DNA from: Kiritimatiellia bacterium
GTDB taxonomy: Bacteria; Verrucomicrobiota; Kiritimatiellia; B70-G9
NCBI GenBank assembly: GCA_029934055.1
Contig: JAOZMZ010000002.1
Span: 14,489 to 78,488, forward strand
DNA: 64,000 bases
Direction: 5' to 3'
The number at the start of each line of letters is the position of its first letter. The stretch's first letter is position 1. The notes under the pieces are model-generated. The model saw only the letters and a list, made by a program, of their open reading frames with translations, was not told where the DNA came from and did not search any database. Of the stretch, positions 1 to 64,000 are shown in pieces. A program made the translations under genes and the position numbers.

Positions 1-418
1 CTTCCGTGACCGCGATCACGAATCCTGAACCCATCAGACGTATGAGCACCCGCGGCGCAATGGCCGACACACCATGGTACCCGCTCCATTCGTTCGCTGA
101 TCCTTTCGCGCCGAAGACCAAGAACGTTTCGTAGAAGCGGGCGACCGCCGGGAAACGCGCCCCGAGCCATTCCGGACAAACCCATACCAGAAAAACCAAA
201 ACCCCAAGCAGGCAAGCCCGCACCGCGTATTTTCCACGAAATCTTCCATACCAACGCCACGGACGGGTCATCAAAAGTACCAGCAGTGTCGCTCCGCTAC
301 GCAGCCCGTACGACCATGCCGACTTCGGCAGTACCAGCATGAGTACGATCCACACTGCAAAGGGCGCCACATGCGCCACCGTCGCTTCATCGGGCCTTCC
401 TATCGAAACACTCCTCAT
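1..418 (-). CDS. Partial CDS running off the left edge; N-terminal part of a multi-TM protein, possibly a CPBP-family (CAAX-protease-like) intramembrane metalloprotease
   Basis: My own translation of the minus strand gives an ATG at 418-416, then MRSVSIGRPDEATVAHVAPFAVWIVLMLVLPKSAWSYGLRSGATLLVLLMTRPWRWYGRFRGKYAVRACLLGVLVFLVWVCPEWLGARF...GFVIAVTE. The frame stays open to position 1. The protein is hydrophobic and helix-rich, and the final TEE sits where the CPBP EExxxR motif would begin. It is absent from the ORF track, presumably because no stop codon lies in the window. Confidence 0.35.
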   Translation of the reverse strand, partial: MRSVSIGRPDEATVAHVAPFAVWIVLMLVLPKSAWSYGLRSGATLLVLLMTRPWRWYGRFRGKYAVRACLLGVLVFLVWVCPEWLGARFPAVARFYETFLVFGAKGSANEWSGYHGVSAIAPRVLIRLMGSGFVIAVTE

Positions 419-628
419 ACATGCCCACCGTACTGGTGCCGCAGATTAACACGGCCGCGGCTTTCGACAAAAGCCTTTCAGCACTCCTCACCCAGCCGGA
501 CCCCCGCCGACAGCACCATCCGGCCGCACCTTCCTCACACACCGGCAGCGCCTCGGGAAAACGCCCGATCCAATGTACATGCTTTTGGCTTGCCTCACTT
601 ATCGATCAGGATAGTCTTATGCCACGGC

Positions 629-706
629 GGTGGGCGTAGCTCAGCTGGTTAGAGCGACAGGTTGTGGCCCTGTAGGTCGCGGGTTCGAATCCCGTCGCTC
701 ACCCCA
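629..706 (+). tRNA. tRNA-His (anticodon GTG), with an encoded G-1 and an encoded 3' CCA
   Basis: I folded this by hand. Acceptor stem GTGGGCG/CGCTCAC (one G-T wobble). D-arm GCTCAGCTGGTTAGAGC. Anticodon stem ACAGG/CCTGT with loop TTGTGGC (U33, anticodon GTG). T-arm GCGGG-TTCGAAT-CCCGT. Discriminator C, then CCA. The extra 5' G at 629 pairs with the discriminator, which is the hallmark of tRNA-His. Confidence 0.85.
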
Positions 707-736
707 AATTTTCACGAACAGAGCGGAACCGGGAAT

Positions 737-1136
737 CATGCGTCACCCTAAAGCGGAAAAATTTGAACTCCGCCTGAAGAAAATCTTCGACGAAATCGAC
801 GCCCACCTCGAAAAAAAATACGGTGGCCGTTTTCCCCTCCATCCCGCCCGGGCCGCTCCCGGGACGACAGCCAATCCTGAAAGCGACGGGCTTTTCGACA
901 TAGGCGCGGTCTTTTCCCCGGGGTTCGGCTCACGCACCGGACCGGGCTATGTGGTCGATATCAACATGGTAACCCTCGCCCACATTCCCCAATCGGTCCG
1001 GGAAGAGATCGCCCGCGAAGTCGAACACTACCTGCGAAAGGAATTGCCCCGCGTGTTTCCGGACCGTAAACTCAACGTCGTACGCGAAGGGCGCCGCTTC
1101 CGCATCAGCGGCGATCTTTCCCTCGGCACGCTCTAA
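737..1136 (+). CDS. Hypothetical protein (133 aa)
   Basis: An ORF beginning MRHPKAEKFELRLKKIFDEIDAHLEKKY... with plausible, non-repetitive composition. The longer ORF-track version (630..1136) overlaps the tRNA, so I chose the internal ATG at 737. I recognise no family. Confidence 0.35.
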
Positions 1137-1176
1137 CTGAATCCGCCGGCAGACAACTTTCCTCGCCGAAACCGGG

Positions 1177-3405
1177 TCACGTCTGCGTGGCTTCCGCCGA
1201 AGGCCGGTTCACCGCCGCCCGCCGGGCTCGAACAATGGATTCCAATACTTCCATGGCGTCCGCCCCCGCCGCCAGGGAAATCACGCCCGGTTCGGCCGTC
1301 AACTCGCTGTTTTCAGCCCCCAATACCACTATGCCGCTGCCGGGACGCAACTTGATGATCGCCCGCAACAGCCCGGCCGGGTCGGACCCGAGAAATCCCC
1401 GATCGAAAACAATCCCCTCCAGCGGGCTGTCGCTGTCCACTTGTCCCAGGGCCGCAACTACATCATCTGCGGCCGTCACCTCGGCACCCGCCTTCTCCAG
1501 TTGTGCCGACAACGACCCGCGATATTCATCGGCGGGCATCGCCAACAAGACGTGTCGTTCCTTTATCAAGGCGCTCGCTTCCTCGCCGGGCAGTGCCCGC
1601 GAGGCAGACTCCCCCGAAATTTTGAACTCGGGAAGGTTCACCCGATAGGCACGCACGGCACCCCGGCGCCGCAGTATTTCCAGCGTCCCGCCCACCTCTT
1701 CGATCATAGTCCGCACCACCGACTGGATGACTCCGACATCCTCGGTCGAGGTCTGGATCGTCGTCTCGGCAGCCCCGAGCGGCGCGGCCGTCTCGGCCTC
1801 CGTGGCGGTTATGAATATCTGCACACCCCCCTCGGGCCCGCTCTGAACATTGAGCCGTAACCTGCCGGGACGACCGAATTCATCGATGAGCACCAGCCCG
1901 AGGTTGACCACCGCCTCTTCGACCTGCGCGCAACCCAAAGGAACGGCCGGCAATCCCCGCCCACATTCCACCTCCATATCCCATAAAGGTGGCACACCAA
2001 CCTTCAACAGATCCGCCGCCCTTTGAACGTGTTCTTCAACGCGGTCACAGGGCGCCTCACTCTCCCGGGACCGACTGAGAGACAGCAAGTGCAGCGAAAG
2101 TTCCGCCCCTCGTTCGGCCTCTCTGATGATGGCTTCCAGCGAAGCACGGTCTTCCGGCTTCTCCATTCCCGTCGCCTTGATCAGCTCTGCATGACCGGAA
2201 ATCGCACAAAGGATATTGTTGAAATCATGCGCCACCCCGCGCGCAATGCGACCGACCACCTGCAAGGCCGCCATCTGTCGGCGCCGCAACTCGACGGTCT
2301 TCTCGTCAGTAACGTCACTGACCAAGATCAGGTCCATGTCCTCCGAGGGCTGGCTGCGAAAACGCCAAACGCGTAGCACACCGGTGTCGCCTCTTACCTT
2401 TTCGATCTCCCGCGGGCGATCCGCATCCAGCAGGAAGGTCACGTCGGCCTCTCCCAGCATGGGAAAAAGGCTTCTGAGGTCCCGTCCTTTTTCATATTCT
2501 CCCGGCGCCATCTGTCGGCCGGCCGGATTACAGCCGGTCACGCGCCGGTGCTTATCGAGCGCCACCAACCCGTCACTGAGGTAATCCATGCTGTCGACAA
2601 ACCGTCCCACGCGCCGCAGGCTCTCGGCGTAGGTCGTAGAACGCACCGCCCACAACCCCATCGCACCCGTCAAAAGAATCAGCCCGATAATCAAGACATT
2701 GAAAGTCAGGGTGACCTCGCGCACCATGGGCTGAATTTCATCCGCATTGTATCCCACCTGCGCATATGCCAATACCATCCCCTGTGGATCGGTAAGTGGA
2801 ATCAGCAGTTCGTCCGCGGAAGGAACCTTTTCGGTATCGAGTGTAAGACCGGTAAAATACGGCATGCGTTTGCGCACCTTCTGGATGTAACGCGGTCCGA
2901 GAACCCGCAGCAGCACCACCAGCGCTTCGCGCCCGCCGCGCGCCGCCGCCAACTCAGCACATGCCGCGGCTGCAAGATGTTCGCCGGCCTTGACAAACAT
3001 CCCATGCCGCCCATCCGCTGTCCCCCCACTTCGCCATGCCCGCCAAACCTCCGGCAGCATGCCACGCGCCTCGTCCGAACCGCGGAAAAGCAGTACGTGC
3101 CCATCTCCATCCAGTACCGCCGCCGCATCCAGTTCTTCTTTCTCCAAAAATTCAGGAGCACAGATTCTATCGACCGCCGCCGCCTGCCCCCCTGCCACCA
3201 CCGCGACCGCCGCCACCAAGTCGCCCAAATGCCGCCGCTCATCCTCCATCCAGTACAACAGCCTGCGGGCTGCGGCCCTGCTTTGCAGGGATACGATAAG
3301 TTCCTGCACGTAGTTGGTCGTATAAACCGCCGCCCGAGTCGCGATCATCAGCAGAAGGATGATCAAGACCGCATAGCGCCACTCCCCTGGACTTATCCTT
3401 TTCAT
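1177..3405 (-). CDS. Hybrid sensor histidine kinase/response regulator: two N-terminal TM helices, a PAS-like region, HisKA, HATPase_c, and a C-terminal receiver
   Basis: The H-box VAHDFNNILCAISGHAELI marks a HisKA domain. A downstream ATPase region carries G-rich boxes. The C-terminal segment ERHVLLAMPADEYRGSLSAQLEKAGAEV...IVVLGAENSE is a REC-like fold. Hydrophobic stretches after the start and near residue 230 bracket a periplasmic loop. Confidence 0.85.
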   Translation of the reverse strand: MKRISPGEWRYAVLIILLLMIATRAAVYTTNYVQELIVSLQSRAAARRLLYWMEDERRHLGDLVAAVAVVAGGQAAAVDRICAPEFLEKEELDAAAVLDGDGHVLLFRGSDEARGMLPEVWRAWRSGGTADGRHGMFVKAGEHLAAAACAELAAARGGREALVVLLRVLGPRYIQKVRKRMPYFTGLTLDTEKVPSADELLIPLTDPQGMVLAYAQVGYNADEIQPMVREVTLTFNVLIIGLILLTGAMGLWAVRSTTYAESLRRVGRFVDSMDYLSDGLVALDKHRRVTGCNPAGRQMAPGEYEKGRDLRSLFPMLGEADVTFLLDADRPREIEKVRGDTGVLRVWRFRSQPSEDMDLILVSDVTDEKTVELRRRQMAALQVVGRIARGVAHDFNNILCAISGHAELIKATGMEKPEDRASLEAIIREAERGAELSLHLLSLSRSRESEAPCDRVEEHVQRAADLLKVGVPPLWDMEVECGRGLPAVPLGCAQVEEAVVNLGLVLIDEFGRPGRLRLNVQSGPEGGVQIFITATEAETAAPLGAAETTIQTSTEDVGVIQSVVRTMIEEVGGTLEILRRRGAVRAYRVNLPEFKISGESASRALPGEEASALIKERHVLLAMPADEYRGSLSAQLEKAGAEVTAADDVVAALGQVDSDSPLEGIVFDRGFLGSDPAGLLRAIIKLRPGSGIVVLGAENSELTAEPGVISLAAGADAMEVLESIVRARRAAVNRPSAEATQT

Positions 3406-3452
3406 CGTTCAGCGGACCTGATCACCCCCCTGCCATATCCCCCGGTGATCTC

Positions 3453-5498
3453 TCACTGTTGCGCCTGCAACGCCTCCCTGGCAAGATGCTCGTGGATCAA
3501 CTTGCCGCCCGATGGAACCCCGGAAATATCCGTCAAATCTTTGGGCTCCGCCAGCCCGACGGTCACAAAAATTATGACTTCGTCCTGCTCGGCGGCCGTG
3601 TGCGTGTGGCGGAAAAGATACTTTCCGATAATCGGAATATCCCCCAACAGAGGAACCTTTGTGACCTCCTGACGATCCGCCGTCTGCGTCAACCCCCCGA
3701 TCGCAACCGTACGCCCGCTCGCGAGATTGAATTCGGTCTCGATCTTACGCGTCTGAATCCGCGGAAACTCCACTCCAACCTGCTCGACTTTCGCCGGTGT
3801 CAGCAGGCGGCTGAGCTCGGGGGTTATCTTGACGGAGATCCGATCCTTGGTGTTTACCGTCGGCGTTACGGCCAACATGACCCCCACGTCGAAAAACTGC
3901 TGGGCGCTGTCGAGGCCGTAGACATACGTGTTGCCGCTGTCGCCCTGCGGCTTGGCCTGGATATTGGGCTCCCTGACTCCTACGTGAATCGTCGCCGTCT
4001 CCCCGCTGGCCACAATAATCCGCGGGTTGGAAACGATATCAACCCCGCTGTGCTGCTTGAGCGCGCTCAGCGTAATCGCAAAATCGTCCGCCGTCAGAAT
4101 TGCGGAAAGCAACTCTTCGGTGGTGGTCAATACATCATCAGAGACCGCACGGCGATTCTCACTGGCATGCGTGTTGTAGTTCTCGTCCACCCGCGATATT
4201 TCACGCGTGTGATCGCGGGCGGGAACCATGGTTATGGTCCCCTTGCTGGCATCGAACTCGGAGATGTTGTGCCCGCTGACATCGGCATTGAATGTCCCAC
4301 TCTGATACAGCATCGTCGGCACGCCGTTCAGAAGTGCAAAGGCGCTGCTGCCGTACGCCGAATCTATGGAGGCGTCCTGGTACAAGTCTTCGCGCTTGTC
4401 GATATCGCTGTCGGTATAATGCGTTCCCGCCCCCTCCGTATTCACCCGCGTTGAAGTCTCTTGGGTTCCCTTCTTCGAAGTACGCCCGCGTGCATAACCG
4501 TACCGCAAGCCGCGCACACCGATCGTGTAGCCGCTAAGCACCTGCCAGTTGATTCCCAAGTCCTTGATGGCCTGATCATTCAACTCCACGAACTTGGCCT
4601 CTATGAAAACCTGGGGGCGCGGCACGTCCAGCTTGGCGATCGTCTCCTTGATGCGCCCCAGGCGGTTGGCCGTCTCCTGAATCACCAGGGAATTGGCCGA
4701 CGGAAAACCGGCTACGGAAGCATTCGTCGAAACCAGCATGCGGCGCACGATCGGCAAAATATTCGACACCGTCGTATACTTCAGAAAAACCGTATCAACG
4801 GTGACCGGCTCCGACGCCAAATCATCCTTGGACATAATCACGTATATCCCCGGAGCCTTTTCCACCATGGCCATGTCCACCGAATCGAGAATGACCCGCA
4901 GGGCGGGCTCCCACTCCACGTCCTGCAGACTGACCGTAACCTTGCCCTGCAGGTTGGTCCCCGCCACAATGTTGGCGCCGGAAATACGCGTGAACATCCT
5001 CACCACATCCTGCAGCGGCACGTTGTCGAGCGATATGGTGATGAGATCCTTGCGCTCCACCGAAGTCGCCAGCTCTGCTCCGGCGGGCCTACCCTTTTCG
5101 ACCTGTAGCTCTATCAGCTCCTCACCGGAGGATGCCGCCTCTTCCGCAGGAGGCAGACCACCTTCGGCCTGGGCTGCGGCCGCAGTCGATTCAGCCTCGC
5201 CCGCCTCCCCGGAAGTCGCCTCCCCCACCTCTTGCCCCTTCAAAGCTGCTTCCGGCGGACTCTCCTCTCCGCCGACGGCCACACCGGCGAGTCCGTTGGT
5301 CGCCGCTACCTGCCCACCCGAACTTTCCGCAGGTTCCGCCTGCCGGGATTCCATGGAGGTGACCCCCTGCGGCGCGGATGGACTCTGCCCGGGCTGAACA
5401 TTCTCCCCGGCGACCGCCGTCCACGCCACCGCCAAAACCATGGAAAGCATCAAGCCTAAACCAGTATGCTGTGGGTTTTTCATGATGCCCTCCTGCAT
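3453..5498 (-). CDS. pilQ: Type IV pilus / T2SS-family secretin (PilQ/GspD-like)
   Basis: A signal peptide is followed by a long Ala/Glu/Gly-rich low-complexity linker. A secretin-N-type domain follows (NVPLQDVVRMFTRISGANIVAGTNLQGKVTVSLQDVEWEPALRVILDS). The C-terminal secretin signature is present (SNPRIIVASGETATIHVG ... VPLLGDIPIIGKYLFRHTHT...VIIFVT). The gene lies directly downstream of pilMNO-like genes. Confidence 0.85.
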   Translation of the reverse strand: MQEGIMKNPQHTGLGLMLSMVLAVAWTAVAGENVQPGQSPSAPQGVTSMESRQAEPAESSGGQVAATNGLAGVAVGGEESPPEAALKGQEVGEATSGEAGEAESTAAAAQAEGGLPPAEEAASSGEELIELQVEKGRPAGAELATSVERKDLITISLDNVPLQDVVRMFTRISGANIVAGTNLQGKVTVSLQDVEWEPALRVILDSVDMAMVEKAPGIYVIMSKDDLASEPVTVDTVFLKYTTVSNILPIVRRMLVSTNASVAGFPSANSLVIQETANRLGRIKETIAKLDVPRPQVFIEAKFVELNDQAIKDLGINWQVLSGYTIGVRGLRYGYARGRTSKKGTQETSTRVNTEGAGTHYTDSDIDKREDLYQDASIDSAYGSSAFALLNGVPTMLYQSGTFNADVSGHNISEFDASKGTITMVPARDHTREISRVDENYNTHASENRRAVSDDVLTTTEELLSAILTADDFAITLSALKQHSGVDIVSNPRIIVASGETATIHVGVREPNIQAKPQGDSGNTYVYGLDSAQQFFDVGVMLAVTPTVNTKDRISVKITPELSRLLTPAKVEQVGVEFPRIQTRKIETEFNLASGRTVAIGGLTQTADRQEVTKVPLLGDIPIIGKYLFRHTHTAAEQDEVIIFVTVGLAEPKDLTDISGVPSGGKLIHEHLAREALQAQQ

Positions 5499-5591
5499 AT
5501 TGGAGCAACTTTATTCATGATGCGCCTGCCGCCTTTCTTTACTATCCCAACCATTAACACTACCTGTAACACCTCGATTTCTGCCAACCAC

Positions 5592-6263
5592 TCACGTCAT
5601 CTTGCGCGTCCGTACCCGCTTACCCGGAACACCGCTCCCTCCCTGCGACTGCGGCCGCTTGATGATCTGCGGGCCCAAACCCCGCTTCCAGATCGGCCAC
5701 TCCACCGTACAGGCTATGCGGTGCACCTCGGGTTTCGCCGGCTGTCCCGAAATCTCGAAGGCCGCTATCGAAAGATAAGGATTCCTTTCCTCCAGCGTTC
5801 TCACAAAACGCAGGAAATCAAAAAATGTGCACTCGGTAACCAGCCGCACCGTGTAGGGCACGAACTTGCGGTCTATCTTCTCCGAACGCTCCCACGGCAC
5901 CACCCCGGGGCTGACCTCCAGTACGGACTCGATATCAATGCCGACTTCACGCCCTGTGCGGTAAATGTATTCCGTACACCATGTCAGCGGATTCTCGCGG
6001 GATGGTATCAATTCGCGGCTCCAGCGCAAAAGCGCGTCCGAAGTCGCCTTGAATTCGGCCTTAAGCTTGGATTCGCCGATGATCGCCAGCTTGGCCTTCC
6101 GCATCTTGGCCTGCAACTCGCCCAGATCCGTGCGCGCTTCACGAAACGTGGCCAGTGACGGCGTCAACACGAACCGAAACAAGCCGTACAGAATGCCGAA
6201 CGCCAACAGCACCGAAAGAACGATCACCTGTTTCTTTTCCCTGCTGAGGTCCGACCAGTTCAT
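5592..6263 (-). CDS. pilO: PilO-like inner-membrane pilus assembly protein
   Basis: A single N-terminal TM helix (VIVLSVLLAFGILYGLFRFVL) is followed by a coiled-coil stretch and then an alpha/beta domain. A 4-nt overlap with the upstream pilN-like gene suggests translational coupling. Position between pilN and pilQ supports the call. Confidence 0.5.
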   Translation of the reverse strand: MNWSDLSREKKQVIVLSVLLAFGILYGLFRFVLTPSLATFREARTDLGELQAKMRKAKLAIIGESKLKAEFKATSDALLRWSRELIPSRENPLTWCTEYIYRTGREVGIDIESVLEVSPGVVPWERSEKIDRKFVPYTVRLVTECTFFDFLRFVRTLEERNPYLSIAAFEISGQPAKPEVHRIACTVEWPIWKRGLGPQIIKRPQSQGGSGVPGKRVRTRKMT

Positions 6264-6847
6264 TCCATCTTCCTCGGCACCGAGGCCACTTCAACCGCAA
6301 ACACCCGCCCCTCCTGCCCGGGCGGCAGTCCCGGGGCCCTCTGCAAACGCTGCAACTTGACGGTGTCCAGAAACTCCTTGAAGGCCTCGCCGGTCCGCAA
6401 AGTCCGAATAAAACTTACCACGATGGCATCCGCCATGTCACCTCGCACACGCCCTCCCAGCCCCATTTTATATAACCTCGCCGGAGTCGGGGGAAGGTCC
6501 TTTTGCCACTTCGGCGGCGGAATCATTATGAACGTCTCACGAACATTTATCCTATCGATCTGCATCTGGGCCGGCACCACGCGGGCGAATTGCAACAACA
6601 CCTCGTGCCAGGAAACCCGCGAGTTCTGCCACGTCTTCAACTCCTCAATGAGTTTCTTGTTGTCCGCCAACGCCTCCTGCATCGCCCGTACATCCTGATA
6701 ATGCGGATCAATCCTGTGATACGCCGCCCGCGTCCGTTTCAGAGCGACCTTCATCGCCCGTACGTGCAGCACCATGCCCGCCAGTGAAAGCACGACGATC
6801 GCAATGATCGCCAGCCCGATCGCCCGGAAAAGAAACAACTGCGTCAT
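6260..6847 (-). CDS. pilN: PilN-like inner-membrane pilus assembly protein
   Basis: The internal start MTQLFLFRAIGLAIIAIVVLSLAGMVLHV gives a single TM helix followed by a periplasmic domain. The ORF-track version extends 87 aa further upstream into a Gly-rich, improbable region. Position between pilM and pilO supports the call. Confidence 0.5.
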   Translation of the reverse strand: MTQLFLFRAIGLAIIAIVVLSLAGMVLHVRAMKVALKRTRAAYHRIDPHYQDVRAMQEALADNKKLIEELKTWQNSRVSWHEVLLQFARVVPAQMQIDRINVRETFIMIPPPKWQKDLPPTPARLYKMGLGGRVRGDMADAIVVSFIRTLRTGEAFKEFLDTVKLQRLQRAPGLPPGQEGRVFAVEVASVPRKME

Positions 6848-6900
6848 CCGCCCCGGATAACGGCGCTCACTTTCCTCCAGGAACTCTACCCTCAGCTTAC

Positions 6901-7986
6901 TCACGTTTCCAGCACCCCCATGGCCGCACCAACCGCCGCTGCAAAACGCGCCTCCTGCCCCTGCAGCTTCTCGGGAAGCGCGGTCGCACCGATGCACTCC
7001 AGCGGGTTCCACACAATCACCTCTCCGGCCACCGCCGAACGAACACAGTCCACCCAGTAGGACGACATCGCCATCCCTCCGCAGAGATAAAAACGGGTGA
7101 CATGACATTCTTCCCGGCGCTCGACGAAATCCCGTGAAATTGACAGCTGCTGCAAGAACTGCTGAGCGGCCTGTGTCACAAACTGCGAAATATCGAAGGA
7201 ACCCTCCTGAATCACTCGCAATGCCACATCTCGGGTAACCCGCATCTTTTTCTCGAAGAGTTCCGCCACCCGATCACCACCAAGAGGAAACTGCCTCGCC
7301 AGAGCCAATTCCCCACCGTTGAAAAATGCCAGCAGAGTGCCCCGCGCCTCACATGCAATGTAGCCGATCGCACCCTCGTCCTTGGAAGGCGGCCCCCACG
7401 TCGCAAACGCATCCAGACCCGCCAGCGATGCAATCTGTACCGATGCCGCCGCCGGTATCCCCGATTCGACAAGCGATAAAACCCCCGCCACCTCAGCTTC
7501 CGGCAGGGCCGCCGCCAGTATTCTGACCTCACCCTCCCGGCGGCTCCCCGCCCCCATACGCACAAAGCCGAGCCGGTATTCCTTCTCCAGCCCCAGATGC
7601 TCCCGGAGACGGCCCTCCAACCCCTTGGCATCAGCCGCCTTCCCCGTCAGGCTCAAGAAACGCACCACGGCCTCCGGACTCGATACCGCCATGCCGGCAT
7701 ATGTCACCCGCCACTCCCGCGGCAACGGCAAAACCGGCCCGCCCGCCTTCCGGTCTTCCTCTTTTTCCGAAGCCAACTCCAATTTCAATGGCGGCAGCAC
7801 ATCGGCATTGACCAGCGTATACCCCTCCTTGCCCCGCCGAATCCATATGAGCTTGAGGCCCGAAGACCCAAGATCCACCCCCAGTGCCTCACTGACCACC
7901 GGCTCCCTGACTACACCTTTAAGGCTGAAGTCCACCACGGCTCCACAAACCTCCTGCCGCGTCGCCCGGGTCGCGTATCTCCGCAA
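6901..7986 (-). CDS. pilM: PilM, the actin-like ATPase-fold pilus assembly protein
   Basis: The N-terminal phosphate-1-like motif EALGVDLGSSGLKLIWI matches the GxDxGS signature of PilM/FtsA. Its length (about 360 aa) fits. It is the first gene of the pilMNOQ arrangement. Confidence 0.75.
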   Translation of the reverse strand: MRRYATRATRQEVCGAVVDFSLKGVVREPVVSEALGVDLGSSGLKLIWIRRGKEGYTLVNADVLPPLKLELASEKEEDRKAGGPVLPLPREWRVTYAGMAVSSPEAVVRFLSLTGKAADAKGLEGRLREHLGLEKEYRLGFVRMGAGSRREGEVRILAAALPEAEVAGVLSLVESGIPAAASVQIASLAGLDAFATWGPPSKDEGAIGYIACEARGTLLAFFNGGELALARQFPLGGDRVAELFEKKMRVTRDVALRVIQEGSFDISQFVTQAAQQFLQQLSISRDFVERREECHVTRFYLCGGMAMSSYWVDCVRSAVAGEVIVWNPLECIGATALPEKLQGQEARFAAAVGAAMGVLET

Positions 7987-8697
7987 CCCGCGCTCTCACG
8001 AAAGCAGATTCCATGCCCGGAATCCATCTACGGCCTCTCGGCAGGGCCGCCCAACACCGCCGACCGACAGGAAGCGGACACCCATCCACGTATCCCGGCT
8101 GCAGCCCGGCCCGTCCGTGTACGCCTATGGTCCACATCTGCAAAGATTAGGCCAAAAACTTTCACAATGTAAGTAATTTCTCACCTTTCTTCCTCAAGAT
8201 GGGCGTTGCTTTTTCTCATTCGCGCAAATTCGCGGCCGCGTCATGACAGAACGGTTCCTTGGAAAAACATGCCACCGGAAACTCTTTCACCGTGAACCCG
8301 CCTCACAAGACAGCACGTCCGCACGCTTTCCAACACACTATGTGCAGGGTATCTCTCTCTTTTGAAGAAATGCGGGCGGACGCGTCATCCACGCGGCAGC
8401 ATGCACTCAAGACGGCGCGTCTAAGGCCAGGTTATTGTTTGATTTGACACTTGCAGCACCATAAACTGTTGACTGTCGTCACAATAAACAGCGCCTAACG
8501 TGCAACAGCGGCCTACAATCAACGCCGTCGGAGAACACATCGTTCCACCGGCGCATGGCGCAGGGACCCTGCCGCCAACACGCGGCGACGCCCCAAACCG
8601 ACCTGTTTTCCTAAGCGCTGGTATCAAAATTGCTGGTCATAACCCATTGGTACCTTTTGAGAAAAATGATCGTTCCGAAACAGTCTGACAACATCTT

Positions 8698-8704
8698 AAG
8701 GAGG
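8698..8704 (+). promoter_or_regulatory. Shine-Dalgarno sequence (AAGGAGG) for the giant subtilase gene, 5 nt upstream of the GTG start
   Basis: AAGGAGG at 8698-8704, then ATATC, then GTG at 8710. Confidence 0.5.
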
Positions 8705-8709
8705 ATATC

Positions 8710-11700
8710 GTGAAATCGATGGTGGCCGGTTGTTGGGCGTTTCTAGCATTCTGGGGTTCAGCCACGGCGCTTTTCGGAGCCCTGCCGGACAATCCATCCG
8801 GCAATCCAAATCCAGCCGTGCCCGACTATGTACTTACCGTCAGCAGCAGCAACCTCTATAGTCTCCATGCCGCCGGCGCCCCGGTGCAGGCAATTCTGCG
8901 CGACATCGCCCGCGCATCAGGGATAAAAATCCATGTCGCCCCCGACCTCAACACCAAGATAAACGCCGACCTGCGCGACTTGCCCCTGGACAAGCTCCTC
9001 GCTCAACTGGCCGAAAGCCATGCCTTTGTCTACGTCTCTGAAGAAGACGGCATCCATCTGGTCGGCGCCCAAGTAACCTCGCGCAGCAACGAGAAACACT
9101 TATCGCAGGTCGCCACAGTACAGACCGGCAAGACCAAAGCGCGCAGAACAACTTTCATCACCAACTCGGATTCCGATCCGGCACAGCTCCTGCGCGATCC
9201 CGACACCCTCCTGCTGCGAAACGCCTTCATCGATACGCGCGCCGCCGTCGAGGAAGGCGTGCGCCTGTCTGTGCCGCCGGATCTGTCGGCAGCGGAAAAC
9301 AACCCTTACTTTCTCGTGCAGTTCGATCATCCCGTCGGCTCCGCCGATCGTGAACTTCTCAGCGGTGTCGGAGCCGAAGTTCTAAACTATGTTCCCCATC
9401 GCGCCTATCTGGTCCGCATCGCCCCGCAACTTCGCAGCCGGCTCGCCGAAGTACAGGGCGTTCGTTACGTTACCCCCTACCATCCATACTTCAAACTCGC
9501 CCCGCCGCTCCTCGCGTCTCTCATAGGGGTCCCCGACCAGGCCGCCACGGCACAGGTCCGCCGCGGCAAGTTCAACGTGATGATATTTCCGGGGGCTCCC
9601 GATTGGAAAAAGGAACTATCTGCCATCGGCGTCTCTGTGGGCACGGTGGTAACGGCCGGCGGCCGTACGTTCGCCACCGTCCACTGTCCGCCGGAAAAAA
9701 TCCGCGCCCTGGCCGGATGCGCCGCCGTGCAGTGGATCGAACCCTTCGCGCCGCCGACCCTTCTCAACGATATAGGCAACAGGTACACCCACGCCACCCG
9801 CCTGCGTCTCTCTCATCCTTCGCTCGACGGACAGGGCGTCATCATCGGCGTGATGGACACGGGCATTGATTTCAATCACCGGACCTTCGCCGAGGATCCC
9901 TCCCTCCCCACCACGACGGGTCAAAACACCCGCATAGTATATTACGAAACGCGTCCCAATCCCGAAAGCGACGGCATCCCCGGCGACAATGTCGGCCACG
10001 GCACCCATGTCTCGGGCACGATTCTCGGGAATGGAGCCTTGTCGGAAACGGTCGTCAAAGCCCCGGGGTCCGGGGCCGGCCCCTACGCAACCAATGCCTT
10101 CGCCGGAGTGGCCCCCGCCGCGCGACTCGTCATGCTCGAAGGATTCGCCGTCGAGGGATACGGCTACACGGCCACCGAGGCCGCCGAACTAGAATATTCC
10201 CATGGCGCACGTATTTCCGCGAATAGTTGGGGTAATCCCGAGCTTTTCGAATACGGTACGGAAAGTGCCGTGTGGGACGCACTGGTGCGCGATGCCGATA
10301 CCAACAGTTCCGGAAACCAGCAGCTCATCGTATTCTTCGCCGCCGGCAACGACAGCTACGGCAACGTGGATGGAACCGGAGGAACCGCCTCGCGGATCCG
10401 CGAACAGGCGGCCGCCAAGAACGTCATCTCGGTCGGCGCTCTGGAAACCCCCCGCTACGCAACCAACCTGCCGGAATATGCCTCGCTGTGGGAGTCCGAC
10501 TCCGACTGGCAGGTGGCCTGGTTCAGCTCCCGCGGTCCCGTCTCTTCAACCGACCTGCGCGTCAAGCCCGACATCGTCGCCCCCGGATCATTCATTCTTT
10601 CGGCCCAGTCGAAGGATACCAACCCCGATGAAGTCGAAAATCCGCCCCTGCCGAACCGCGACTATCGGCACGGCAACGTGGATTCGGGAACCAATTACGC
10701 TTTCATGAGCGGCACCTCCATGGCCACCCCCATCGCCGCCGGCGCCGGCGCTCTGGTCTACCAGTATTATACCAACACTTATGAAACCACCCCCAGCCCG
10801 GCCATGATGAAAGCCATCCTCGTCAATGGCGCACGCATGGTCAACCGGGTGCTCTATTCCTATCCCGCTTACGGCACCGCGTCCACCAACATCGCCCAAG
10901 GCTGGGGCATGGTGGACGTCTCCCGCGCCGTGGACGGCCCCGGATTGCATGACTCCGACGACGTGGTATGGCTCGACGAAGATCAGACCGCCACGCTCCA
11001 GACGGGCGAAGAATATTCCTACCAGTACTCCGTGGCCGAGGGCGAAGGCGGACTCAAAATCACTCTGGCATGGACCGACGACCCCGGAACACCCGGAAAC
11101 GCCGTCCAGCTCGTCAACGACCTCGATCTGATCGTTATCGCCCCCGATGGGCGCGGTTATGTCGGCAACTACTTCGACTCCGACGGCTGGTCCTCCGCCA
11201 TTGTCGCCGATCCCACCAACAGCGTCTACGGCGATCGCTACAACAACGTCGAGCAGGTCGTGATACCGGAGCCGGACGCCGGAACCTATTATATCCGCGT
11301 CATCGGCCATGAAGTCCCCGGATCCGGCCAGAATTTCGCCTTGGCTATCATGAAAGGAATCTCGCCGGTCCCCGCCCATACTCAGGGCGGCCACCCGGCC
11401 ATGGTCCTCGACAGCAACCAGTATCCGATCGTCGCCTGGTCAGGCGACGACGGCGGCGGCCATGATCAGATCTTCGTGAAGCGCTGGCAGGGAGCCACCG
11501 GCGACCAATCCGATATCGGGCACTGGAAACGCCTCGACGAACGCTGGACCGACATGAATGACTCCGCCAGGATCACAGGAATAAGCAAGACCCTCGAAGA
11601 TTCCGAAGACCCCTGTATCGCTGTCTACGGCGAGCTGATCTACGTCGCCTGGAAAGAAGAAGCTCCCCTTTCGGGACCTGCCCATATTCACCTGCGCTGC

Positions 11701-14700
11701 TGGAACGGGACCAACTGGATAGAATTGGGCCAGTCCGCCCACGACACCGGACTCAGCGGCGAAAATTCCTACAGTGCCTCCGATCCATCCATCTCCCTGA
11801 CCTCCAACGGTCTGCCGATAGTTGCCTGGAGACAGCCCGTCCTCAACGGTACCGAGTACAACGAGCAGATCCGTGTCGTCCGCTGGGACGGCACCAACTG
11901 GCTGGGCTATGCCGGTTCGGATTCGAACGGCATTCCGGGAACCGGACAGTCGACAATTACGCCTACGATGATCAGCGACGCCGCCGGCCGCCCCGTCATC
12001 GCCTGGTACGGCCTGCCCTCCGGCGGCGGCAGCCCGGGCATACACGTCTATCGCTGGGATGGAAGCGCATGGGTGAGCATCGGGAGCCCCGTCTCGGCAA
12101 CCGGCGTCCAGGAACCCTCCCTGGCCCTCGCCCCCAACGGGGATATCTATCTGACGTGGGTCCAGTTCGGCTCCGGAATCGACGAACCCAACACCCAGAT
12201 CTACGCGGCCCACTATTCAGGGGGGGGCTGGCATGAATTCGGCGGATCAATGACCTACCCCGGCATCAGCTCCTCAAGCAATACCGTCACCGATCCCGCC
12301 GGCCCGGCCATCTCCATCGCCCCCGACGGCACGGTCTATGTAGCCTGGCAGGCCGGCAATAACGATCCGAATTCGCTTTTCCTGAAAAAATACTCCGGCG
12401 GCGCATGGGTCGGTATACTTCAGAGCGATGAACCCCCCGGGATCGCCCGCAGTGGCGGAATCGCCACGAACACCGTCCTCTTGGCGGACGGCTACGGCCT
12501 GCCGGTGGTCTCGTATTCGGCCATCGTCAGCGGGGACAAACAAATCTTCACCTACCGCCTGGTCACCGATGAGCTTCCCCCGGCCTTCACGGGGCTGAAG
12601 GACGCCGCCGGAGGCACCAACAGCAATGTGTCTCTTTCCTGGGATCAGGCCGTGGATACCTCCACCACCATCTACTATCACATCTATCAAAGCACAAACT
12701 TCTGGCTCTGCGGGCAACAGCCCTCCTGTGACGCCGATGACGTTTTCAATCACGAAATCGCCGTTGTCACCAATACCACCTCCTACGAAGTCACCGGTCT
12801 GCAAAACGACCGGCTGTGGTGCTTCGGCGTGCGCGCCGAAGACACCAACGGCCTCCTCGACGCCAACACCGTCATGCACTCCGCCGGACCAATCGCCGGC
12901 GGCGGCGATACCGATGGTGACTGCCTCGAAAATTCGCTCGAATTCGCCGCCGGTACCGAGCCCTGCCTGCAGGATACCGACGGAGACGGAATGTGGGACG
13001 GCTGGGAATGGACCTATTCCACCAACAACCCTGCACATACCAACACCTTCTCCCTGGATCCCCTCGACAACGGCAACGACCGCGTCCGCACCGCCGAACC
13101 CGATGACGGCGACCCCGACCAGCTCCCGGATGCCGACCTCGACAACGACGGCGCTTCCACCCTTGAGGAATTCGAGTGGTGGTACACCAATACATACCTG
13201 AGCACCGGCTGCGACGCCACCGGACCCACCAACCGCAGCGGCCCCGACCCCACCAACCCCGACAGCGACGGCGACGGCATGAACGACGGCTGGGAAATTT
13301 TCAACGACCTCAATCCGGGGGATCCTTCCGACGGCGCCGTTGACGCCGACGGAGACGGTGTCGCCAACAGTAATGAGTTCGCCTACGGCATCGACCCCAC
13401 CAACCCCGACAGCGATTCCGACGGCATAACCGATGGAGACGAAATTCAAACCTATGGAACCGACCCGTCTCTGCCGGATACCGACCGCGACGGGCTCGAT
13501 GACGGGTTTGAACTCCAGATAGGCTCCGATCCTCTCGACGCCGACAGCAACGACAGCGGCGTGAGTGACGGTGATACTTTCCAACTCGGCTGGGACGATC
13601 CTACCCTGCCGATCACCAACTTCAACCTGCTCCTCTCCGAAAACTTTGAACCCTCGTCACCCACCCGCAACCAGTGGACTCACTACTGGACCGACGGGAA
13701 TTATCCCTACGACTTCTGGCATTTTTCCACCGCCGAGCCCGCCCCGAAAACAAACACGGTCGTCTACATCACGGATCACTCCACCAGCACGGTCTACCGC
13801 ATGGCCGCCGACCCCAGCGGCACCAACGTGGATGCGACTTACAGTACCGGCAGCATCGTTCAATGCGCCCTTGAGAGTCCCGCCATCGACGCTTCCGCAG
13901 TTGAAAACCTGTTCGTCTCCTGGAACGAATTCTACGCCACCGAACCGCAATGGGATATCATGGAACTCCAGGCCCGTGCCGGAAGCGACAGTAACTGGTT
14001 CGTCGTCAGCGATACACGCTCGGGCTTCAGCTATGGATGGACCAATCGCGTTGCGGACCTCACCCGCTTCGCCGGCATGACCAATGTCCATCTGCGTTTC
14101 TTCTTCGCCGCCCAAAACTCTAACAACAACGCCTACGCCGGCTGGTTCGTCGACGACGTGCGCGTTTACGAAGGTGTAACCATCACCGGCTGGGTGCGCG
14201 ATATCAACGGGCGCCCGATCGCCGGCGCTGAAGTCATGGCCATCGGCCGCGGACAGGTGACCAATGCCGTCCACGGACATCGCTACGTCCTGCCCGGTAA
14301 AGTGTTCGGCACACGTACCACCACCGCTGACGGTTCTTACCAAATCGCCGGCCTGCCCCAGGGGCACTATTACGTCAAGGCGTCTCAAGCCGGCTATGTG
14401 GATGAATTCTACAATGGCCCGCTCTTCTCCGGCCAGTACGGCTTCGGAAACCTGCTCAATCCCGGCGTCCCCGACAGGGATCAGGTCACCTCCGCGGGCT
14501 GGGTCAACCTTACCGGCACCGGCCAGCGCGTTGAGTGTGATTTCGAGCTCGAAAAAGGCAGCGGCCGCGGCTACCTGGGAGTGATGCTCGCCAACGGTGC
14601 CGGATCCTCCTACGAAGTGTTCCTCAACGGCCTCTCGGTAGAAATCTGGAACGGCGTCACCAATTCCGATACGAACGCCCCGCCGGTGGCCGACCTCGAA

Positions 14701-17700
14701 CCCTACCGATCATCTACCAATACGACGCTCTGGAATAACCATCCCGACTGGATCACCAACCCGGTCGAGCCCCTCCTCATCGCCGACATCGCCCCCGGCA
14801 GTCACCTGGTGAGCGCCGGAACGAATCTGACGCTCTATCCCCCGGCCGAAGTGCTCGTACGCGAGGGAGAAATAAGCCTGGTGAACATCTTCACCAACCA
14901 GGGCGAAGGCCGTCTCTACGTCACCGCCGATGACGACGGCGCCTATCCCGTCTGGCTGGACGGACGCGATACCGGAGAGCTGACCCCGGTCCTGCTGGCC
15001 GTTAAAGCCGGAGAGCACACCATATGCATTATTCCCACCAATTCACTTCGCGTCGCCCCCCAAACCGCCGATGTACCGCTCGGCGTCCGCGTAAAGGTCG
15101 CCTTTTCCACCAACGATATCAGCGGCAACCCCGGTTCTCTCTTGATTCAGACCGTCGACGTCAACGGCAATGCCGTCACCGGCGCCGCGGTCTACGTCGA
15201 TGAACGCCGCGTCGAGCCCGATGAGGTCTCCCAGGGATACACCAACCTGACCCCCACGATCGTCAACAACCTTCTGCCCGGCAGTCACCTCGTGACCGTC
15301 TCCAAGGACGGTTACGCCGCCGCCGAACTGCGCCCCATCGCCATCGGTCAAGGTATCCAAAGCGAGATCACCTTCGTCCTGCATGAAGCCGATAGCGACT
15401 ACGACGGCGTGGGCGACTGGACGGAAATCAGCGGCTACACCAACCGCTTCCTCTACGCCCGGGACGACGACCCCGATAACGACGGGCTCAACAACCTCTT
15501 CGAGTTCGACCAGTACCGCCTCTTCGATGTGCGCCTCAATATCTTCAACGCCGACAGCGACGGCGACGGCATGCCCGACGGCGATGAGCTCGGCTACGAC
15601 GGCATCACCAACCGCCTCGCCCTTTCCAGCCTGAGCACCAACGCCGTCCAGGGCACGGATACCGTCCGGGCATATTTCGTCGGCCGCTACCTCGAAGGTA
15701 TCGACAACTTCGGTCAGGACCATGTCAACCCGGCCGTCGAGTGCGACCGCTTCGAGGCCAGCACGGTCTCTCATCCGATGATCCCCGTCCCCGCCGTCGA
15801 TCCCGCGCTTACCGTCTTCGGAGGAATACCGCCCACGGTCTCCGAACGCGCCGTGGACGTGGGCCATAATCCGGGCGCCGTACTCCTCGCCGATGCCCTT
15901 CCCGACCAGCAGGATACCGACGGCGATACACTCTGGGACGGCTTCGAGTTCCAGTTCGGCCGCGATACCGTCGCCGGCCTTGATCCCACGGAATGTTCCG
16001 ACCCCAACGCCGACCCGGACTACGACGGCGCCTCCAACTACCGTGAATTCCTCGGCGCCGACGGCCTGGCCAATACGAACGACTGGTCGGATCCCACCAA
16101 CCCCGACAGCGATGGCGACGGCATGCCCGATGGATGGGAATACGACCACTCTCTCGATCCGACCGATCCCTCCGACGCCGCCGAGGATTCCGATTCCGAC
16201 GGCCTGGCCAACAGCAATGAGTACGTTCATGGCACCAATCCTCAACTCCCCGACACCGATAAAGACTACCTGCCCGACGGCCCGGAAGTGTTGCAGTACC
16301 AATCCAACCCGCTCAAAACCGACACCGACGGAGACCACCTCATTGACGGACGCGAGGTTTGGGATTGGAACACCAACGGCGTCTTCGACGGGGGCTTCTT
16401 CCACTTCCCAAGCAACCACATCCCCGGTGACCTGGACGGCGACGGCATGCTCGACGGTCCGTCCGACTGGGATACCGACGGCGACGGTATGCCCGACGGT
16501 TTCGAAGTCATTGACGCCTTCGGCAACGTCCGCAGCCCGGCCCTGGATCCCTACAACCCCAACGACGGTGACGAAGACTACGATGGCGACGGGCTTAATA
16601 ACCTTGAAGAATATCTCGTGTGGAACGCACAATACGGCAATCCGCCCGGATCCTTCGATACCAACTACGGATATGTCGTCTGGGATTACTCCACCGACCC
16701 GTTCAACCCCGACAGCGACGGCGACGGCATGCCCGATGGTTGGGAAGTCATCTACGGCCTCCATCCCATGGATCCCATCCCCGTGGACGGCGTCCTCCAG
16801 GTCCGCTATCCCGAGCTCGGCGCCGATGGTGATGTTGATCATGACGGACTCTTCAACGAACGTGAATATTCGGTGCGCTTCCTGATCAATCCCGGCGCCG
16901 ACAGCAATTCGATCACCGAGGCCAGTACCAGTCCCTGGAATCCCGACAGTGACGGCGACGGGCTCGGCGACGGCGAAGAAGACCGTTCCTTCCGCTGCAG
17001 CCCCGTCGTCCAGGACACCGACCGCGATGGACTCACCGACGGTGTATCGCTTACCGGTCACTGGGCCGAAGTTGAATCCGCCCCGCGCCTGGCGAACGGC
17101 GCCATGAGCGTCAGCAATCACTACGACCGTGCGCTGAACGACCTCTGGCGACTCGTCTGGCCTAAGTTCCAGGATCTGCCCAACTGGGAACAGGTGACGC
17201 CCAACACAAACAACCCCCTGCCGGAACCCCGCTGGGGCCCCGCCGCTACCTATATTCCGGTTTTCGAAATAAAAACCCGGGAAATAGACAGCGGTCTCAA
17301 GACGACGAATACCGTGCTGCTTGATAACCGCCAGATCGTGATCATCGGCGGGCGCGACGGCGTGGAACGGTTCACCAATATTTGGGAATTCGTCATCCGC
17401 TCGAATTCATGGGTGCTCAGTGATGCCACCCTCGACGACATAGGCCTCTCCGAAGGTCTCAGCGAGGTCAGCGCTGTCACCCTGCTGGGATATTTCAACA
17501 CCCGTGCCGACCAGTGCCCGTGCGATAATCAACCCTATTACTGCGATGGCACCTCTTTCGGCCTTCCCAAGAACCGTCCCTGGGACAACGGCTACGGCCG
17601 TTCCAGCTTCGACTGGACCTATATCCTCGGCGGCTGGGACGAAATCCACAACTATTACCAGCCCGTCCCCATGCCGTCCTACTACTACAAATCCACCGAC

Positions 17701-20700
17701 GACCAGGACCCGATCACCGAAGAGGATCCGGTCGGCGCCGAAGGGTACAACAGCGGGCCGGTTTCCGACGAAAGCCTCATACAAATCGGAACACTTACCG
17801 AAGGACAGCAGGCGAGCAACGAGTGGGCCGTCGGCGCCGAGGGCATCAACGACGGTGCTGTAACCAACGTTACACGCGTAGCGATCGGCTCCGGTGCCAC
17901 CAACGGTCTCTTCTTCGACGGTCTCAATATCCCCGCCGGCTCCACCATCATCTCCGCTAACATGGACTTGAACATCACCGCCTACGGCGCCTCTACCAAC
18001 AACCTGCACATCGTCGGCGAATTGCTTTCCAATGGTCAATCCGATAACGACTACACCAACGATCCACCCAGCTATCGCCGCGTCTTCAGCGCATTCATCA
18101 GCTCGACCCAGGATTTCACCATCTCGGCGGCCGACCTCAGCGCCTTCAAAACCAACATCGACATCACCGCGATCGTCACCGAAATGGTGGCCCGGCCGGA
18201 CTGGGCAGCCCAAAGCGCCGGCTTCCTGATCTATGGAGAAACGCTGGGCGCCTCGAACGAACTACGGGTCGGAGAATCGGTCTTGCACGTAGTCTATCGC
18301 CAGCCGGCGGCGGAATATGACTACAACGGCTTCTTCTTCGATGACGTCTACTTGCGCACGAACTGCGAGGATATCCTTTCCGCTGAACTTGTTCTCGACC
18401 TGACCTCCACCGGCATCTCGTCCAACGACCTGCACCTGCGCGGCGAATTGTGGCTCGACGGCAAGTCTTCCGTAGACTACACCGGCATCCCCGTCACAAA
18501 CCGCTTGACGATGTCTCAGTTCCTGAGTTCCGAACTCCAGTTCACCGTCGTGGTCACCGGCTACACCGTCGTGGCCCTCGACGTCACTCCCATCATCGCC
18601 GAAATGCTCGCACAGGATAACTGGGCGGCCGAAAGCGCCGGCTTCATCCTCTGGGGGGACACTCACGGATCCACCCTCTATGAATATGCCGGCAAAACAA
18701 CCCTGCGCGTCACCTATCGGCCGGGCTACAAGAAGAAAGCCTACTGGACCAGCGGTACCCACGTCCAGATATCCGGAGAAATGCCCGGCGTTCGCAAGTC
18801 CGTCGTCCAGGTCTACGATTACAAGCGCGACCGGATAGTGGCCTTCGGAGGAATCGGAGGGCGTACCGTCTACGCCGACACCTACGAAGGAACTCCCGTC
18901 TGGAACGATCTGGACGGAGAAGTGGTCTATGCCGACCCGCAATCAATCGGCGATCCCCACATGATACTTTGGACCAAGATCATTCCCGCCCACAGTCCGC
19001 CGGCACGCTGGGGACACTGTATGGTCTACGACCCGGTCGACGAATGCGTCCTCCTGTTCGGCGGTTTCGACGCCGACAACCGCCCGCTCAATGATCTCTG
19101 GAAATACAAAGACGGCGACTGGAGTCATATCACGGTCTTCGAGGATTCCCAGGTGCCGCCCCCGCGCGGTGGAGCCTCGATGATTTACTTCGGCGCCTTC
19201 ATGTACGATCGCGGTTACGCCGACTATTGCCTCTCTTGCGATCACCAAGCCCCGGTCCTCTTCGGAGGTACGGACGGGTCCCACTACTTCAACGACACGT
19301 GGGTCTATGACTTCGAGTCCGCACGCTGGATCATGGTCAACCCCGACGGCGAACAATCTCAGGGGCCCCAACCTCGCGCCTTCGCGGTATTCGTCTTCGC
19401 CCAAAACGCCGGCTGGTCGCCGGATCCCGAAGGCACCGCAACCTACGAGGATCTCGACCCCGCCGACCGTTGCGCAACACCCGCAGCCTATCTCTTCGGC
19501 GGCCGTTGCGGCACGCTGCCGACGTCCGCCGATACGGACTACGATTACGTCAGCGATGGAGAAGAACACGCCATCGGCGGCCCGGCCGCCGGGCACGACC
19601 CGCGCGTCAATGCCCTGATCCCCAACACCGATACCAACGAAAGTCTGCCGTTCTGCTTCCTCCAAATCGGTTCTCTCGTGGCCGATACCGGCAGCCGCGG
19701 CACCATCGCCAACCTGGAAGCCCTCTCCTATGAGGAAGGGGATGACTCCGGTGACTACGCTCCCGCCTTTGATCTTCCCTTCCAGGGATACCCACTACAG
19801 CCCAACAGCAATACCAATATCTTCGATTCGGGCGTAGACGCACGACTCCCTCAGTTTACAAACCTGTGGTACCACCGTGACGGCGGCGACGACCCCTTCG
19901 GCCCCGGCAACGCCTGGGAACTCGGCATCCCCAACCCGGACGCCGTGGGCACCGACGCCGCCCCCGATCACGCCCACAGCGGACGCTGGTGCTTCGGAAC
20001 CGACCTCGACGGGCGTTACCCGGACGATGCTATCTGTGAACTGTATTCCCCGCTTTTCAGCCTCACCCTGCCGCCCGCCGCCGCCACTTGCTCCAATAAC
20101 CCGAACAGCTTCTTCCTCGTCTTCTATGAATGGCTCGACCTCCACGACACCAACGATGCCGTGCGCCTCGACGTCATCTGTCCGCGCACCCCCGCCGACA
20201 TCCTCACTCGATCCGGCACCAACGTGGTCAACATACTCTCCGACCGCAACAGCAATTATAATACTGACGGCGCCTGGCGCCGCGTCGTCGTCTCCCTCGA
20301 TCCGGTTGCCAACGAAAGCAATCTGTACCTCCGCTTCACCCTGCAATCCGACAATGACGGGAATGCCGGTGGATGGTACATAGACGACATCAGCATTCTT
20401 CAGGGCGCGGAAATCAGCGGCATTCTCTCCAACTCCAGCGCGCCCTTCGCCTACGGCGATGTGGCGGTATTCGGCGGAGATAACTTGGCCGGAGCCATGG
20501 ACGTCACCAAGACCGACGCCAACGGCTACTTCGAATTCGGCCTTCTGCCCCTCGGCGTCTATCGCGTCGCCACCGTCGGCACCCTTTTCGATCCCATCGC
20601 GATGAGCAGCACCGGCTGGAATTACACCCTCGGCACGTCCAGTATTCCGCCCCTCGTGGTCAGCACGGTCACCCCCGGCAGCCCGACGGCTATCGCCTGG

Positions 20701-20868
20701 CCGGCCGTGCCCGGCATGAACTATCAACTCGAGTACACCACCAACATGATCACCTCGCCGTGGCAGATTCTGACCACCATTACGGCCTCCAGCACCAACG
20801 AAGAATATCTGGATTACTCCACAAACGGCCTGCGCTTCTACCGCGTACGCTTCACCGGTTCCCCTTGA
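8710..20868 (+). CDS. Giant secreted multidomain subtilisin-like serine peptidase (S8), 4052 aa. Domain order: signal peptide, STN/secretin-N-like domain, I9-like propeptide, S8 catalytic domain, proprotein-convertase P-domain, beta-propeller-like W-repeats, FN3, multiple TSP3 Ca-binding repeats, carboxypeptidase-regulatory-like domains, Kelch repeats, C-terminal FN3-like tail.
   Basis: - S8 catalytic triad motifs: GVIIGVMDTGIDFNH (Asp), HGTHVSGTILG (His), GTSMATPIAAGAGALV (Ser).
- P-domain: LKITLAWTDDPG...VNDLDLIVIAPDG.
- Six or more repeats of type PIVAWxG...W(D/N)G(T/S)(N/A)W.
- More than ten D-x-D-x-DG-x-x-DGWE TSP3-like repeats (e.g. NPDSDGDGMPDGWE).
- Kelch-like PARWGHCMVYD...LLFGG.
- GTG start with a strong SD. 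Confidence 0.9.
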   Translation: MKSMVAGCWAFLAFWGSATALFGALPDNPSGNPNPAVPDYVLTVSSSNLYSLHAAGAPVQAILRDIARASGIKIHVAPDLNTKINADLRDLPLDKLLAQLAESHAFVYVSEEDGIHLVGAQVTSRSNEKHLSQVATVQTGKTKARRTTFITNSDSDPAQLLRDPDTLLLRNAFIDTRAAVEEGVRLSVPPDLSAAENNPYFLVQFDHPVGSADRELLSGVGAEVLNYVPHRAYLVRIAPQLRSRLAEVQGVRYVTPYHPYFKLAPPLLASLIGVPDQAATAQVRRGKFNVMIFPGAPDWKKELSAIGVSVGTVVTAGGRTFATVHCPPEKIRALAGCAAVQWIEPFAPPTLLNDIGNRYTHATRLRLSHPSLDGQGVIIGVMDTGIDFNHRTFAEDPSLPTTTGQNTRIVYYETRPNPESDGIPGDNVGHGTHVSGTILGNGALSETVVKAPGSGAGPYATNAFAGVAPAARLVMLEGFAVEGYGYTATEAAELEYSHGARISANSWGNPELFEYGTESAVWDALVRDADTNSSGNQQLIVFFAAGNDSYGNVDGTGGTASRIREQAAAKNVISVGALETPRYATNLPEYASLWESDSDWQVAWFSSRGPVSSTDLRVKPDIVAPGSFILSAQSKDTNPDEVENPPLPNRDYRHGNVDSGTNYAFMSGTSMATPIAAGAGALVYQYYTNTYETTPSPAMMKAILVNGARMVNRVLYSYPAYGTASTNIAQGWGMVDVSRAVDGPGLHDSDDVVWLDEDQTATLQTGEEYSYQYSVAEGEGGLKITLAWTDDPGTPGNAVQLVNDLDLIVIAPDGRGYVGNYFDSDGWSSAIVADPTNSVYGDRYNNVEQVVIPEPDAGTYYIRVIGHEVPGSGQNFALAIMKGISPVPAHTQGGHPAMVLDSNQYPIVAWSGDDGGGHDQIFVKRWQGATGDQSDIGHWKRLDERWTDMNDSARITGISKTLEDSEDPCIAVYGELIYVAWKEEAPLSGPAHIHLRCWNGTNWIELGQSAHDTGLSGENSYSASDPSISLTSNGLPIVAWRQPVLNGTEYNEQIRVVRWDGTNWLGYAGSDSNGIPGTGQSTITPTMISDAAGRPVIAWYGLPSGGGSPGIHVYRWDGSAWVSIGSPVSATGVQEPSLALAPNGDIYLTWVQFGSGIDEPNTQIYAAHYSGGGWHEFGGSMTYPGISSSSNTVTDPAGPAISIAPDGTVYVAWQAGNNDPNSLFLKKYSGGAWVGILQSDEPPGIARSGGIATNTVLLADGYGLPVVSYSAIVSGDKQIFTYRLVTDELPPAFTGLKDAAGGTNSNVSLSWDQAVDTSTTIYYHIYQSTNFWLCGQQPSCDADDVFNHEIAVVTNTTSYEVTGLQNDRLWCFGVRAEDTNGLLDANTVMHSAGPIAGGGDTDGDCLENSLEFAAGTEPCLQDTDGDGMWDGWEWTYSTNNPAHTNTFSLDPLDNGNDRVRTAEPDDGDPDQLPDADLDNDGASTLEEFEWWYTNTYLSTGCDATGPTNRSGPDPTNPDSDGDGMNDGWEIFNDLNPGDPSDGAVDADGDGVANSNEFAYGIDPTNPDSDSDGITDGDEIQTYGTDPSLPDTDRDGLDDGFELQIGSDPLDADSNDSGVSDGDTFQLGWDDPTLPITNFNLLLSENFEPSSPTRNQWTHYWTDGNYPYDFWHFSTAEPAPKTNTVVYITDHSTSTVYRMAADPSGTNVDATYSTGSIVQCALESPAIDASAVENLFVSWNEFYATEPQWDIMELQARAGSDSNWFVVSDTRSGFSYGWTNRVADLTRFAGMTNVHLRFFFAAQNSNNNAYAGWFVDDVRVYEGVTITGWVRDINGRPIAGAEVMAIGRGQVTNAVHGHRYVLPGKVFGTRTTTADGSYQIAGLPQGHYYVKASQAGYVDEFYNGPLFSGQYGFGNLLNPGVPDRDQVTSAGWVNLTGTGQRVECDFELEKGSGRGYLGVMLANGAGSSYEVFLNGLSVEIWNGVTNSDTNAPPVADLEPYRSSTNTTLWNNHPDWITNPVEPLLIADIAPGSHLVSAGTNLTLYPPAEVLVREGEISLVNIFTNQGEGRLYVTADDDGAYPVWLDGRDTGELTPVLLAVKAGEHTICIIPTNSLRVAPQTADVPLGVRVKVAFSTNDISGNPGSLLIQTVDVNGNAVTGAAVYVDERRVEPDEVSQGYTNLTPTIVNNLLPGSHLVTVSKDGYAAAELRPIAIGQGIQSEITFVLHEADSDYDGVGDWTEISGYTNRFLYARDDDPDNDGLNNLFEFDQYRLFDVRLNIFNADSDGDGMPDGDELGYDGITNRLALSSLSTNAVQGTDTVRAYFVGRYLEGIDNFGQDHVNPAVECDRFEASTVSHPMIPVPAVDPALTVFGGIPPTVSERAVDVGHNPGAVLLADALPDQQDTDGDTLWDGFEFQFGRDTVAGLDPTECSDPNADPDYDGASNYREFLGADGLANTNDWSDPTNPDSDGDGMPDGWEYDHSLDPTDPSDAAEDSDSDGLANSNEYVHGTNPQLPDTDKDYLPDGPEVLQYQSNPLKTDTDGDHLIDGREVWDWNTNGVFDGGFFHFPSNHIPGDLDGDGMLDGPSDWDTDGDGMPDGFEVIDAFGNVRSPALDPYNPNDGDEDYDGDGLNNLEEYLVWNAQYGNPPGSFDTNYGYVVWDYSTDPFNPDSDGDGMPDGWEVIYGLHPMDPIPVDGVLQVRYPELGADGDVDHDGLFNEREYSVRFLINPGADSNSITEASTSPWNPDSDGDGLGDGEEDRSFRCSPVVQDTDRDGLTDGVSLTGHWAEVESAPRLANGAMSVSNHYDRALNDLWRLVWPKFQDLPNWEQVTPNTNNPLPEPRWGPAATYIPVFEIKTREIDSGLKTTNTVLLDNRQIVIIGGRDGVERFTNIWEFVIRSNSWVLSDATLDDIGLSEGLSEVSAVTLLGYFNTRADQCPCDNQPYYCDGTSFGLPKNRPWDNGYGRSSFDWTYILGGWDEIHNYYQPVPMPSYYYKSTDDQDPITEEDPVGAEGYNSGPVSDESLIQIGTLTEGQQASNEWAVGAEGINDGAVTNVTRVAIGSGATNGLFFDGLNIPAGSTIISANMDLNITAYGASTNNLHIVGELLSNGQSDNDYTNDPPSYRRVFSAFISSTQDFTISAADLSAFKTNIDITAIVTEMVARPDWAAQSAGFLIYGETLGASNELRVGESVLHVVYRQPAAEYDYNGFFFDDVYLRTNCEDILSAELVLDLTSTGISSNDLHLRGELWLDGKSSVDYTGIPVTNRLTMSQFLSSELQFTVVVTGYTVVALDVTPIIAEMLAQDNWAAESAGFILWGDTHGSTLYEYAGKTTLRVTYRPGYKKKAYWTSGTHVQISGEMPGVRKSVVQVYDYKRDRIVAFGGIGGRTVYADTYEGTPVWNDLDGEVVYADPQSIGDPHMILWTKIIPAHSPPARWGHCMVYDPVDECVLLFGGFDADNRPLNDLWKYKDGDWSHITVFEDSQVPPPRGGASMIYFGAFMYDRGYADYCLSCDHQAPVLFGGTDGSHYFNDTWVYDFESARWIMVNPDGEQSQGPQPRAFAVFVFAQNAGWSPDPEGTATYEDLDPADRCATPAAYLFGGRCGTLPTSADTDYDYVSDGEEHAIGGPAAGHDPRVNALIPNTDTNESLPFCFLQIGSLVADTGSRGTIANLEALSYEEGDDSGDYAPAFDLPFQGYPLQPNSNTNIFDSGVDARLPQFTNLWYHRDGGDDPFGPGNAWELGIPNPDAVGTDAAPDHAHSGRWCFGTDLDGRYPDDAICELYSPLFSLTLPPAAATCSNNPNSFFLVFYEWLDLHDTNDAVRLDVICPRTPADILTRSGTNVVNILSDRNSNYNTDGAWRRVVVSLDPVANESNLYLRFTLQSDNDGNAGGWYIDDISILQGAEISGILSNSSAPFAYGDVAVFGGDNLAGAMDVTKTDANGYFEFGLLPLGVYRVATVGTLFDPIAMSSTGWNYTLGTSSIPPLVVSTVTPGSPTAIAWPAVPGMNYQLEYTTNMITSPWQILTTITASSTNEEYLDYSTNGLRFYRVRFTGSP

Positions 20869-21088
20869 TATAAAAGGCCCCGGCCCACAATAAGTATACT
20901 CGGCGGGGGCAACGTCCCATATACCGTATCGGTGACCGCGTCTCCCATACCCTCCAGCCTGGCGCCGGACTTGCAAGCATCCCGCCTGAGGCGTAACTTT
21001 TGACAGCGCGGGTCGCGCTGCCTCGCGTCAGTACGCGTCGTATGACAAGCGGCCCTCCAGGGCTGGTCACGGAGGGTAAAGGAATCTC

Positions 21089-22066
21089 ATGACGGCGGTG
21101 CAATGCGGTTTGTGCCCCAAGGGCTGCATCATCCAGCCCGGGCAGAGCGGCGAATGCCGAATACGTGTAAACATCGATGGGCAGCTTCGGGCCGTGACCT
21201 ATGGATACCCATGCTCCGCCCATGTCGATCCGGTGGAAAAGAAACCTCTCTTTCACTTCCTGCCGGGAACCCCCATCCTCTCCATCGCCACCGTCGGATG
21301 CAACCTCCACTGTCGTAATTGCCAGAACTGGGAGATATCCCAGCAAAACCCGGAAGACTCCAGCTCCTTTCACCTGCCACCGGAGGCGGTTCCCGCCCTG
21401 GCCTCACGCTACGACTGCCTGTCGGTCGCCTATACCTATACCGAGCCGATCGTCTTCTACGAATACACACTCGACTGCAGCATACACGCCCGGGAAGCCG
21501 GCCTGAAAAATGTTCTTGTAACCGCCGGCTACATCAATCGTGCCCCCTGGCGTGAGCTCTGCCGCTACATCGACGCCGCCAATATCGACCTGAAAGCCTT
21601 CTCCGATCGGTTCTACCGCGACGTCTGTGATGGAACCCTCAAGCCCGTCCTCGATGCCATCGTCACCGCCCGCGACTCCGGCGTCCTGGTCGAACTCACA
21701 AACCTCGTGATCCCCACTCTCAACGACAGTGATGAAGATTTCTCACGTCTCAGCCGCTGGGTCGCATCCGAAATGGGGCCTGACACCCCCCTGCATTTCT
21801 CGCGCTTCTATCCCCACTACCGCATGCGTCACCTGCCCCCCACGCCCACCGACACGCTCCTGCGGGCCCGCGACATAGCCCGTGCACAGGGGCTGCATTT
21901 CGTCTATATCGGCAACATTCTCACCCCCGACGGCGAAAACACCTATTGCCCCGCCTGTGGGCGCCTGCTGATACGAAGACGCGGCTACGCCGTCCTCGAA
22001 AATCACGTCCGTGACGACGGACGCTGCAGCTATTGTAATGCGGAGATACACGGAATATGGAAATAA
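21089..22066 (+). CDS. amrS: AmmeMemoRadiSam-system radical SAM enzyme (PFL-activase-like)
   Basis: An N-terminal Cys cluster (CGLCPKGC...GECRIR) precedes the radical-SAM CxxxCxxC motif (GCNLHCRNCQNW). The C-terminal Cys pair CPACG...CSYC is present. Length is about 325 aa. Confidence 0.7.
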   Translation: MTAVQCGLCPKGCIIQPGQSGECRIRVNIDGQLRAVTYGYPCSAHVDPVEKKPLFHFLPGTPILSIATVGCNLHCRNCQNWEISQQNPEDSSSFHLPPEAVPALASRYDCLSVAYTYTEPIVFYEYTLDCSIHAREAGLKNVLVTAGYINRAPWRELCRYIDAANIDLKAFSDRFYRDVCDGTLKPVLDAIVTARDSGVLVELTNLVIPTLNDSDEDFSRLSRWVASEMGPDTPLHFSRFYPHYRMRHLPPTPTDTLLRARDIARAQGLHFVYIGNILTPDGENTYCPACGRLLIRRRGYAVLENHVRDDGRCSYCNAEIHGIWK

Positions 22067-22209
22067 CCCGGCGCAGATTTATTTTGCTCGTTCTCGGCAC
22101 CACCCTCGGGACGGCCGCCTTCGTCGGCGGCCTGCTGCGCCGTCTCACCCCGCGAGTGGTGACGGTCGCGCGCCGCGCAGCCCGCTTTCCGGGCCGCGTC
22201 ATCCCGATC

Positions 22210-23133
22210 TCATATTCCAGAATAAGGCGGCGTGCCCACTGGGCCGGCTGATCCATCGTCCGGCTCTGTCTTCACACCGCCCGTCGCCCGCTTCTCCTCC
22301 GTGATCTCCTCGTTCAGACTGCCGGTGCGGTAACCCTCCAGGTCGAGCGTGACGTATCGAAATCCATTCTCGCGTAACAGCTTCACGATCTTCAAACGTA
22401 CCGCATCGTCCGCGCCCCCGGCCACATTCTCCGGCGCAAGTTCGATCCTGGCGACCCCCCCGGCGTGAACCCGCACTCTTACCACGTCAAAACCCATCGC
22501 ACGAAGAGCCTCCTCCGAACGTTCAATCCTCCGCAGCAATTCCACCGTAAGGGGTATCCCGTACGCCACACGCGACGCCAAACATGCCGAAGAAGCCCGC
22601 CCGGCGGTCGGCAACCCCATCCGCCGGGACAAATTCCGGATTTCCTCTTTACCCAACCCCACCTCCGCCAAAGGACTACGGACCCCCGCCTCGCGCAAAG
22701 CCTGCGTCCCCGGCCGGTAATCCGCCGCATCATCCCGGTTGCTCCCGTCGAGCACACTCACAAAGCCCAACTCCGCTGCCGTCCGCAACAGAACCCGGCA
22801 CAACTCCCGTTTGCAGAAATAACAACGATCCGGGGAGTTTGCCCTGAAATGATCGTCATCCATCTCATGCGTCTCTACGAACCGGTGACGAATCCCTATT
22901 TGCCGCACGAGTTCCGTCGCCGAACGGCGTTCGCTCTCGGTATACGTGGGAGATACCGCCGTCACCGCCATGACCGCATTCCCCAGCACCCGAGCCGCCA
23001 CCGCCGCCAGAAAAGTACTGTCCACCCCGCCGCTGAAGGCAATTACCGCCGAGCCGACATCCCGTAACAGCTCCTCCAACGCCTCCATCCGCTCCTCTGT
23101 CACCCGCGGAATACCTGCATTTTTCATCCACAC
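22210..23133 (-). CDS. PP-loop ATP pyrophosphatase of the LarE / TIGR00268-like family (possible sulfur transferase)
   Basis: SGGVDS PP-loop at the N-terminus (AVIAFSGGVDSTFLAAVAA). A conserved Cys region follows (PDRCYFCKRELC). Length is about 300 aa. Confidence 0.7.
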   Translation of the reverse strand: MWMKNAGIPRVTEERMEALEELLRDVGSAVIAFSGGVDSTFLAAVAARVLGNAVMAVTAVSPTYTESERRSATELVRQIGIRHRFVETHEMDDDHFRANSPDRCYFCKRELCRVLLRTAAELGFVSVLDGSNRDDAADYRPGTQALREAGVRSPLAEVGLGKEEIRNLSRRMGLPTAGRASSACLASRVAYGIPLTVELLRRIERSEEALRAMGFDVVRVRVHAGGVARIELAPENVAGGADDAVRLKIVKLLRENGFRYVTLDLEGYRTGSLNEEITEEKRATGGVKTEPDDGSAGPVGTPPYSGI

Positions 23134-23134
23134 A

Positions 23135-24211
23135 CTATCCCTCTATCCACCCGCCGCCGAGAACTTCATCACCATCATACATCACCGCCGCCTGCCCCGG
23201 GGTCACTGCAAACTGTGGCTCGGCGAACTCTATTTCGGCCTCCCCTTCGGATGTCACCCGCACCCGCGCAGTCGCCGCCTCGTGACGGTGACGTATCTGG
23301 ACATGACACTCAAAATCCGTCGCCGGCGGTGCGCCGGCGATCCAGTGCACCTCCGCCACCCGGCACCCCTCCCGCATACATTCCGCGCGCGGGCCGACAA
23401 TGACGCGGTTCTCCCGCGTCTCGACGGCGAGAACATACATGGGCCTCCCCACCGCTATTCCCAACCCCGTCCTCTGTCCGACCGTATACCGGTGGCAACC
23501 CGCGTGCCGTCCCAGTACCCGGCCGGCACTGTCGCATATCTGCCCCTCGCGCTTCAACTCCGGGTGTTCCGCCTCCACCAATTCTGAATATTTCGAGCCT
23601 GCAACAAAACACAGATCCCGACTGGAGCGCTGCCCTCCTACCGGCAGGCCCCTTCGGTGCACTTCGGCGGCCGCCTCTTCCCTGGTCAAGTCGCCCAGCG
23701 GGAAAACCACCCGCATGAGCTGTGCGGCGTTCAGGCGATGCAGGAAATAAGACTGATCCCTCCGCCGATCCCTGGCCCGCAGAAGGCGCACTCCGCAGTC
23801 ACGGCGCTCCACGCGCGCGTAGTGACCGGTCGCAAAAAAATCGCAATCCCGCCGCAAGGCGTGCTCCATGACCAGCCCGAATTTCATCGCCGCATTACAT
23901 ATGATGCAGGGTGACGGTGTCCGCCCGACCGTGTATTCATCAATGAATCCCGCTACAACGGTCGTCTTGAACTGTTCTCCGATGTCGAGTCTTTCATGCG
24001 GGATGCCCAGCATGGTGGCGACCTTTTCGGCTCGTTCGGCCGCTATGGCTGGTTGCCCGCCCGCTGCACTCCACATCTCGGCGGTGATTCCCCGGACCTC
24101 ATGCCCGGCCTTGATCAACACGGCGGCCGCCGCCGAGCTGTCGAGCCCTCCACTCATACCCACGGCAACCCGCATAGGCCGCGGGCGGCTGCTGATCCTG
24201 CTCTTATTCAT
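23135..24211 (-). CDS. mnmA: tRNA-specific 2-thiouridylase MnmA
   Basis: PP-loop VAVGMSGGLDSSAAAAVL, then catalytic Cys motifs (SPCIICNAAMKFG; FFATGHYARV). The C-terminal beta-barrel region fits MnmA. Length is about 350 aa. Confidence 0.85.
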   Translation of the reverse strand: MNKSRISSRPRPMRVAVGMSGGLDSSAAAAVLIKAGHEVRGITAEMWSAAGGQPAIAAERAEKVATMLGIPHERLDIGEQFKTTVVAGFIDEYTVGRTPSPCIICNAAMKFGLVMEHALRRDCDFFATGHYARVERRDCGVRLLRARDRRRDQSYFLHRLNAAQLMRVVFPLGDLTREEAAAEVHRRGLPVGGQRSSRDLCFVAGSKYSELVEAEHPELKREGQICDSAGRVLGRHAGCHRYTVGQRTGLGIAVGRPMYVLAVETRENRVIVGPRAECMREGCRVAEVHWIAGAPPATDFECHVQIRHRHEAATARVRVTSEGEAEIEFAEPQFAVTPGQAAVMYDGDEVLGGGWIEG

Positions 24212-24364
24212 AACTTTCGAACCACCCCGCCGGAATCCCTGAGGGGCCTGTCACGAGGGAATATCCCCTTTCCCTCACGCGGATGCAAACTCTCCCGGGC
24301 TTGATCAACCGCCTTCTCAATCTGCTTGACAGTTACCCGTTTTCATGTTAACAAAAAAGTAACG

Positions 24365-27300
24365 ATGACTCGCCTGAGCTTCACGCTAATCTCACAAGGA
24401 GGAATTTTGAATAAATCAATTTTGAGAGCGCTTGCAATTATCGCGGCGGCTGTCGCCGTAACCCGGCAGATACCCGCGGAGACCCTGTCGAACGCCGGAT
24501 TCGAAACCGGCGACCTCTCAGGATGGTCAACCATCACCAATCAACTCTCCATCGCCACCGATACCAACAACACGTTCAATCAAAACTACGCCGCCCGCCT
24601 CCAGGGATCGTTCTGCGCCTCCTCACCCATCACCAATACCCTCTCCCAATCCATCAATGTCGCCGCTGGCGATCAACTCCACTTGCTGGGATTCGTTCAC
24701 TGGGCCACCAACTCCTATTCCTCATCCGCCGGGACGGGAACCGTCTGCGCCTCCCTGAGCGATACCTTCGGTGCTGTCACCAGCGCCACCTGGAACGCCG
24801 CTTTCGACGGCTGGCGCTTCTTCGACCTCCACCACGAACTCTTCGGCATCCACGACCGCGGATTCGAATCAGGCGGCCTCAGTGCCTGGGATACGGGCTG
24901 CGATGACCTCACCGCCTCGGTTCAGGCCGCCGTGGCCGATGTCGGCGATTATGCCCTCGAAATGGCCGGAACCTTCGACGGCTGGAGCTGGAACCAAGTC
25001 TACCAGCTGCTCACTCTCACCAACGGCGACGTCATTCACGCCCGCGCCCGTATCAATGTCGAGGAACTCAATACCACCGGATCATGGGTGGTCGCAGGCA
25101 TTAAACTGGAAAAGGACGGCGGTGGCTACGGAGTCGAAGACGTCATCCAGGCGAACACCAACTCCACCGGCTGGCAGGATCTCTCCTTCGTAAGCGCCCC
25201 AATCACCAACAGCGGACTCTATATCTTCCGCTGTATGATCTGCGGCTATGGGGCGGCCACCTGCACCGTCTATTTCGACGATATCCTCGTGTGGCGCGAG
25301 GAGGATTCCACCGACGGCCTCGCCACGGCGACGGTCTCCCTGTCCTTCGAGGGGTTCTCGGGAGGCGCTTCCGAAACCGGCACGGTGGATCTCTACTGGG
25401 ATTCCATCGCCCTGGACGGCTCGTCCGCCAATCCCCTCCCGGCCACGAATATCTATACAACCCTGCGCGCGGAAGCCGAAAGTATCGCCACCAACCCGGC
25501 CGCCGATATCCCGGCGATCAACTACCCGCCCCTGTACGTGTACGTCTTTCCGATCGGCGATTGGGGCGTCACCGATTACCCATCCTACGTGGAAGTGGGA
25601 TTCGCCAGCTGGACGAATGGCAGCGACCTGATATGCACCAACGTAATCATTCTCTACCGTCCCGACAATGACTCGACCGAAAGAGTGCTCGAATTCGACT
25701 CCTACGGTTACCTCGGGGCGATGGCGCACACCGAACGCGGCGAGGGGATATTGCTGGACACCAACTCTCCGCCCTATTTCATGCTGGGCAGCAAGGACGG
25801 CAGCAGTGCCGAATTCGGCACGGGGCCTTTCGCGGAAACCCACACCTACGTGATCGGCACGCCGCTGACGAATTTCCCCCGCAAAATGACCACGGCCTAC
25901 GGCGACGGCTGGCCCAGCCGGCTGGAAATAGTCTTTACGGAAAATGCCGGGGCCTGTACGAGTTCCCTGTGGACCAAGCACTTCATCCTCGCCAGTATCG
26001 TGACCAACTCGGATACCCATCCCGCCAAGGGCGTCAAGATCTGCCTCTACGCAACCACTTCCGGAACGTCCAACGACATTTCCTATACCAGCCAGGAAAT
26101 CCTGATGGGCGGCGCCACGGAACCCCAAATGTACGGTCGGGTAGATTACCCCAACGTCACCTATCAGGATCACAACGCCGTCTCCCTGCGCGCCCCCTGG
26201 CTTTACAATCTGCTCGACGACGGCACCGGCTGGTGGATGCAACAGCGCCCGCGCGGCAGCGCAACGATTGAACCGATGACCCTCTATGTTTGCAGGGACT
26301 GCAACTGGGTCGAACGTCCGTACGAAGAATACCTCTTCACGTGGTTCAACGCGGCCTCCGGCGTACGTTCCGTTTTCGAGGACGACTACGCCGATCGTAT
26401 TCCCGGACAGGCATCGTATCATGTCGGGTTCAAGATCGGACACATGTACGGAACCAACGAAGACGGCACGGCCCGCTATCCCGAGGTAATCAACATCCGC
26501 GGCAACGGCTACTTCCGCATGGCGGACTACGACGGCGTCATGGCCGGCAGCTTCCGCCCGTTGGCGGCCGATATCTTCGGCCTCTATCAGTTCAGCGAAG
26601 ACGCCCCTCTGATCCCCAAAGCCTATTCCCGCATGGTTCCCCGCACCACTCCCACCAACGGAACCGACGACAGTTACGCCCAGGTCTTCCTCTCGGCCCG
26701 CTCGAAAACCAACAATTGGTTCACCTCGGCCATGGAAATGGAGCTTCACCTGAGTCCCGACGAAGTGGTCTCCAACGGGTGTTTCTTCGATCTGGAACTC
26801 GACACCTATGCCAACCGCGCGGTAACGGTCACCAACGACGGGGCCCTGGCGGCGTTCGACCAGGTCTCAATGCACTGGCGCGGCGGCTCCACCAACATGG
26901 GAATCAACGACCACACCGAAGGCCATGATATCGACGTCGTCATCCTCAAGCGTTCCGACGGCGAATGGATCACCCACCAGGTGCTCAACCCGCCCACCAA
27001 CCTTTACCACCGCGTACTGGGCACATTCGCAAGCAACGACGTGGTCTATCTCATGCAGCAAGACCGTGCCCCATATTCATACGGCTTCTCCACGGAACAA
27101 CCATACCGCAAGGCGTGCTCCTTCGAAATCACCCTCCTCGATGACGCCGGACGTGACCTAACCCTCGACGTCTATGAACAAAACACGGCCAGCGAAATAT
27201 CCGACAACGTCAACATCGCCGCCAACTTCAGCGACGATCTCTCCAGCGGCGAACACCTCCACTACAAGTATCGCTATCGCTCGATCTACGCTCCCGGGGT

Positions 27301-29401
27301 CTACATCATCCACCCGAATCAGACCAGCGGCGGCGATAACTGGACGAACGGAGCCTACACCATCGAATTCTACGCAACCGACGGGGACGACGAACCGCTG
27401 CAGGCCGATATCTACTACGGGAACGGATGCGACGACGACTGGCACCTCATAAACACCAACCAAACCATCAACGTCGATACTTCGACACATTACGCCTCCT
27501 GGACCTGGGATCTCTCGGGAGTCGCCACGGGGGCTTATTACATCAAGGTCGTCGCCCGGCGCGGCGGCGGCGGAAAGCCGGGTTTCGACGTCTCCAACAG
27601 TCGCCTCATGGTGGAAGATACACTCGGATTCCCCCACAACGGACATACCAACGTAACCATCATCACCAACGACTGGGCACTGCTCGGCAACGATATGAGT
27701 TTCGAGTCCGGCAACAAATACGGCTGGGGCACCTCGCCGACCAACTGGAGTGAGGGCAACGACGACCTCGAAGTTCACATCACCTCGGACCGCTCCTGGG
27801 AAGGAGGTTACTCGGCCCGCATGCATGGCGGCGCCTGGACGGGATGGTCTTTCAACAACATCTATCAGCAGATCCCTTGTACCTCCGGAGAAGTCCTGTA
27901 TGTCACCGGCCGCGTCTATCTCGCCCAACTCGGCATCAACCCCGGAAGCACAAACTGGCTGAAGTGCGGAATCAAATTGGAGCCTACCAACGGCACCCCT
28001 TCAACCGCCGAAGACTGGCTCACCCCCGACGACGCCACCGCCTGCTGGCATACCCTGACCTTCTCATGCAACATAACCAACAGCGGCACCCGGAAACTCA
28101 TCCTCTACGTCATGGGATACGACGCTACCGGAGCCGACGTCTACTTCGACCGAATAGACGTTTTTTCCACAAATACCGGTACGATCGTTACCAATGAAAC
28201 ACGCACAAGCTATTGGCTCGGAGACCCCGACACCGACGTGTCCGATTACGATCTGCTGACTTTCTGGATAAGCGCCGCAAATCCGATCGACTACGCGGAA
28301 ATATGGGCCGCCGACTCCAGCGGCGTGACCAATACCGTGCCCCTTACCAATTTCCTCTCCCGCATCATATCACTGCAACGGCGCGTTGACGTTCCCTGGA
28401 CCAATTTCACCACCATCGACCGCACCCACTTGCATTCAATCGGCTTCAACAACTCAACCTCCAACAGCCTCTCGGTCGCCGATATGCGCTCACGCTCGAC
28501 ACCGATGCGGATATCCTCAAGCGTTCCGGCAACGGTCCGCCATGATCAGGACGGCCTGCCCCTCTTCAATCCCGGCGACGTCCTCACCAATATCATCAGC
28601 ATTCAAAACCTGAGCGGCAACACGCTTACCGGCCTGCGCATCCAGGTTGACCAGGAATACGCCGAAACCACCCTCTGGTGGGACTCCTCTCCGGGAGTAA
28701 GCCCCGTATGGAGCTGTCGCACCCGCAAAGGCGACCGCCTCTGTGGAGAATATGAACAGATTTGGACGAATATGAGCATCCCCGCCGGCTCGACGCTTGT
28801 CATCACGAACCTCTTCACGCTGCCATACGGCCAGCGAGTCGACCACACCCGCTATAAAACACAACCCGGTGAATACGACTGGTTCTTCGATCGTAACTAT
28901 GCCGGCCATGCCCGTAGCCATCTCGTGATCCGCCGCTCCAACGGTGACAACTTCTTCGCGGACGACCAGATTGTCTATTATTCCATGGATGACGATTTCG
29001 ATGTGGATAACGATGGATTGCCGGACTCATATGAATTGGAGCATTCCGGTTCATATACGGGCATGCAGGCGTCCGCCGACGACGACGGCGACGGTCGCAA
29101 CAATCTCCGGGAATTCGTAGCCGGCACCTGCCCCACCAATGCGGCCTCATTCCTCGACCTCGACCATATCGAATGCGAACCGGCCGCCGCCGTGGAACTG
29201 CAATTCGACACCGTCACCGGTCGGGTTTACTGGGCCGAGTGGTGCTCCAACCTGCTCGAACATGCCTGGTCGCCCGTGTCCACCAATCTGCTCGATGGTG
29301 ACGGTGGACTGAAAACCATTATCGACTACGAGAGCCTCTACGTCACCAGCCGCTATTACCGGATAGGCGTAAAACTGGGACAGGATTCCTGGCCACGCTG
29401 A
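24365..29401 (+). CDS. Large secreted protein (about 1680 aa) with three CBM4/9-like beta-sandwich modules, TSP3 Ca-binding repeats and the shared C-terminal FN3-like tail
   Basis: A signal peptide (LRALAIIAAAVAVT) is present. The motif N(A/G)xFE(T/S)Gx(L/K)xGW, typical of CBM_4_9, opens three modules near residues 55, 180 and 1130. A TSP3-like DDDFDVDNDGLPDSYE...DDDGDGRNNLREF is present. The C-terminus reads ...GRVYWAEW...SRYYRIGVKL. I chose the internal ATG at 24365 over 24326. Confidence 0.8.
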   Translation: MTRLSFTLISQGGILNKSILRALAIIAAAVAVTRQIPAETLSNAGFETGDLSGWSTITNQLSIATDTNNTFNQNYAARLQGSFCASSPITNTLSQSINVAAGDQLHLLGFVHWATNSYSSSAGTGTVCASLSDTFGAVTSATWNAAFDGWRFFDLHHELFGIHDRGFESGGLSAWDTGCDDLTASVQAAVADVGDYALEMAGTFDGWSWNQVYQLLTLTNGDVIHARARINVEELNTTGSWVVAGIKLEKDGGGYGVEDVIQANTNSTGWQDLSFVSAPITNSGLYIFRCMICGYGAATCTVYFDDILVWREEDSTDGLATATVSLSFEGFSGGASETGTVDLYWDSIALDGSSANPLPATNIYTTLRAEAESIATNPAADIPAINYPPLYVYVFPIGDWGVTDYPSYVEVGFASWTNGSDLICTNVIILYRPDNDSTERVLEFDSYGYLGAMAHTERGEGILLDTNSPPYFMLGSKDGSSAEFGTGPFAETHTYVIGTPLTNFPRKMTTAYGDGWPSRLEIVFTENAGACTSSLWTKHFILASIVTNSDTHPAKGVKICLYATTSGTSNDISYTSQEILMGGATEPQMYGRVDYPNVTYQDHNAVSLRAPWLYNLLDDGTGWWMQQRPRGSATIEPMTLYVCRDCNWVERPYEEYLFTWFNAASGVRSVFEDDYADRIPGQASYHVGFKIGHMYGTNEDGTARYPEVINIRGNGYFRMADYDGVMAGSFRPLAADIFGLYQFSEDAPLIPKAYSRMVPRTTPTNGTDDSYAQVFLSARSKTNNWFTSAMEMELHLSPDEVVSNGCFFDLELDTYANRAVTVTNDGALAAFDQVSMHWRGGSTNMGINDHTEGHDIDVVILKRSDGEWITHQVLNPPTNLYHRVLGTFASNDVVYLMQQDRAPYSYGFSTEQPYRKACSFEITLLDDAGRDLTLDVYEQNTASEISDNVNIAANFSDDLSSGEHLHYKYRYRSIYAPGVYIIHPNQTSGGDNWTNGAYTIEFYATDGDDEPLQADIYYGNGCDDDWHLINTNQTINVDTSTHYASWTWDLSGVATGAYYIKVVARRGGGGKPGFDVSNSRLMVEDTLGFPHNGHTNVTIITNDWALLGNDMSFESGNKYGWGTSPTNWSEGNDDLEVHITSDRSWEGGYSARMHGGAWTGWSFNNIYQQIPCTSGEVLYVTGRVYLAQLGINPGSTNWLKCGIKLEPTNGTPSTAEDWLTPDDATACWHTLTFSCNITNSGTRKLILYVMGYDATGADVYFDRIDVFSTNTGTIVTNETRTSYWLGDPDTDVSDYDLLTFWISAANPIDYAEIWAADSSGVTNTVPLTNFLSRIISLQRRVDVPWTNFTTIDRTHLHSIGFNNSTSNSLSVADMRSRSTPMRISSSVPATVRHDQDGLPLFNPGDVLTNIISIQNLSGNTLTGLRIQVDQEYAETTLWWDSSPGVSPVWSCRTRKGDRLCGEYEQIWTNMSIPAGSTLVITNLFTLPYGQRVDHTRYKTQPGEYDWFFDRNYAGHARSHLVIRRSNGDNFFADDQIVYYSMDDDFDVDNDGLPDSYELEHSGSYTGMQASADDDGDGRNNLREFVAGTCPTNAASFLDLDHIECEPAAAVELQFDTVTGRVYWAEWCSNLLEHAWSPVSTNLLDGDGGLKTIIDYESLYVTSRYYRIGVKLGQDSWPR

Positions 29402-29492
29402 TTATCCACATGAAAAGCTTGATCCCGCCCCGGGATGCAGCCCACTCTTTGTCTGTGTAATGTCACGACAAGGCAATGGGAGACAAACGCCT

Positions 29493-29987
29493 ATGGAAAC
29501 ATTTCAGGCAATCCGCGAACGCCATAGCACGCGCTCTTTCAGCAACCGGCCGCTGGAGAAAAAAGTCCTGGAATCACTAGTGGATGCCGGAAGGCTCGCC
29601 CCCTCCGGTCGCAACGAGCAGCCCTGGGAGTTCATAATCGTCACCCACCGCGGCACCCTGAAAATCATCGGCGGACTCGCCGATCACGGCGGCTTCATCG
29701 CCGACGCCGCGGCCTGCATCATCGTGCTTTGCCGCGACTCAAAGTACTATCTCGAGGACGGATCCGCAGCCACCCAAAACATCCTTCTGGCGGCGACCGA
29801 TCTCGGAATCCAATCTTGCTGGGTGGCCGGCGACAAGAAGGCCTACGCGGCCGAAATAGCGTCCCGTCTCGGCGTTCCGCAAGGCTACCGGCTGGTCTCT
29901 CTGATCGCCCTGGGATATGAAGATGAACCAACACCCCGCAAGAGCCATCGTCCGCTCAAAGAAGTTCTCCATTGGGAGCAATGGTAA
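29493..29987 (+). CDS. Nitroreductase-family protein
   Basis: The protein begins METFQAIRERHSTRSFSNRPLEKKVLESLVDAGRLAPSGRNEQPWEFIIV, a classic nitroreductase N-terminus (RxS(T)R...P...SxxNxQPW). Confidence 0.75.
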   Translation: METFQAIRERHSTRSFSNRPLEKKVLESLVDAGRLAPSGRNEQPWEFIIVTHRGTLKIIGGLADHGGFIADAAACIIVLCRDSKYYLEDGSAATQNILLAATDLGIQSCWVAGDKKAYAAEIASRLGVPQGYRLVSLIALGYEDEPTPRKSHRPLKEVLHWEQW

Positions 29988-30021
29988 TCCCCACGCATAC
30001 CTTCCGCACCCCCGATCACAT

Positions 30022-31392
30022 TCACCCACGGGGGCGCCGTGCCTCCAGGTATTTCAAGAGCCCGCGTGCCAAATCCGGCAAGCCGGGATCGCGTGCGCCC
30101 ATCACAAGCACCACGTCACCCTCACGCGCATCATCCACGAGTAATGCCGGAATTTTCCCCGCCTCCGCACAATAATGCGCGGTGATCCCCCGTGCGTTCA
30201 GAGCCTTCACGAGAGCCGGTGAATCCACGACTTTCTCCACGCTGCCCCCGGCATAGTATACCGGCAGCACCACCAACCTGTCCTCCCTGCGGACGACATC
30301 GGAAAAGGCCTCCACCAGATCGTCGAACATGAATGCCAGCGGCCGATATCCATGCGGCCTCCACACCCCCAGTACGCGGCCCATTTCGGCGGCCGTTTCC
30401 CAGGCGGACCGAATCTTTTGAGGATTGTGCGCGTAATCGTCGTAAACCCTCACTCCACCCGCCGCACCGATGGATTCCATGCGGCGGTGTACACCGGGAA
30501 AAGTCTCCAGCGCCTCTCTTATGATCTGCTCCCGGACACCGAAGGTGCGGCACATTAACGCCGCCAGCGCTGCATTTTCGGCATTGTGCCGCCCGGGCAT
30601 GCCGACGCACACTTCCCCTTCCCCGAAGGGAACCCGCCAAACTCCGTCTCGCTTCGATGCCGGTTCAACTTCATGAATAACCACTTCCGTGCCGCAGGCC
30701 TCGGCGACCAGCTCTGCAACCCCCGCCCCGGTGACCAGCACCCGTCGGATCCGTGCCCCAAATTCGCGGAAAATTTCCACCGTCTCTCCAAGTCCGAAAT
30801 GATCCCTGGCGATACTCGTAATAACCCCCCGCTGCGGATCGAGCCGTAAGAGAGAACGATCACTCTCATCCGCCTCTACGACCCAAATGCTTCCACTGCC
30901 CACCCGCATGTTGCCCGGCGCGGCATCGCCCATCCACGCGCTCACTTCCGCGCCCCCGAGCACCCACGGGTCCAGTCCCGCCCGTTCAAGAACGTATCCA
31001 ATCATCGTGGTCACCGTGCTCTTGCCGGAGGTACCGGCAACTGCCACCAGATCCTGTCCCCTGGTGAGTTCGGCAATCAAGTCCATGCGGTGCAGCACCG
31101 GTATCCCTTCCCTGTGCGCCGCCGCCAGGTCCGCGTTGTCCTGCTCGACGGCGCTTCCGGTGACAACAACATCCACCCCTTCACGCACCCCCGTCCCGTC
31201 CTGGGGATGAAAAGTTACGCCCGCCGCCTGCAAGCGTTCAAGACGCGAGGTCATCCGCCCTCTATCCAGCAGCCTGTCGGAGCCGCTCACCTCCGCCCCA
31301 CGCCGCCGCATCAAAGCCGCCAGCGCACTCATGCCTGAGCCGCCGACGCCGATAAAATGATATCTCCGCATCTCCGCAAACGACACCATCAC
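30022..31392 (-). CDS. murC: UDP-N-acetylmuramate--L-alanine ligase MurC
   Basis: YHFIGVGGSGMSALAAL is the N-terminal Mur ligase nucleotide-binding signature. AGTSGKSTVTTMI is the P-loop. Length is about 450 aa. Confidence 0.9.
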   Translation of the reverse strand: MMVSFAEMRRYHFIGVGGSGMSALAALMRRRGAEVSGSDRLLDRGRMTSRLERLQAAGVTFHPQDGTGVREGVDVVVTGSAVEQDNADLAAAHREGIPVLHRMDLIAELTRGQDLVAVAGTSGKSTVTTMIGYVLERAGLDPWVLGGAEVSAWMGDAAPGNMRVGSGSIWVVEADESDRSLLRLDPQRGVITSIARDHFGLGETVEIFREFGARIRRVLVTGAGVAELVAEACGTEVVIHEVEPASKRDGVWRVPFGEGEVCVGMPGRHNAENAALAALMCRTFGVREQIIREALETFPGVHRRMESIGAAGGVRVYDDYAHNPQKIRSAWETAAEMGRVLGVWRPHGYRPLAFMFDDLVEAFSDVVRREDRLVVLPVYYAGGSVEKVVDSPALVKALNARGITAHYCAEAGKIPALLVDDAREGDVVLVMGARDPGLPDLARGLLKYLEARRPRG

Positions 31393-31480
31393 AGCAGTCC
31401 CTTATCACCTCGCATCCATGGAAAAAAACAAGAGCATCTCCTGCCTCGCATACAAGTGGATTCCCCCGCGGCAGGCCGCA

Positions 31481-32287
31481 TTACCCGGATGGCGGTGTTC
31501 CCCGTAACCCACTCCGTCTCTTCCCTTTCCCGCCGGCATCCCCCTGACGGCGGCTACCCTTGCCTTCTCCCCTCTTCCGGACCACTTTGACTTTCGCCTT
31601 CAGCCCGCCCCCCTCTTCCACTATCAAGCGCGCCGCTTCCACTTCCCCCTGCAACAGCCCGCCGCAACGTATCCGCACCAGTCCCTCAACCTGAAATCGG
31701 CCCTTGAGAGAGCCGGCGACTTCAATGTTTTCAAAACTGCCGCGGCCGCGCAGCTTTACGTCCGCCCCGGGAGATATCTCCACGACACGCGCCGTGACCC
31801 GTCCTTCCGGAAACGCCGTTCCCGGGCGGATGAGCAGCCTGCGCGCCGCACGCAGGGATCCGCCGACAACACGCCCCTCCAAGATAATATCACCGGCTAC
31901 GAGCACCCCCTCTACGAGTACGGCCTCCCGCGTCAGCCGAATCGTGCCCGCCGTCTTGAGATCCTCGTTCCACTCCGTCTCAAGGGTATAATCCACCATG
32001 TCCAGCACCGTTCGGCAGCGCGGACAAAAGGAACGTTGAGCGCGGCCGCTCAGCCGGAATACATAGCCGCACTCATAACACACGATCTCGTGCGACTCCG
32101 GCCGTACCGTGCGCGCGATGTGAACCCCGGAACTTCTTTTCTCCGCCCCCGAGCGACCGGTGTCCGCCGTTCCTTCCGCGGCCTTCCGCGGCCGATCGTC
32201 CCCGTGCCCTTTACTACGGGCCGCCCGGCGGGCCGCCTTGAGCGCCGTGTATCCGTCAACCAGATTGGCCTTTTGCCGATCCAACAA
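31481..32287 (-). CDS. Bactofilin-domain protein with an N-terminal C4 zinc-ribbon and a Lys/Gly-rich C-terminal tail
   Basis: CYECGYVF...CPRC forms a Cys4 ribbon. It is followed by bactofilin-type beta-helix repeats (GDIILEGRVVGG, GADVKLRGRGSFENIEVAGSLKGRFQVEG). Confidence 0.6.
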   Translation of the reverse strand: MLDRQKANLVDGYTALKAARRAARSKGHGDDRPRKAAEGTADTGRSGAEKRSSGVHIARTVRPESHEIVCYECGYVFRLSGRAQRSFCPRCRTVLDMVDYTLETEWNEDLKTAGTIRLTREAVLVEGVLVAGDIILEGRVVGGSLRAARRLLIRPGTAFPEGRVTARVVEISPGADVKLRGRGSFENIEVAGSLKGRFQVEGLVRIRCGGLLQGEVEAARLIVEEGGGLKAKVKVVRKRGEGKGSRRQGDAGGKGKRRSGLRGTPPSG

Positions 32288-32452
32288 CCGCCACCCCCGC
32301 CCGAAGTTTCACGCCGTGCCGTGGCGGAAACCACAGACCGGTCCGATTTCACCCGGCCAGACATTTTCAACCACGCGCGGGCGTCGGGGAAAATTCCTCT
32401 CATCTCCCTTCTCAGGTCAATGATCGGACCGGACCATCCTGCATAGTTCGGG

Positions 32453-32908
32453 CTATACTTTCTTGTTGAAAAGTCCACCCTTGGATTCGGGCGTCTTCGA
32501 AGCTTCCGGCTGTCCCCCGGCACGCTTCTCGTCCGCGGTCCCGGCCCCCTCCATCCCGGACGGCGCGTTCGAGGGATTGACTTCGGATTTCCCTACGAAA
32601 GTGACTCCATCTTCCACGGCCAGACGCTTGGCCTTGATATCCCCGGTCACACGCGCGGTGGACTTCATCTCTATCCGATCCTTGGCGACAATGTTACCGT
32701 TGATCGTTCCGGCGATGGATACCGAAGTTACCGTCAAATTGCCACGAATCTGCGCACTCTTACCGATCGTCGCGTCACCGCCGCAATGCAGATCACCCTC
32801 CAGCTTTCCATCGAGACGCAGTGAACCGGCCGTCTTGACCGTCCCTACGATCTGCACCTGAGAATCAATCACCGACTGTGAACTGCCATCGTTGTTCATG
32901 GACTCCAT
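32453..32908 (-). CDS. Bactofilin (BacA-like polymer-forming cytoskeletal protein)
   Basis: Repeats IVGTVKTAGSLRLDGKLEGDLHCGGDATIGKSAQIRGNLTVTSVSIAGTINGNIVAKDRIEM match the DUF583/bactofilin pattern. The start is taken at MESMNND; the ORF track extends to 32956. Confidence 0.7.
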   Translation of the reverse strand: MESMNNDGSSQSVIDSQVQIVGTVKTAGSLRLDGKLEGDLHCGGDATIGKSAQIRGNLTVTSVSIAGTINGNIVAKDRIEMKSTARVTGDIKAKRLAVEDGVTFVGKSEVNPSNAPSGMEGAGTADEKRAGGQPEASKTPESKGGLFNKKV

Positions 32909-33016
32909 CTCCCTGATTACATTGTTACTGAAATATGCGGACCGCGAGTACCGCAACCGCCTGCGACCTTGTCAAAACACCGGTCAAATACAAGGCAAAA
33001 CTGGCAACGGTAATAT

Positions 33017-34075
33017 CTACGGATATTGCGACGGCCTGTCCAACCCGGCCGTCTCCGGCAAACCAAACAGCAGATTCATGTTCTGTAAGGCGTTGCCCGC
33101 CTGTCCCTTGACCAGATTGTCTATATAGGAAACCACTCGCAGCCGCCGCGTACGGGCGTCCACGTCCACCACCAAATTGCAGTAATTCGTGCCCCGCACG
33201 TGGATGCTGCCCACCGTAGCGTTGCGATCGAATACGCGCACGAACGGATTCTCCGCATGAAAGTCCCGATACGCCGCCAATACCCCGTCGGCATCCATCC
33301 CGGAAGCCAACGTCGCGTACAGGCACGACATGATCCCGCGGCAGGCCGGGACCACCTGGGCCGTAAACGTAACCCGCACCTCGCCACCCGCCAGCCGACC
33401 AAGTTCATGCTCTATCTCGCAAACATGCTGGTGCCCCGCAAGCCTGTAGGCGTTCATGTTGTCGTACCGCGCAGGATAATGAAAAGCCGCCGCCGCCTTC
33501 TTGCCGGCACCGGATACCCCCGTTTTGCAATCGCAGATTATTGATTCCGGATCAACCAGTCCACCCGCAACCGCCGGTGCCAAGCCCAGAATACAACTCA
33601 CCGCGAAACACCCCGGATTGCCCACCAGGCGGGTACTTTCCCCCAGCCGATCCCGATGCAGCTCGGCCAGTCCGTACACCGTATCACCCAGCAGATCCGG
33701 CGCGCCGTGTTCCGCCTCCCGGCCGAGACGCGTGGCATAATCCCGGTAAGCCTCGACAGTGTTGAAACGGAAATCACCACTGTAATCTATCACGCGCGCC
33801 CCTTTCTCGAGCTCCCCGCGCGCATGCTTCATGCCCACTCCGTCCGGCGTAGCAAAAAAAACCACGTCGTAGGATTCCTGAGCTACGGATGAATCCGGCG
33901 CGGAAATTTCCGTATCACAAAAACCCGCAAGATGTGGATAAAGATCACTCATGCGCCGCCCGACGTCGTTTACATCCACCAAACATGTCGGCTCGGCTTC
34001 CGGGTGTCCCAGCAATAATTCAGTTATGCCGACACCGCCGTACCCGCCCGCACCTACTACCTTAGCGCGTATCAT
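33017..34075 (-). CDS. argC: N-acetyl-gamma-glutamyl-phosphate reductase ArgC
   Basis: N-terminal Rossmann motif VVGAGGYGGVGITELL, active-site region GNPGCFAVSCILGL, and a length of about 350 aa. Confidence 0.9.
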   Translation of the reverse strand: MIRAKVVGAGGYGGVGITELLLGHPEAEPTCLVDVNDVGRRMSDLYPHLAGFCDTEISAPDSSVAQESYDVVFFATPDGVGMKHARGELEKGARVIDYSGDFRFNTVEAYRDYATRLGREAEHGAPDLLGDTVYGLAELHRDRLGESTRLVGNPGCFAVSCILGLAPAVAGGLVDPESIICDCKTGVSGAGKKAAAAFHYPARYDNMNAYRLAGHQHVCEIEHELGRLAGGEVRVTFTAQVVPACRGIMSCLYATLASGMDADGVLAAYRDFHAENPFVRVFDRNATVGSIHVRGTNYCNLVVDVDARTRRLRVVSYIDNLVKGQAGNALQNMNLLFGLPETAGLDRPSQYP

Positions 34076-35004
34076 CGTCTTTTCCTCTCCTTGCTGCTGT
34101 CAGAAGAATCCAGCCATTCAAACCGCGCGGCGGCTGCCGTGTCAAGCCGGTGCGTTCTCCGGCACCCTTTTTGGAGCCCGCCCTGGACGCCGACCGCGTT
34201 GAGCGCCTTCAACTTGTCAACTTTGATGATAATCCGACAACCGGTCTCCTCGTCATGGATGTCCAGCCTCCCGATCGTCCAACGCTCACCGAAACGCCGG
34301 AAACTCTTGACCTCGTAGCGACGCACCAGCGTGCCACCGCCGTCAAACGCGGCTGCATCCAGAAAGGTTCCTATCTCCGGATCAACCCAGAGCCTGATGG
34401 CTGCATATCCATGGAGAGCACCCCGCGGAGGGCGTACGTCTATCACCCGGCACAAGCGACCCCGCTTGCGCTGGAAGCCCACCAGCCGTCCTCGTTTCCA
34501 CCATAGAAACGGCAGCTCCAAATCCTCCCATGTCAGGGGCAAGTCCGCCACGTGCGCCTGCAGCGCCGGCGGCGGCGCCGGTGCAAAATCAGCCCCCCGA
34601 TAGTAACGCCGGCGGACGTTTCCGTCCGAAGAATACGATATCACCATCCTTTCTATGCCGCGCCCGAAAACGTCCCTCAAGGTCACCACCGCGCGCGCCG
34701 GATTCTCATGCGGATGAAAATCGAATTCAACCCGCCGCAGCTTGCCTCCTCTCCCGGTGGGTCGCAGCAGAATCCGCCCCTCAAGGTGTATCGCCTGCGA
34801 CCACAAAACGCTCCGCGCGCGTTCCAATAAATCCTCAACCGAATAGACGTCCGGTTTTGCGGCGGGCGGAGTGCCCGCCTTTACACACCACGCGCCCAGG
34901 GCAAACAACCATATTCCCGCCGCGACCGCTCTCCTGCAGCAATAGCTCATGGGGTTCACCCCGCACCCGGGATCATTCGTACCCGCACAAAGAGTACCCT
35001 GCAA
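34072..35004 (-). CDS. Hypothetical exported protein (possibly LolA-like fold)
   Basis: A signal-peptide-like AAGIWLFALGAWCVKAG follows an internal Met. No family is recognised with confidence. It sits in the gap between lon and argC with 4-nt overlaps on both sides. Confidence 0.4.
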   Translation of the reverse strand: MQGTLCAGTNDPGCGVNPMSYCCRRAVAAGIWLFALGAWCVKAGTPPAAKPDVYSVEDLLERARSVLWSQAIHLEGRILLRPTGRGGKLRRVEFDFHPHENPARAVVTLRDVFGRGIERMVISYSSDGNVRRRYYRGADFAPAPPPALQAHVADLPLTWEDLELPFLWWKRGRLVGFQRKRGRLCRVIDVRPPRGALHGYAAIRLWVDPEIGTFLDAAAFDGGGTLVRRYEVKSFRRFGERWTIGRLDIHDEETGCRIIIKVDKLKALNAVGVQGGLQKGCRRTHRLDTAAAARFEWLDSSDSSKERKRR

Positions 35005-35006
35005 CT

Positions 35007-37436
35007 CTACCGGCCACCGGCAGCCGCCTTCCCCCGAAAAGCGTAACGGATGGCCTCGTCCACCGTCTGCACGAATTTGAAAGTCATCTTGCGCCGAATG
35101 TCCTTGGGAATCTCGTCCAAATCATGCTGGTTGCGCCGTGGGAGTATTACCACCCGGATCCCCGCCCGCGCAGCGGCCAGAACCTTCTCCTTTATTCCTC
35201 CCACCGGCATGACTTTTCCACGCAAGGTTATCTCCCCGGTCATCGCCACATCAGGAGCCAGGGGACGCTCGCGAAGCAGCGAAACCAATGCCAGAATCAT
35301 CGCCAAACCGGCCGACGGACCGTCTTTCGGAATGGCGCCCGCCGGCACATGGATGTGAATATCCACCTTGTCATAGTCACTCCTCTTAACGCGCAAACGC
35401 TCAGCATTGGCCCTTACATAGCTCAGCGAAGCCCGCGCGGATTCTTTCATGATCTCCCCCAGGGACCCGGTAAGGATGAGCTGCCCTTTGCCGGGCATAA
35501 TGGTCACCTCGATGAAAAGTATCTCCCCGCCCGTCGGCGTCCAGGCCAGGCCCGTGGCCACACCCGGATCAATAGTCTGCTCGGCCACTTCGCACTCGAA
35601 CTTGCGCGGGCCCAACATGCGCCGCACCATGGCCTTGGTCACCTCCACCTTTCTGCGCCGTCCCTCGGCCACGCCGCGGGCGGTCTTCCGGCAAATATTG
35701 GCGATTTCCCGCTCCAGGTTGCGGACGCCGGCTTCTCGAGTGTATTCACTGATGATGGTCTCGATGGCCTCGCGCCTGAAACTGATTCCACTCCGCTTCA
35801 GTCCGTGCGCCTTGATCTGTTTCGGCACCAGAAAGCGTCTGGCAATGTGTGTTTTCTCCTGGAGAGTATATCCGGGAATCTCGATCACTTCCGTCCTGTC
35901 ACGCAAGGCCGGGGGAATCGTATCCAGGACGTTGGCCGTGGTGATAAACAGCACGTTGGAAAGGTCAAAAGGAACCTCCAGATAGTGATCGGAAAAACTC
36001 GAATTCTGTTCCGGATCGAGTACCTCCAGTAATGCCGAAGCCGGATCACCCCGGAAATCGGCCCCGATCTTGTCGATCTCGTCCAACATGAACACCGGAT
36101 TACGCGTGCCGACCCGCCGCAGGCTCTGTACGATTCGCCCCGGCAAGGCGCCGATATACGTGCGCCGGTGCCCCCTTATCTCGGCCTCGTCCCTGATCCC
36201 CCCCAACGACAACCGCACGAACTTGCGCCCCAACGCCCTCGCAATGGATTGGCCCAATGACGTCTTGCCGACGCCGGGAGGACCCACAAAACATAGAATC
36301 GGCCCCTTCAGATCACGTTTCAACTTGAGGACCGCCAGGAACTCCAGTATGCGGTCCTTGACTTTCTTGAGGTCGTAGTGGTCCTTGTCGAGAATCCGGC
36401 GCGCCGCCTCAATATCCAACCGATCCTCGGTCTGAACCGCCCACGGCAGATCCGTCAACCACTCCAGATAGGTACGCACCATGGCGTATTCCGGCGAAAC
36501 CGGGGGTATCGTCGCCAGGCGATCAACCTCCTTGCGCGCCGTTTTTTCCACCTCCGGCGGCATCTGCGCGGAATTGATCTTTTCTTCCAGCTCGCGAATC
36601 TCCGGCGGCCCCTGCTGGTCTTCCCCCAGTTCATGCTTGATGGCCTTGAGCTGTTCCCGCAGAAAAAACTCGCGCTGGTTCTGGGCCAGAGTCTCCGTGA
36701 CGCGGTTCTGTATCTCCGTCCCCAGGTGCAAAACCTCCAACTCGCGGGCGAGCAGTCCGGTCAACTTCTCCAGGCGCGATCGTGGACGGTAATCCTCCAG
36801 CAATTGCTGCCGCTCTTCCGGCGTCATGGTCAGGTGTACGGCTATCAGGTCCGCCAGCCGCCCGGCATCATCAATGTTCATCACCGCAATCTTGAGTTCA
36901 TCCGGCAGTGACGGCGAAAGGGAAACGACCTCTTGAAACCGCTGGGCGGCATTGCGCGCCAAGGCTTCAAGCTCGATAGAATGCTCGCGTTCCTCTTTGA
37001 GGATGCCGTAACGCGCCATCAGCGCCGCCCCGGGCTCGCGGGAGACGTAATGCGTTATCTTGCAGCGGGAAACTCCGTGGATCAGAATACGCGTGGTCTC
37101 ATCGGGAAATTTCAGCATCTTCACCAGCCGCGCCAGACAGCCATACCCGTACAGGTCTTCCGGCTTGACCTGATCATCGGGCATCTGCGGATCGCGCTGC
37201 AACACCGCCAACAGATACCGGTGCCCGGCGACCACCTCGTCCACCAGACGAATGGAACGCGGTGTATTCACAATCAAAGGCACGACCATGCCCGGAAACA
37301 ACACCACGTTTCCCAGCGGCAATACGGGCAACACCGGGGGGGGCTGCTCTCCCACTTGCCCCTGACCGGTATCCCCGGCAGCCGGCACCTCCGGCATGGA
37401 CTGCTCCTCGGGCTGCTTCTGCTTGCCCTCCGGCAT
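35007..37436 (-). CDS. lon: ATP-dependent protease La (Lon)
   Basis: The Lon N-domain is followed by the AAA+ Walker A (GPPGVGKTSLGQSIA). The proteolytic Ser region is PKDGPSAGLAMILALVSLL. Length is about 800 aa. Confidence 0.92.
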   Translation of the reverse strand: MPEGKQKQPEEQSMPEVPAAGDTGQGQVGEQPPPVLPVLPLGNVVLFPGMVVPLIVNTPRSIRLVDEVVAGHRYLLAVLQRDPQMPDDQVKPEDLYGYGCLARLVKMLKFPDETTRILIHGVSRCKITHYVSREPGAALMARYGILKEEREHSIELEALARNAAQRFQEVVSLSPSLPDELKIAVMNIDDAGRLADLIAVHLTMTPEERQQLLEDYRPRSRLEKLTGLLARELEVLHLGTEIQNRVTETLAQNQREFFLREQLKAIKHELGEDQQGPPEIRELEEKINSAQMPPEVEKTARKEVDRLATIPPVSPEYAMVRTYLEWLTDLPWAVQTEDRLDIEAARRILDKDHYDLKKVKDRILEFLAVLKLKRDLKGPILCFVGPPGVGKTSLGQSIARALGRKFVRLSLGGIRDEAEIRGHRRTYIGALPGRIVQSLRRVGTRNPVFMLDEIDKIGADFRGDPASALLEVLDPEQNSSFSDHYLEVPFDLSNVLFITTANVLDTIPPALRDRTEVIEIPGYTLQEKTHIARRFLVPKQIKAHGLKRSGISFRREAIETIISEYTREAGVRNLEREIANICRKTARGVAEGRRRKVEVTKAMVRRMLGPRKFECEVAEQTIDPGVATGLAWTPTGGEILFIEVTIMPGKGQLILTGSLGEIMKESARASLSYVRANAERLRVKRSDYDKVDIHIHVPAGAIPKDGPSAGLAMILALVSLLRERPLAPDVAMTGEITLRGKVMPVGGIKEKVLAAARAGIRVVILPRRNQHDLDEIPKDIRRKMTFKFVQTVDEAIRYAFRGKAAAGGR

Positions 37437-37439
37437 GGC

Positions 37440-37868
37440 TCAATTCTCCACGATCACGTTGATACTCGTTTGCCCCGATGACCGCATCCGCGGTAGACGT
37501 ATTTCCAGTATGCCGTCCCGCATGCGCGCCGTCGTCTTCTCGCTGTCAACCGGATACGGCAGGTGCAATACCCTCTCAAAGGGGCCGTACTGTATCTCAA
37601 GCTGGCGGAAACGATAGCCTGCCGCCGTCTCTTCCACAGCGGGATCGTCCCGGAACCCACGCACCACCAACACCTCCTCGTCAAGGGCGATCTCGAGATT
37701 CTCCAGCGGCACCCCGGCCAGTTCCATCCTCACGACCACCATCTCCGGCCCCTCGCAGATATCGGTGTTCGGCACCCAGGTCTGCGACACCGGCGACATG
37801 TGCCACTCGGAGTCCCCACCGTTGCGACGATGGAAATGATCCCAGTGAAGTATGATCTTTTTAGCCAT
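37440..37868 (-). CDS. Hsp20/alpha-crystallin family small heat-shock protein
   Basis: The alpha-crystallin domain ends in the typical DGILEIRLPR. Length is about 140 aa. It lies immediately upstream of lon. Confidence 0.85.
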   Translation of the reverse strand: MAKKIILHWDHFHRRNGGDSEWHMSPVSQTWVPNTDICEGPEMVVVRMELAGVPLENLEIALDEEVLVVRGFRDDPAVEETAAGYRFRQLEIQYGPFERVLHLPYPVDSEKTTARMRDGILEIRLPRMRSSGQTSINVIVEN

Positions 37869-38005
37869 AAGCGCCTCTTCCCGGACCGGCCGCCGCGCGG
37901 TTCATCGCCGTCCGCCTTCCACCGGCCTCAATACACGTGCCAAAGAATAACCCCCACGCGGCGATATTCCAAGCCTGTAAGGCGCCCCGCGCCCGGCCCA
38001 CCACC

Positions 38006-38572
38006 CTAAGCTTCCAGAAAAGAGCGCATTTCTCCAGGCGCCTTGCGGATCTTTTCCCGCGGCTGATACCCGGGCGGCGGGTAGCCGGCGCAAATCATCA
38101 TGTCCACCCTCTCGCGGCGGCCCAACCCCAGCACCCGCTTGACCCCGCGCTCGCTGAACCATCCCAGCCAGCACGTCCCGATCCCCTCTTCGGCCGCCTG
38201 CAAGACGAAATGCTCCACCGCAATCCCTATGTCCACCAAGCTGTATTCGATCCCGCGCAGAGTGCCTCCCAGTCGCGCCGCGTAGCGCGCGCGGTCACGT
38301 ACAACCGCCACCAAGACCGGCGCCTGCCTGGCAAAGGAATTCATCCTGTAGATGCCGCCGAAGGCCGCCTTCCCCAGTTGCTCCCTCAGCGGATCGCGGT
38401 CAACCACCAGGAAGCGCCATGGCTGGGAATTGCAGGCCGAAGGCGCCAGCCGCGCCGCCTCCAGACAACGTTCTAACGTCTCCCGCGGCACGGCTCTCCC
38501 CCGGTCGTAGCAGCGCAAACTGTACCGTCGCCCGGCAAGCTCCAGGAACCCCTCGGACCGCCGCTCATTCAT
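38006..38572 (-). CDS. Nitroreductase-family protein
   Basis: RYSLRCYD...LERCLEAARLAPSACNSQPWRFLVV is the nitroreductase signature. Confidence 0.75.
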   Translation of the reverse strand: MNERRSEGFLELAGRRYSLRCYDRGRAVPRETLERCLEAARLAPSACNSQPWRFLVVDRDPLREQLGKAAFGGIYRMNSFARQAPVLVAVVRDRARYAARLGGTLRGIEYSLVDIGIAVEHFVLQAAEEGIGTCWLGWFSERGVKRVLGLGRRERVDMMICAGYPPPGYQPREKIRKAPGEMRSFLEA

Positions 38573-38622
38573 GCCAACCGTCCTCTCTCAAGAAAGAAAA
38601 GCCGTCCATCCGCCGTCACTGT

Positions 38623-39831
38623 TCATCCATCCCGCAATCGGCCCCAAACCCATTCCAGCTCATCAGCAATATGCCGCTGGAGCGGTAGGTTCCGCAAATG
38701 CTCGGGTAGCACCGCAAACGTATACGTCTCTACTTCCAGATGCCTGCTCACCCCGCGGCGCAGTTCCTCCCAGAAACGCGGGCCCATGCTCCCCGGCAAG
38801 GTCGATCCCACCCCCTCGGAAGCCGACGGCGACCAGCCCAGGGGAACATGATAATGAACCCGCATGGTTCCGCCCTCAGCGGGCTCCCGCGCATCCCGCA
38901 GCACATCCGGCAAATCATCCCAGGCACGCCGCTCTTCTCCGCGAAGATATCGTACCTGATGCAGATACGTATCCTCCGCGAACGGCGCCAGCCGCTCACG
39001 CCAACCCGCATGCACATCAACCTCCAATCCGGCGCTGAGCTGGATCTTGGCGATCGCAATGCCCTTGCCCGTCAACAAGCGTATGCACTCCAGGGGATCC
39101 TCGAAGACAACCGCTGCATGACACGTATCCAGACACACGCCCACCCGGCGGCGCAGAATATCCTCTCCAGCCTCCCTGCGCATCCCGTAGCGCAACGCAA
39201 GCCGGCGCGCCGCCTGAGAAAAAAGCAGGTTCTCGAAAAACGCCGCGGTCTGCTCGCAGGACTCAAGCATGCAGCCCGGCTCCGGCTCGACCGCCAATAC
39301 TATCTCGCGCCCGCTGCTTTCGGCTATCCGTTCAAGTTCCCAGGCGGCTTGCGCATAGCCGTCGGCCACTGCCCGGACATGCTCGGCGCAACAGGCGTTG
39401 CGCCGCAGAGTTCCCGGCAGTGTGCTGATACTTGCCTGTCCCCCCTCCGGGAGCAGCCCCACCAGAATCCGCGCCAGACGTAGAGTGTATTCCACGCGCT
39501 CATCACTCCGCCAGTCGGGACTGTAAACCGAATACTTCACGTTCCCGCCATGGAAACGTCCCATCGGAAATCCGTTCAGGGTGAAAACGTAAAGGCCCCG
39601 CTCATGCAGGCCTGCCGCCAGATACGTGGTTTCCTCCTCCTTTTCCAGCTTGCGGGCGAGATCGTCCGGTATCCACAGCCCCAAGCCGACCGGTTCCCCT
39701 CTTGCAATTTCAGCTGCCGCCGGCAAGAAATACTCGTCCAATATCGCCAGCAGACCTGAAGAGTCGTCGGCCGCCGGGAGAACGTTGAGGCAATAGGTGA
39801 GTTCTATTTGTGGTTCACTGCTGACCAGCAT
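38623..39831 (-). CDS. TIM-barrel (xylose-isomerase-like) protein, candidate EboE-like
   Basis: About 400 aa. Its position directly after a DHQS-like gene and a UbiA/phosphodiesterase pair matches the ebo cluster content. The family call is by context plus composition and carries low certainty. Confidence 0.45.
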   Translation of the reverse strand: MLVSSEPQIELTYCLNVLPAADDSSGLLAILDEYFLPAAAEIARGEPVGLGLWIPDDLARKLEKEEETTYLAAGLHERGLYVFTLNGFPMGRFHGGNVKYSVYSPDWRSDERVEYTLRLARILVGLLPEGGQASISTLPGTLRRNACCAEHVRAVADGYAQAAWELERIAESSGREIVLAVEPEPGCMLESCEQTAAFFENLLFSQAARRLALRYGMRREAGEDILRRRVGVCLDTCHAAVVFEDPLECIRLLTGKGIAIAKIQLSAGLEVDVHAGWRERLAPFAEDTYLHQVRYLRGEERRAWDDLPDVLRDAREPAEGGTMRVHYHVPLGWSPSASEGVGSTLPGSMGPRFWEELRRGVSRHLEVETYTFAVLPEHLRNLPLQRHIADELEWVWGRLRDG

Positions 39832-39859
39832 CCATCAATCTCCCGCCAGCCGCCTGTAT

Positions 39860-41041
39860 TCAGCCCGGCACCCGTACTCCCGCAGCACGCCGCAGAACAG
39901 CCACGGCCTCTTCGACCAGGCCGGTCTCCAGCTGCGTTACTTCGGTCATCGAACCGAGACCGTCCGGGAAAACAAGCGTCAGCCGCCCCCCGATGTGTTC
40001 GCGAAACTCCTCCAGCCCATCCAGCAACACCAGGCGTCCATCCCCGTGGCGGAGTTCGAGTTTCTCATGGTACACCGGCAGCCCGCACCTGAGAAAGGCC
40101 TGCACCAAGTCATCAAAAACAGAGCGTTCCAGCATCCCCTCCCGCACCGCACACCAAGCGTCTATGGCAACACCGACGGCCACGGCCTGCCCGTGCCCCA
40201 GCCGGTAACTGCTCAGCGCCTCCAGCTTGTGTGCCGCCCAATGCCCGAAATCAAGCGGCCGCGCACGGCCGAATTCAAAAGGATCACCACCCCGCCGTAT
40301 GTGATCAAGATGCAATATCGCGCTGCGCCTGATTGTTTCCTCCATGGTTTCCATATCACGCGCGCGGAGGCGCTCCGCCGCACCGGTCAGGAATTCGAAA
40401 AAATCCGCGTCACGTATGAGCGCCACCTTGAACGCCTCCGCCACCCCCCCGATCCAGTGCTCGAACGGCAAGGAATCCAGCAAGGCAAAATCACTCAGTA
40501 CCGCCCAGGGAGCATTGAAGGTGCCGATGCTGTTCTTGACACCGTGCAGATTCATCCCCGTCTTCACCCCCACGCCGGAATCCGCCTGTGACAGCACCGT
40601 AGACGGCATGCGCACCGTCCGCAGGCCGCGGTGCGAAAGCGATGCGGCGAAGCCCACCGCGTCGAGCACCGCGCCGCCGCCGACCGCAAGAACGAACGAG
40701 TGCCGACACAAACGATACTCCAGGATAGTGTCCATAACCTCCATCAGCAGCCGATAATCATTTTTTATACCCTCACCCCCCGGAACCGTCCGCGGGGTCC
40801 GGACCAGATCAATGACGTCCGCGTTCGCGCGGCAATACTCCTCGACCACGGCCGCCAGCCCGGGACGCGCCGCGGCCAGTCCCCCATCCAGAAAACACAA
40901 CACTCGCCTGCGCCCGCCCTCCCCATCCTCGGTGAACACCTCCCGCAGGGTCCCATCCGCGGGATCGAACACGTTGCGCGCGAAGATCACCGGGTACCTG
41001 AATCTCACGGATATGTCTTGCCTGTATTCGCCCAATCTCAT
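39860..41041 (-). CDS. 3-dehydroquinate-synthase-like (sugar phosphate cyclase family) enzyme, EboD-like
   Basis: Gly-rich NAD-binding LAVGGGAVLDAVGFAA is present, along with metal-binding His/Asp regions typical of the DHQS superfamily. The start is taken at MRLGEYRQ (41041), which abuts the upstream gene with a 4-nt overlap. The ORF track extends to 41227. Confidence 0.7.
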   Translation of the reverse strand: MRLGEYRQDISVRFRYPVIFARNVFDPADGTLREVFTEDGEGGRRRVLCFLDGGLAAARPGLAAVVEEYCRANADVIDLVRTPRTVPGGEGIKNDYRLLMEVMDTILEYRLCRHSFVLAVGGGAVLDAVGFAASLSHRGLRTVRMPSTVLSQADSGVGVKTGMNLHGVKNSIGTFNAPWAVLSDFALLDSLPFEHWIGGVAEAFKVALIRDADFFEFLTGAAERLRARDMETMEETIRRSAILHLDHIRRGGDPFEFGRARPLDFGHWAAHKLEALSSYRLGHGQAVAVGVAIDAWCAVREGMLERSVFDDLVQAFLRCGLPVYHEKLELRHGDGRLVLLDGLEEFREHIGGRLTLVFPDGLGSMTEVTQLETGLVEEAVAVLRRAAGVRVPG

Positions 41042-42345
41042 TTTCCAAGCCCGCGGTCCAGCCTGTCGGCCACCGCCCGCGCCAGGGCGGTCAGCGAATC
41101 GGCCGAAACGTCTTCCAGCGACGTCGTCCAGGCCACTTCGGTTCCTTCGCCGTCCCGTCCATGCGATCCGCGCACGCGCGCAGGGTCGCTTCCCACCCGC
41201 ATCCAGGGCCCCAGGAAAAGCTCGCACGGGTCGTAACCCGGCTTGTTATGAATATCAACATGGGCGGCATAGTCGGGAGCCTCGCGCGCATCCTCCCACC
41301 AGGGATACGCGAACCAGTATCCCTTCGCCGCAACCAGTATCAGCTCGCCGCAGCGTGGATGGCGTATGCCCCGCTGCGCCTGCTCCTGCGGACCCAGCAC
41401 GGCTGCAATTTCCGGACGGTCACTGAAAAGTTCGCGCACCATCTCCAGGCGGTGCTCGTCACGGACATATATATGGGCAATCTGGTGATCCACCATCGCA
41501 AACGCCGGACTGCCGTAGAGGTCCGGATAGGTGCGCCGTCCCACGCGGCGCGCACTGAAAAAACCCGCCGCCCGCAGTATTCGGTTCGGATACAGCGGCC
41601 CGCCGGGAGTCTCTTCAATCGCATAATCTCCATAGAAAAGATAATCGTAGCCGGCCTCGCGCGCGACACGGGCAAGATCCTCAAGCCACCGGTACACCTT
41701 CTGCAGCGCGCGGCGGGCGTGCCGCCCGCCGGTACCGTGACGCTGCAGGTCATAATCAAGATGCGGAATGTAACCCAGGACCAGCTCCGGGGCATGCATG
41801 TCCCGCTCCAATAACAACGTGCTCAGCGCCTCCGTGATCCAGGCCGATGAACGCTGCGATGCCAGCGGCCCCCAGTAGTGCATCAGGTTGAAATCACGTC
41901 CGATCCGCCGGGCAAGTTCCCGGTACAAATGCGGCGGGCGACTGTAGAAGGACTGAATCATTCCGCCTTCATGTTTGTGAATCGGCGCCGGCGACAAGAC
42001 CAGGTCTACATCCTCACCGAGACTTTGTTGCCAGAACATCATTCCAACCCCGCCGCCGCCGCTGCGGAAACGCGACCAGATACGGGGCCCGTCAACCAGA
42101 AACGCCGATTGCTCCCAGAACATCGCCCGCCGTAACTCCCGCGAGTAGTAACCATTGGCCACCATGCCGTGGGCCCCCGGAGACGACGCCGTCCGAAACG
42201 AGGCCTGCACCGGACATGTCAGGGCCGGGAAGACCGTGGCCGCACGCCGAAAAACAAGTTCCTGCGATGACGGTGGATACTTCCGTACCAATTCCCACCC
42301 CAACGCCGCTACCTGGACCACCAGCAATTTTCCCTGTGCGTTCAT
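41038..42345 (-). CDS. Alkaline-phosphatase-superfamily enzyme (nucleotide pyrophosphatase/phosphodiesterase type), EboF-like
   Basis: About 435 aa with an alkaline-phosphatase/NPP-like core. It is flanked by UbiA-family and DHQS-like genes. Confidence 0.55.
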   Translation of the reverse strand: MNAQGKLLVVQVAALGWELVRKYPPSSQELVFRRAATVFPALTCPVQASFRTASSPGAHGMVANGYYSRELRRAMFWEQSAFLVDGPRIWSRFRSGGGGVGMMFWQQSLGEDVDLVLSPAPIHKHEGGMIQSFYSRPPHLYRELARRIGRDFNLMHYWGPLASQRSSAWITEALSTLLLERDMHAPELVLGYIPHLDYDLQRHGTGGRHARRALQKVYRWLEDLARVAREAGYDYLFYGDYAIEETPGGPLYPNRILRAAGFFSARRVGRRTYPDLYGSPAFAMVDHQIAHIYVRDEHRLEMVRELFSDRPEIAAVLGPQEQAQRGIRHPRCGELILVAAKGYWFAYPWWEDAREAPDYAAHVDIHNKPGYDPCELFLGPWMRVGSDPARVRGSHGRDGEGTEVAWTTSLEDVSADSLTALARAVADRLDRGLGK

Positions 42346-42369
42346 CGTCAGCCTGTGCCGCTTTCCTCT

Positions 42370-43272
42370 TTAACTGCCACTAATCCGACGGCCTGTCCAG
42401 CGGTTCAAAAACCATCCGACGACAAGAACCCCACATACACCCGCCGCCGCACCTCCCGAGTCTACCCATATGAAGGCACATTGCAACGGAATCAGCCCGC
42501 CCACCATCGCCCCGACGGCCGCCGGCCTGCCGGCCACCGGACCGACCAACTCCCGACTCGCAACGATCGCAATCCCCAGGGCCGCACCGGCGAAGAAGAG
42601 CCCCCCCGCCAACCCAACCCCGCCTGCCGTCGAAAGCACCCCCACTCCGGCAACCACTATCGCCGCGGGCACAAGCCATCTGACTCCCCGTAACTGCTCC
42701 TCACCGGTCTCGACACGCGCCACATACGTTACCGCGCCCACCACCACGGCCATCGCCCCGCAGACCGTCATCACCCGCGGACTCTTCCAGGCCACACCGG
42801 CAACCGATGCCCCCAACATCACGCTCAGCCCCCGGCAGATACCCATCATCACCGCCCCCCACAACCCACGTTCCTTGAGAAAGAAATCATACGCCAGAAT
42901 CGCCGCCAGCAACAACAGCCCCGTCACTGCCGTGGCCCATCCTGCCTGTATGCAAAAAATCAGCGCCAGAGCCGGCAGCCCGGACGCCGCCACCGCCACC
43001 CCCCCGGCATCAAGACGCCCCGAAGGCAGCGGACGCGAGGGACGGGACCGCCGATCTCTCTCAATGTCCGCCAGATCATTGAAGAGTAATCCCGCCGCAT
43101 ACAGAAACAGTGCCGCCGCCGCCACCGGCGCGACCGCGCGTAAGGTCCCCCGCCCCGCACTGGCCGCAAGATATCCTACTACCGGATCCCCCGGGACGGT
43201 AAACAGGTTCGGCAACCGCAATATCTCCAGCCACGCTTTCAGCCGCATTCCGAAGTTTCGCTTCACCGTCAC
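42370..43272 (-). CDS. UbiA-family aromatic prenyltransferase, EboC-like
   Basis: A multi-TM protein with the Asp-rich motif NDLADIERDRRSRPSRPLPSG (NDxxDxxxD). Length is about 300 aa. Confidence 0.75.
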   Translation of the reverse strand: MTVKRNFGMRLKAWLEILRLPNLFTVPGDPVVGYLAASAGRGTLRAVAPVAAAALFLYAAGLLFNDLADIERDRRSRPSRPLPSGRLDAGGVAVAASGLPALALIFCIQAGWATAVTGLLLLAAILAYDFFLKERGLWGAVMMGICRGLSVMLGASVAGVAWKSPRVMTVCGAMAVVVGAVTYVARVETGEEQLRGVRWLVPAAIVVAGVGVLSTAGGVGLAGGLFFAGAALGIAIVASRELVGPVAGRPAAVGAMVGGLIPLQCAFIWVDSGGAAAGVCGVLVVGWFLNRWTGRRISGS

Positions 43273-43348
43273 TCACGCCCCCAAAAAAACGCCCTTCATA
43301 TGCCGACCCCCCCACCGCGCTTCAACGTCCCCTCTCCCGCCCGCGCCG

Positions 43349-45400
43349 TTACTGGTACAGCCACCACTCAAAGGCTGCGTGCTGGCCGACGATCTCGATC
43401 CAAGGATGATTCCCCTTCACTGCACGCGCCGGAATCCTCATCGCCGCTTCGGTAAAAAGGGATCCTTCCTTCAAACTGCAATCGCACTCGGTGGCCTTGA
43501 CCCCGTCCACGAGCACCTCCAGGTGCAACGGCGAAACAAAATCGAAACGCAAATTGCGCCGCAGACCGCGATGATACACCACCGGCGCCGTCACCGCCGC
43601 CGCCGTCCGCAGCACCAAGACGACTTCCCGTTCGGGCACGAGCGCCGCCCGGAACCTCTCGGAAGTCAGGAATACCCGCCCGACATCCACGAATTCCTCC
43701 CCGCCGCTGCGCCCCCTCATCACCACCGGTCCCAGTCGCAGAGGACCCGACCAGCCCTGCCCCGTGCATTCGTGTCGCTGCTCATCTTTGCGGTAGCCGA
43801 TATCAATCCCATCCACCAGCCGCCGGCCGCTCACGATCTGCAACACCTCCGGATCCTGCACTCCGCGCCCGCCGTCCAAAAGGGACCAGTCCGCCCTGAC
43901 CGCTTCCAGGCGCAATCCCTCCGGAAAAACCAGGCGTTCCCTGAGTATCTCAGGCCCCCTTACAAAGCGAACCAGCGCAGATACCTCTTCGCTGCGCGAA
44001 AAGACCAGCACGTCCGGGCGGGTCGCGGGTTCGCGGCGCAGAATCTCAATGTTGCAGGCGACATCCGCCCGCCCGGCAAAACGCGGCGATACGTATCCGC
44101 CGAGATGTACCAGCCGCCGCCCCGGCATGCAGAACGCCAGACCGGGATAATTCAACACTCCCACGCTGTCGCCCTGCGGGATTCCCGCATCCAGCGCCCG
44201 CGCGAACCTGCAGTGCAACGCCGTCGAATAGACCCCCTCGGCGTGTTCGGCGACGAAAAAGGGAAAAGTCACCAACTGATACCCGACCAGCATCGCTCCC
44301 ACCCCCATGCGTAGACGCCGGTCATGTACAAGAGACAAACCGCAGGCGGCCGCCGCCAGCCACCCGGGCCATAGCCACGCCAGATGGCGGTCGAATTGAT
44401 AACCCTGCCAGCCGCCCGCCGCATTCAACAACAGGGCCCCCGCCGCCGCGACCCCCCATATCGAAAACACGCGCCGACCGGCCGCGCTCCGAACAAGGAA
44501 AAGCCCTCCCAACGCCGCCGCACCCGTGACCAACGGTAGCGCATAGACCTCACGCCCGGACCCCAGGCCGAATATCATTCCCACTACCAGCCGGGCGAAA
44601 TCAACCGTACTCGCCGCAAGCGCGCCCGATACCGGCAGGTGTACGAAATATCCTTTCCGCAGCAGCGACTGGAACAACGGCGTGCCGGTCAGCACCCGAT
44701 TCCATCCCGCAACCGCCGCAACATTCAACAGCCCGAAAATTCCCGCCGCCAACCAGCGGCGCTCATGCCGCAATACGGCGACTATACTCACCGCCAACCC
44801 AAGCAGCAGACCTTCCGGCCGCGACCACGCCGCCAGCCCAAGCAGAATCCCCCCCGCGAACGCCCGATCCCATACGGCCGCCACCAAAAGCGCCGTCACC
44901 ACGAAGGTGAAAAGCCCCATGTCGGTCCGTCCCAAAAGCGCATAGGCCAGCACCCCGCTGCTCAATGCCAGGATCCCCCCCCAGCCTGCCGCCGCCCGTT
45001 CCACCCGCACGGCGATCAGCCAAACACCGGCCACGACCAGCAGGTAAAAGACGGCATTGAGAATGAAATCCGCGATCCCGAGCGCGAGCGCATCGCCGTG
45101 CAACAGGGCACACACCGCCAGTAACACCGGATAGAGATGGCTGCTGCTGCCCGTGCTCACACCGGCCCCGGGAGTGAATTCGTAGGCATGCCCCCCCGCC
45201 GCCGCCCTGGCATACTCCAGAAACATCAGCGTGTCCGGCTGGGGCGCACCCGGCGGACCGTTCATTTCCCCACACGACATTTCAACCGCCAGGAAAATCG
45301 AAACCACCAGTGTCCCGGCCGAAAGGAGCAGCAGGAACGCTTCCCTGGCCCGCGGTCCACCCGCAGCACTACTCCGCCTTGACTGTTGTGCGGACATCAC
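43349..45400 (-). CDS. Polytopic membrane protein with a large C-terminal soluble domain, possibly a GT-C-fold glycosyltransferase
   Basis: About 10 predicted TM helices occupy the first ~400 aa, including conserved Arg/Asp residues in loops. The C-terminal ~280 aa are soluble. No confident family assignment. Confidence 0.4.
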   Translation of the reverse strand: MMSAQQSRRSSAAGGPRAREAFLLLLSAGTLVVSIFLAVEMSCGEMNGPPGAPQPDTLMFLEYARAAAGGHAYEFTPGAGVSTGSSSHLYPVLLAVCALLHGDALALGIADFILNAVFYLLVVAGVWLIAVRVERAAAGWGGILALSSGVLAYALLGRTDMGLFTFVVTALLVAAVWDRAFAGGILLGLAAWSRPEGLLLGLAVSIVAVLRHERRWLAAGIFGLLNVAAVAGWNRVLTGTPLFQSLLRKGYFVHLPVSGALAASTVDFARLVVGMIFGLGSGREVYALPLVTGAAALGGLFLVRSAAGRRVFSIWGVAAAGALLLNAAGGWQGYQFDRHLAWLWPGWLAAAACGLSLVHDRRLRMGVGAMLVGYQLVTFPFFVAEHAEGVYSTALHCRFARALDAGIPQGDSVGVLNYPGLAFCMPGRRLVHLGGYVSPRFAGRADVACNIEILRREPATRPDVLVFSRSEEVSALVRFVRGPEILRERLVFPEGLRLEAVRADWSLLDGGRGVQDPEVLQIVSGRRLVDGIDIGYRKDEQRHECTGQGWSGPLRLGPVVMRGRSGGEEFVDVGRVFLTSERFRAALVPEREVVLVLRTAAAVTAPVVYHRGLRRNLRFDFVSPLHLEVLVDGVKATECDCSLKEGSLFTEAAMRIPARAVKGNHPWIEIVGQHAAFEWWLYQ

Positions 45401-45486
45401 CGGCCATATTTTCCCCCAAGGCGGGGGATGTCAAGAAGCCGCAATTCGGCTATCCTGCCCCGCCGCAACAGTGTACATTGTTATCC

Positions 45487-48204
45487 GTGAGTCGGATCGT
45501 CACAGGACTACTGCTTCTCGCAATTCTGGCTCTCTCCGCCTCCGCCGGCGGCGGACCCGAAAACGTCCTCATCGTCGTCAACGACAACAGCAGCCGTTCG
45601 CTCGAAATCGGCCAGTACTATCAGGATGCCCGCGGAATCCCCGAACGGAATATATGTCACCTGAACACCACCACGAACTATTCGATCGACACCGCCGCCT
45701 TCACCAACCAGATCCGCCGGCCGATCTTCGATTACATCGCCCAGGCCGGTCTCAGCGGGCAGGTGGACTACATAGTCTTCTCCGTCGACTTTCCTTACCG
45801 GGTGTATCTCACCGGCTCGAGCTACAACACCAACAGCCTCACCGGGGCGATGTTCTACGATTACAAGAACTCGCCCCCGCCATGCTCACTGCCCCCTGCG
45901 GCGCTGAGCAGCTATTATGAAGCCGAAGAGGCTTTCTCCCATACCGGAACCACCGGCAACGGCTCCCTCTATATCAGCTCCATGCTCACCGCCTGGGACC
46001 TGGACCAGGCCCGCCGGCTCGTGGATCGCGCCGCCTCTGCAGACGCTGCCTGCCCCACGGGAACCACCTACTACCTGCGCCCCCCGGACAACGACCGCAA
46101 CGTCCGCTGGCACCAGTTCGAAGGCGCAATGTATCCGGTGCGTTTCCTCGCCGTCCCGCGCAGCAGTCAATACCTGGCCGCCTGGTACATCCAGGGGAAG
46201 AACGACGTCATCGGTTACATGCTCGGACGCACCCAAACCGAGCACCTCGACGACAATGTCTTCCTTCCGGGCGCACTCGCGGATCTGCTCACATCCTACA
46301 GCGGGTATCTCTTCGACAACCCCTGGGGGGCCCCTTCCTCCTGCCTGGAATGGATCCGCGTCGGCTGCGCCGGCACCTACGGCACGGTCGTCGAACCCTG
46401 CAACTACACCAACAAGTTTCCCCAGGCCCGCCTCCATTACTGGTACGCGCGCGGCTTCAGCATGGGCGAAGCTTTCACCATGTCGGTCCAGGCTCCATAC
46501 CAGGGCATCCTTGTCGGCGACCCCCTCTGCCAGCCGTATTCGCGCGGCCCGCTGGTGACGGTGGACGGACTGACGGACGGCCAAACGGTAACCGGCAGCG
46601 TGTCGGTCACAGTCACCAGCTTGTGCGCAACCGCCCAAGGTTCCATCAGCCGGATAGACCTCTTCCTGGACGGCCTGCGCATCGCCGTGCTCACGAATGT
46701 CGCCGTGACCCCCCTCAACGTCGTCACGGCCACTATCAACGGGCAGGACTGTACCTACCTCGTCCAGTCCGGCGACCGCCTCCCCGACGTGGCTTCCGGC
46801 CTGGCTTCCGCCATCAATAACAACGCCACCGGCGTGACCGCCCGCTCCTCCGGAGACCGCGTCGAAATCGTCCAGGACGCCCTGGGCGTCTCCGGAACCG
46901 GCATGACCTACAGCGCGACCACCTCCACCAACAGTTTCCTCGGCGGGGATTTGACGACCTTCGCCTGGACACCCGGCACGAACTTCGCCGAGACCACCTT
47001 TTTCGCCCGCCAGCGTATCGTCATCCACGGGGCGGTGGAATCCGGCGACATTGTCCGCGCCGTCATAACGCGCCTCGACGGCGCCGTCTTCACCAACGAA
47101 GCCGTCGCCGACGCCGACGACTCCAGCCGTGACCTGATGGAAAAACTCCACGTTGCCATCAATAACGACACCAACCTCCAAGGCACCGGGGGAGCATGGA
47201 TGCGCTACGTCGGCACCAACAAGGCCAGCAGCGACGTCGAGGCATACATCGAGGCGCGCACAAACACGTGGGACTCCTACAACATCTATCTCGATTACCA
47301 GGTCATCGGCCCGGACGGATCAAACTACAGCGGCCGACTGACCAGCAACGCCGACGTCATGGGCGCCCGCGCGGAAATTATGCTCACCGAGGGACGCACC
47401 CAGCTCGTCGCCGGTTACGTGCTCGATACCACGACTTATCCGGACGGGCCGCATACGCTGGCGGCGGTCGCCTATGACGGCTCGGCGGTGCGCGCCCAGG
47501 GACGGCGGGATATCTCCTTCAGCATAAGCAACAGCTCCCTCTCCTGCTGGATCGAAGAACCAACCCGCGGAAAACTCTTCGACTGGGGCGCAATGGTCAC
47601 GGTCTCGGTCAATGCCGCCGGCGGCACGGTCACCGGCATCACGCTCTTCGTGGAAGGCAAGCAATACGCCCTCACCAATACCCTCCCGGCCGTTTTCATC
47701 TGGGACACCTCGCAGTTCGGCCCCGGGCTGGTGGGGATCCAGGCGCGCGCCTGGCCCCCCTCCGGACCCGGCGCCCTCAGCGATGAAAAGCTCGTCCGCG
47801 TTCAAATTGACCGGGACGCGGACGACCTGCCCGACTGGTGGGAGTATGCCTGGTTCGGCGCGGCCACCACCACCACCGGATCCGCCGACGATGACGGCGA
47901 CGGCGCATCGAACCGCGCTGAATTCCTCGCCGATACACAGCCCACGAACACATCCCACTTCTTCGGCATCACCAATATCCTCCGCCGGGGTACCGGGGAC
48001 TCCACACGCATAACCTTCATCAGCAGCACCCAGCGGCTCTACAACATCTTCCTCAAGGACGCCCAGTTGTGCTCCACCCAGAACTGGTACGCCGCCGAAA
48101 CGAATTCCTTCTGGGGGGAGGAAGCGGATACGACCTGGTCGGATGACAGTGCTGACCCGACCGGCGGCCTGCGCTTCTACCGCGTCCGAGCCGAACTGCC
48201 GTAA
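45487..48204 (+). CDS. Secreted protein (about 905 aa) with Ig/FN3-like modules, a TSP3 repeat and the shared C-terminal FN3-like tail
   Basis: GTG start at 45487 gives the signal peptide VSRIVTGLLLLAILALSASA. The N-terminal block ENVLIVVNDNSSRSLEIGQYYQDARGIP resembles an uncharacterised family I have seen in PVC genomes. TSP3: DDDGDGASNRAEF. C-terminus: ...GGLRFYRVRAELP. Confidence 0.7.
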   Translation: MSRIVTGLLLLAILALSASAGGGPENVLIVVNDNSSRSLEIGQYYQDARGIPERNICHLNTTTNYSIDTAAFTNQIRRPIFDYIAQAGLSGQVDYIVFSVDFPYRVYLTGSSYNTNSLTGAMFYDYKNSPPPCSLPPAALSSYYEAEEAFSHTGTTGNGSLYISSMLTAWDLDQARRLVDRAASADAACPTGTTYYLRPPDNDRNVRWHQFEGAMYPVRFLAVPRSSQYLAAWYIQGKNDVIGYMLGRTQTEHLDDNVFLPGALADLLTSYSGYLFDNPWGAPSSCLEWIRVGCAGTYGTVVEPCNYTNKFPQARLHYWYARGFSMGEAFTMSVQAPYQGILVGDPLCQPYSRGPLVTVDGLTDGQTVTGSVSVTVTSLCATAQGSISRIDLFLDGLRIAVLTNVAVTPLNVVTATINGQDCTYLVQSGDRLPDVASGLASAINNNATGVTARSSGDRVEIVQDALGVSGTGMTYSATTSTNSFLGGDLTTFAWTPGTNFAETTFFARQRIVIHGAVESGDIVRAVITRLDGAVFTNEAVADADDSSRDLMEKLHVAINNDTNLQGTGGAWMRYVGTNKASSDVEAYIEARTNTWDSYNIYLDYQVIGPDGSNYSGRLTSNADVMGARAEIMLTEGRTQLVAGYVLDTTTYPDGPHTLAAVAYDGSAVRAQGRRDISFSISNSSLSCWIEEPTRGKLFDWGAMVTVSVNAAGGTVTGITLFVEGKQYALTNTLPAVFIWDTSQFGPGLVGIQARAWPPSGPGALSDEKLVRVQIDRDADDLPDWWEYAWFGAATTTTGSADDDGDGASNRAEFLADTQPTNTSHFFGITNILRRGTGDSTRITFISSTQRLYNIFLKDAQLCSTQNWYAAETNSFWGEEADTTWSDDSADPTGGLRFYRVRAELP

Positions 48205-48207
48205 ACC

Positions 48208-49335
48208 TCAGCCCGGCGCGGCACCGCCCGCGTCCCCGATCCTGCGGCGCAATTCGGCCAGCAGATCGGTGAGGCCGTCCCCGGTGGCCGCGGAAACCGG
48301 CAAAGGATTCTCGCCGGTCTCCTCCCGAAATACTTCCAGATTCGCCCGGGCTTCCGCCAGGTCCATCTTGTTCGCCGCCACCAGGTAAGGACGCCTCAAC
48401 AGATCCTCACGGTAGAGACCCAGCTCCTCACGAAGATGCCGATAGTCTTCCGCGGGATTCCTGCCGTCGCTACCGGCCAGATCTATCACGTACACCAAGA
48501 AGCGCGTCCTCTCGATGTGCCGGAGGAACTGATGTCCCAGGCCGACCCCGGCGTGGGCTCCCTCCACCAATCCCGGAATATCCGCCACCCGTAGCGAAAA
48601 AAAGTCGTCATACTTCACAGTGCCGACCACCGGATTGATCGTCGTGAAAGGATAGGCGGCTACCTTCGGATGCGCATGACTGATCCGCCGCAGCAAGGTC
48701 GACTTGCCGGCGTTGGGGTACCCCACCAGGCCCACCTCCGCCACCATTTTCAGTTCCAGGACCACTACCCGCTGCTCGCCGCGCTCCCCCGGAGTAAACT
48801 CCCGCGGGGCCCGGTGAGCAGGCGTCACGAAATGACAATTGCCGACCCCGCCCTTGCCCCCGCGCGCCAGCCGCAAGCGTTCACCCTCCTCCACGACCTC
48901 TCCGATGATCTCCCCGCTTTCGGCATCCGCCGCCACGGTCCCGCACGGCACCCGAATGACGAGATCCCGGCCGTTGCGCCCGTGCCGTTTTTTCGAGCTG
49001 CCGTGACCCCCATGTCCCGCTTTCTGATGGGGACGGTAATACAGATCAAGAAGCGAATCCGTGTTGCGCTCGGCCTCGATGTATACGTGGCCTCCACGCC
49101 CGCCGTCACCCCCGTCGGGACCGCCCCGCGGAACAAACTTCTCCCGGCGAAAAGACGCGCACCCGTCACCACCGTTGCCGGCCGTGACGTATATCTTCAC
49201 CCGATCCTTAAACGCCGGTGCTCTCACGCTGACCCTCTGCCACTCACATCTATCACAAACTCGACACCCCGCGCCAGCCGCGACTCCCCGTCCCCGGCCG
49301 GCCGTTGCCCCGGCTCCCGCGCATGACACGAACAC
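48208..49335 (-). CDS. obg: GTPase Obg/CgtA
   Basis: The Obg N-terminal Gly-rich fold (GGDGGRGGHVY, GGKGGVGN) is followed by G-domain motifs (GYPNAGKST, DIPGLVEGA, NKMD). The true start is probably a GTG downstream of the ORF-track ATG. Confidence 0.9.
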   Translation of the reverse strand: MFVSCAGAGATAGRGRGVAAGAGCRVCDRCEWQRVSVRAPAFKDRVKIYVTAGNGGDGCASFRREKFVPRGGPDGGDGGRGGHVYIEAERNTDSLLDLYYRPHQKAGHGGHGSSKKRHGRNGRDLVIRVPCGTVAADAESGEIIGEVVEEGERLRLARGGKGGVGNCHFVTPAHRAPREFTPGERGEQRVVVLELKMVAEVGLVGYPNAGKSTLLRRISHAHPKVAAYPFTTINPVVGTVKYDDFFSLRVADIPGLVEGAHAGVGLGHQFLRHIERTRFLVYVIDLAGSDGRNPAEDYRHLREELGLYREDLLRRPYLVAANKMDLAEARANLEVFREETGENPLPVSAATGDGLTDLLAELRRRIGDAGGAAPG

Positions 49336-49429
49336 CCGCCTTGTCGCCGACCGGCAAAAATGTTATTCTCTTGCCTTCGAAAGGCGGAGCGCCGAATTGG
49401 TCCGCAAATCTTGGAATAAGGAAGGGAAC

Positions 49430-49802
49430 AATGCGAAATCCACGGCTGGCATACAAGTACGCGCCGATGATCCTCGCGGCCGCAATCGCGGCTCTTCTCG
49501 CTGCAGGGTGCACCACGCGTATCGGCGAGTTCTCGATCGTCTCCACGAGTACACCCCAATACGCCAACATGTCCAAGGGCCGTATCGTCCAGGGCGTGCG
49601 CGGAGAAGATGGACGGGCCTGGTTCCTCTTCATTCCGCTGGATAAACACCCCAATATCCAGGAAGCCGCCGACGACTGCATGGATCACGGCCGCGGAGAT
49701 TATATCGAGCGCGCCCGCTTCTTCCATACCTGGTGGAGTATCATCCTGTTCAGCCACGACGGCTACTACGTCATCGGAGACGTCGGAAACTCCAAGGACT
49801 GA
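49430..49802 (+). CDS. Small lipoprotein (124 aa) of unknown function
   Basis: Signal peptide with lipobox LLAAGC. Plausible globular composition. It lies between rpmA and obg on the opposite strand. Confidence 0.5.
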
Positions 49803-49854
49803 CCCCGAACTTCGTCCCCGGTTATCGCTCCGACGGATCGCCGGCGCCGCGCCT

Positions 49855-50106
49855 TCAGGCGCTCAGCTCGCGCACGTTCACCCGCCGGCCGCCCTTGTCG
49901 AATTCCACCCGACCGTCCTTCAGCGCAAAGAGAGTGTAGTCACGCCCGATCCCCACGTTCCTGCCGGCATGGAAACGGGTGCCCACCTGCCGCACGAGAA
50001 TGCTTCCCGCCCTGACGAATTGACCGGCAAAACGCTTCACACCGCGGCGCTTACTCTGGCTGTCGCGCCCGTTCCTGGAACTGCTCTGACCCTTCTTGTG
50101 CGCCAT
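49855..50106 (-). CDS. rpmA: 50S ribosomal protein L27
   Basis: [40 protein letters not shown] is a near-canonical L27 N-terminus. Confidence 0.92.
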
Positions 50107-50126
50107 TGTCTCCGCTCCCGCGGCCT

Positions 50127-50447
50127 TCAGCCGACCTTCAACTCCCCTATCTCAACCCGCGTCAACTCCTGCCGGTGCCCCTTTTTCCTCTTGTAGCCCT
50201 TGCGCCTCTTCTTCTTGAAAACAACCACTTTGCGTCCCCGCACATGTCCGAGCACCTTGCCGGTCACGCGCGCCCCCTCTACCACCGGCTCGCCGATTTC
50301 CACCGCCGCGCCGTCCGAAACCGCCAGCACACGCTCGAAAGTCACATCCTGGCCCTCGTCCTGCGGCAGGCGCTCCACCACGACAACCGTTCCCGGCCGC
50401 ACCATGAATTGCTTCCCGCCGCTTTCTATGATCGCGTATTTTTCCAT
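50127..50447 (-). CDS. rplU: 50S ribosomal protein L21
   Basis: [27 protein letters not shown] is a canonical L21 start. The gene lies directly upstream of rpmA. Confidence 0.92.
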
Positions 50448-50571
50448 CTCCGGGCAACCCTCTCGGACTTATGTCTCAAGGCGGCGCAAAATACATGAGC
50501 CGCGCCCCGCTGTCAACACCCGTATTCCGGGGATTTTTCGGGACCCCCGCCGCCGGCCCGCACCCCCGCGT

Positions 50572-51705
50572 CTATTCCTCCCCCGCCAGGCACCGGCGGA
50601 TGCTTCGATCCAACCCCTCCAGGAAACTCCGCAGGCTGAATCTCAGTACGCTCGCCCGAATCTTTTCCCCGTCCCAACTGCGCCGCGCACATTCCTCCAC
50701 CGCCGATATCAGCGCATCCTCGCGCTGCTCATCGAAAAAAACCCCGCCGACGCCTTCCTCGACGGATTCGAGCACACCACCGGCCGCATACGCCACCACC
50801 GGCCGCCCGCACGCCTGCGCCTCAACCGGTACCAGCCCGAAATCCTCTTCCCCCGGAAAAACCAGACAGCGACACCCGCGGTACAACTCCCGCACGGCTT
50901 CGTCGGGCTGTCTCCCAAGAAAGGTGATGTTCTCCGCCGCCATTCTCCTGAGACGTTCGTATTCCGTCCCCGTGCCGACGATCACCAGCGGATACCCCGT
51001 CCGGCTGTAGGCCCGCACCGCCAGGTCAATGCGCTTGTACGGTACCAGCGCGGACACGATCAAATCATATTCGCCGCCCGTACCCGGCCCCGGAGTGAAC
51101 CACTCCAAATCCACCGGCGGATAGACCACGTCGGCCGGGCGCTGATAGCAGGACTCGATCCTGCGCTGCACGTTGCGGCTGATGGCGACGAAGCGGTCCA
51201 CCCGGCGCGACGAGCGCCGGTCCCACTCGCGCAGGCGCCCCAGCAACGGACTCAGCAGGCCCTGCTTGAGGCGGCTCTTTCCGAAATACTCCTCGTAGAA
51301 CACCCATACGTAACGCATCGGCGTAAAGCAGTAACATAGATGCCGCATTCCCGGCGGCGGCCTGATTCCCTTCGCCACGCAATGACTGGTGCTGATGAGT
51401 ATGTCCGCCTCCGGCGGCCGGAACCGCTCGACCAGATACGGCATCACCGGCAGAAACATCCGGTAGTGACGCCGCGCGCCCGGTACCTGTTGCAACAGGG
51501 ATGTGTGAACCGGGTGCCGATTGATCGTCCCGCTGACGGCGCCGGGATCGTGCAGCATGGTGAATATGGGCGCCCGTGGAAACGCCCGGCAAAGAATCTC
51601 CAGCACGCGCTCGCCCCCGCGCATCCCCGTCAGCCAGTCGTGGGAAAGCACCACCTCCAGCGACTCCCACGTGCGTGGATACAGATTCTCCTCTCCCGGA
51701 CTCAT
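50572..51705 (-). CDS. Glycosyltransferase family 4
   Basis: The C-terminal GT4 EX7E region is EDFGLVPVEAQACGRPVVAYAAGG. Confidence 0.8.
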   Translation of the reverse strand: MSPGEENLYPRTWESLEVVLSHDWLTGMRGGERVLEILCRAFPRAPIFTMLHDPGAVSGTINRHPVHTSLLQQVPGARRHYRMFLPVMPYLVERFRPPEADILISTSHCVAKGIRPPPGMRHLCYCFTPMRYVWVFYEEYFGKSRLKQGLLSPLLGRLREWDRRSSRRVDRFVAISRNVQRRIESCYQRPADVVYPPVDLEWFTPGPGTGGEYDLIVSALVPYKRIDLAVRAYSRTGYPLVIVGTGTEYERLRRMAAENITFLGRQPDEAVRELYRGCRCLVFPGEEDFGLVPVEAQACGRPVVAYAAGGVLESVEEGVGGVFFDEQREDALISAVEECARRSWDGEKIRASVLRFSLRSFLEGLDRSIRRCLAGEE

Positions 51706-52862
51706 GTCTCCTCCTCCCCGCGGGCGGCGCGGTAGACTTTCTCCGTCTCGCGGGCGGCGCGTTCCCAGGAAAATTGCGCCGCGCGCCGCAGACCCTTGCG
51801 CCGCAAATCCTCCGCCAGCCCCCTGTCAGTCAGCACCGCCGTGATGCCCGCAGCCAGGGCCTCCACGTCGTCCAGCTCCACGAACAAGGCGGCATCTCCG
51901 GCCACCTCGGGAAGCGAGCCCGCCCGCGTACACACAACCGGCGTGCCGCACGCCATGGCCTCCAGTACGGTCAGCCCGAAGCCCTCCGCCCGCGACGGCA
52001 ACACGTATACCGCAGCCGTCCGATAGGCTTCAACCAGCTCGTCGGTATCCAGATACCCGTCCCAACTGACGAACGCCCCCAGCCGCAATGCCTGCACCCG
52101 TTCCTCGGCCTCCGGATAACGCGCGTCGGCAGGACCCACTACCCGCAGGCGCACCCCGTCCACCTTCTGCCGGACCAATGCAAACGCCTCGACCAGCAAC
52201 GCCAGGTTCTTGTAAGGATCACGCCGGCCGACGTACAGAATCACCGCCTCCGGCCCGTCCCATCCCTCCCCGGTTCCGCCCGGGCTGAAACGGGGATCCA
52301 CCCCCTCCGGCACAACCCACACACTGCCCGCCCGCTCCGGCCCGATCTTCAGCTCCCTGAGCACGTCGGCCCGCGTCGCCCCGCTGGGACAAATTATGGC
52401 ATCCGCCCGCCGCCCCACCTCCCGCATGATCCAGCGGTAAAGCCAAAAAAAACGCCGCTTGCGCGCCCGCGGCGCATGATCCGGATATACCAGGGGAATC
52501 ACGTCATGCAGCGTCACCACGCAGGCCGTCCGCCCCCTGCGACCGGCCGGAAACGCCGCCAGTGGTATCATGTAGTTCGGCGCATGATAGACTTCCACCC
52601 CCTCGCGCCGCAACAACGCCGGCAGACTTACCTGGGCCCGCATGTCAAACGGCCCGTAGTCCACCAGCAAGGACTTCGCCCTTGCGGCCGCCGGCGGCCC
52701 GATGGCGTTCAGCGTCCGCCGCCGGACTTCGGGATCATCGAAGAGCAACAAATACTCGTTCTCCGCCCCCCCGCGAATCAGCGCCGCCGCCAGTTCGGCG
52801 GTGTACTGCCCGACTCCGCTCAACTCCCGGAATATCCAGCGACAATCCAGTAAGACCCTCAT
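51702..52862 (-). CDS. Glycosyltransferase family 4
   Basis: EGFGLTVLEAMACGTPVVCTRAGSLPEV is present. The start is taken at [10 protein letters not shown]. The ORF-track extension to 53015 is Gly-rich and improbable. Confidence 0.8.
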   Translation of the reverse strand: MRVLLDCRWIFRELSGVGQYTAELAAALIRGGAENEYLLLFDDPEVRRRTLNAIGPPAAARAKSLLVDYGPFDMRAQVSLPALLRREGVEVYHAPNYMIPLAAFPAGRRGRTACVVTLHDVIPLVYPDHAPRARKRRFFWLYRWIMREVGRRADAIICPSGATRADVLRELKIGPERAGSVWVVPEGVDPRFSPGGTGEGWDGPEAVILYVGRRDPYKNLALLVEAFALVRQKVDGVRLRVVGPADARYPEAEERVQALRLGAFVSWDGYLDTDELVEAYRTAAVYVLPSRAEGFGLTVLEAMACGTPVVCTRAGSLPEVAGDAALFVELDDVEALAAGITAVLTDRGLAEDLRRKGLRRAAQFSWERAARETEKVYRAARGEEET

Positions 52863-53989
52863 TCGCGCCTTTCCCTCAACACCGCCCGGTAAACCTCCAT
52901 CGTCCGCCGCGCCGTCTCCTCCCAGCGGTACCCCGCCGCCCGTCGCAGACCCCGCTCCTTCAGTCCCTCCCGATACGCGGAATCGCTCAACACCCGCCGC
53001 AGGTGAAGCGCCCATTCATCCGCATCGAACCCTTTCACCAGATCGGCACCGTCCCCCAATACCTCCGGCAGGGACCCGGTTGCCGCCGCCACCACCGGAG
53101 CCCCGCAGGCCATCGCCTCCAGCGGCGGCAGGCCGAACCCTTCATACAGCGACGGAAAGACGAACACGTCCGCGGCCGCATACAGGGCCCGCAGATCAGC
53201 ATCCGCCAATCCTTCCAGGTGCCTGATGGCGACCGCCCGCGGCGAACTGCGCATCCTCTCGAAAATCGGCCCGAATTTCCAGCCGCGCCTGCCCACCACG
53301 ACCAACTCGCCCCCATACTCCTCCAGACGCTCAAACACCTCGATCAGGAAAACGATGTTCTTGCGCGGCTCGATGGTCCCAACGGTCAATATGTACGGCC
53401 GCTCCAACCCCCGGCGCCGCCGCACCGCCGCCGTCTCGTCCGCGGACGGCGCCCGCATCGCCGGGTCCACTCCCAGATGAATCGGGTGCAGCTTCTCCCG
53501 CGCCACCCCCAGCAGATCATGAATCTCATCCGCCGAAAAACGCGAATCGGTTATGATCGCGTCCGCCCGCGCCGCCGTCGCCCCGATCCGCGCCCGCAGG
53601 TAGCGCAGATTGCCCCTCTCCGTGGTTTCCGGAAAACGCAGGAAAGAAACGTCGTGGATCGTCGCCACCGCCGCCGAATTTCCCAGCGGCGGCAGAATGA
53701 AATTCGGGAAATGATAGACGTCCGCCGCCCCCGCCAGCCGTTCGAACGCCGGCGGCAGCCCGTGTTTCCACAACCCCTGCACGACCCGCCCCGGTATCCA
53801 GCGAACCACCCGCTCGACCGTGCGCGCCGCCCGCAAGGCGCGCCCCCGCCGCCTGAAATCAAAATAGAACGCCACCAGCTCGTCCCCCCCGCCGAGGAAC
53901 AACGGCAGATACTCCACCAGCGAACGCGTGTAACGCCCGACACCCGCCCCTTGACTCACCGCAGCCTGGACATCAATACATATTCTCAT
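52859..53989 (-). CDS. Glycosyltransferase family 4
   Basis: [28 protein letters not shown] is present. The start is taken at MRICIDVQA. Confidence 0.8.
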
Positions 53990-54162
53990 CCCTGCCAGCT
54001 CCCGGCACCGACGCCGCCCACTCTCATCCCCTGCATTATGCACCATTCCGTCCCCCAGTCCACCCATCCACGCCCCCCCACAAGGGAGGATTCGACTTTC
54101 AACTCCTAGTCCGGCGCCCTAAAATAAGAACGCATACTAACCAGAACGGAGACTCTAGCAAC

Positions 54163-57003
<2,841 letters not shown>

Positions 57004-57095
57004 AATCGTTATTTTTTTCACTTTTCCCGCTTGACTCCCCGCCGATTTGGTAATATTTTCGTCACAAAAATCATACCGGTCACCGTACCAAAAAT

Positions 57096-57101
57096 AAGGA
57101 G
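57096..57101 (+). promoter_or_regulatory. Shine-Dalgarno sequence (AAGGAG) for the DUF4198 gene
   Basis: AAGGAG lies 8 nt upstream of ATG 57110. A weak sigma70-like TTGACT (57031) ... TAATAT (57051) pair with a short spacer lies further upstream; I consider it uncertain. Confidence 0.4.
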
Positions 57102-57109
57102 TACAAATC

Positions 57110-57883
57110 ATGACGTCGACATCCAGGCCCGCCGTTGCCGCCGCCGCCCTCCTGCTCCTCACCCTCACCGCCCAGGCCCACTTCCAGGTCATCCTCCCCG
57201 CAACCGATATCATCCCCGTCGAAGGACCCCTCCAAACCTCACTGCGATTGATCTTCACCCATCCCATGGAACAGGGACCGGTCATGAATATGAAATCACC
57301 CCGCGAATTCGGCGTCTTCTACAACGGCGCCAAACATGACCTGCTCAAAACCCTCACCCCCCAACCCCTCCACGGAAAAATGACCTATACCACCACCTTC
57401 AAGTTCCCCGCACCCGCCGACTACATCTTTTACCTCGCCCCCGCCCCCTACTGGGAACCCGCCGAAAACAAGATGATCATCCACTACACCAAGGTCATCG
57501 TGGACGTCGGCGACGCCCAGGAAGGCTGGGACGCCCTCGTCGGCCTCCCCGTGGAAATCGAACCGCTCGTCCGCCCCTACGGCCTCTGGACCGGAAATGT
57601 CTTCCGCGGAATCGTCCGTCATGACGGCAAACCGGTGCCCTTCGCCGAAATCGAAGTCGAGTACTGGAACGCCGCAAACAAAGTCCATCCCCCTGCACAA
57701 CCCTTCGTCACCCAGGTCATCAAGGCCGACTCCACCGGCGTCTTCTCCTACGCAATCCCCCGCGCCGGCTGGTGGGGATTCGCCGCCCTGATCGAAGGAC
57801 CCTCGATGAAAAACCCCGCCGGACGCAACGTCCCCTCGGAACTCGGCGGCCTGATCTGGATCCGTGCCGTGGACATGCACTGA
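57110..57883 (+). CDS. DUF4198-family periplasmic protein (NikK-like candidate Ni/Co-binding component)
   Basis: Signal peptide AAAALLLLTLTAQA is followed immediately by HFQVILP. The N-terminal His after cleavage is typical of this metal-uptake-associated family. Length is about 257 aa. It lies upstream of cbiMNQO. Confidence 0.65.
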   Translation: MTSTSRPAVAAAALLLLTLTAQAHFQVILPATDIIPVEGPLQTSLRLIFTHPMEQGPVMNMKSPREFGVFYNGAKHDLLKTLTPQPLHGKMTYTTTFKFPAPADYIFYLAPAPYWEPAENKMIIHYTKVIVDVGDAQEGWDALVGLPVEIEPLVRPYGLWTGNVFRGIVRHDGKPVPFAEIEVEYWNAANKVHPPAQPFVTQVIKADSTGVFSYAIPRAGWWGFAALIEGPSMKNPAGRNVPSELGGLIWIRAVDMH

Positions 57884-57928
57884 CCAAAATGAAACACCCC
57901 ACGAAAAAAACAACCGCCCCATCCCCTT

Positions 57929-58258
57929 TTTCCAATCATTGGAACTTTTCCACCCAAAACTTCCAAACATTGGAAGTTTCCACCTCAAAAACTTCCAAAC
58001 ATTGGAAAAATCGCCGCCAAAACTTCCAATCATTGGAAACTTTCCATCAAAAACTTCCAATCATTGGAAACCTCCCCCCTGAAAACTTCCAATCATTGGA
58101 AAAACCGCCGGCAAAACTTCCAATCATTGGAAACTTCCACCCTAAAAACTTCCAAACATTGGAAAAATCGGCGCCAAAACTTCCAATCATTGGAAAAACT
58201 TATAGAAAAACTTCCAAACATTGGAAACTTTGTGTGCACAAACTTCCAATCATTGGAA
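57929..58258. repeat. Tandem array of 11 phased copies of a 15-bp 7-1-7 inverted repeat, TTCCAA[T/A]CATTGGAA; most copies are preceded by AAAAC
   Basis: Copies begin at 57929, 57961, 57993, 58024, 58055, 58087, 58118, 58150, 58181, 58212 and 58244. Centre-to-centre spacing is 31-32 bp throughout. Spacers are 10-13 bp and are themselves semi-repetitive (ACTTTCCACC-like and AAATCGCCGCC-like). The region is locally AT-rich within a GC-rich genome. Confidence 0.9.
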
Positions 58259-58282
58259 GAATTTTGCAAATGAATCTCTCCT

Positions 58283-58410
58283 CTCCAACCAACAACCCAG
58301 CAACCCAACAACCCAACAACTCAGCAACCCAACAACCCAACAACTCAGCAACCCAACAACCCAACAACCCAACAACCAAACAACCCACAACCCGACAACC
58401 CTCAACCACT
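58283..58410. repeat. Simple-sequence repeat built on CAACCCAA / CAACAACT units (including two exact 24-bp copies, CAACCCAACAACCCAACAACTCAG)
   Basis: Direct reading gives ...caaccaacaacccag caacccaacaacccaacaactcag caacccaacaacccaacaactcag caacccaacaacccaacaacccaacaaccaaacaacccacaacccgacaaccc... Confidence 0.8.
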
Positions 58411-58552
58411 AACTCCCCGACCTCCGCCTTCCGTCTTCTGTCTTCCCCCCCATCAACCATCAACCAATACCCATTAACCATTGACCTCCCCGGCCGACGT
58501 AGCCTTGGCGTAGTCGGCCGACCTCCGCACCCCTCACCGGGAGACCGCTCTG

Positions 58553-59152
58553 ATGCATATCTCTGAAGGCATCCTCTCAGCTCCCGTCCTGGCCGGTGGA
58601 GGTCTCCTCACGGCCGTCGGAACCGCCCTGGGACTGCGCCGCCTCACCCCGGAACGCCTGCCCCGCGTCGCCGTCATGGGCGCCGCCTTCTTCGTGGCTT
58701 CCCTCGTCCATGTCCCCATCGGTCCCAGCAGCGCCCACCTCATCCTCAACGGCCTCTGCGGCCTGATTCTCGGCTGGAGTGCCTTTCCGGCACTGCTGGT
58801 ATCCCTCTTCCTGCAGGCACTGCTCTTCGGCTTCGGCGGCTTGACCACCCTCGGCGTCAACACCTTCGACATGGCCGCCCCGGCGGTCGCCTGCGCGTGG
58901 CTCTTCGGCAAGGCCTGCAACAATCCCGCGCGGCCGCGCCTGGTCTTCGCCGCCGGCGCCGCCGCCGGCGCCCTGGCGGTCGCCCTCGGATGCCTTGCGA
59001 CCGCCACGGCCCTTTTCCTTTCCGGCCGCGAATTCATCCCCGCCATCATCGCCCTGGCCGCAGCCCACATCCCCATCATGATCGCCGAAGGCCTCATAAC
59101 CGGCTGGGCCGCATGGTTCCTCGCCAAAATCAAACCGGAGTTGTTACGATGA
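58553..59152 (+). CDS. cbiM: ECF-type Ni/Co transporter substrate-capture component CbiM/NikM
   Basis: N-terminus MHISEGILS (the Met1-His2 metal-binding start of CbiM/NikM), multiple TM helices, and the SSAHLILNG motif. Confidence 0.85.
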   Translation: MHISEGILSAPVLAGGGLLTAVGTALGLRRLTPERLPRVAVMGAAFFVASLVHVPIGPSSAHLILNGLCGLILGWSAFPALLVSLFLQALLFGFGGLTTLGVNTFDMAAPAVACAWLFGKACNNPARPRLVFAAGAAAGALAVALGCLATATALFLSGREFIPAIIALAAAHIPIMIAEGLITGWAAWFLAKIKPELLR

Positions 59153-59715
59153 AAACGACAGCCACAACAACCCGCGCCCTTTTCCTGATCGCAGCCGTCC
59201 TCCTGGCCGCCCCCTCGGCCCGCGCCCACAAGTTGCTGCTCTTCGCCACGCACTCCGGCACGACCGTCACCGGCCGGGCATACTTCCCCGGCGGCATCCG
59301 TGCGCAGGGCATCCCGGTCACGCTCTCCGACTCTTCCGGACATGTTCTCGCCACCGCCTCCACCGATACCAACGGCGCTTTCCGCCTCCCCGCCCCCCGG
59401 CTCCCCGCCTGCACCCTCACCGCGGAGACCGTGGACGGCCACCGCGCCGTCTTTCATCTCGCCCTTGCGGCCGCCACGCCCGGCGACGCTGCCCCGCCTG
59501 CCGACTCACCAGCCCCGCACGCCTCGTCCCCGCCTCCCGCACCCGACAGCGAACTCGCCGCCCAAATCCAGGCCCTGCGCGATCACCTCTACCTGCACGA
59601 CATCCTCGGCGGCGTCGGCTACATTCTCGGCATCTGGGGAACGATCTGCTTCCTGCTCGCCCGCCGCCGTCAACCACCGCGCCCTGAAACCGGAAAAAAG
59701 GATCTCCGCCCATGA
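59149..59715 (+). CDS. Small two-TM accessory component of the Ni/Co ECF transporter (CbiN/NikN- or NikL-like) with an inserted periplasmic beta-sandwich
   Basis: ATGA overlap with the cbiM stop. N-terminal TM/signal sequence ALFLIAAVLLAAP. A periplasmic segment with a carboxypeptidase-regulatory-like pattern (TVTGRAYFPGG...SDSSGHVLATASTDTNGAFRL). C-terminal TM GGVGYILGIWGTICFLLARRRQ. Confidence 0.5.
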   Translation: MKTTATTTRALFLIAAVLLAAPSARAHKLLLFATHSGTTVTGRAYFPGGIRAQGIPVTLSDSSGHVLATASTDTNGAFRLPAPRLPACTLTAETVDGHRAVFHLALAAATPGDAAPPADSPAPHASSPPPAPDSELAAQIQALRDHLYLHDILGGVGYILGIWGTICFLLARRRQPPRPETGKKDLRP

Positions 59716-60464
59716 CCTGTCTCGCCGCCATAGGTTCCAACAGCGCCGTTTCCCGCATCGATCCGCGGGTGCGCTTCCTCACCGCCCTCTGGCTGGCCGC
59801 ATGTACCGCCGTCGTCCGCAATCCCCCGGCGGTCGGCTTCGCCCTCGCCGCCGGCCTGGCACTCGTCGCCGCCGCCCGAATTCCACCGCACCGCGTCATC
59901 CGCCGCCTCGTCCCCCTTAACATCTTCATGTTGCTGGTCCTCCTCACCCTCCCCTGGACCGTGCCCGGCCGCCCCCTCCTCAACATCGGCCCGGCGGTCC
60001 TCACCGCCGAGGGCCTGCAAAGGGCGCTGCTTTTGGCAGCCCGCGGCAACGCCCTCATGCTCATGATGATCGCGCTGCTCGGAACCATGGAAGTCACCGA
60101 TATCGCCCACGCCCTCTCGCGCCTGCACCTGCCCGCGCGCCTCGTGGGACTCTTCATCATTACCATCCGTTACATCGAAGTCCTTCACCACCACGAATTC
60201 GACCGCCTCGCGCGCGCCATGAAAAGCCGCTCGTTCCGCCCCCGCGCCGACCTGCACACCTACCGCTCCTACGGCTACCTGCTGGGCATGTTCATGGTCC
60301 GTAGTTTCGAACGTGCCGAACGCATCCTGCGCGCCATGAAAAGCCGGGGCTTCGATGGTCGCCTCCCCGCCCTCGAGGCTCCACCCCTGCGGCCGGCCGA
60401 TATCGCTTTCGCCGTCTCGACCGCCTTCGCCGGCATAATCATGCTCGGAGGGGTCCTCCCATGA
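59712..60464 (+). CDS. cbiQ: ECF transporter transmembrane T component CbiQ/NikQ
   Basis: Polytopic membrane protein of about 250 aa with R-rich cytoplasmic loops (RAMKSRSFRPR...RAMKSRGFDGR). ATGA overlaps on both sides. Confidence 0.75.
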   Translation: MTCLAAIGSNSAVSRIDPRVRFLTALWLAACTAVVRNPPAVGFALAAGLALVAAARIPPHRVIRRLVPLNIFMLLVLLTLPWTVPGRPLLNIGPAVLTAEGLQRALLLAARGNALMLMMIALLGTMEVTDIAHALSRLHLPARLVGLFIITIRYIEVLHHHEFDRLARAMKSRSFRPRADLHTYRSYGYLLGMFMVRSFERAERILRAMKSRGFDGRLPALEAPPLRPADIAFAVSTAFAGIIMLGGVLP

Positions 60465-61219
60465 GCAACGTCCTCTTCGAACTCCGCCGGATCGATTTCG
60501 CCTACGACGACACCCGTCCGGTCCTCCGCGGACTCGACTTCACCCTGCGCCGCGGCGAACGCGTCGCCCTCACCGGCCCCAACGGATGCGGCAAGAGCAC
60601 CCTCCTGCATATCATGACCGGACTCCTCAAGCCGTCCTCCGGCACCCTGGTGGCCTTCGGCCGCACCCGGCGCGAAGAAAAAGACTTCCACGAAGTGCGC
60701 CGCCGTACCGGGCTGCTCTTCCAGGACGTTGATGATCAGCTCTTCTGCCCGACCGTCATCGAAGACGTCGCCTTCGGCCCTCTCAATCTCGGCCTCGACC
60801 GTCACGCCGCCGTCCGGCGCGCCCGCGCCGTCCTCGGAACCCTCGGCCTCGATGACTTTGAAGACCGCATCACCTTCCGCCTCTCCGAAGGCGAAAAACG
60901 CCTGGTCGCCCTGGCCGGCGTCCTGGCCATGGAACCGGAAGTCATCCTCCTCGACGAACCCATGGCCGGGCTCGACGAAACCGCCGCCCGCCGCGTGGAG
61001 GAAATCATCCTCACCCTCCCCCAAACCCTGGTCATAATCGCCCACGATACGGACTTCCTCGCACGGCTTACCAGGCGCACTCTGCGCCTCCATGCCGGCC
61101 GCCTCCGGGAAGCACCGCCGGACCCTTTTCCTTCGCACGCCTCCCCCGCCGACGCGCCGGGAGGCGTACAGTCCATACGCACATCACAAGAAAGGAGCAA
61201 ACCATGCACAAAACCATGA
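60461..61219 (+). CDS. cbiO: ECF transporter ATPase component CbiO/NikO
   Basis: Walker A GPNGCGKSTLLHIM, ABC signature LSEGEKRLVALAG, Walker B ILLDEP. Confidence 0.85.
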   Translation: MSNVLFELRRIDFAYDDTRPVLRGLDFTLRRGERVALTGPNGCGKSTLLHIMTGLLKPSSGTLVAFGRTRREEKDFHEVRRRTGLLFQDVDDQLFCPTVIEDVAFGPLNLGLDRHAAVRRARAVLGTLGLDDFEDRITFRLSEGEKRLVALAGVLAMEPEVILLDEPMAGLDETAARRVEEIILTLPQTLVIIAHDTDFLARLTRRTLRLHAGRLREAPPDPFPSHASPADAPGGVQSIRTSQERSKPCTKP

Positions 61220-62430
61220 CCATCATCGCCCTCTTCTGCCTCGTTCCCGCGCTCATCACGACCGCGCAGACCAACCCGGTTTCCCGCGCGGAGTTCAAAT
61301 CCCTGGAGAACCGCCTGCATTCGTTGGAGAAACAACTCGCCGCCGAGCGCAACCCGCTCCCCGGCGCCCAGGGGCCGCTCCTCCTGGCAAAGGATATTTC
61401 CGCCTCCCTCGGGGCCACTTTCGTCCTCCAGGGAAGCTCCGGGACGACCAGCGACGTCACCGACGCCTCGGCTTCCTACGAGCTGGAGTTTCTCGCCTCC
61501 CCCATCCCCGCCGCTTCGATATATGCCCACATCGAAGCCGGCAACGGCGCCGGAATTGACGAGGATATCTCCTCGTTTTCAGGATTCAACGGCGACGCCG
61601 ACGACAGCAGCGTCGCCTTCACCGAGTTCTGGTATGCCCAGTCCTGGTTCGACGGACGCCTGGTCGTGGAAGCCGGCAAGATCTGTCTCGGCGGCCCCGG
61701 CGACAACGGCCCGGAAGAAGCCATCGCCTTCGACGCCAACCAATACGCCAACGACGAGCGCAGCCAGTTCCTTTCCCCCGCCTTCATCAACAACCTCGCC
61801 CTGGACCTTCCCGACAACGGACCGGCATTCCTCTTCCGCATCTCACCCGCCGAGCTGCTCGACCTCAATTTCGGCATCGCCGATGCCGACGCCGACATGA
61901 ACAACGTCTTCGACAACCTCTTCGCCATTGCCCAGGCCGACCTCAACCCCCATCCGCACGGCCGCGCCGGCACCTACCGCATCTACGCATGGTTCAACGG
62001 CGCCGATCACGAAAAATTCTCCGACCCCGAAAGCAAAACGGACAACTACGGTTTCGGCCTCTCCCTGGATCAGCCCCTCTCCCCCTCCCTCGGCATCTTT
62101 CTGCGCTACGGCCGTCAGCGCGCCGGCGTCGCCGCCGTCGAGCACGCCATCAGCACCGGATTCGAGCTTGCCGGCAACCCGTGGAACCGGCCCGACGATG
62201 CCTTCGGGCTCGCCGGCGGGATTCTCCTCATGAGCGACGACTGGGAAGACGCCCAGCGCGCCGCGGGCCTCGATCCCGCCCGCGAACAGCACATCGAGAC
62301 CTATTACAAGCTCCGTATCAACGACAACCTCAGTATCTCTCCGGACCTCCAGTGGATACATAACCCCGACGGCGACGCCGCCGCAGATGACGTCTGGAGC
62401 TTCGGTCTGCGCGCCCAGATGACGATTTGA
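61204..62430 (+). CDS. OprB-family (carbohydrate-selective-type) outer-membrane porin
   Basis: Signal peptide IIALFCLVPALITTAQT, then a coiled-coil N-segment, then a beta-barrel with the family C-terminus ...WSFGLRAQMTI (terminal aromatic). Confidence 0.65.
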   Translation: MHKTMTIIALFCLVPALITTAQTNPVSRAEFKSLENRLHSLEKQLAAERNPLPGAQGPLLLAKDISASLGATFVLQGSSGTTSDVTDASASYELEFLASPIPAASIYAHIEAGNGAGIDEDISSFSGFNGDADDSSVAFTEFWYAQSWFDGRLVVEAGKICLGGPGDNGPEEAIAFDANQYANDERSQFLSPAFINNLALDLPDNGPAFLFRISPAELLDLNFGIADADADMNNVFDNLFAIAQADLNPHPHGRAGTYRIYAWFNGADHEKFSDPESKTDNYGFGLSLDQPLSPSLGIFLRYGRQRAGVAAVEHAISTGFELAGNPWNRPDDAFGLAGGILLMSDDWEDAQRAAGLDPAREQHIETYYKLRINDNLSISPDLQWIHNPDGDAAADDVWSFGLRAQMTI

Positions 62431-62461
62431 TGCGCCGCCTCCCCGCAGCCGGCAACACCCT

Positions 62462-63355
62462 TCACCTCAGCATCAGCCCGGCGCGGACGAACCATGTATC
62501 GTCCGCGTCGGAGTCCACCACCTTGTTCCCGTTGCGCCGCACCTCGTAGTGCCGGTCATACGCCGCCCCTGCCGCCACCTGCAGCCATGTGTGCGGCGCC
62601 ACCAGGTACTCCACCCCCACCGCCGACCGCAATCCCTCGATCTTCAGGTCGTATTCCCCCCCGCTGTCGGCGTCACGTACGTTCCAGACGTCTCCCGCCG
62701 GCTGCGTGTCGGCGAAGACCAGCACCCCGTGCACCGGCGCCCACGTGATCCGCGGCCGCGGGAAAACCAGATTCAACCGCAAATCGTCTTTCGGCCGCCA
62801 GTCCACCCCGCCCAGCGGATAAAAATTGTCCTCACCGAAATAGCTGTCGTACGCCAGCCCCAGCCCAACCTGCACGTTCGTCCGTATCGCGTACATCGCC
62901 AGGCCCATCCCCGCCGTCCGGTAGTCGTCACCCGTAAGATGTTCGAAATCGCTGTGCAGTCCCGGGCTCAGCTCCGCCCACAGTGTCCAGCGTTCCACCG
63001 TGTGCACCACGTCCAGCGGAAGCGTAACCGTGTAGAGGTCCATATCCTCTACGTCCGTATCCGAAAAATCCAACCCGTTCCACCGGAATCCGAAACCGAC
63101 CGATGCCTCCCACCCCGGCTTGCGCATGTAGATCGGCAAGACCAGCAGATCCACCTCCTGCAACGTCACCTCCCCACTGCCGCCCGTTTCGAGATCGAGG
63201 CCGACCCGGTCCTCGTAGGTATAGGTCACCCACGAAAACTCGTCTTCCGGCATCATCTCCGCGTCTTCCCGCGCCGTCCCCGCGCCGGCCGCCGCGGCCG
63301 CCCCGCCAAAAGACGCTGCCATCACCAGGCCCACCACAAAACTCATTGCCCTCAT
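62462..63355 (-). CDS. Putative outer-membrane beta-barrel protein (hypothetical)
   Basis: Signal peptide SFVVGLVMAASFGGAAAAAG. Alternating amphipathic beta-strand pattern rich in Tyr/Gly/Asp. Terminal ...WFVRAGLMLR with a near-terminal aromatic. Confidence 0.45.
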   Translation of the reverse strand: MRAMSFVVGLVMAASFGGAAAAAGAGTAREDAEMMPEDEFSWVTYTYEDRVGLDLETGGSGEVTLQEVDLLVLPIYMRKPGWEASVGFGFRWNGLDFSDTDVEDMDLYTVTLPLDVVHTVERWTLWAELSPGLHSDFEHLTGDDYRTAGMGLAMYAIRTNVQVGLGLAYDSYFGEDNFYPLGGVDWRPKDDLRLNLVFPRPRITWAPVHGVLVFADTQPAGDVWNVRDADSGGEYDLKIEGLRSAVGVEYLVAPHTWLQVAAGAAYDRHYEVRRNGNKVVDSDADDTWFVRAGLMLR

Positions 63356-63594
63356 CGCCGTTTTTTCTCCTGTCCCCTCCTGCTCATGGACGCCCGGCGG
63401 GCGTCAGAACTCCATCCCCCGCAGTTTATCCCCCCTCTCATCCGCCGACAACGCCGATCTTTCCCCTGTGTGTCCGGGCTGCGTCCCCCTTTCCGTCCGC
63501 CGGGATCAAGCCCCGCCCCCTCAGAATCTTGCCGCTTGCCCGCGGGCCTGCTACCATCATCCCGTACCGGTCGCTGTTATTGAGAGCCCTGCTG

Positions 63595-63876
63595 ATGGTC
63601 GTTGGAATTCTTCAGGCTAGCCTCAGTATTCCGGAAGCCCGTTCCCTCAAGGACAAGCGGGCCGTTCTCCGGAGCCTCAAGGACCGCATCAAGAACCGCA
63701 TGAACGTCAGTGTCGCCGAAACCGGCGCCCACGATGCCTGGAAATCCGCCGAGCTGGCCTTTGTCACTGTCGCCGCCGACCACAAGACCGTTCAGAAACG
63801 GCTCTCCTCCCTTTCCTCCCTCCTCCACTCCGATCCCCGTTACGTCCTCGTCCACCTCCGGACCGAACTCCTCTGA
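63595..63876 (+). CDS. DUF503-family protein (YlxP-like)
   Basis: MVVGILQASLSIPEARSLKDKRAVLRSLKDRIKNRMNVSVAE matches the DUF503 N-terminus. Length is 93 aa. Confidence 0.7.
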   Translation: MVVGILQASLSIPEARSLKDKRAVLRSLKDRIKNRMNVSVAETGAHDAWKSAELAFVTVAADHKTVQKRLSSLSSLLHSDPRYVLVHLRTELL

Positions 63877-63889
63877 GCCGCCCGCCCCC

Positions 63890-64000
63890 TCAACCGGCCT
63901 CCTCGTCTCCAGCAAGATCTTTCAGCCACAGGTAGATGATTCCGCCCTCTTCCACCCTGTACTTCCCGCCCTGCCACTTTTTTACCGCTACCTCGATCTT
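63890..64000 (-). CDS. C-terminal fragment of a gene entering from the right edge (unknown product)
   Basis: The minus-strand frame is open from the window edge and reads ...KIEVAVKKWQGGKYRVEEGGIIYLWLKDLAGDEEAG, stopping at 63892-63890. Confidence 0.3.
   Translation of the reverse strand, partial: KIEVAVKKWQGGKYRVEEGGIIYLWLKDLAGDEEAG

Follow-up and report, generated by a model that had tools for sequence, protein, structure and literature searches.

The array of eleven palindromes that separates a DUF4198 gene from cbiM in the window (the whole 64,000-nucleotide stretch of Kiritimatiellia DNA analyzed here) is the largest example we found of a dispersed cis-element, TTCCAA-N3-TTGGAA, which is conserved across Kiritimatiellia-type bacteria of the PVC group and tied to no pathway. 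A literature search on regulatory and repeat elements of Kiritimatiellia and on the motif itself returned no description of it, and the element appears to be undescribed. Reading the array as a nickel/cobalt switch is not supported, being largely refuted by the distribution of the element. We favor, tentatively, an explanation that could well be right, in which the palindromes are phased sites for a conserved dimeric, oligomerizing DNA-binding protein with a geometry like that of Lrp, the array in the window being an expanded instance.

The array and its junction

A pattern search with TTCCAAWCATTGGAA returned 11 exact matches of the form TTCCAA-WCA-TTGGAA at 57930-58258, starting at 57930, 57961, 57993, 58024, 58055, 58087, 58118, 58150, 58181, 58212 and 58244. 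Dinucleotide-preserving shuffles are expected to give about 0.1 matches, and none of 100 shuffles reached the observed count. Start-to-start spacing alternates between 31 and 32 bp with a mean of 31.4 bp ((58244-57930)/10), which corresponds to three turns at 10.5 bp, so the eleven palindromes at 31-32 bp described in an earlier note on this DNA are confirmed. The 7-1-7 geometry given there holds for the seven copies with a TCA centre, which are perfect 7-1-7 palindromes, and fails for the four with an ACA centre, which are 6-3-6 only. Each unit can be written as AAAAC-TTCCAA-WCA-TTGGAA-A plus about 10 variable nucleotides. Copies 1 (57930..57944), 4 (58024..58038), 5 (58055..58069), 6 (58087..58101), 7 (58118..58132), 9 (58181..58195) and 11 (58244..58258) read TTCCAATCATTGGAA, while copies 2 (57961..57975), 3 (57993..58007), 8 (58150..58164) and 10 (58212..58226) read TTCCAAACATTGGAA. 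Copy 1 is preceded by CCTTT instead of AAAAC, and copy 11 is followed by GAATTTTGCAAAT. Tandem Repeats Finder and a separate repeat search both give higher-order periods of 63 and 94 bp; the first agrees with the roughly 64-bp unit previously proposed, and the second adds a three-unit block. The motif occurs nowhere else in the 64-kb window: a search for the palindrome that allowed any centre and tolerated as many as two mismatches gave just two extra matches, a chance-level number.

The array begins 46 nt past the stop codon of the DUF4198 protein gene (57110..57883, + strand; PF10670, E = 1.6e-56) and ends 294 nt short of the ATG of cbiM (58553..59152, + strand; PF01891, E = 1.5e-55), the first gene of a cbiM-(N)-Q-O set. 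Pfam searches place a CbiQ gene at 59712-60464 and an ABC ATPase gene at 60461-61219, followed by a gene for an OprB-family porin at 61204-62430. The intergenic gap measures 669 bp, in line with the 670 bp first noted, and its AT-richness was likewise borne out (GC 0.38-0.41, against 0.62-0.73 in the flanks). A microsatellite, (CCAACAAC) x 14 at 58289..58401 on the + strand, was found by Tandem Repeats Finder, composition and repeat search and is part of the inserted gap sequence; together with shorter repeats at 58423-58446 and 58450-58486 it makes up the remainder of the gap, the + strand of which is almost free of G. The 669-bp gap has no detected sigma-70-like promoter and no predicted intrinsic terminator. 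No known RNA family or riboswitch reached the gathering threshold in the window, and the gap gave only noise at E <= 1. A sigma-54 promoter at the last copy (TTGGAAGAATTTTGCA) was also considered and rejected, its spacing, judged by eye, being one base short of TGGCAC-N5-TTGC.

Among 80 DUF4198 loci from metagenomes, 79 have no array at this junction, and the exception is the closest relative (L122), with five copies. An exact-protein look-up with CbiM yielded no further contig. In those relatives where cbiM follows the DUF4198 gene, the two are adjacent across a gap of 3-290 bp, mostly below 120 bp, that lacks the motif outside L122. The favored explanation takes the array in the window as an expanded instance of the element inserted into a normally tight operon junction; the DUF4198-cbiM operon is physically split in this lineage. 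Protein divergence between the window species and L122 is about 30%; the 12 half-site positions are nevertheless unchanged in 11 of 11 units in the window and in five of five in the orthologous array. The L122 gap has no microsatellite like the one at 58289..58401, and some L122 copies have their arms pushed apart by an inserted GC-rich hairpin, with the arms themselves kept. In a 99%-identical strain (L121) the copy number equals that of the window, while copy 3 has a TCA centre and copy 7 an ACA centre. No cbiM follows the repeats in L121, an arrangement that may be genuine or may reflect a chimeric assembly.

These comparisons bear on a deflationary explanation, namely that a pair of sites is functional in whatever role it has and that the eleven copies arose from it by neutral, VNTR-like expansion, whether through unequal recombination or replication slippage, and have no particular effect on cbiMNQO. 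The 63- and 94-bp periods and the few spacer types point to growth by block duplication, the rest of the gap also consists of simple repeats, the L122 array differs in copy number, and most arrays elsewhere have just two copies (see below). Against this stand the intact half-sites of both arrays at such protein divergence and the constant copy number in the near-identical strain, which suggest that every copy of the array is maintained, although recent homogenization could mimic such intactness. We regard a purely neutral expansion as improbable. In the favored explanation, the element was inserted at this locus and then grew by tandem duplication of two- and three-unit blocks.

Distribution and the nickel/cobalt question

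A scan of species-representative genomes found at least 145 arrays of TTCCAA-N3-TTGGAA in at least about 47 Kiritimatiellia-type metagenome-assembled genomes (MAGs); it covered up to 120 stretches, selected for exact pairs and accepted start-to-start spacings of 23-41 bp. Arrays range from two to 11 sites, with two copies in 110 of the at least 145. They lie at co-directional, convergent and divergent junctions and in some cases inside coding regions, and the convergent 3'-3' junctions are real, as verified with Pfam. With gene calls from a crude GC3 heuristic, 28% of divergent, 16% of convergent and 15% of co-directional junctions are occupied. The motif is concentrated at gene junctions, with 5' and 3' ends enriched equally. 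Where a terminator is visible, the array is located within a transcribed 3' UTR. Abundance is uneven between genomes, reaching about 18% of gene junctions in bin-1020 while being rare elsewhere, and paired sites also occur on a few viral contigs, in one of which (L210) the array is followed by a separate, classic terminator. The possibility that the element is itself an intrinsic terminator was rejected on this ground and on the lack of a predicted one in the cbiM gap.

Centres follow genome-wide ‘dialects’, with TSA in some genomes and GSC, GGG or ACC in others. Orthologous sites are kept across species while the centre follows the dialect of each genome (the window and L122, L055 and L092, L042 and L095), a pattern that co-evolution of the sites with a trans-acting factor would predict. 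The genes whose 5' ends adjoin arrays show no functional enrichment: 109 such genes fall into 123 Pfam families, none with more than two members and with no enrichment for metal-related functions. No regulator or transposase recurs among the array-adjacent genes, although a single-copy RAYT, the IS200/IS605-type tyrosine transposase that accompanies REPs and is flanked by the repeat, would easily be missed.

This distribution largely refutes the reading of the array as a Ni/Co-responsive operator for cbiMNQO, bound by a Fur-family protein such as Nur or by NikR, which we now consider extremely unlikely. The reading draws on the position of the array upstream of a Ni/Co ECF transporter, on the seven 7-1-7 copies with an AAT-N-ATT core of the kind found in Fur-family boxes, and on a single array in another MAG (L061) that abuts a Fur-family, PerR-like gene on its upstream side. 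The motif search recommended in the earlier note, run here on relatives of the source genome, instead returned loci unrelated to gene starts, including verified convergent junctions, and neighboring genes with no metal theme; in these relatives the outcome is the one that the note had named as refuting an operator. The four ACA copies of the window and the GSC, GGG and ACC genomes lack the AAT-N-ATT core, which is present in the seven TCA copies and in TSA-centre genomes. At the locus itself, nearly all DUF4198 junctions lack the motif, and the array lies far closer to the upstream stop codon than to the cbiM start, in a gap devoid of a sigma-70-like promoter. Fur, moreover, polymerizes on overlapping hexamers, not in 31-bp steps.

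The L061 case was followed into four orthologous loci (L214-L217) as a lead for Fur-family autoregulation and rejected. No TTCCAA/TTGGAA site with up to two mismatches was found in any of the four; the orthologues of the PerR-like gene carry TAGTAAT-N-ATTACTA boxes instead, the canonical Fur-family (Fur, PerR, Zur, Nur) boxes of this lineage. The likeness to that family is confined to sites with a T-S-A centre, which are 7-1-7 with the AAT-N-ATT core; other dialects break the core, and the element marks no metal or oxidative-stress regulon. A promoter element was likewise considered on an initial apparent tie to gene starts and rejected: neither -35 and -10 elements nor a Shine-Dalgarno sequence show up in the oriented profile of the arrays, enrichment is the same at 5' and 3' ends, and the convergent junctions are real. 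The general distribution also argues against an enhancer role of the arrays. Of the cooperative operator array originally proposed, the part that we retain is the proposed cooperative binding of dimers on one helical face; the Fur-family or Ni/Co operator of cbiMNQO is the part that found no support.

Helical phasing and the nature of the site

Across the at least 145 arrays, start-to-start distances are 31 bp in 107 cases, 32 bp in 82 and 30 or 33 bp in eight. A second class of 10-12 cases at 21-22 bp lies outside the range for which the scan selected, and two viral cases have a spacing of 41 bp. No spacing of 23-29 or 34-40 bp was found, though the scan accepted 23-41 bp. The spacers between copies are unrelated from locus to locus, so the spacing itself is constrained, not simply inherited. 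In-phase neighbors are bimodal, being either intact or at background level, and most in-phase copies are exact. Throughout the group all 12 bases of the half-sites stay the same, with half-site centres about 9 bp apart and A/T-tract flanks, and the oriented position matrix is symmetric. At the dyad, 267 of 269 copies have C or G, with 139 C and 128 G on the sense strand (39 versus 36 when counted by array); a C or G at the dyad with no strand preference is a constraint at the level of the base pair. One-sided transitions in the arms show no strand bias either, with G·U falling on the sense strand in 10 cases and on the antisense in nine. Helical-turn spacing, invariant half-sites, a G:C dyad without strand bias and the lack of a G·U bias together point to duplex DNA as the form that is read.

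The main rival to a duplex-binding protein is a REP- or REPIN-like element, in which the palindromes act as single-stranded DNA or RNA hairpins, the doublet is the replicative unit, and a dedicated transposase, perhaps a domesticated one, spreads or maintains the copies. Any host roles would then be those of REPs, namely stabilizing mRNA 3' or 5' ends, providing attenuation within operons, or recruiting gyrase or IHF. The copies are dispersed, short, extragenic palindromes, usually in doublets of fixed spacing with less conserved spacers, as in REPINs (PMC3116915); REP-type arrays sometimes reach about a dozen copies and vary in abundance between genomes, as the arrays here strongly do (PMC3116915, PMC3733652), and some copies are intragenic, as reported for REPs (PMC3733652). 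In addition, arrays lie within apparent operon junctions and 3' UTRs, and the array strand in the window folds much better than shuffled sequences (z = -9.6). Three of five double-mismatch copies are compensated in the opposite arm, and in L122 the arms are split at the loop position by an inserted hairpin and retained; both observations favor selection on a hairpin and weaken the favored explanation.

The specific hallmarks of these elements, however, are missing. In REPs, one end of the palindrome is marked by a tetranucleotide, GTAG or CGTC (PMC3733652), whereas the tag is absent here, and no combination of tag and side occurs in more than seven of 179 pairs. REPINs are extragenic doublets in inverted orientation that form one long hairpin together with their spacer (PMC3116915); here adjacent units have identical orientation in 126 cases and flipped in 74, compared with 93% inverted REPIN doublets, and the self-complementarity of the spacers equals the permutation null at every depth, with none beyond composition. 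In bin-1020, the densest genome, mean pairwise spacer identity is 0.489 versus 0.458 in core-shuffled controls, and what similarity remains reflects an extension of the palindrome in each unit. Since these spacers are barely more alike than the controls and the spacers show no extra self-complementarity, the copies are not recent copies of a master sequence, and a MITE or copy-and-paste origin was rejected because the spacers are unrelated. The two spacing classes lie one helical turn apart, and no transposase recurs beside arrays. REPs prefer co-directional and convergent junctions and have G·T pairs in their stems, as suits a transcribed element, whereas the arrays here occupy divergent junctions no less often than convergent ones. 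REP families are typically confined to one species or genus, while the stem sequence here is conserved across the whole class, which likewise separates it from the REPs, BIMEs and REPINs of proteobacteria. The earlier note, which listed REP-like RNA hairpins among its hypotheses, correctly anticipated a dispersed distribution; selection on RNA hairpins was nonetheless rejected, with neither the sense-strand G·U bias nor the loop-base bias present and C and G used equally in the loop. We consider a REP-like element unlikely overall, albeit a serious competitor.

Tandem, phased repeats that look like protein sites also recall the centromere-like partition sites of the parC/sopC type and iterons, and copies that are almost exact, show species dialects and have unrelated flanks, with pairs on a few viral contigs too, recall DUS/USS-like uptake or self-marking signals under molecular drive. 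Partition sites and iterons are unique and lie beside partition or replication genes, whereas this element occupies many chromosomal loci per genome in the relatives, with unrelated neighbors and no recurring ParA/ParB-type genes; the centromere suggestion made earlier was thus not upheld, the element being dispersed instead of forming a single locus. An uptake signal would leave the obligatory pairing at two or three helical turns unexplained, and such signals are common inside genes while this element is concentrated at junctions. Either role appears very unlikely.

A candidate reader and what it would mean

The known systems of this geometry are oligomers of the Lrp/AsnC family, the feast/famine regulatory proteins. 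Lrp-type dimers bind 13-17-bp inverted repeats that are always clustered on one helical face, two or three helical turns apart from centre to centre, and assemble into octamers or cylinders that wrap at least 100 bp of DNA (PMC2995911). The element resembles these sites both in its 15-bp 6-3-6 palindrome and in its spacing, which is 31-32 bp in about 190 cases and 21-22 bp in the minor class. It differs in that natural Lrp sites are degenerate, have an A/T-rich centre and lie mostly at promoters, whereas the sites here are near-exact, have a G:C dyad and are found at every type of junction and in some coding DNA. As reportedly described by Rodionov and Gelfand in 2005, NrdR boxes offer a second precedent, with two 16-bp palindromes whose centres are separated by three turns, about 31-32 bp, and to which an oligomerizing repressor binds; they are of the ACACWATATATWGTGT type and confined to the promoters of ribonucleotide reductase (nrd) genes, while the element here is dispersed genome-wide.

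By analogy, each 15-bp palindrome TTCCAA-N-S-N-TTGGAA would bind one dimer of a putative sequence-specific duplex-DNA-binding protein, and neighboring dimers, separated by two or three helical turns, would touch one another, so that two or more sites might nucleate a nucleoprotein complex, either wrapped or filament-like. The occupation of junctions in every orientation, and now and then of coding DNA, fits a pathway regulator less well than a global or nucleoid-associated factor. In the window, protein on all eleven sites would cover about 330 bp, and the occupied array would presumably act as a roadblock, an insulator or a protein-controlled entry point, separating the expression of cbiMNQO from that of the upstream gene. 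Several observations weaken this explanation: the sites match their consensus much more closely than do the degenerate sites usual for transcription factors or Lrp; the G:C centre is unlike the A/T-rich centre of Lrp-type sites; the great variation in abundance between genomes is typical of selfish repeats; and arrays with a visible terminator are located in a transcribed 3' UTR. A tblastn search with Escherichia coli Lrp against the window and L001-L201, which represent a small fraction of each genome, found no Lrp homologue.

A broader version of the favored explanation, possible but doubtful, is that of an unrecognized chromatin-like system shared by the class. Phased TTCCAA-NSN-TTGGAA sites at gene boundaries (about one-fifth of junctions in some genomes) would serve as nucleation points for an abundant sequence-specific protein, its wrapped oligomers would punctuate or insulate transcription units, protein and sites would co-evolve into dialects of centre and flanks, and the 11-site array would be a high-occupancy example that splits an operon.

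For annotation, the array in the window should not be taken as a metal-responsive operator. If the REP-like rival were true, the element would found a new REP-like superfamily outside the GTAG/CGTC classes. Members of this poorly studied phylum are important degraders of sulfated polysaccharides, and if the favored explanation holds, a short exact sequence would mark the high-affinity sites of a conserved DNA-organizing or global regulatory protein in them. That protein could then be fished out directly by DNA-affinity capture, and the element, with half-sites fixed while centre and flanks drift from genome to genome, would be a clean natural case in which to follow the co-evolution of sites and their reader.

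Array anatomy and setting at the cbiM junction

Positions 57930-58258 hold 11 exact copies of TTCCAAWCATTGGAA, where about 0.1 are expected by chance and no shuffle in our pattern search reached this count. The three-base centre between half-sites is TCA in seven copies, giving a perfect 7-1-7 palindrome, and ACA in the other four. Start-to-start distances alternate between 31 and 32 bp (mean 31.4 bp, three turns of B-DNA). Because the spacers are drawn from a few recurring types, the array also has longer periods of 63 and 94 bp, found with Tandem Repeats Finder and a repeat search. The array occupies part of a 669-bp gap between a DUF4198 gene (57110-57883) and cbiM (58553-59152), the latter followed by cbiQ, an ABC ATPase gene and an OprB-type porin gene; 46 nt separate the DUF4198 stop codon from the array's first copy, and 294 nt lie between its last copy and the start of cbiM. 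The GC fraction here drops to ~0.40 against a background of 62-73%. The earlier note had described eleven phased palindromes 31-32 bp apart upstream of cbiM, AT-rich DNA in GC-rich surroundings and patterned spacers with a unit of about 64 bp; all three are borne out, the last as the 63-bp period, joined by that of 94 bp. No sigma-70-like promoter or terminator was detected in the gap, and the TTCCAA/TTGGAA motif is unique to the array within the 64-kb window (centre free, up to two mismatches).

The remainder of the gap contains an octanucleotide microsatellite, (CCAACAAC) x 14, at 58289-58401, shorter C/A-rich repeats at 58423-58446 and 58450-58486, and a perfect 8-bp inverted repeat at 58491-58520, 33 nt upstream of the cbiM ATG (CGGCCGAC...GTCGGCCG, 14-nt loop, no T-run). 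Similar GC-rich hairpins, some with a 'gtagccttggcg'-like sequence, adjoin arrays at comparison loci L003, L004, L032, L052 and L122. Across the microsatellite and the shorter repeats the plus strand is nearly free of G (GC skew down to -0.76), and the tract could serve as a Rho-loading (rut-like) site or an unstructured leader. It looks hypervariable, since a 99%-identical strain, L121 (JGI metagenome contig 3300005098, Ga0072683_111470), has far fewer units and leaves the window sequence inside the tract. L121 matches window positions 51112-58313 at 99% and carries the same eleven copies with a few point changes; divergence is total from 58313, and from its own position 7201 on, unrelated lower-GC DNA (zinc-ribbon membrane protein, methyltransferase, GH31) replaces cbiMNQO, leaving cbiM absent there. 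Either the strain is rearranged or its contig is an assembly chimera joined at the simple repeat; of the two versions, the window's is the credible one in view of its closest relative, L122, which also has cbiM after the array. Elsewhere in the window, an Asp-rich calcium-binding-type repeat (CCCGACAGCGACGGCGACGGCATG..., encoding DSDGDG) occurs in many copies (9954-16980, 29076-29113 and 47339-47921) within very large ORFs, recalling bacterial thrombospondin type-3 repeats.

We compared 80 metagenomic loci with DUF4198 homologues at 49-70% identity. Where cbiM follows DUF4198, 3-290 bp (in most cases under 120) separate the two genes and the motif is absent, with L122 (DUF4198 70% and CbiM 68% identical) as the sole exception: in its 549-bp gap, five exact copies spaced 31 bp apart are accompanied by degenerate ones. 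In an alignment of the 11 and 5 units, all twelve half-site positions are invariant; the centres (WCA versus GGY/AGA) and spacers differ. The tight, motif-free gaps elsewhere and this alignment therefore mark the array as inserted in this lineage into an operon junction that is normally tight, and as retained at the same place in two species. At other loci, orthologous arrays lie past the same gene's stop codon in two MAGs, each with its own centre (L055/L092), a pair holds the same position within a conserved coding region (L042/L095), and a pair in one MAG corresponds to a mere proto-site in another (L098/L020).

A dispersed motif family in PVC-group genomes

One genome per bacterial or archaeal species was scanned for two exact TTCCAA-N3-TTGGAA copies 8-26 nt apart (23-41 bp start to start). 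The scan found at least 145 arrays of two or more exact copies in at least about 47 MAGs, a requirement that under-samples absolute abundance, the share of degenerate sites and periods outside 23-41 bp. PVC-group MAGs account for all matches listed; by the names given in the records, 17 are Kiritimatiellae, Kiritimatiellia, Kiritimatiellales, Kiritimatiellaeota or Pontiella, and the others have older or less precise names (Lentisphaerae, Verrucomicrobia, Spartobacteria or 'uncultured bacterium'). The window shares DNA segments of 67-70% identity with three motif-bearing MAGs and therefore belongs to the same group. Among the matches listed, 110 arrays have two copies, 20 three, 11 four, one five and three six, making the window's the largest. 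Corrected for ascertainment, the motif occupies ~18% of junctions in the MAG bin-1020 and almost none elsewhere, which matches the single array in 64 kb here. Bin-1020 (CAIVKH01) shows a massive expansion, with 35 arrays in 139 kb, one pair at each of four consecutive gene junctions (L077, 141-6039) and a unit lengthened to about 29 bp. A few IMG/VR viral contigs also have these phased pairs (L207/L210, IMGVR_UViG_3300035698_006241; L204/L208; L202; L211; L213); they may be phages or prophages from this bacterial group that carry host-type sites. Full-text literature searches found no description of the motif or of dispersed repeats in Kiritimatiellia.

Conservation is confined to the palindrome and its immediate A/T-tract flanks, which are either tTTT-TTCCAA…TTGGAA-AAAa or, as in the window and L122, AAAA[C/G]-TTCCAA…TTGGAA-[C/G]TTTT. 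An oriented position matrix of 77 arrays was symmetric and gave no signal at constant distance corresponding to a -35 or -10 element or a Shine-Dalgarno sequence; spacers are unrelated between loci even inside one genome. The centre varies between genomes and is fairly uniform within each (TGA/TCA in bin-1020, GCC/GGC in bin-260, GGG in FR_21, ACC in AMR_MDS_0138), its middle base being C or G in 267 of 269 copies. Spacing is sharply quantised: among the arrays listed, 31 bp occurs 107 times, 32 bp 82 times and 30 or 33 bp eight times, with no other bacterial spacing in the accepted 23-41 bp range. A second class of 21-22 bp (10-12 cases) was seen only as bystanders of the scan, and two viral cases are spaced 41 bp. 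One period from an exact copy, 330 sites are exact (partly by ascertainment), 35 have one mismatch, 16 have two to four and the rest five to ten, so that in-phase neighbours are either intact or at background level; for non-ascertained neighbours the first three classes are estimated at roughly 45:35:16.

Gene context and comparison with known elements

Context was assessed with our own GC3-based gene caller, which is crude and was checked, with Pfam verification of selected cases. By these calls, arrays are concentrated at both kinds of gene boundary: a 5' limit lies within 150 nt of 57% of them and a 3' end within 150 nt of 50%, where random positions give about 20%. Across 46 ordinary MAGs, 28% of divergent, 16% of convergent and 15% of co-directional junctions are occupied, and Pfam confirmed real genes around five convergent arrays (among them isocitrate dehydrogenase/PATR, UxaE/FAD oxidoreductase, Fe-hydrogenase/Rex and SBF/GH57). 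It is common for an array to touch or overlap a start codon (L034, L005, L041, L033, L010, L007, L073 and L008 have gene-start arrays), and some lie inside N-terminal coding regions. The motif has no stop codon in any of six frames unless the centre adds one, and in some cases it is translated. Signal peptides (MIGK...) appear to start at the ATG in CCAATGATTGG, and several secreted proteins have one to five copies, in different frames, in a long N-terminal region or right after a TAT signal, as in the TAT-signal sulfatase of L008.

The earlier note's main proposal, a Ni/Co operator for cbiMNQO, is not supported by these data. The motif is dispersed in relatives at all junction types and beside unrelated genes: the 109 genes whose 5' ends adjoin arrays match 123 Pfam families, each at most twice, spanning SecA, tRNA synthetases, RuvB, sulfatases and fucosidases, with no metal-related enrichment. 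In TSA-centre genomes the site does have the AAT-N-ATT core of Fur-family 7-1-7 boxes, and at L061 a Fur-family gene encoding a PerR-like protein has an array 93 nt upstream. Four orthologous loci (L214-L217, PVC-type contigs) have no TTCCAA/TTGGAA sites; they carry canonical Fur-family (PerR-type) boxes, TAGTAAT-N-ATTACTA, at about 2440-2500 and 2940-3130, upstream of the PerR-like gene and neighbouring ahpC and ferritin genes, which looks like a tidy small regulon, and the link through L061 was rejected. Given this result, the absence of metal enrichment and the motif-free DUF4198-cbiM junctions outside L122, the Ni/Co-operator label is not upheld.

REPs are 20-40-bp palindromes that carry a GTAG or CGTC tag, have G·T pairs in their stems and occur preferentially at co-directional and convergent junctions (PMC3733652), and REPINs are inverted doublets of fixed spacing that form one hairpin with their spacer (PMC3116915). 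Here, in contrast, tags are absent from palindrome ends across arrays, divergent junctions are the most occupied, the G·T hallmark is not seen, adjacent units are mostly co-oriented (126 versus 74) and spacer self-complementarity equals the null. In the densest genome, spacers are barely more alike than shuffled controls, and the likeness that remains lies in the palindrome of each unit extending further outward (CGCAAAy-TTCCAATSATTGGAA-rTTTGCG). The element mixes traits of phased operator clusters and dispersed extragenic palindromes, outside the definitions of the families tested.

Duplex site or hairpin, and a proposed role

We tentatively favor recognition as duplex DNA by a symmetric protein, at slightly less than even confidence. 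Spacing classes one helical turn apart, half-sites kept across the whole class and A/T-tract flanks in both polarities point this way, as does the G:C pair required at the dyad on either strand (sense strand 139 C versus 128 G; by array 39 versus 36). One-sided arm transitions create a G·U pair 10 times in the sense and nine times in the antisense strand. The REP-like hairpin also raised in the earlier note lacks the REP/REPIN hallmarks and seems unlikely to us, with some observations in its favor. Of five copies with two mismatches, three have the change in one arm matched by a compensating change in the other (~3% each by chance), although quasi-palindrome self-correction during replication could also yield this. 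In L122, arms are intact but parted (1063-1102 and 1318-1366; CTTCCAAGG-[about 30-nt GC-rich hairpin]-GTTTGGAAC), the second split copy reading CTTCCAGGG-[about 22 nt]-CCTGGAAC with an A·T to G·C change compensated between its arms. A second small hairpin element seems to have inserted at the dyad. Four copies in viral L210 lie between a stop codon and a classic intrinsic terminator and are therefore transcribed there; one spacing in this contig reaches 41 bp because its spacer contains a GC hairpin. Compared with shuffles, the array strand folds far better, yet into a heterogeneous ensemble, as for any repeated palindromes.

Under duplex recognition, each palindrome would hold one dimer of a conserved putative DNA-binding protein, and dimers two or three turns apart would interact, with pairs and longer arrays nucleating a complex that is wrapped or filamentous. 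Among documented systems, Lrp/AsnC sites come closest in geometry: these 13-17-bp inverted repeats occur in clusters, two or three helical turns from one another, and an octamer or cylinder wraps the DNA (PMC2995911). The likeness is one of geometry and we claim no family membership; unlike Lrp sites, the arrays have a G:C dyad and near-exact copies. That the element is indifferent to what the adjoining genes do and how they are oriented suggests a nucleoid-associated or global role for the putative protein. In the former operon junction, eleven occupied sites over ~330 bp would plausibly block or gate transcription into cbiMNQO.
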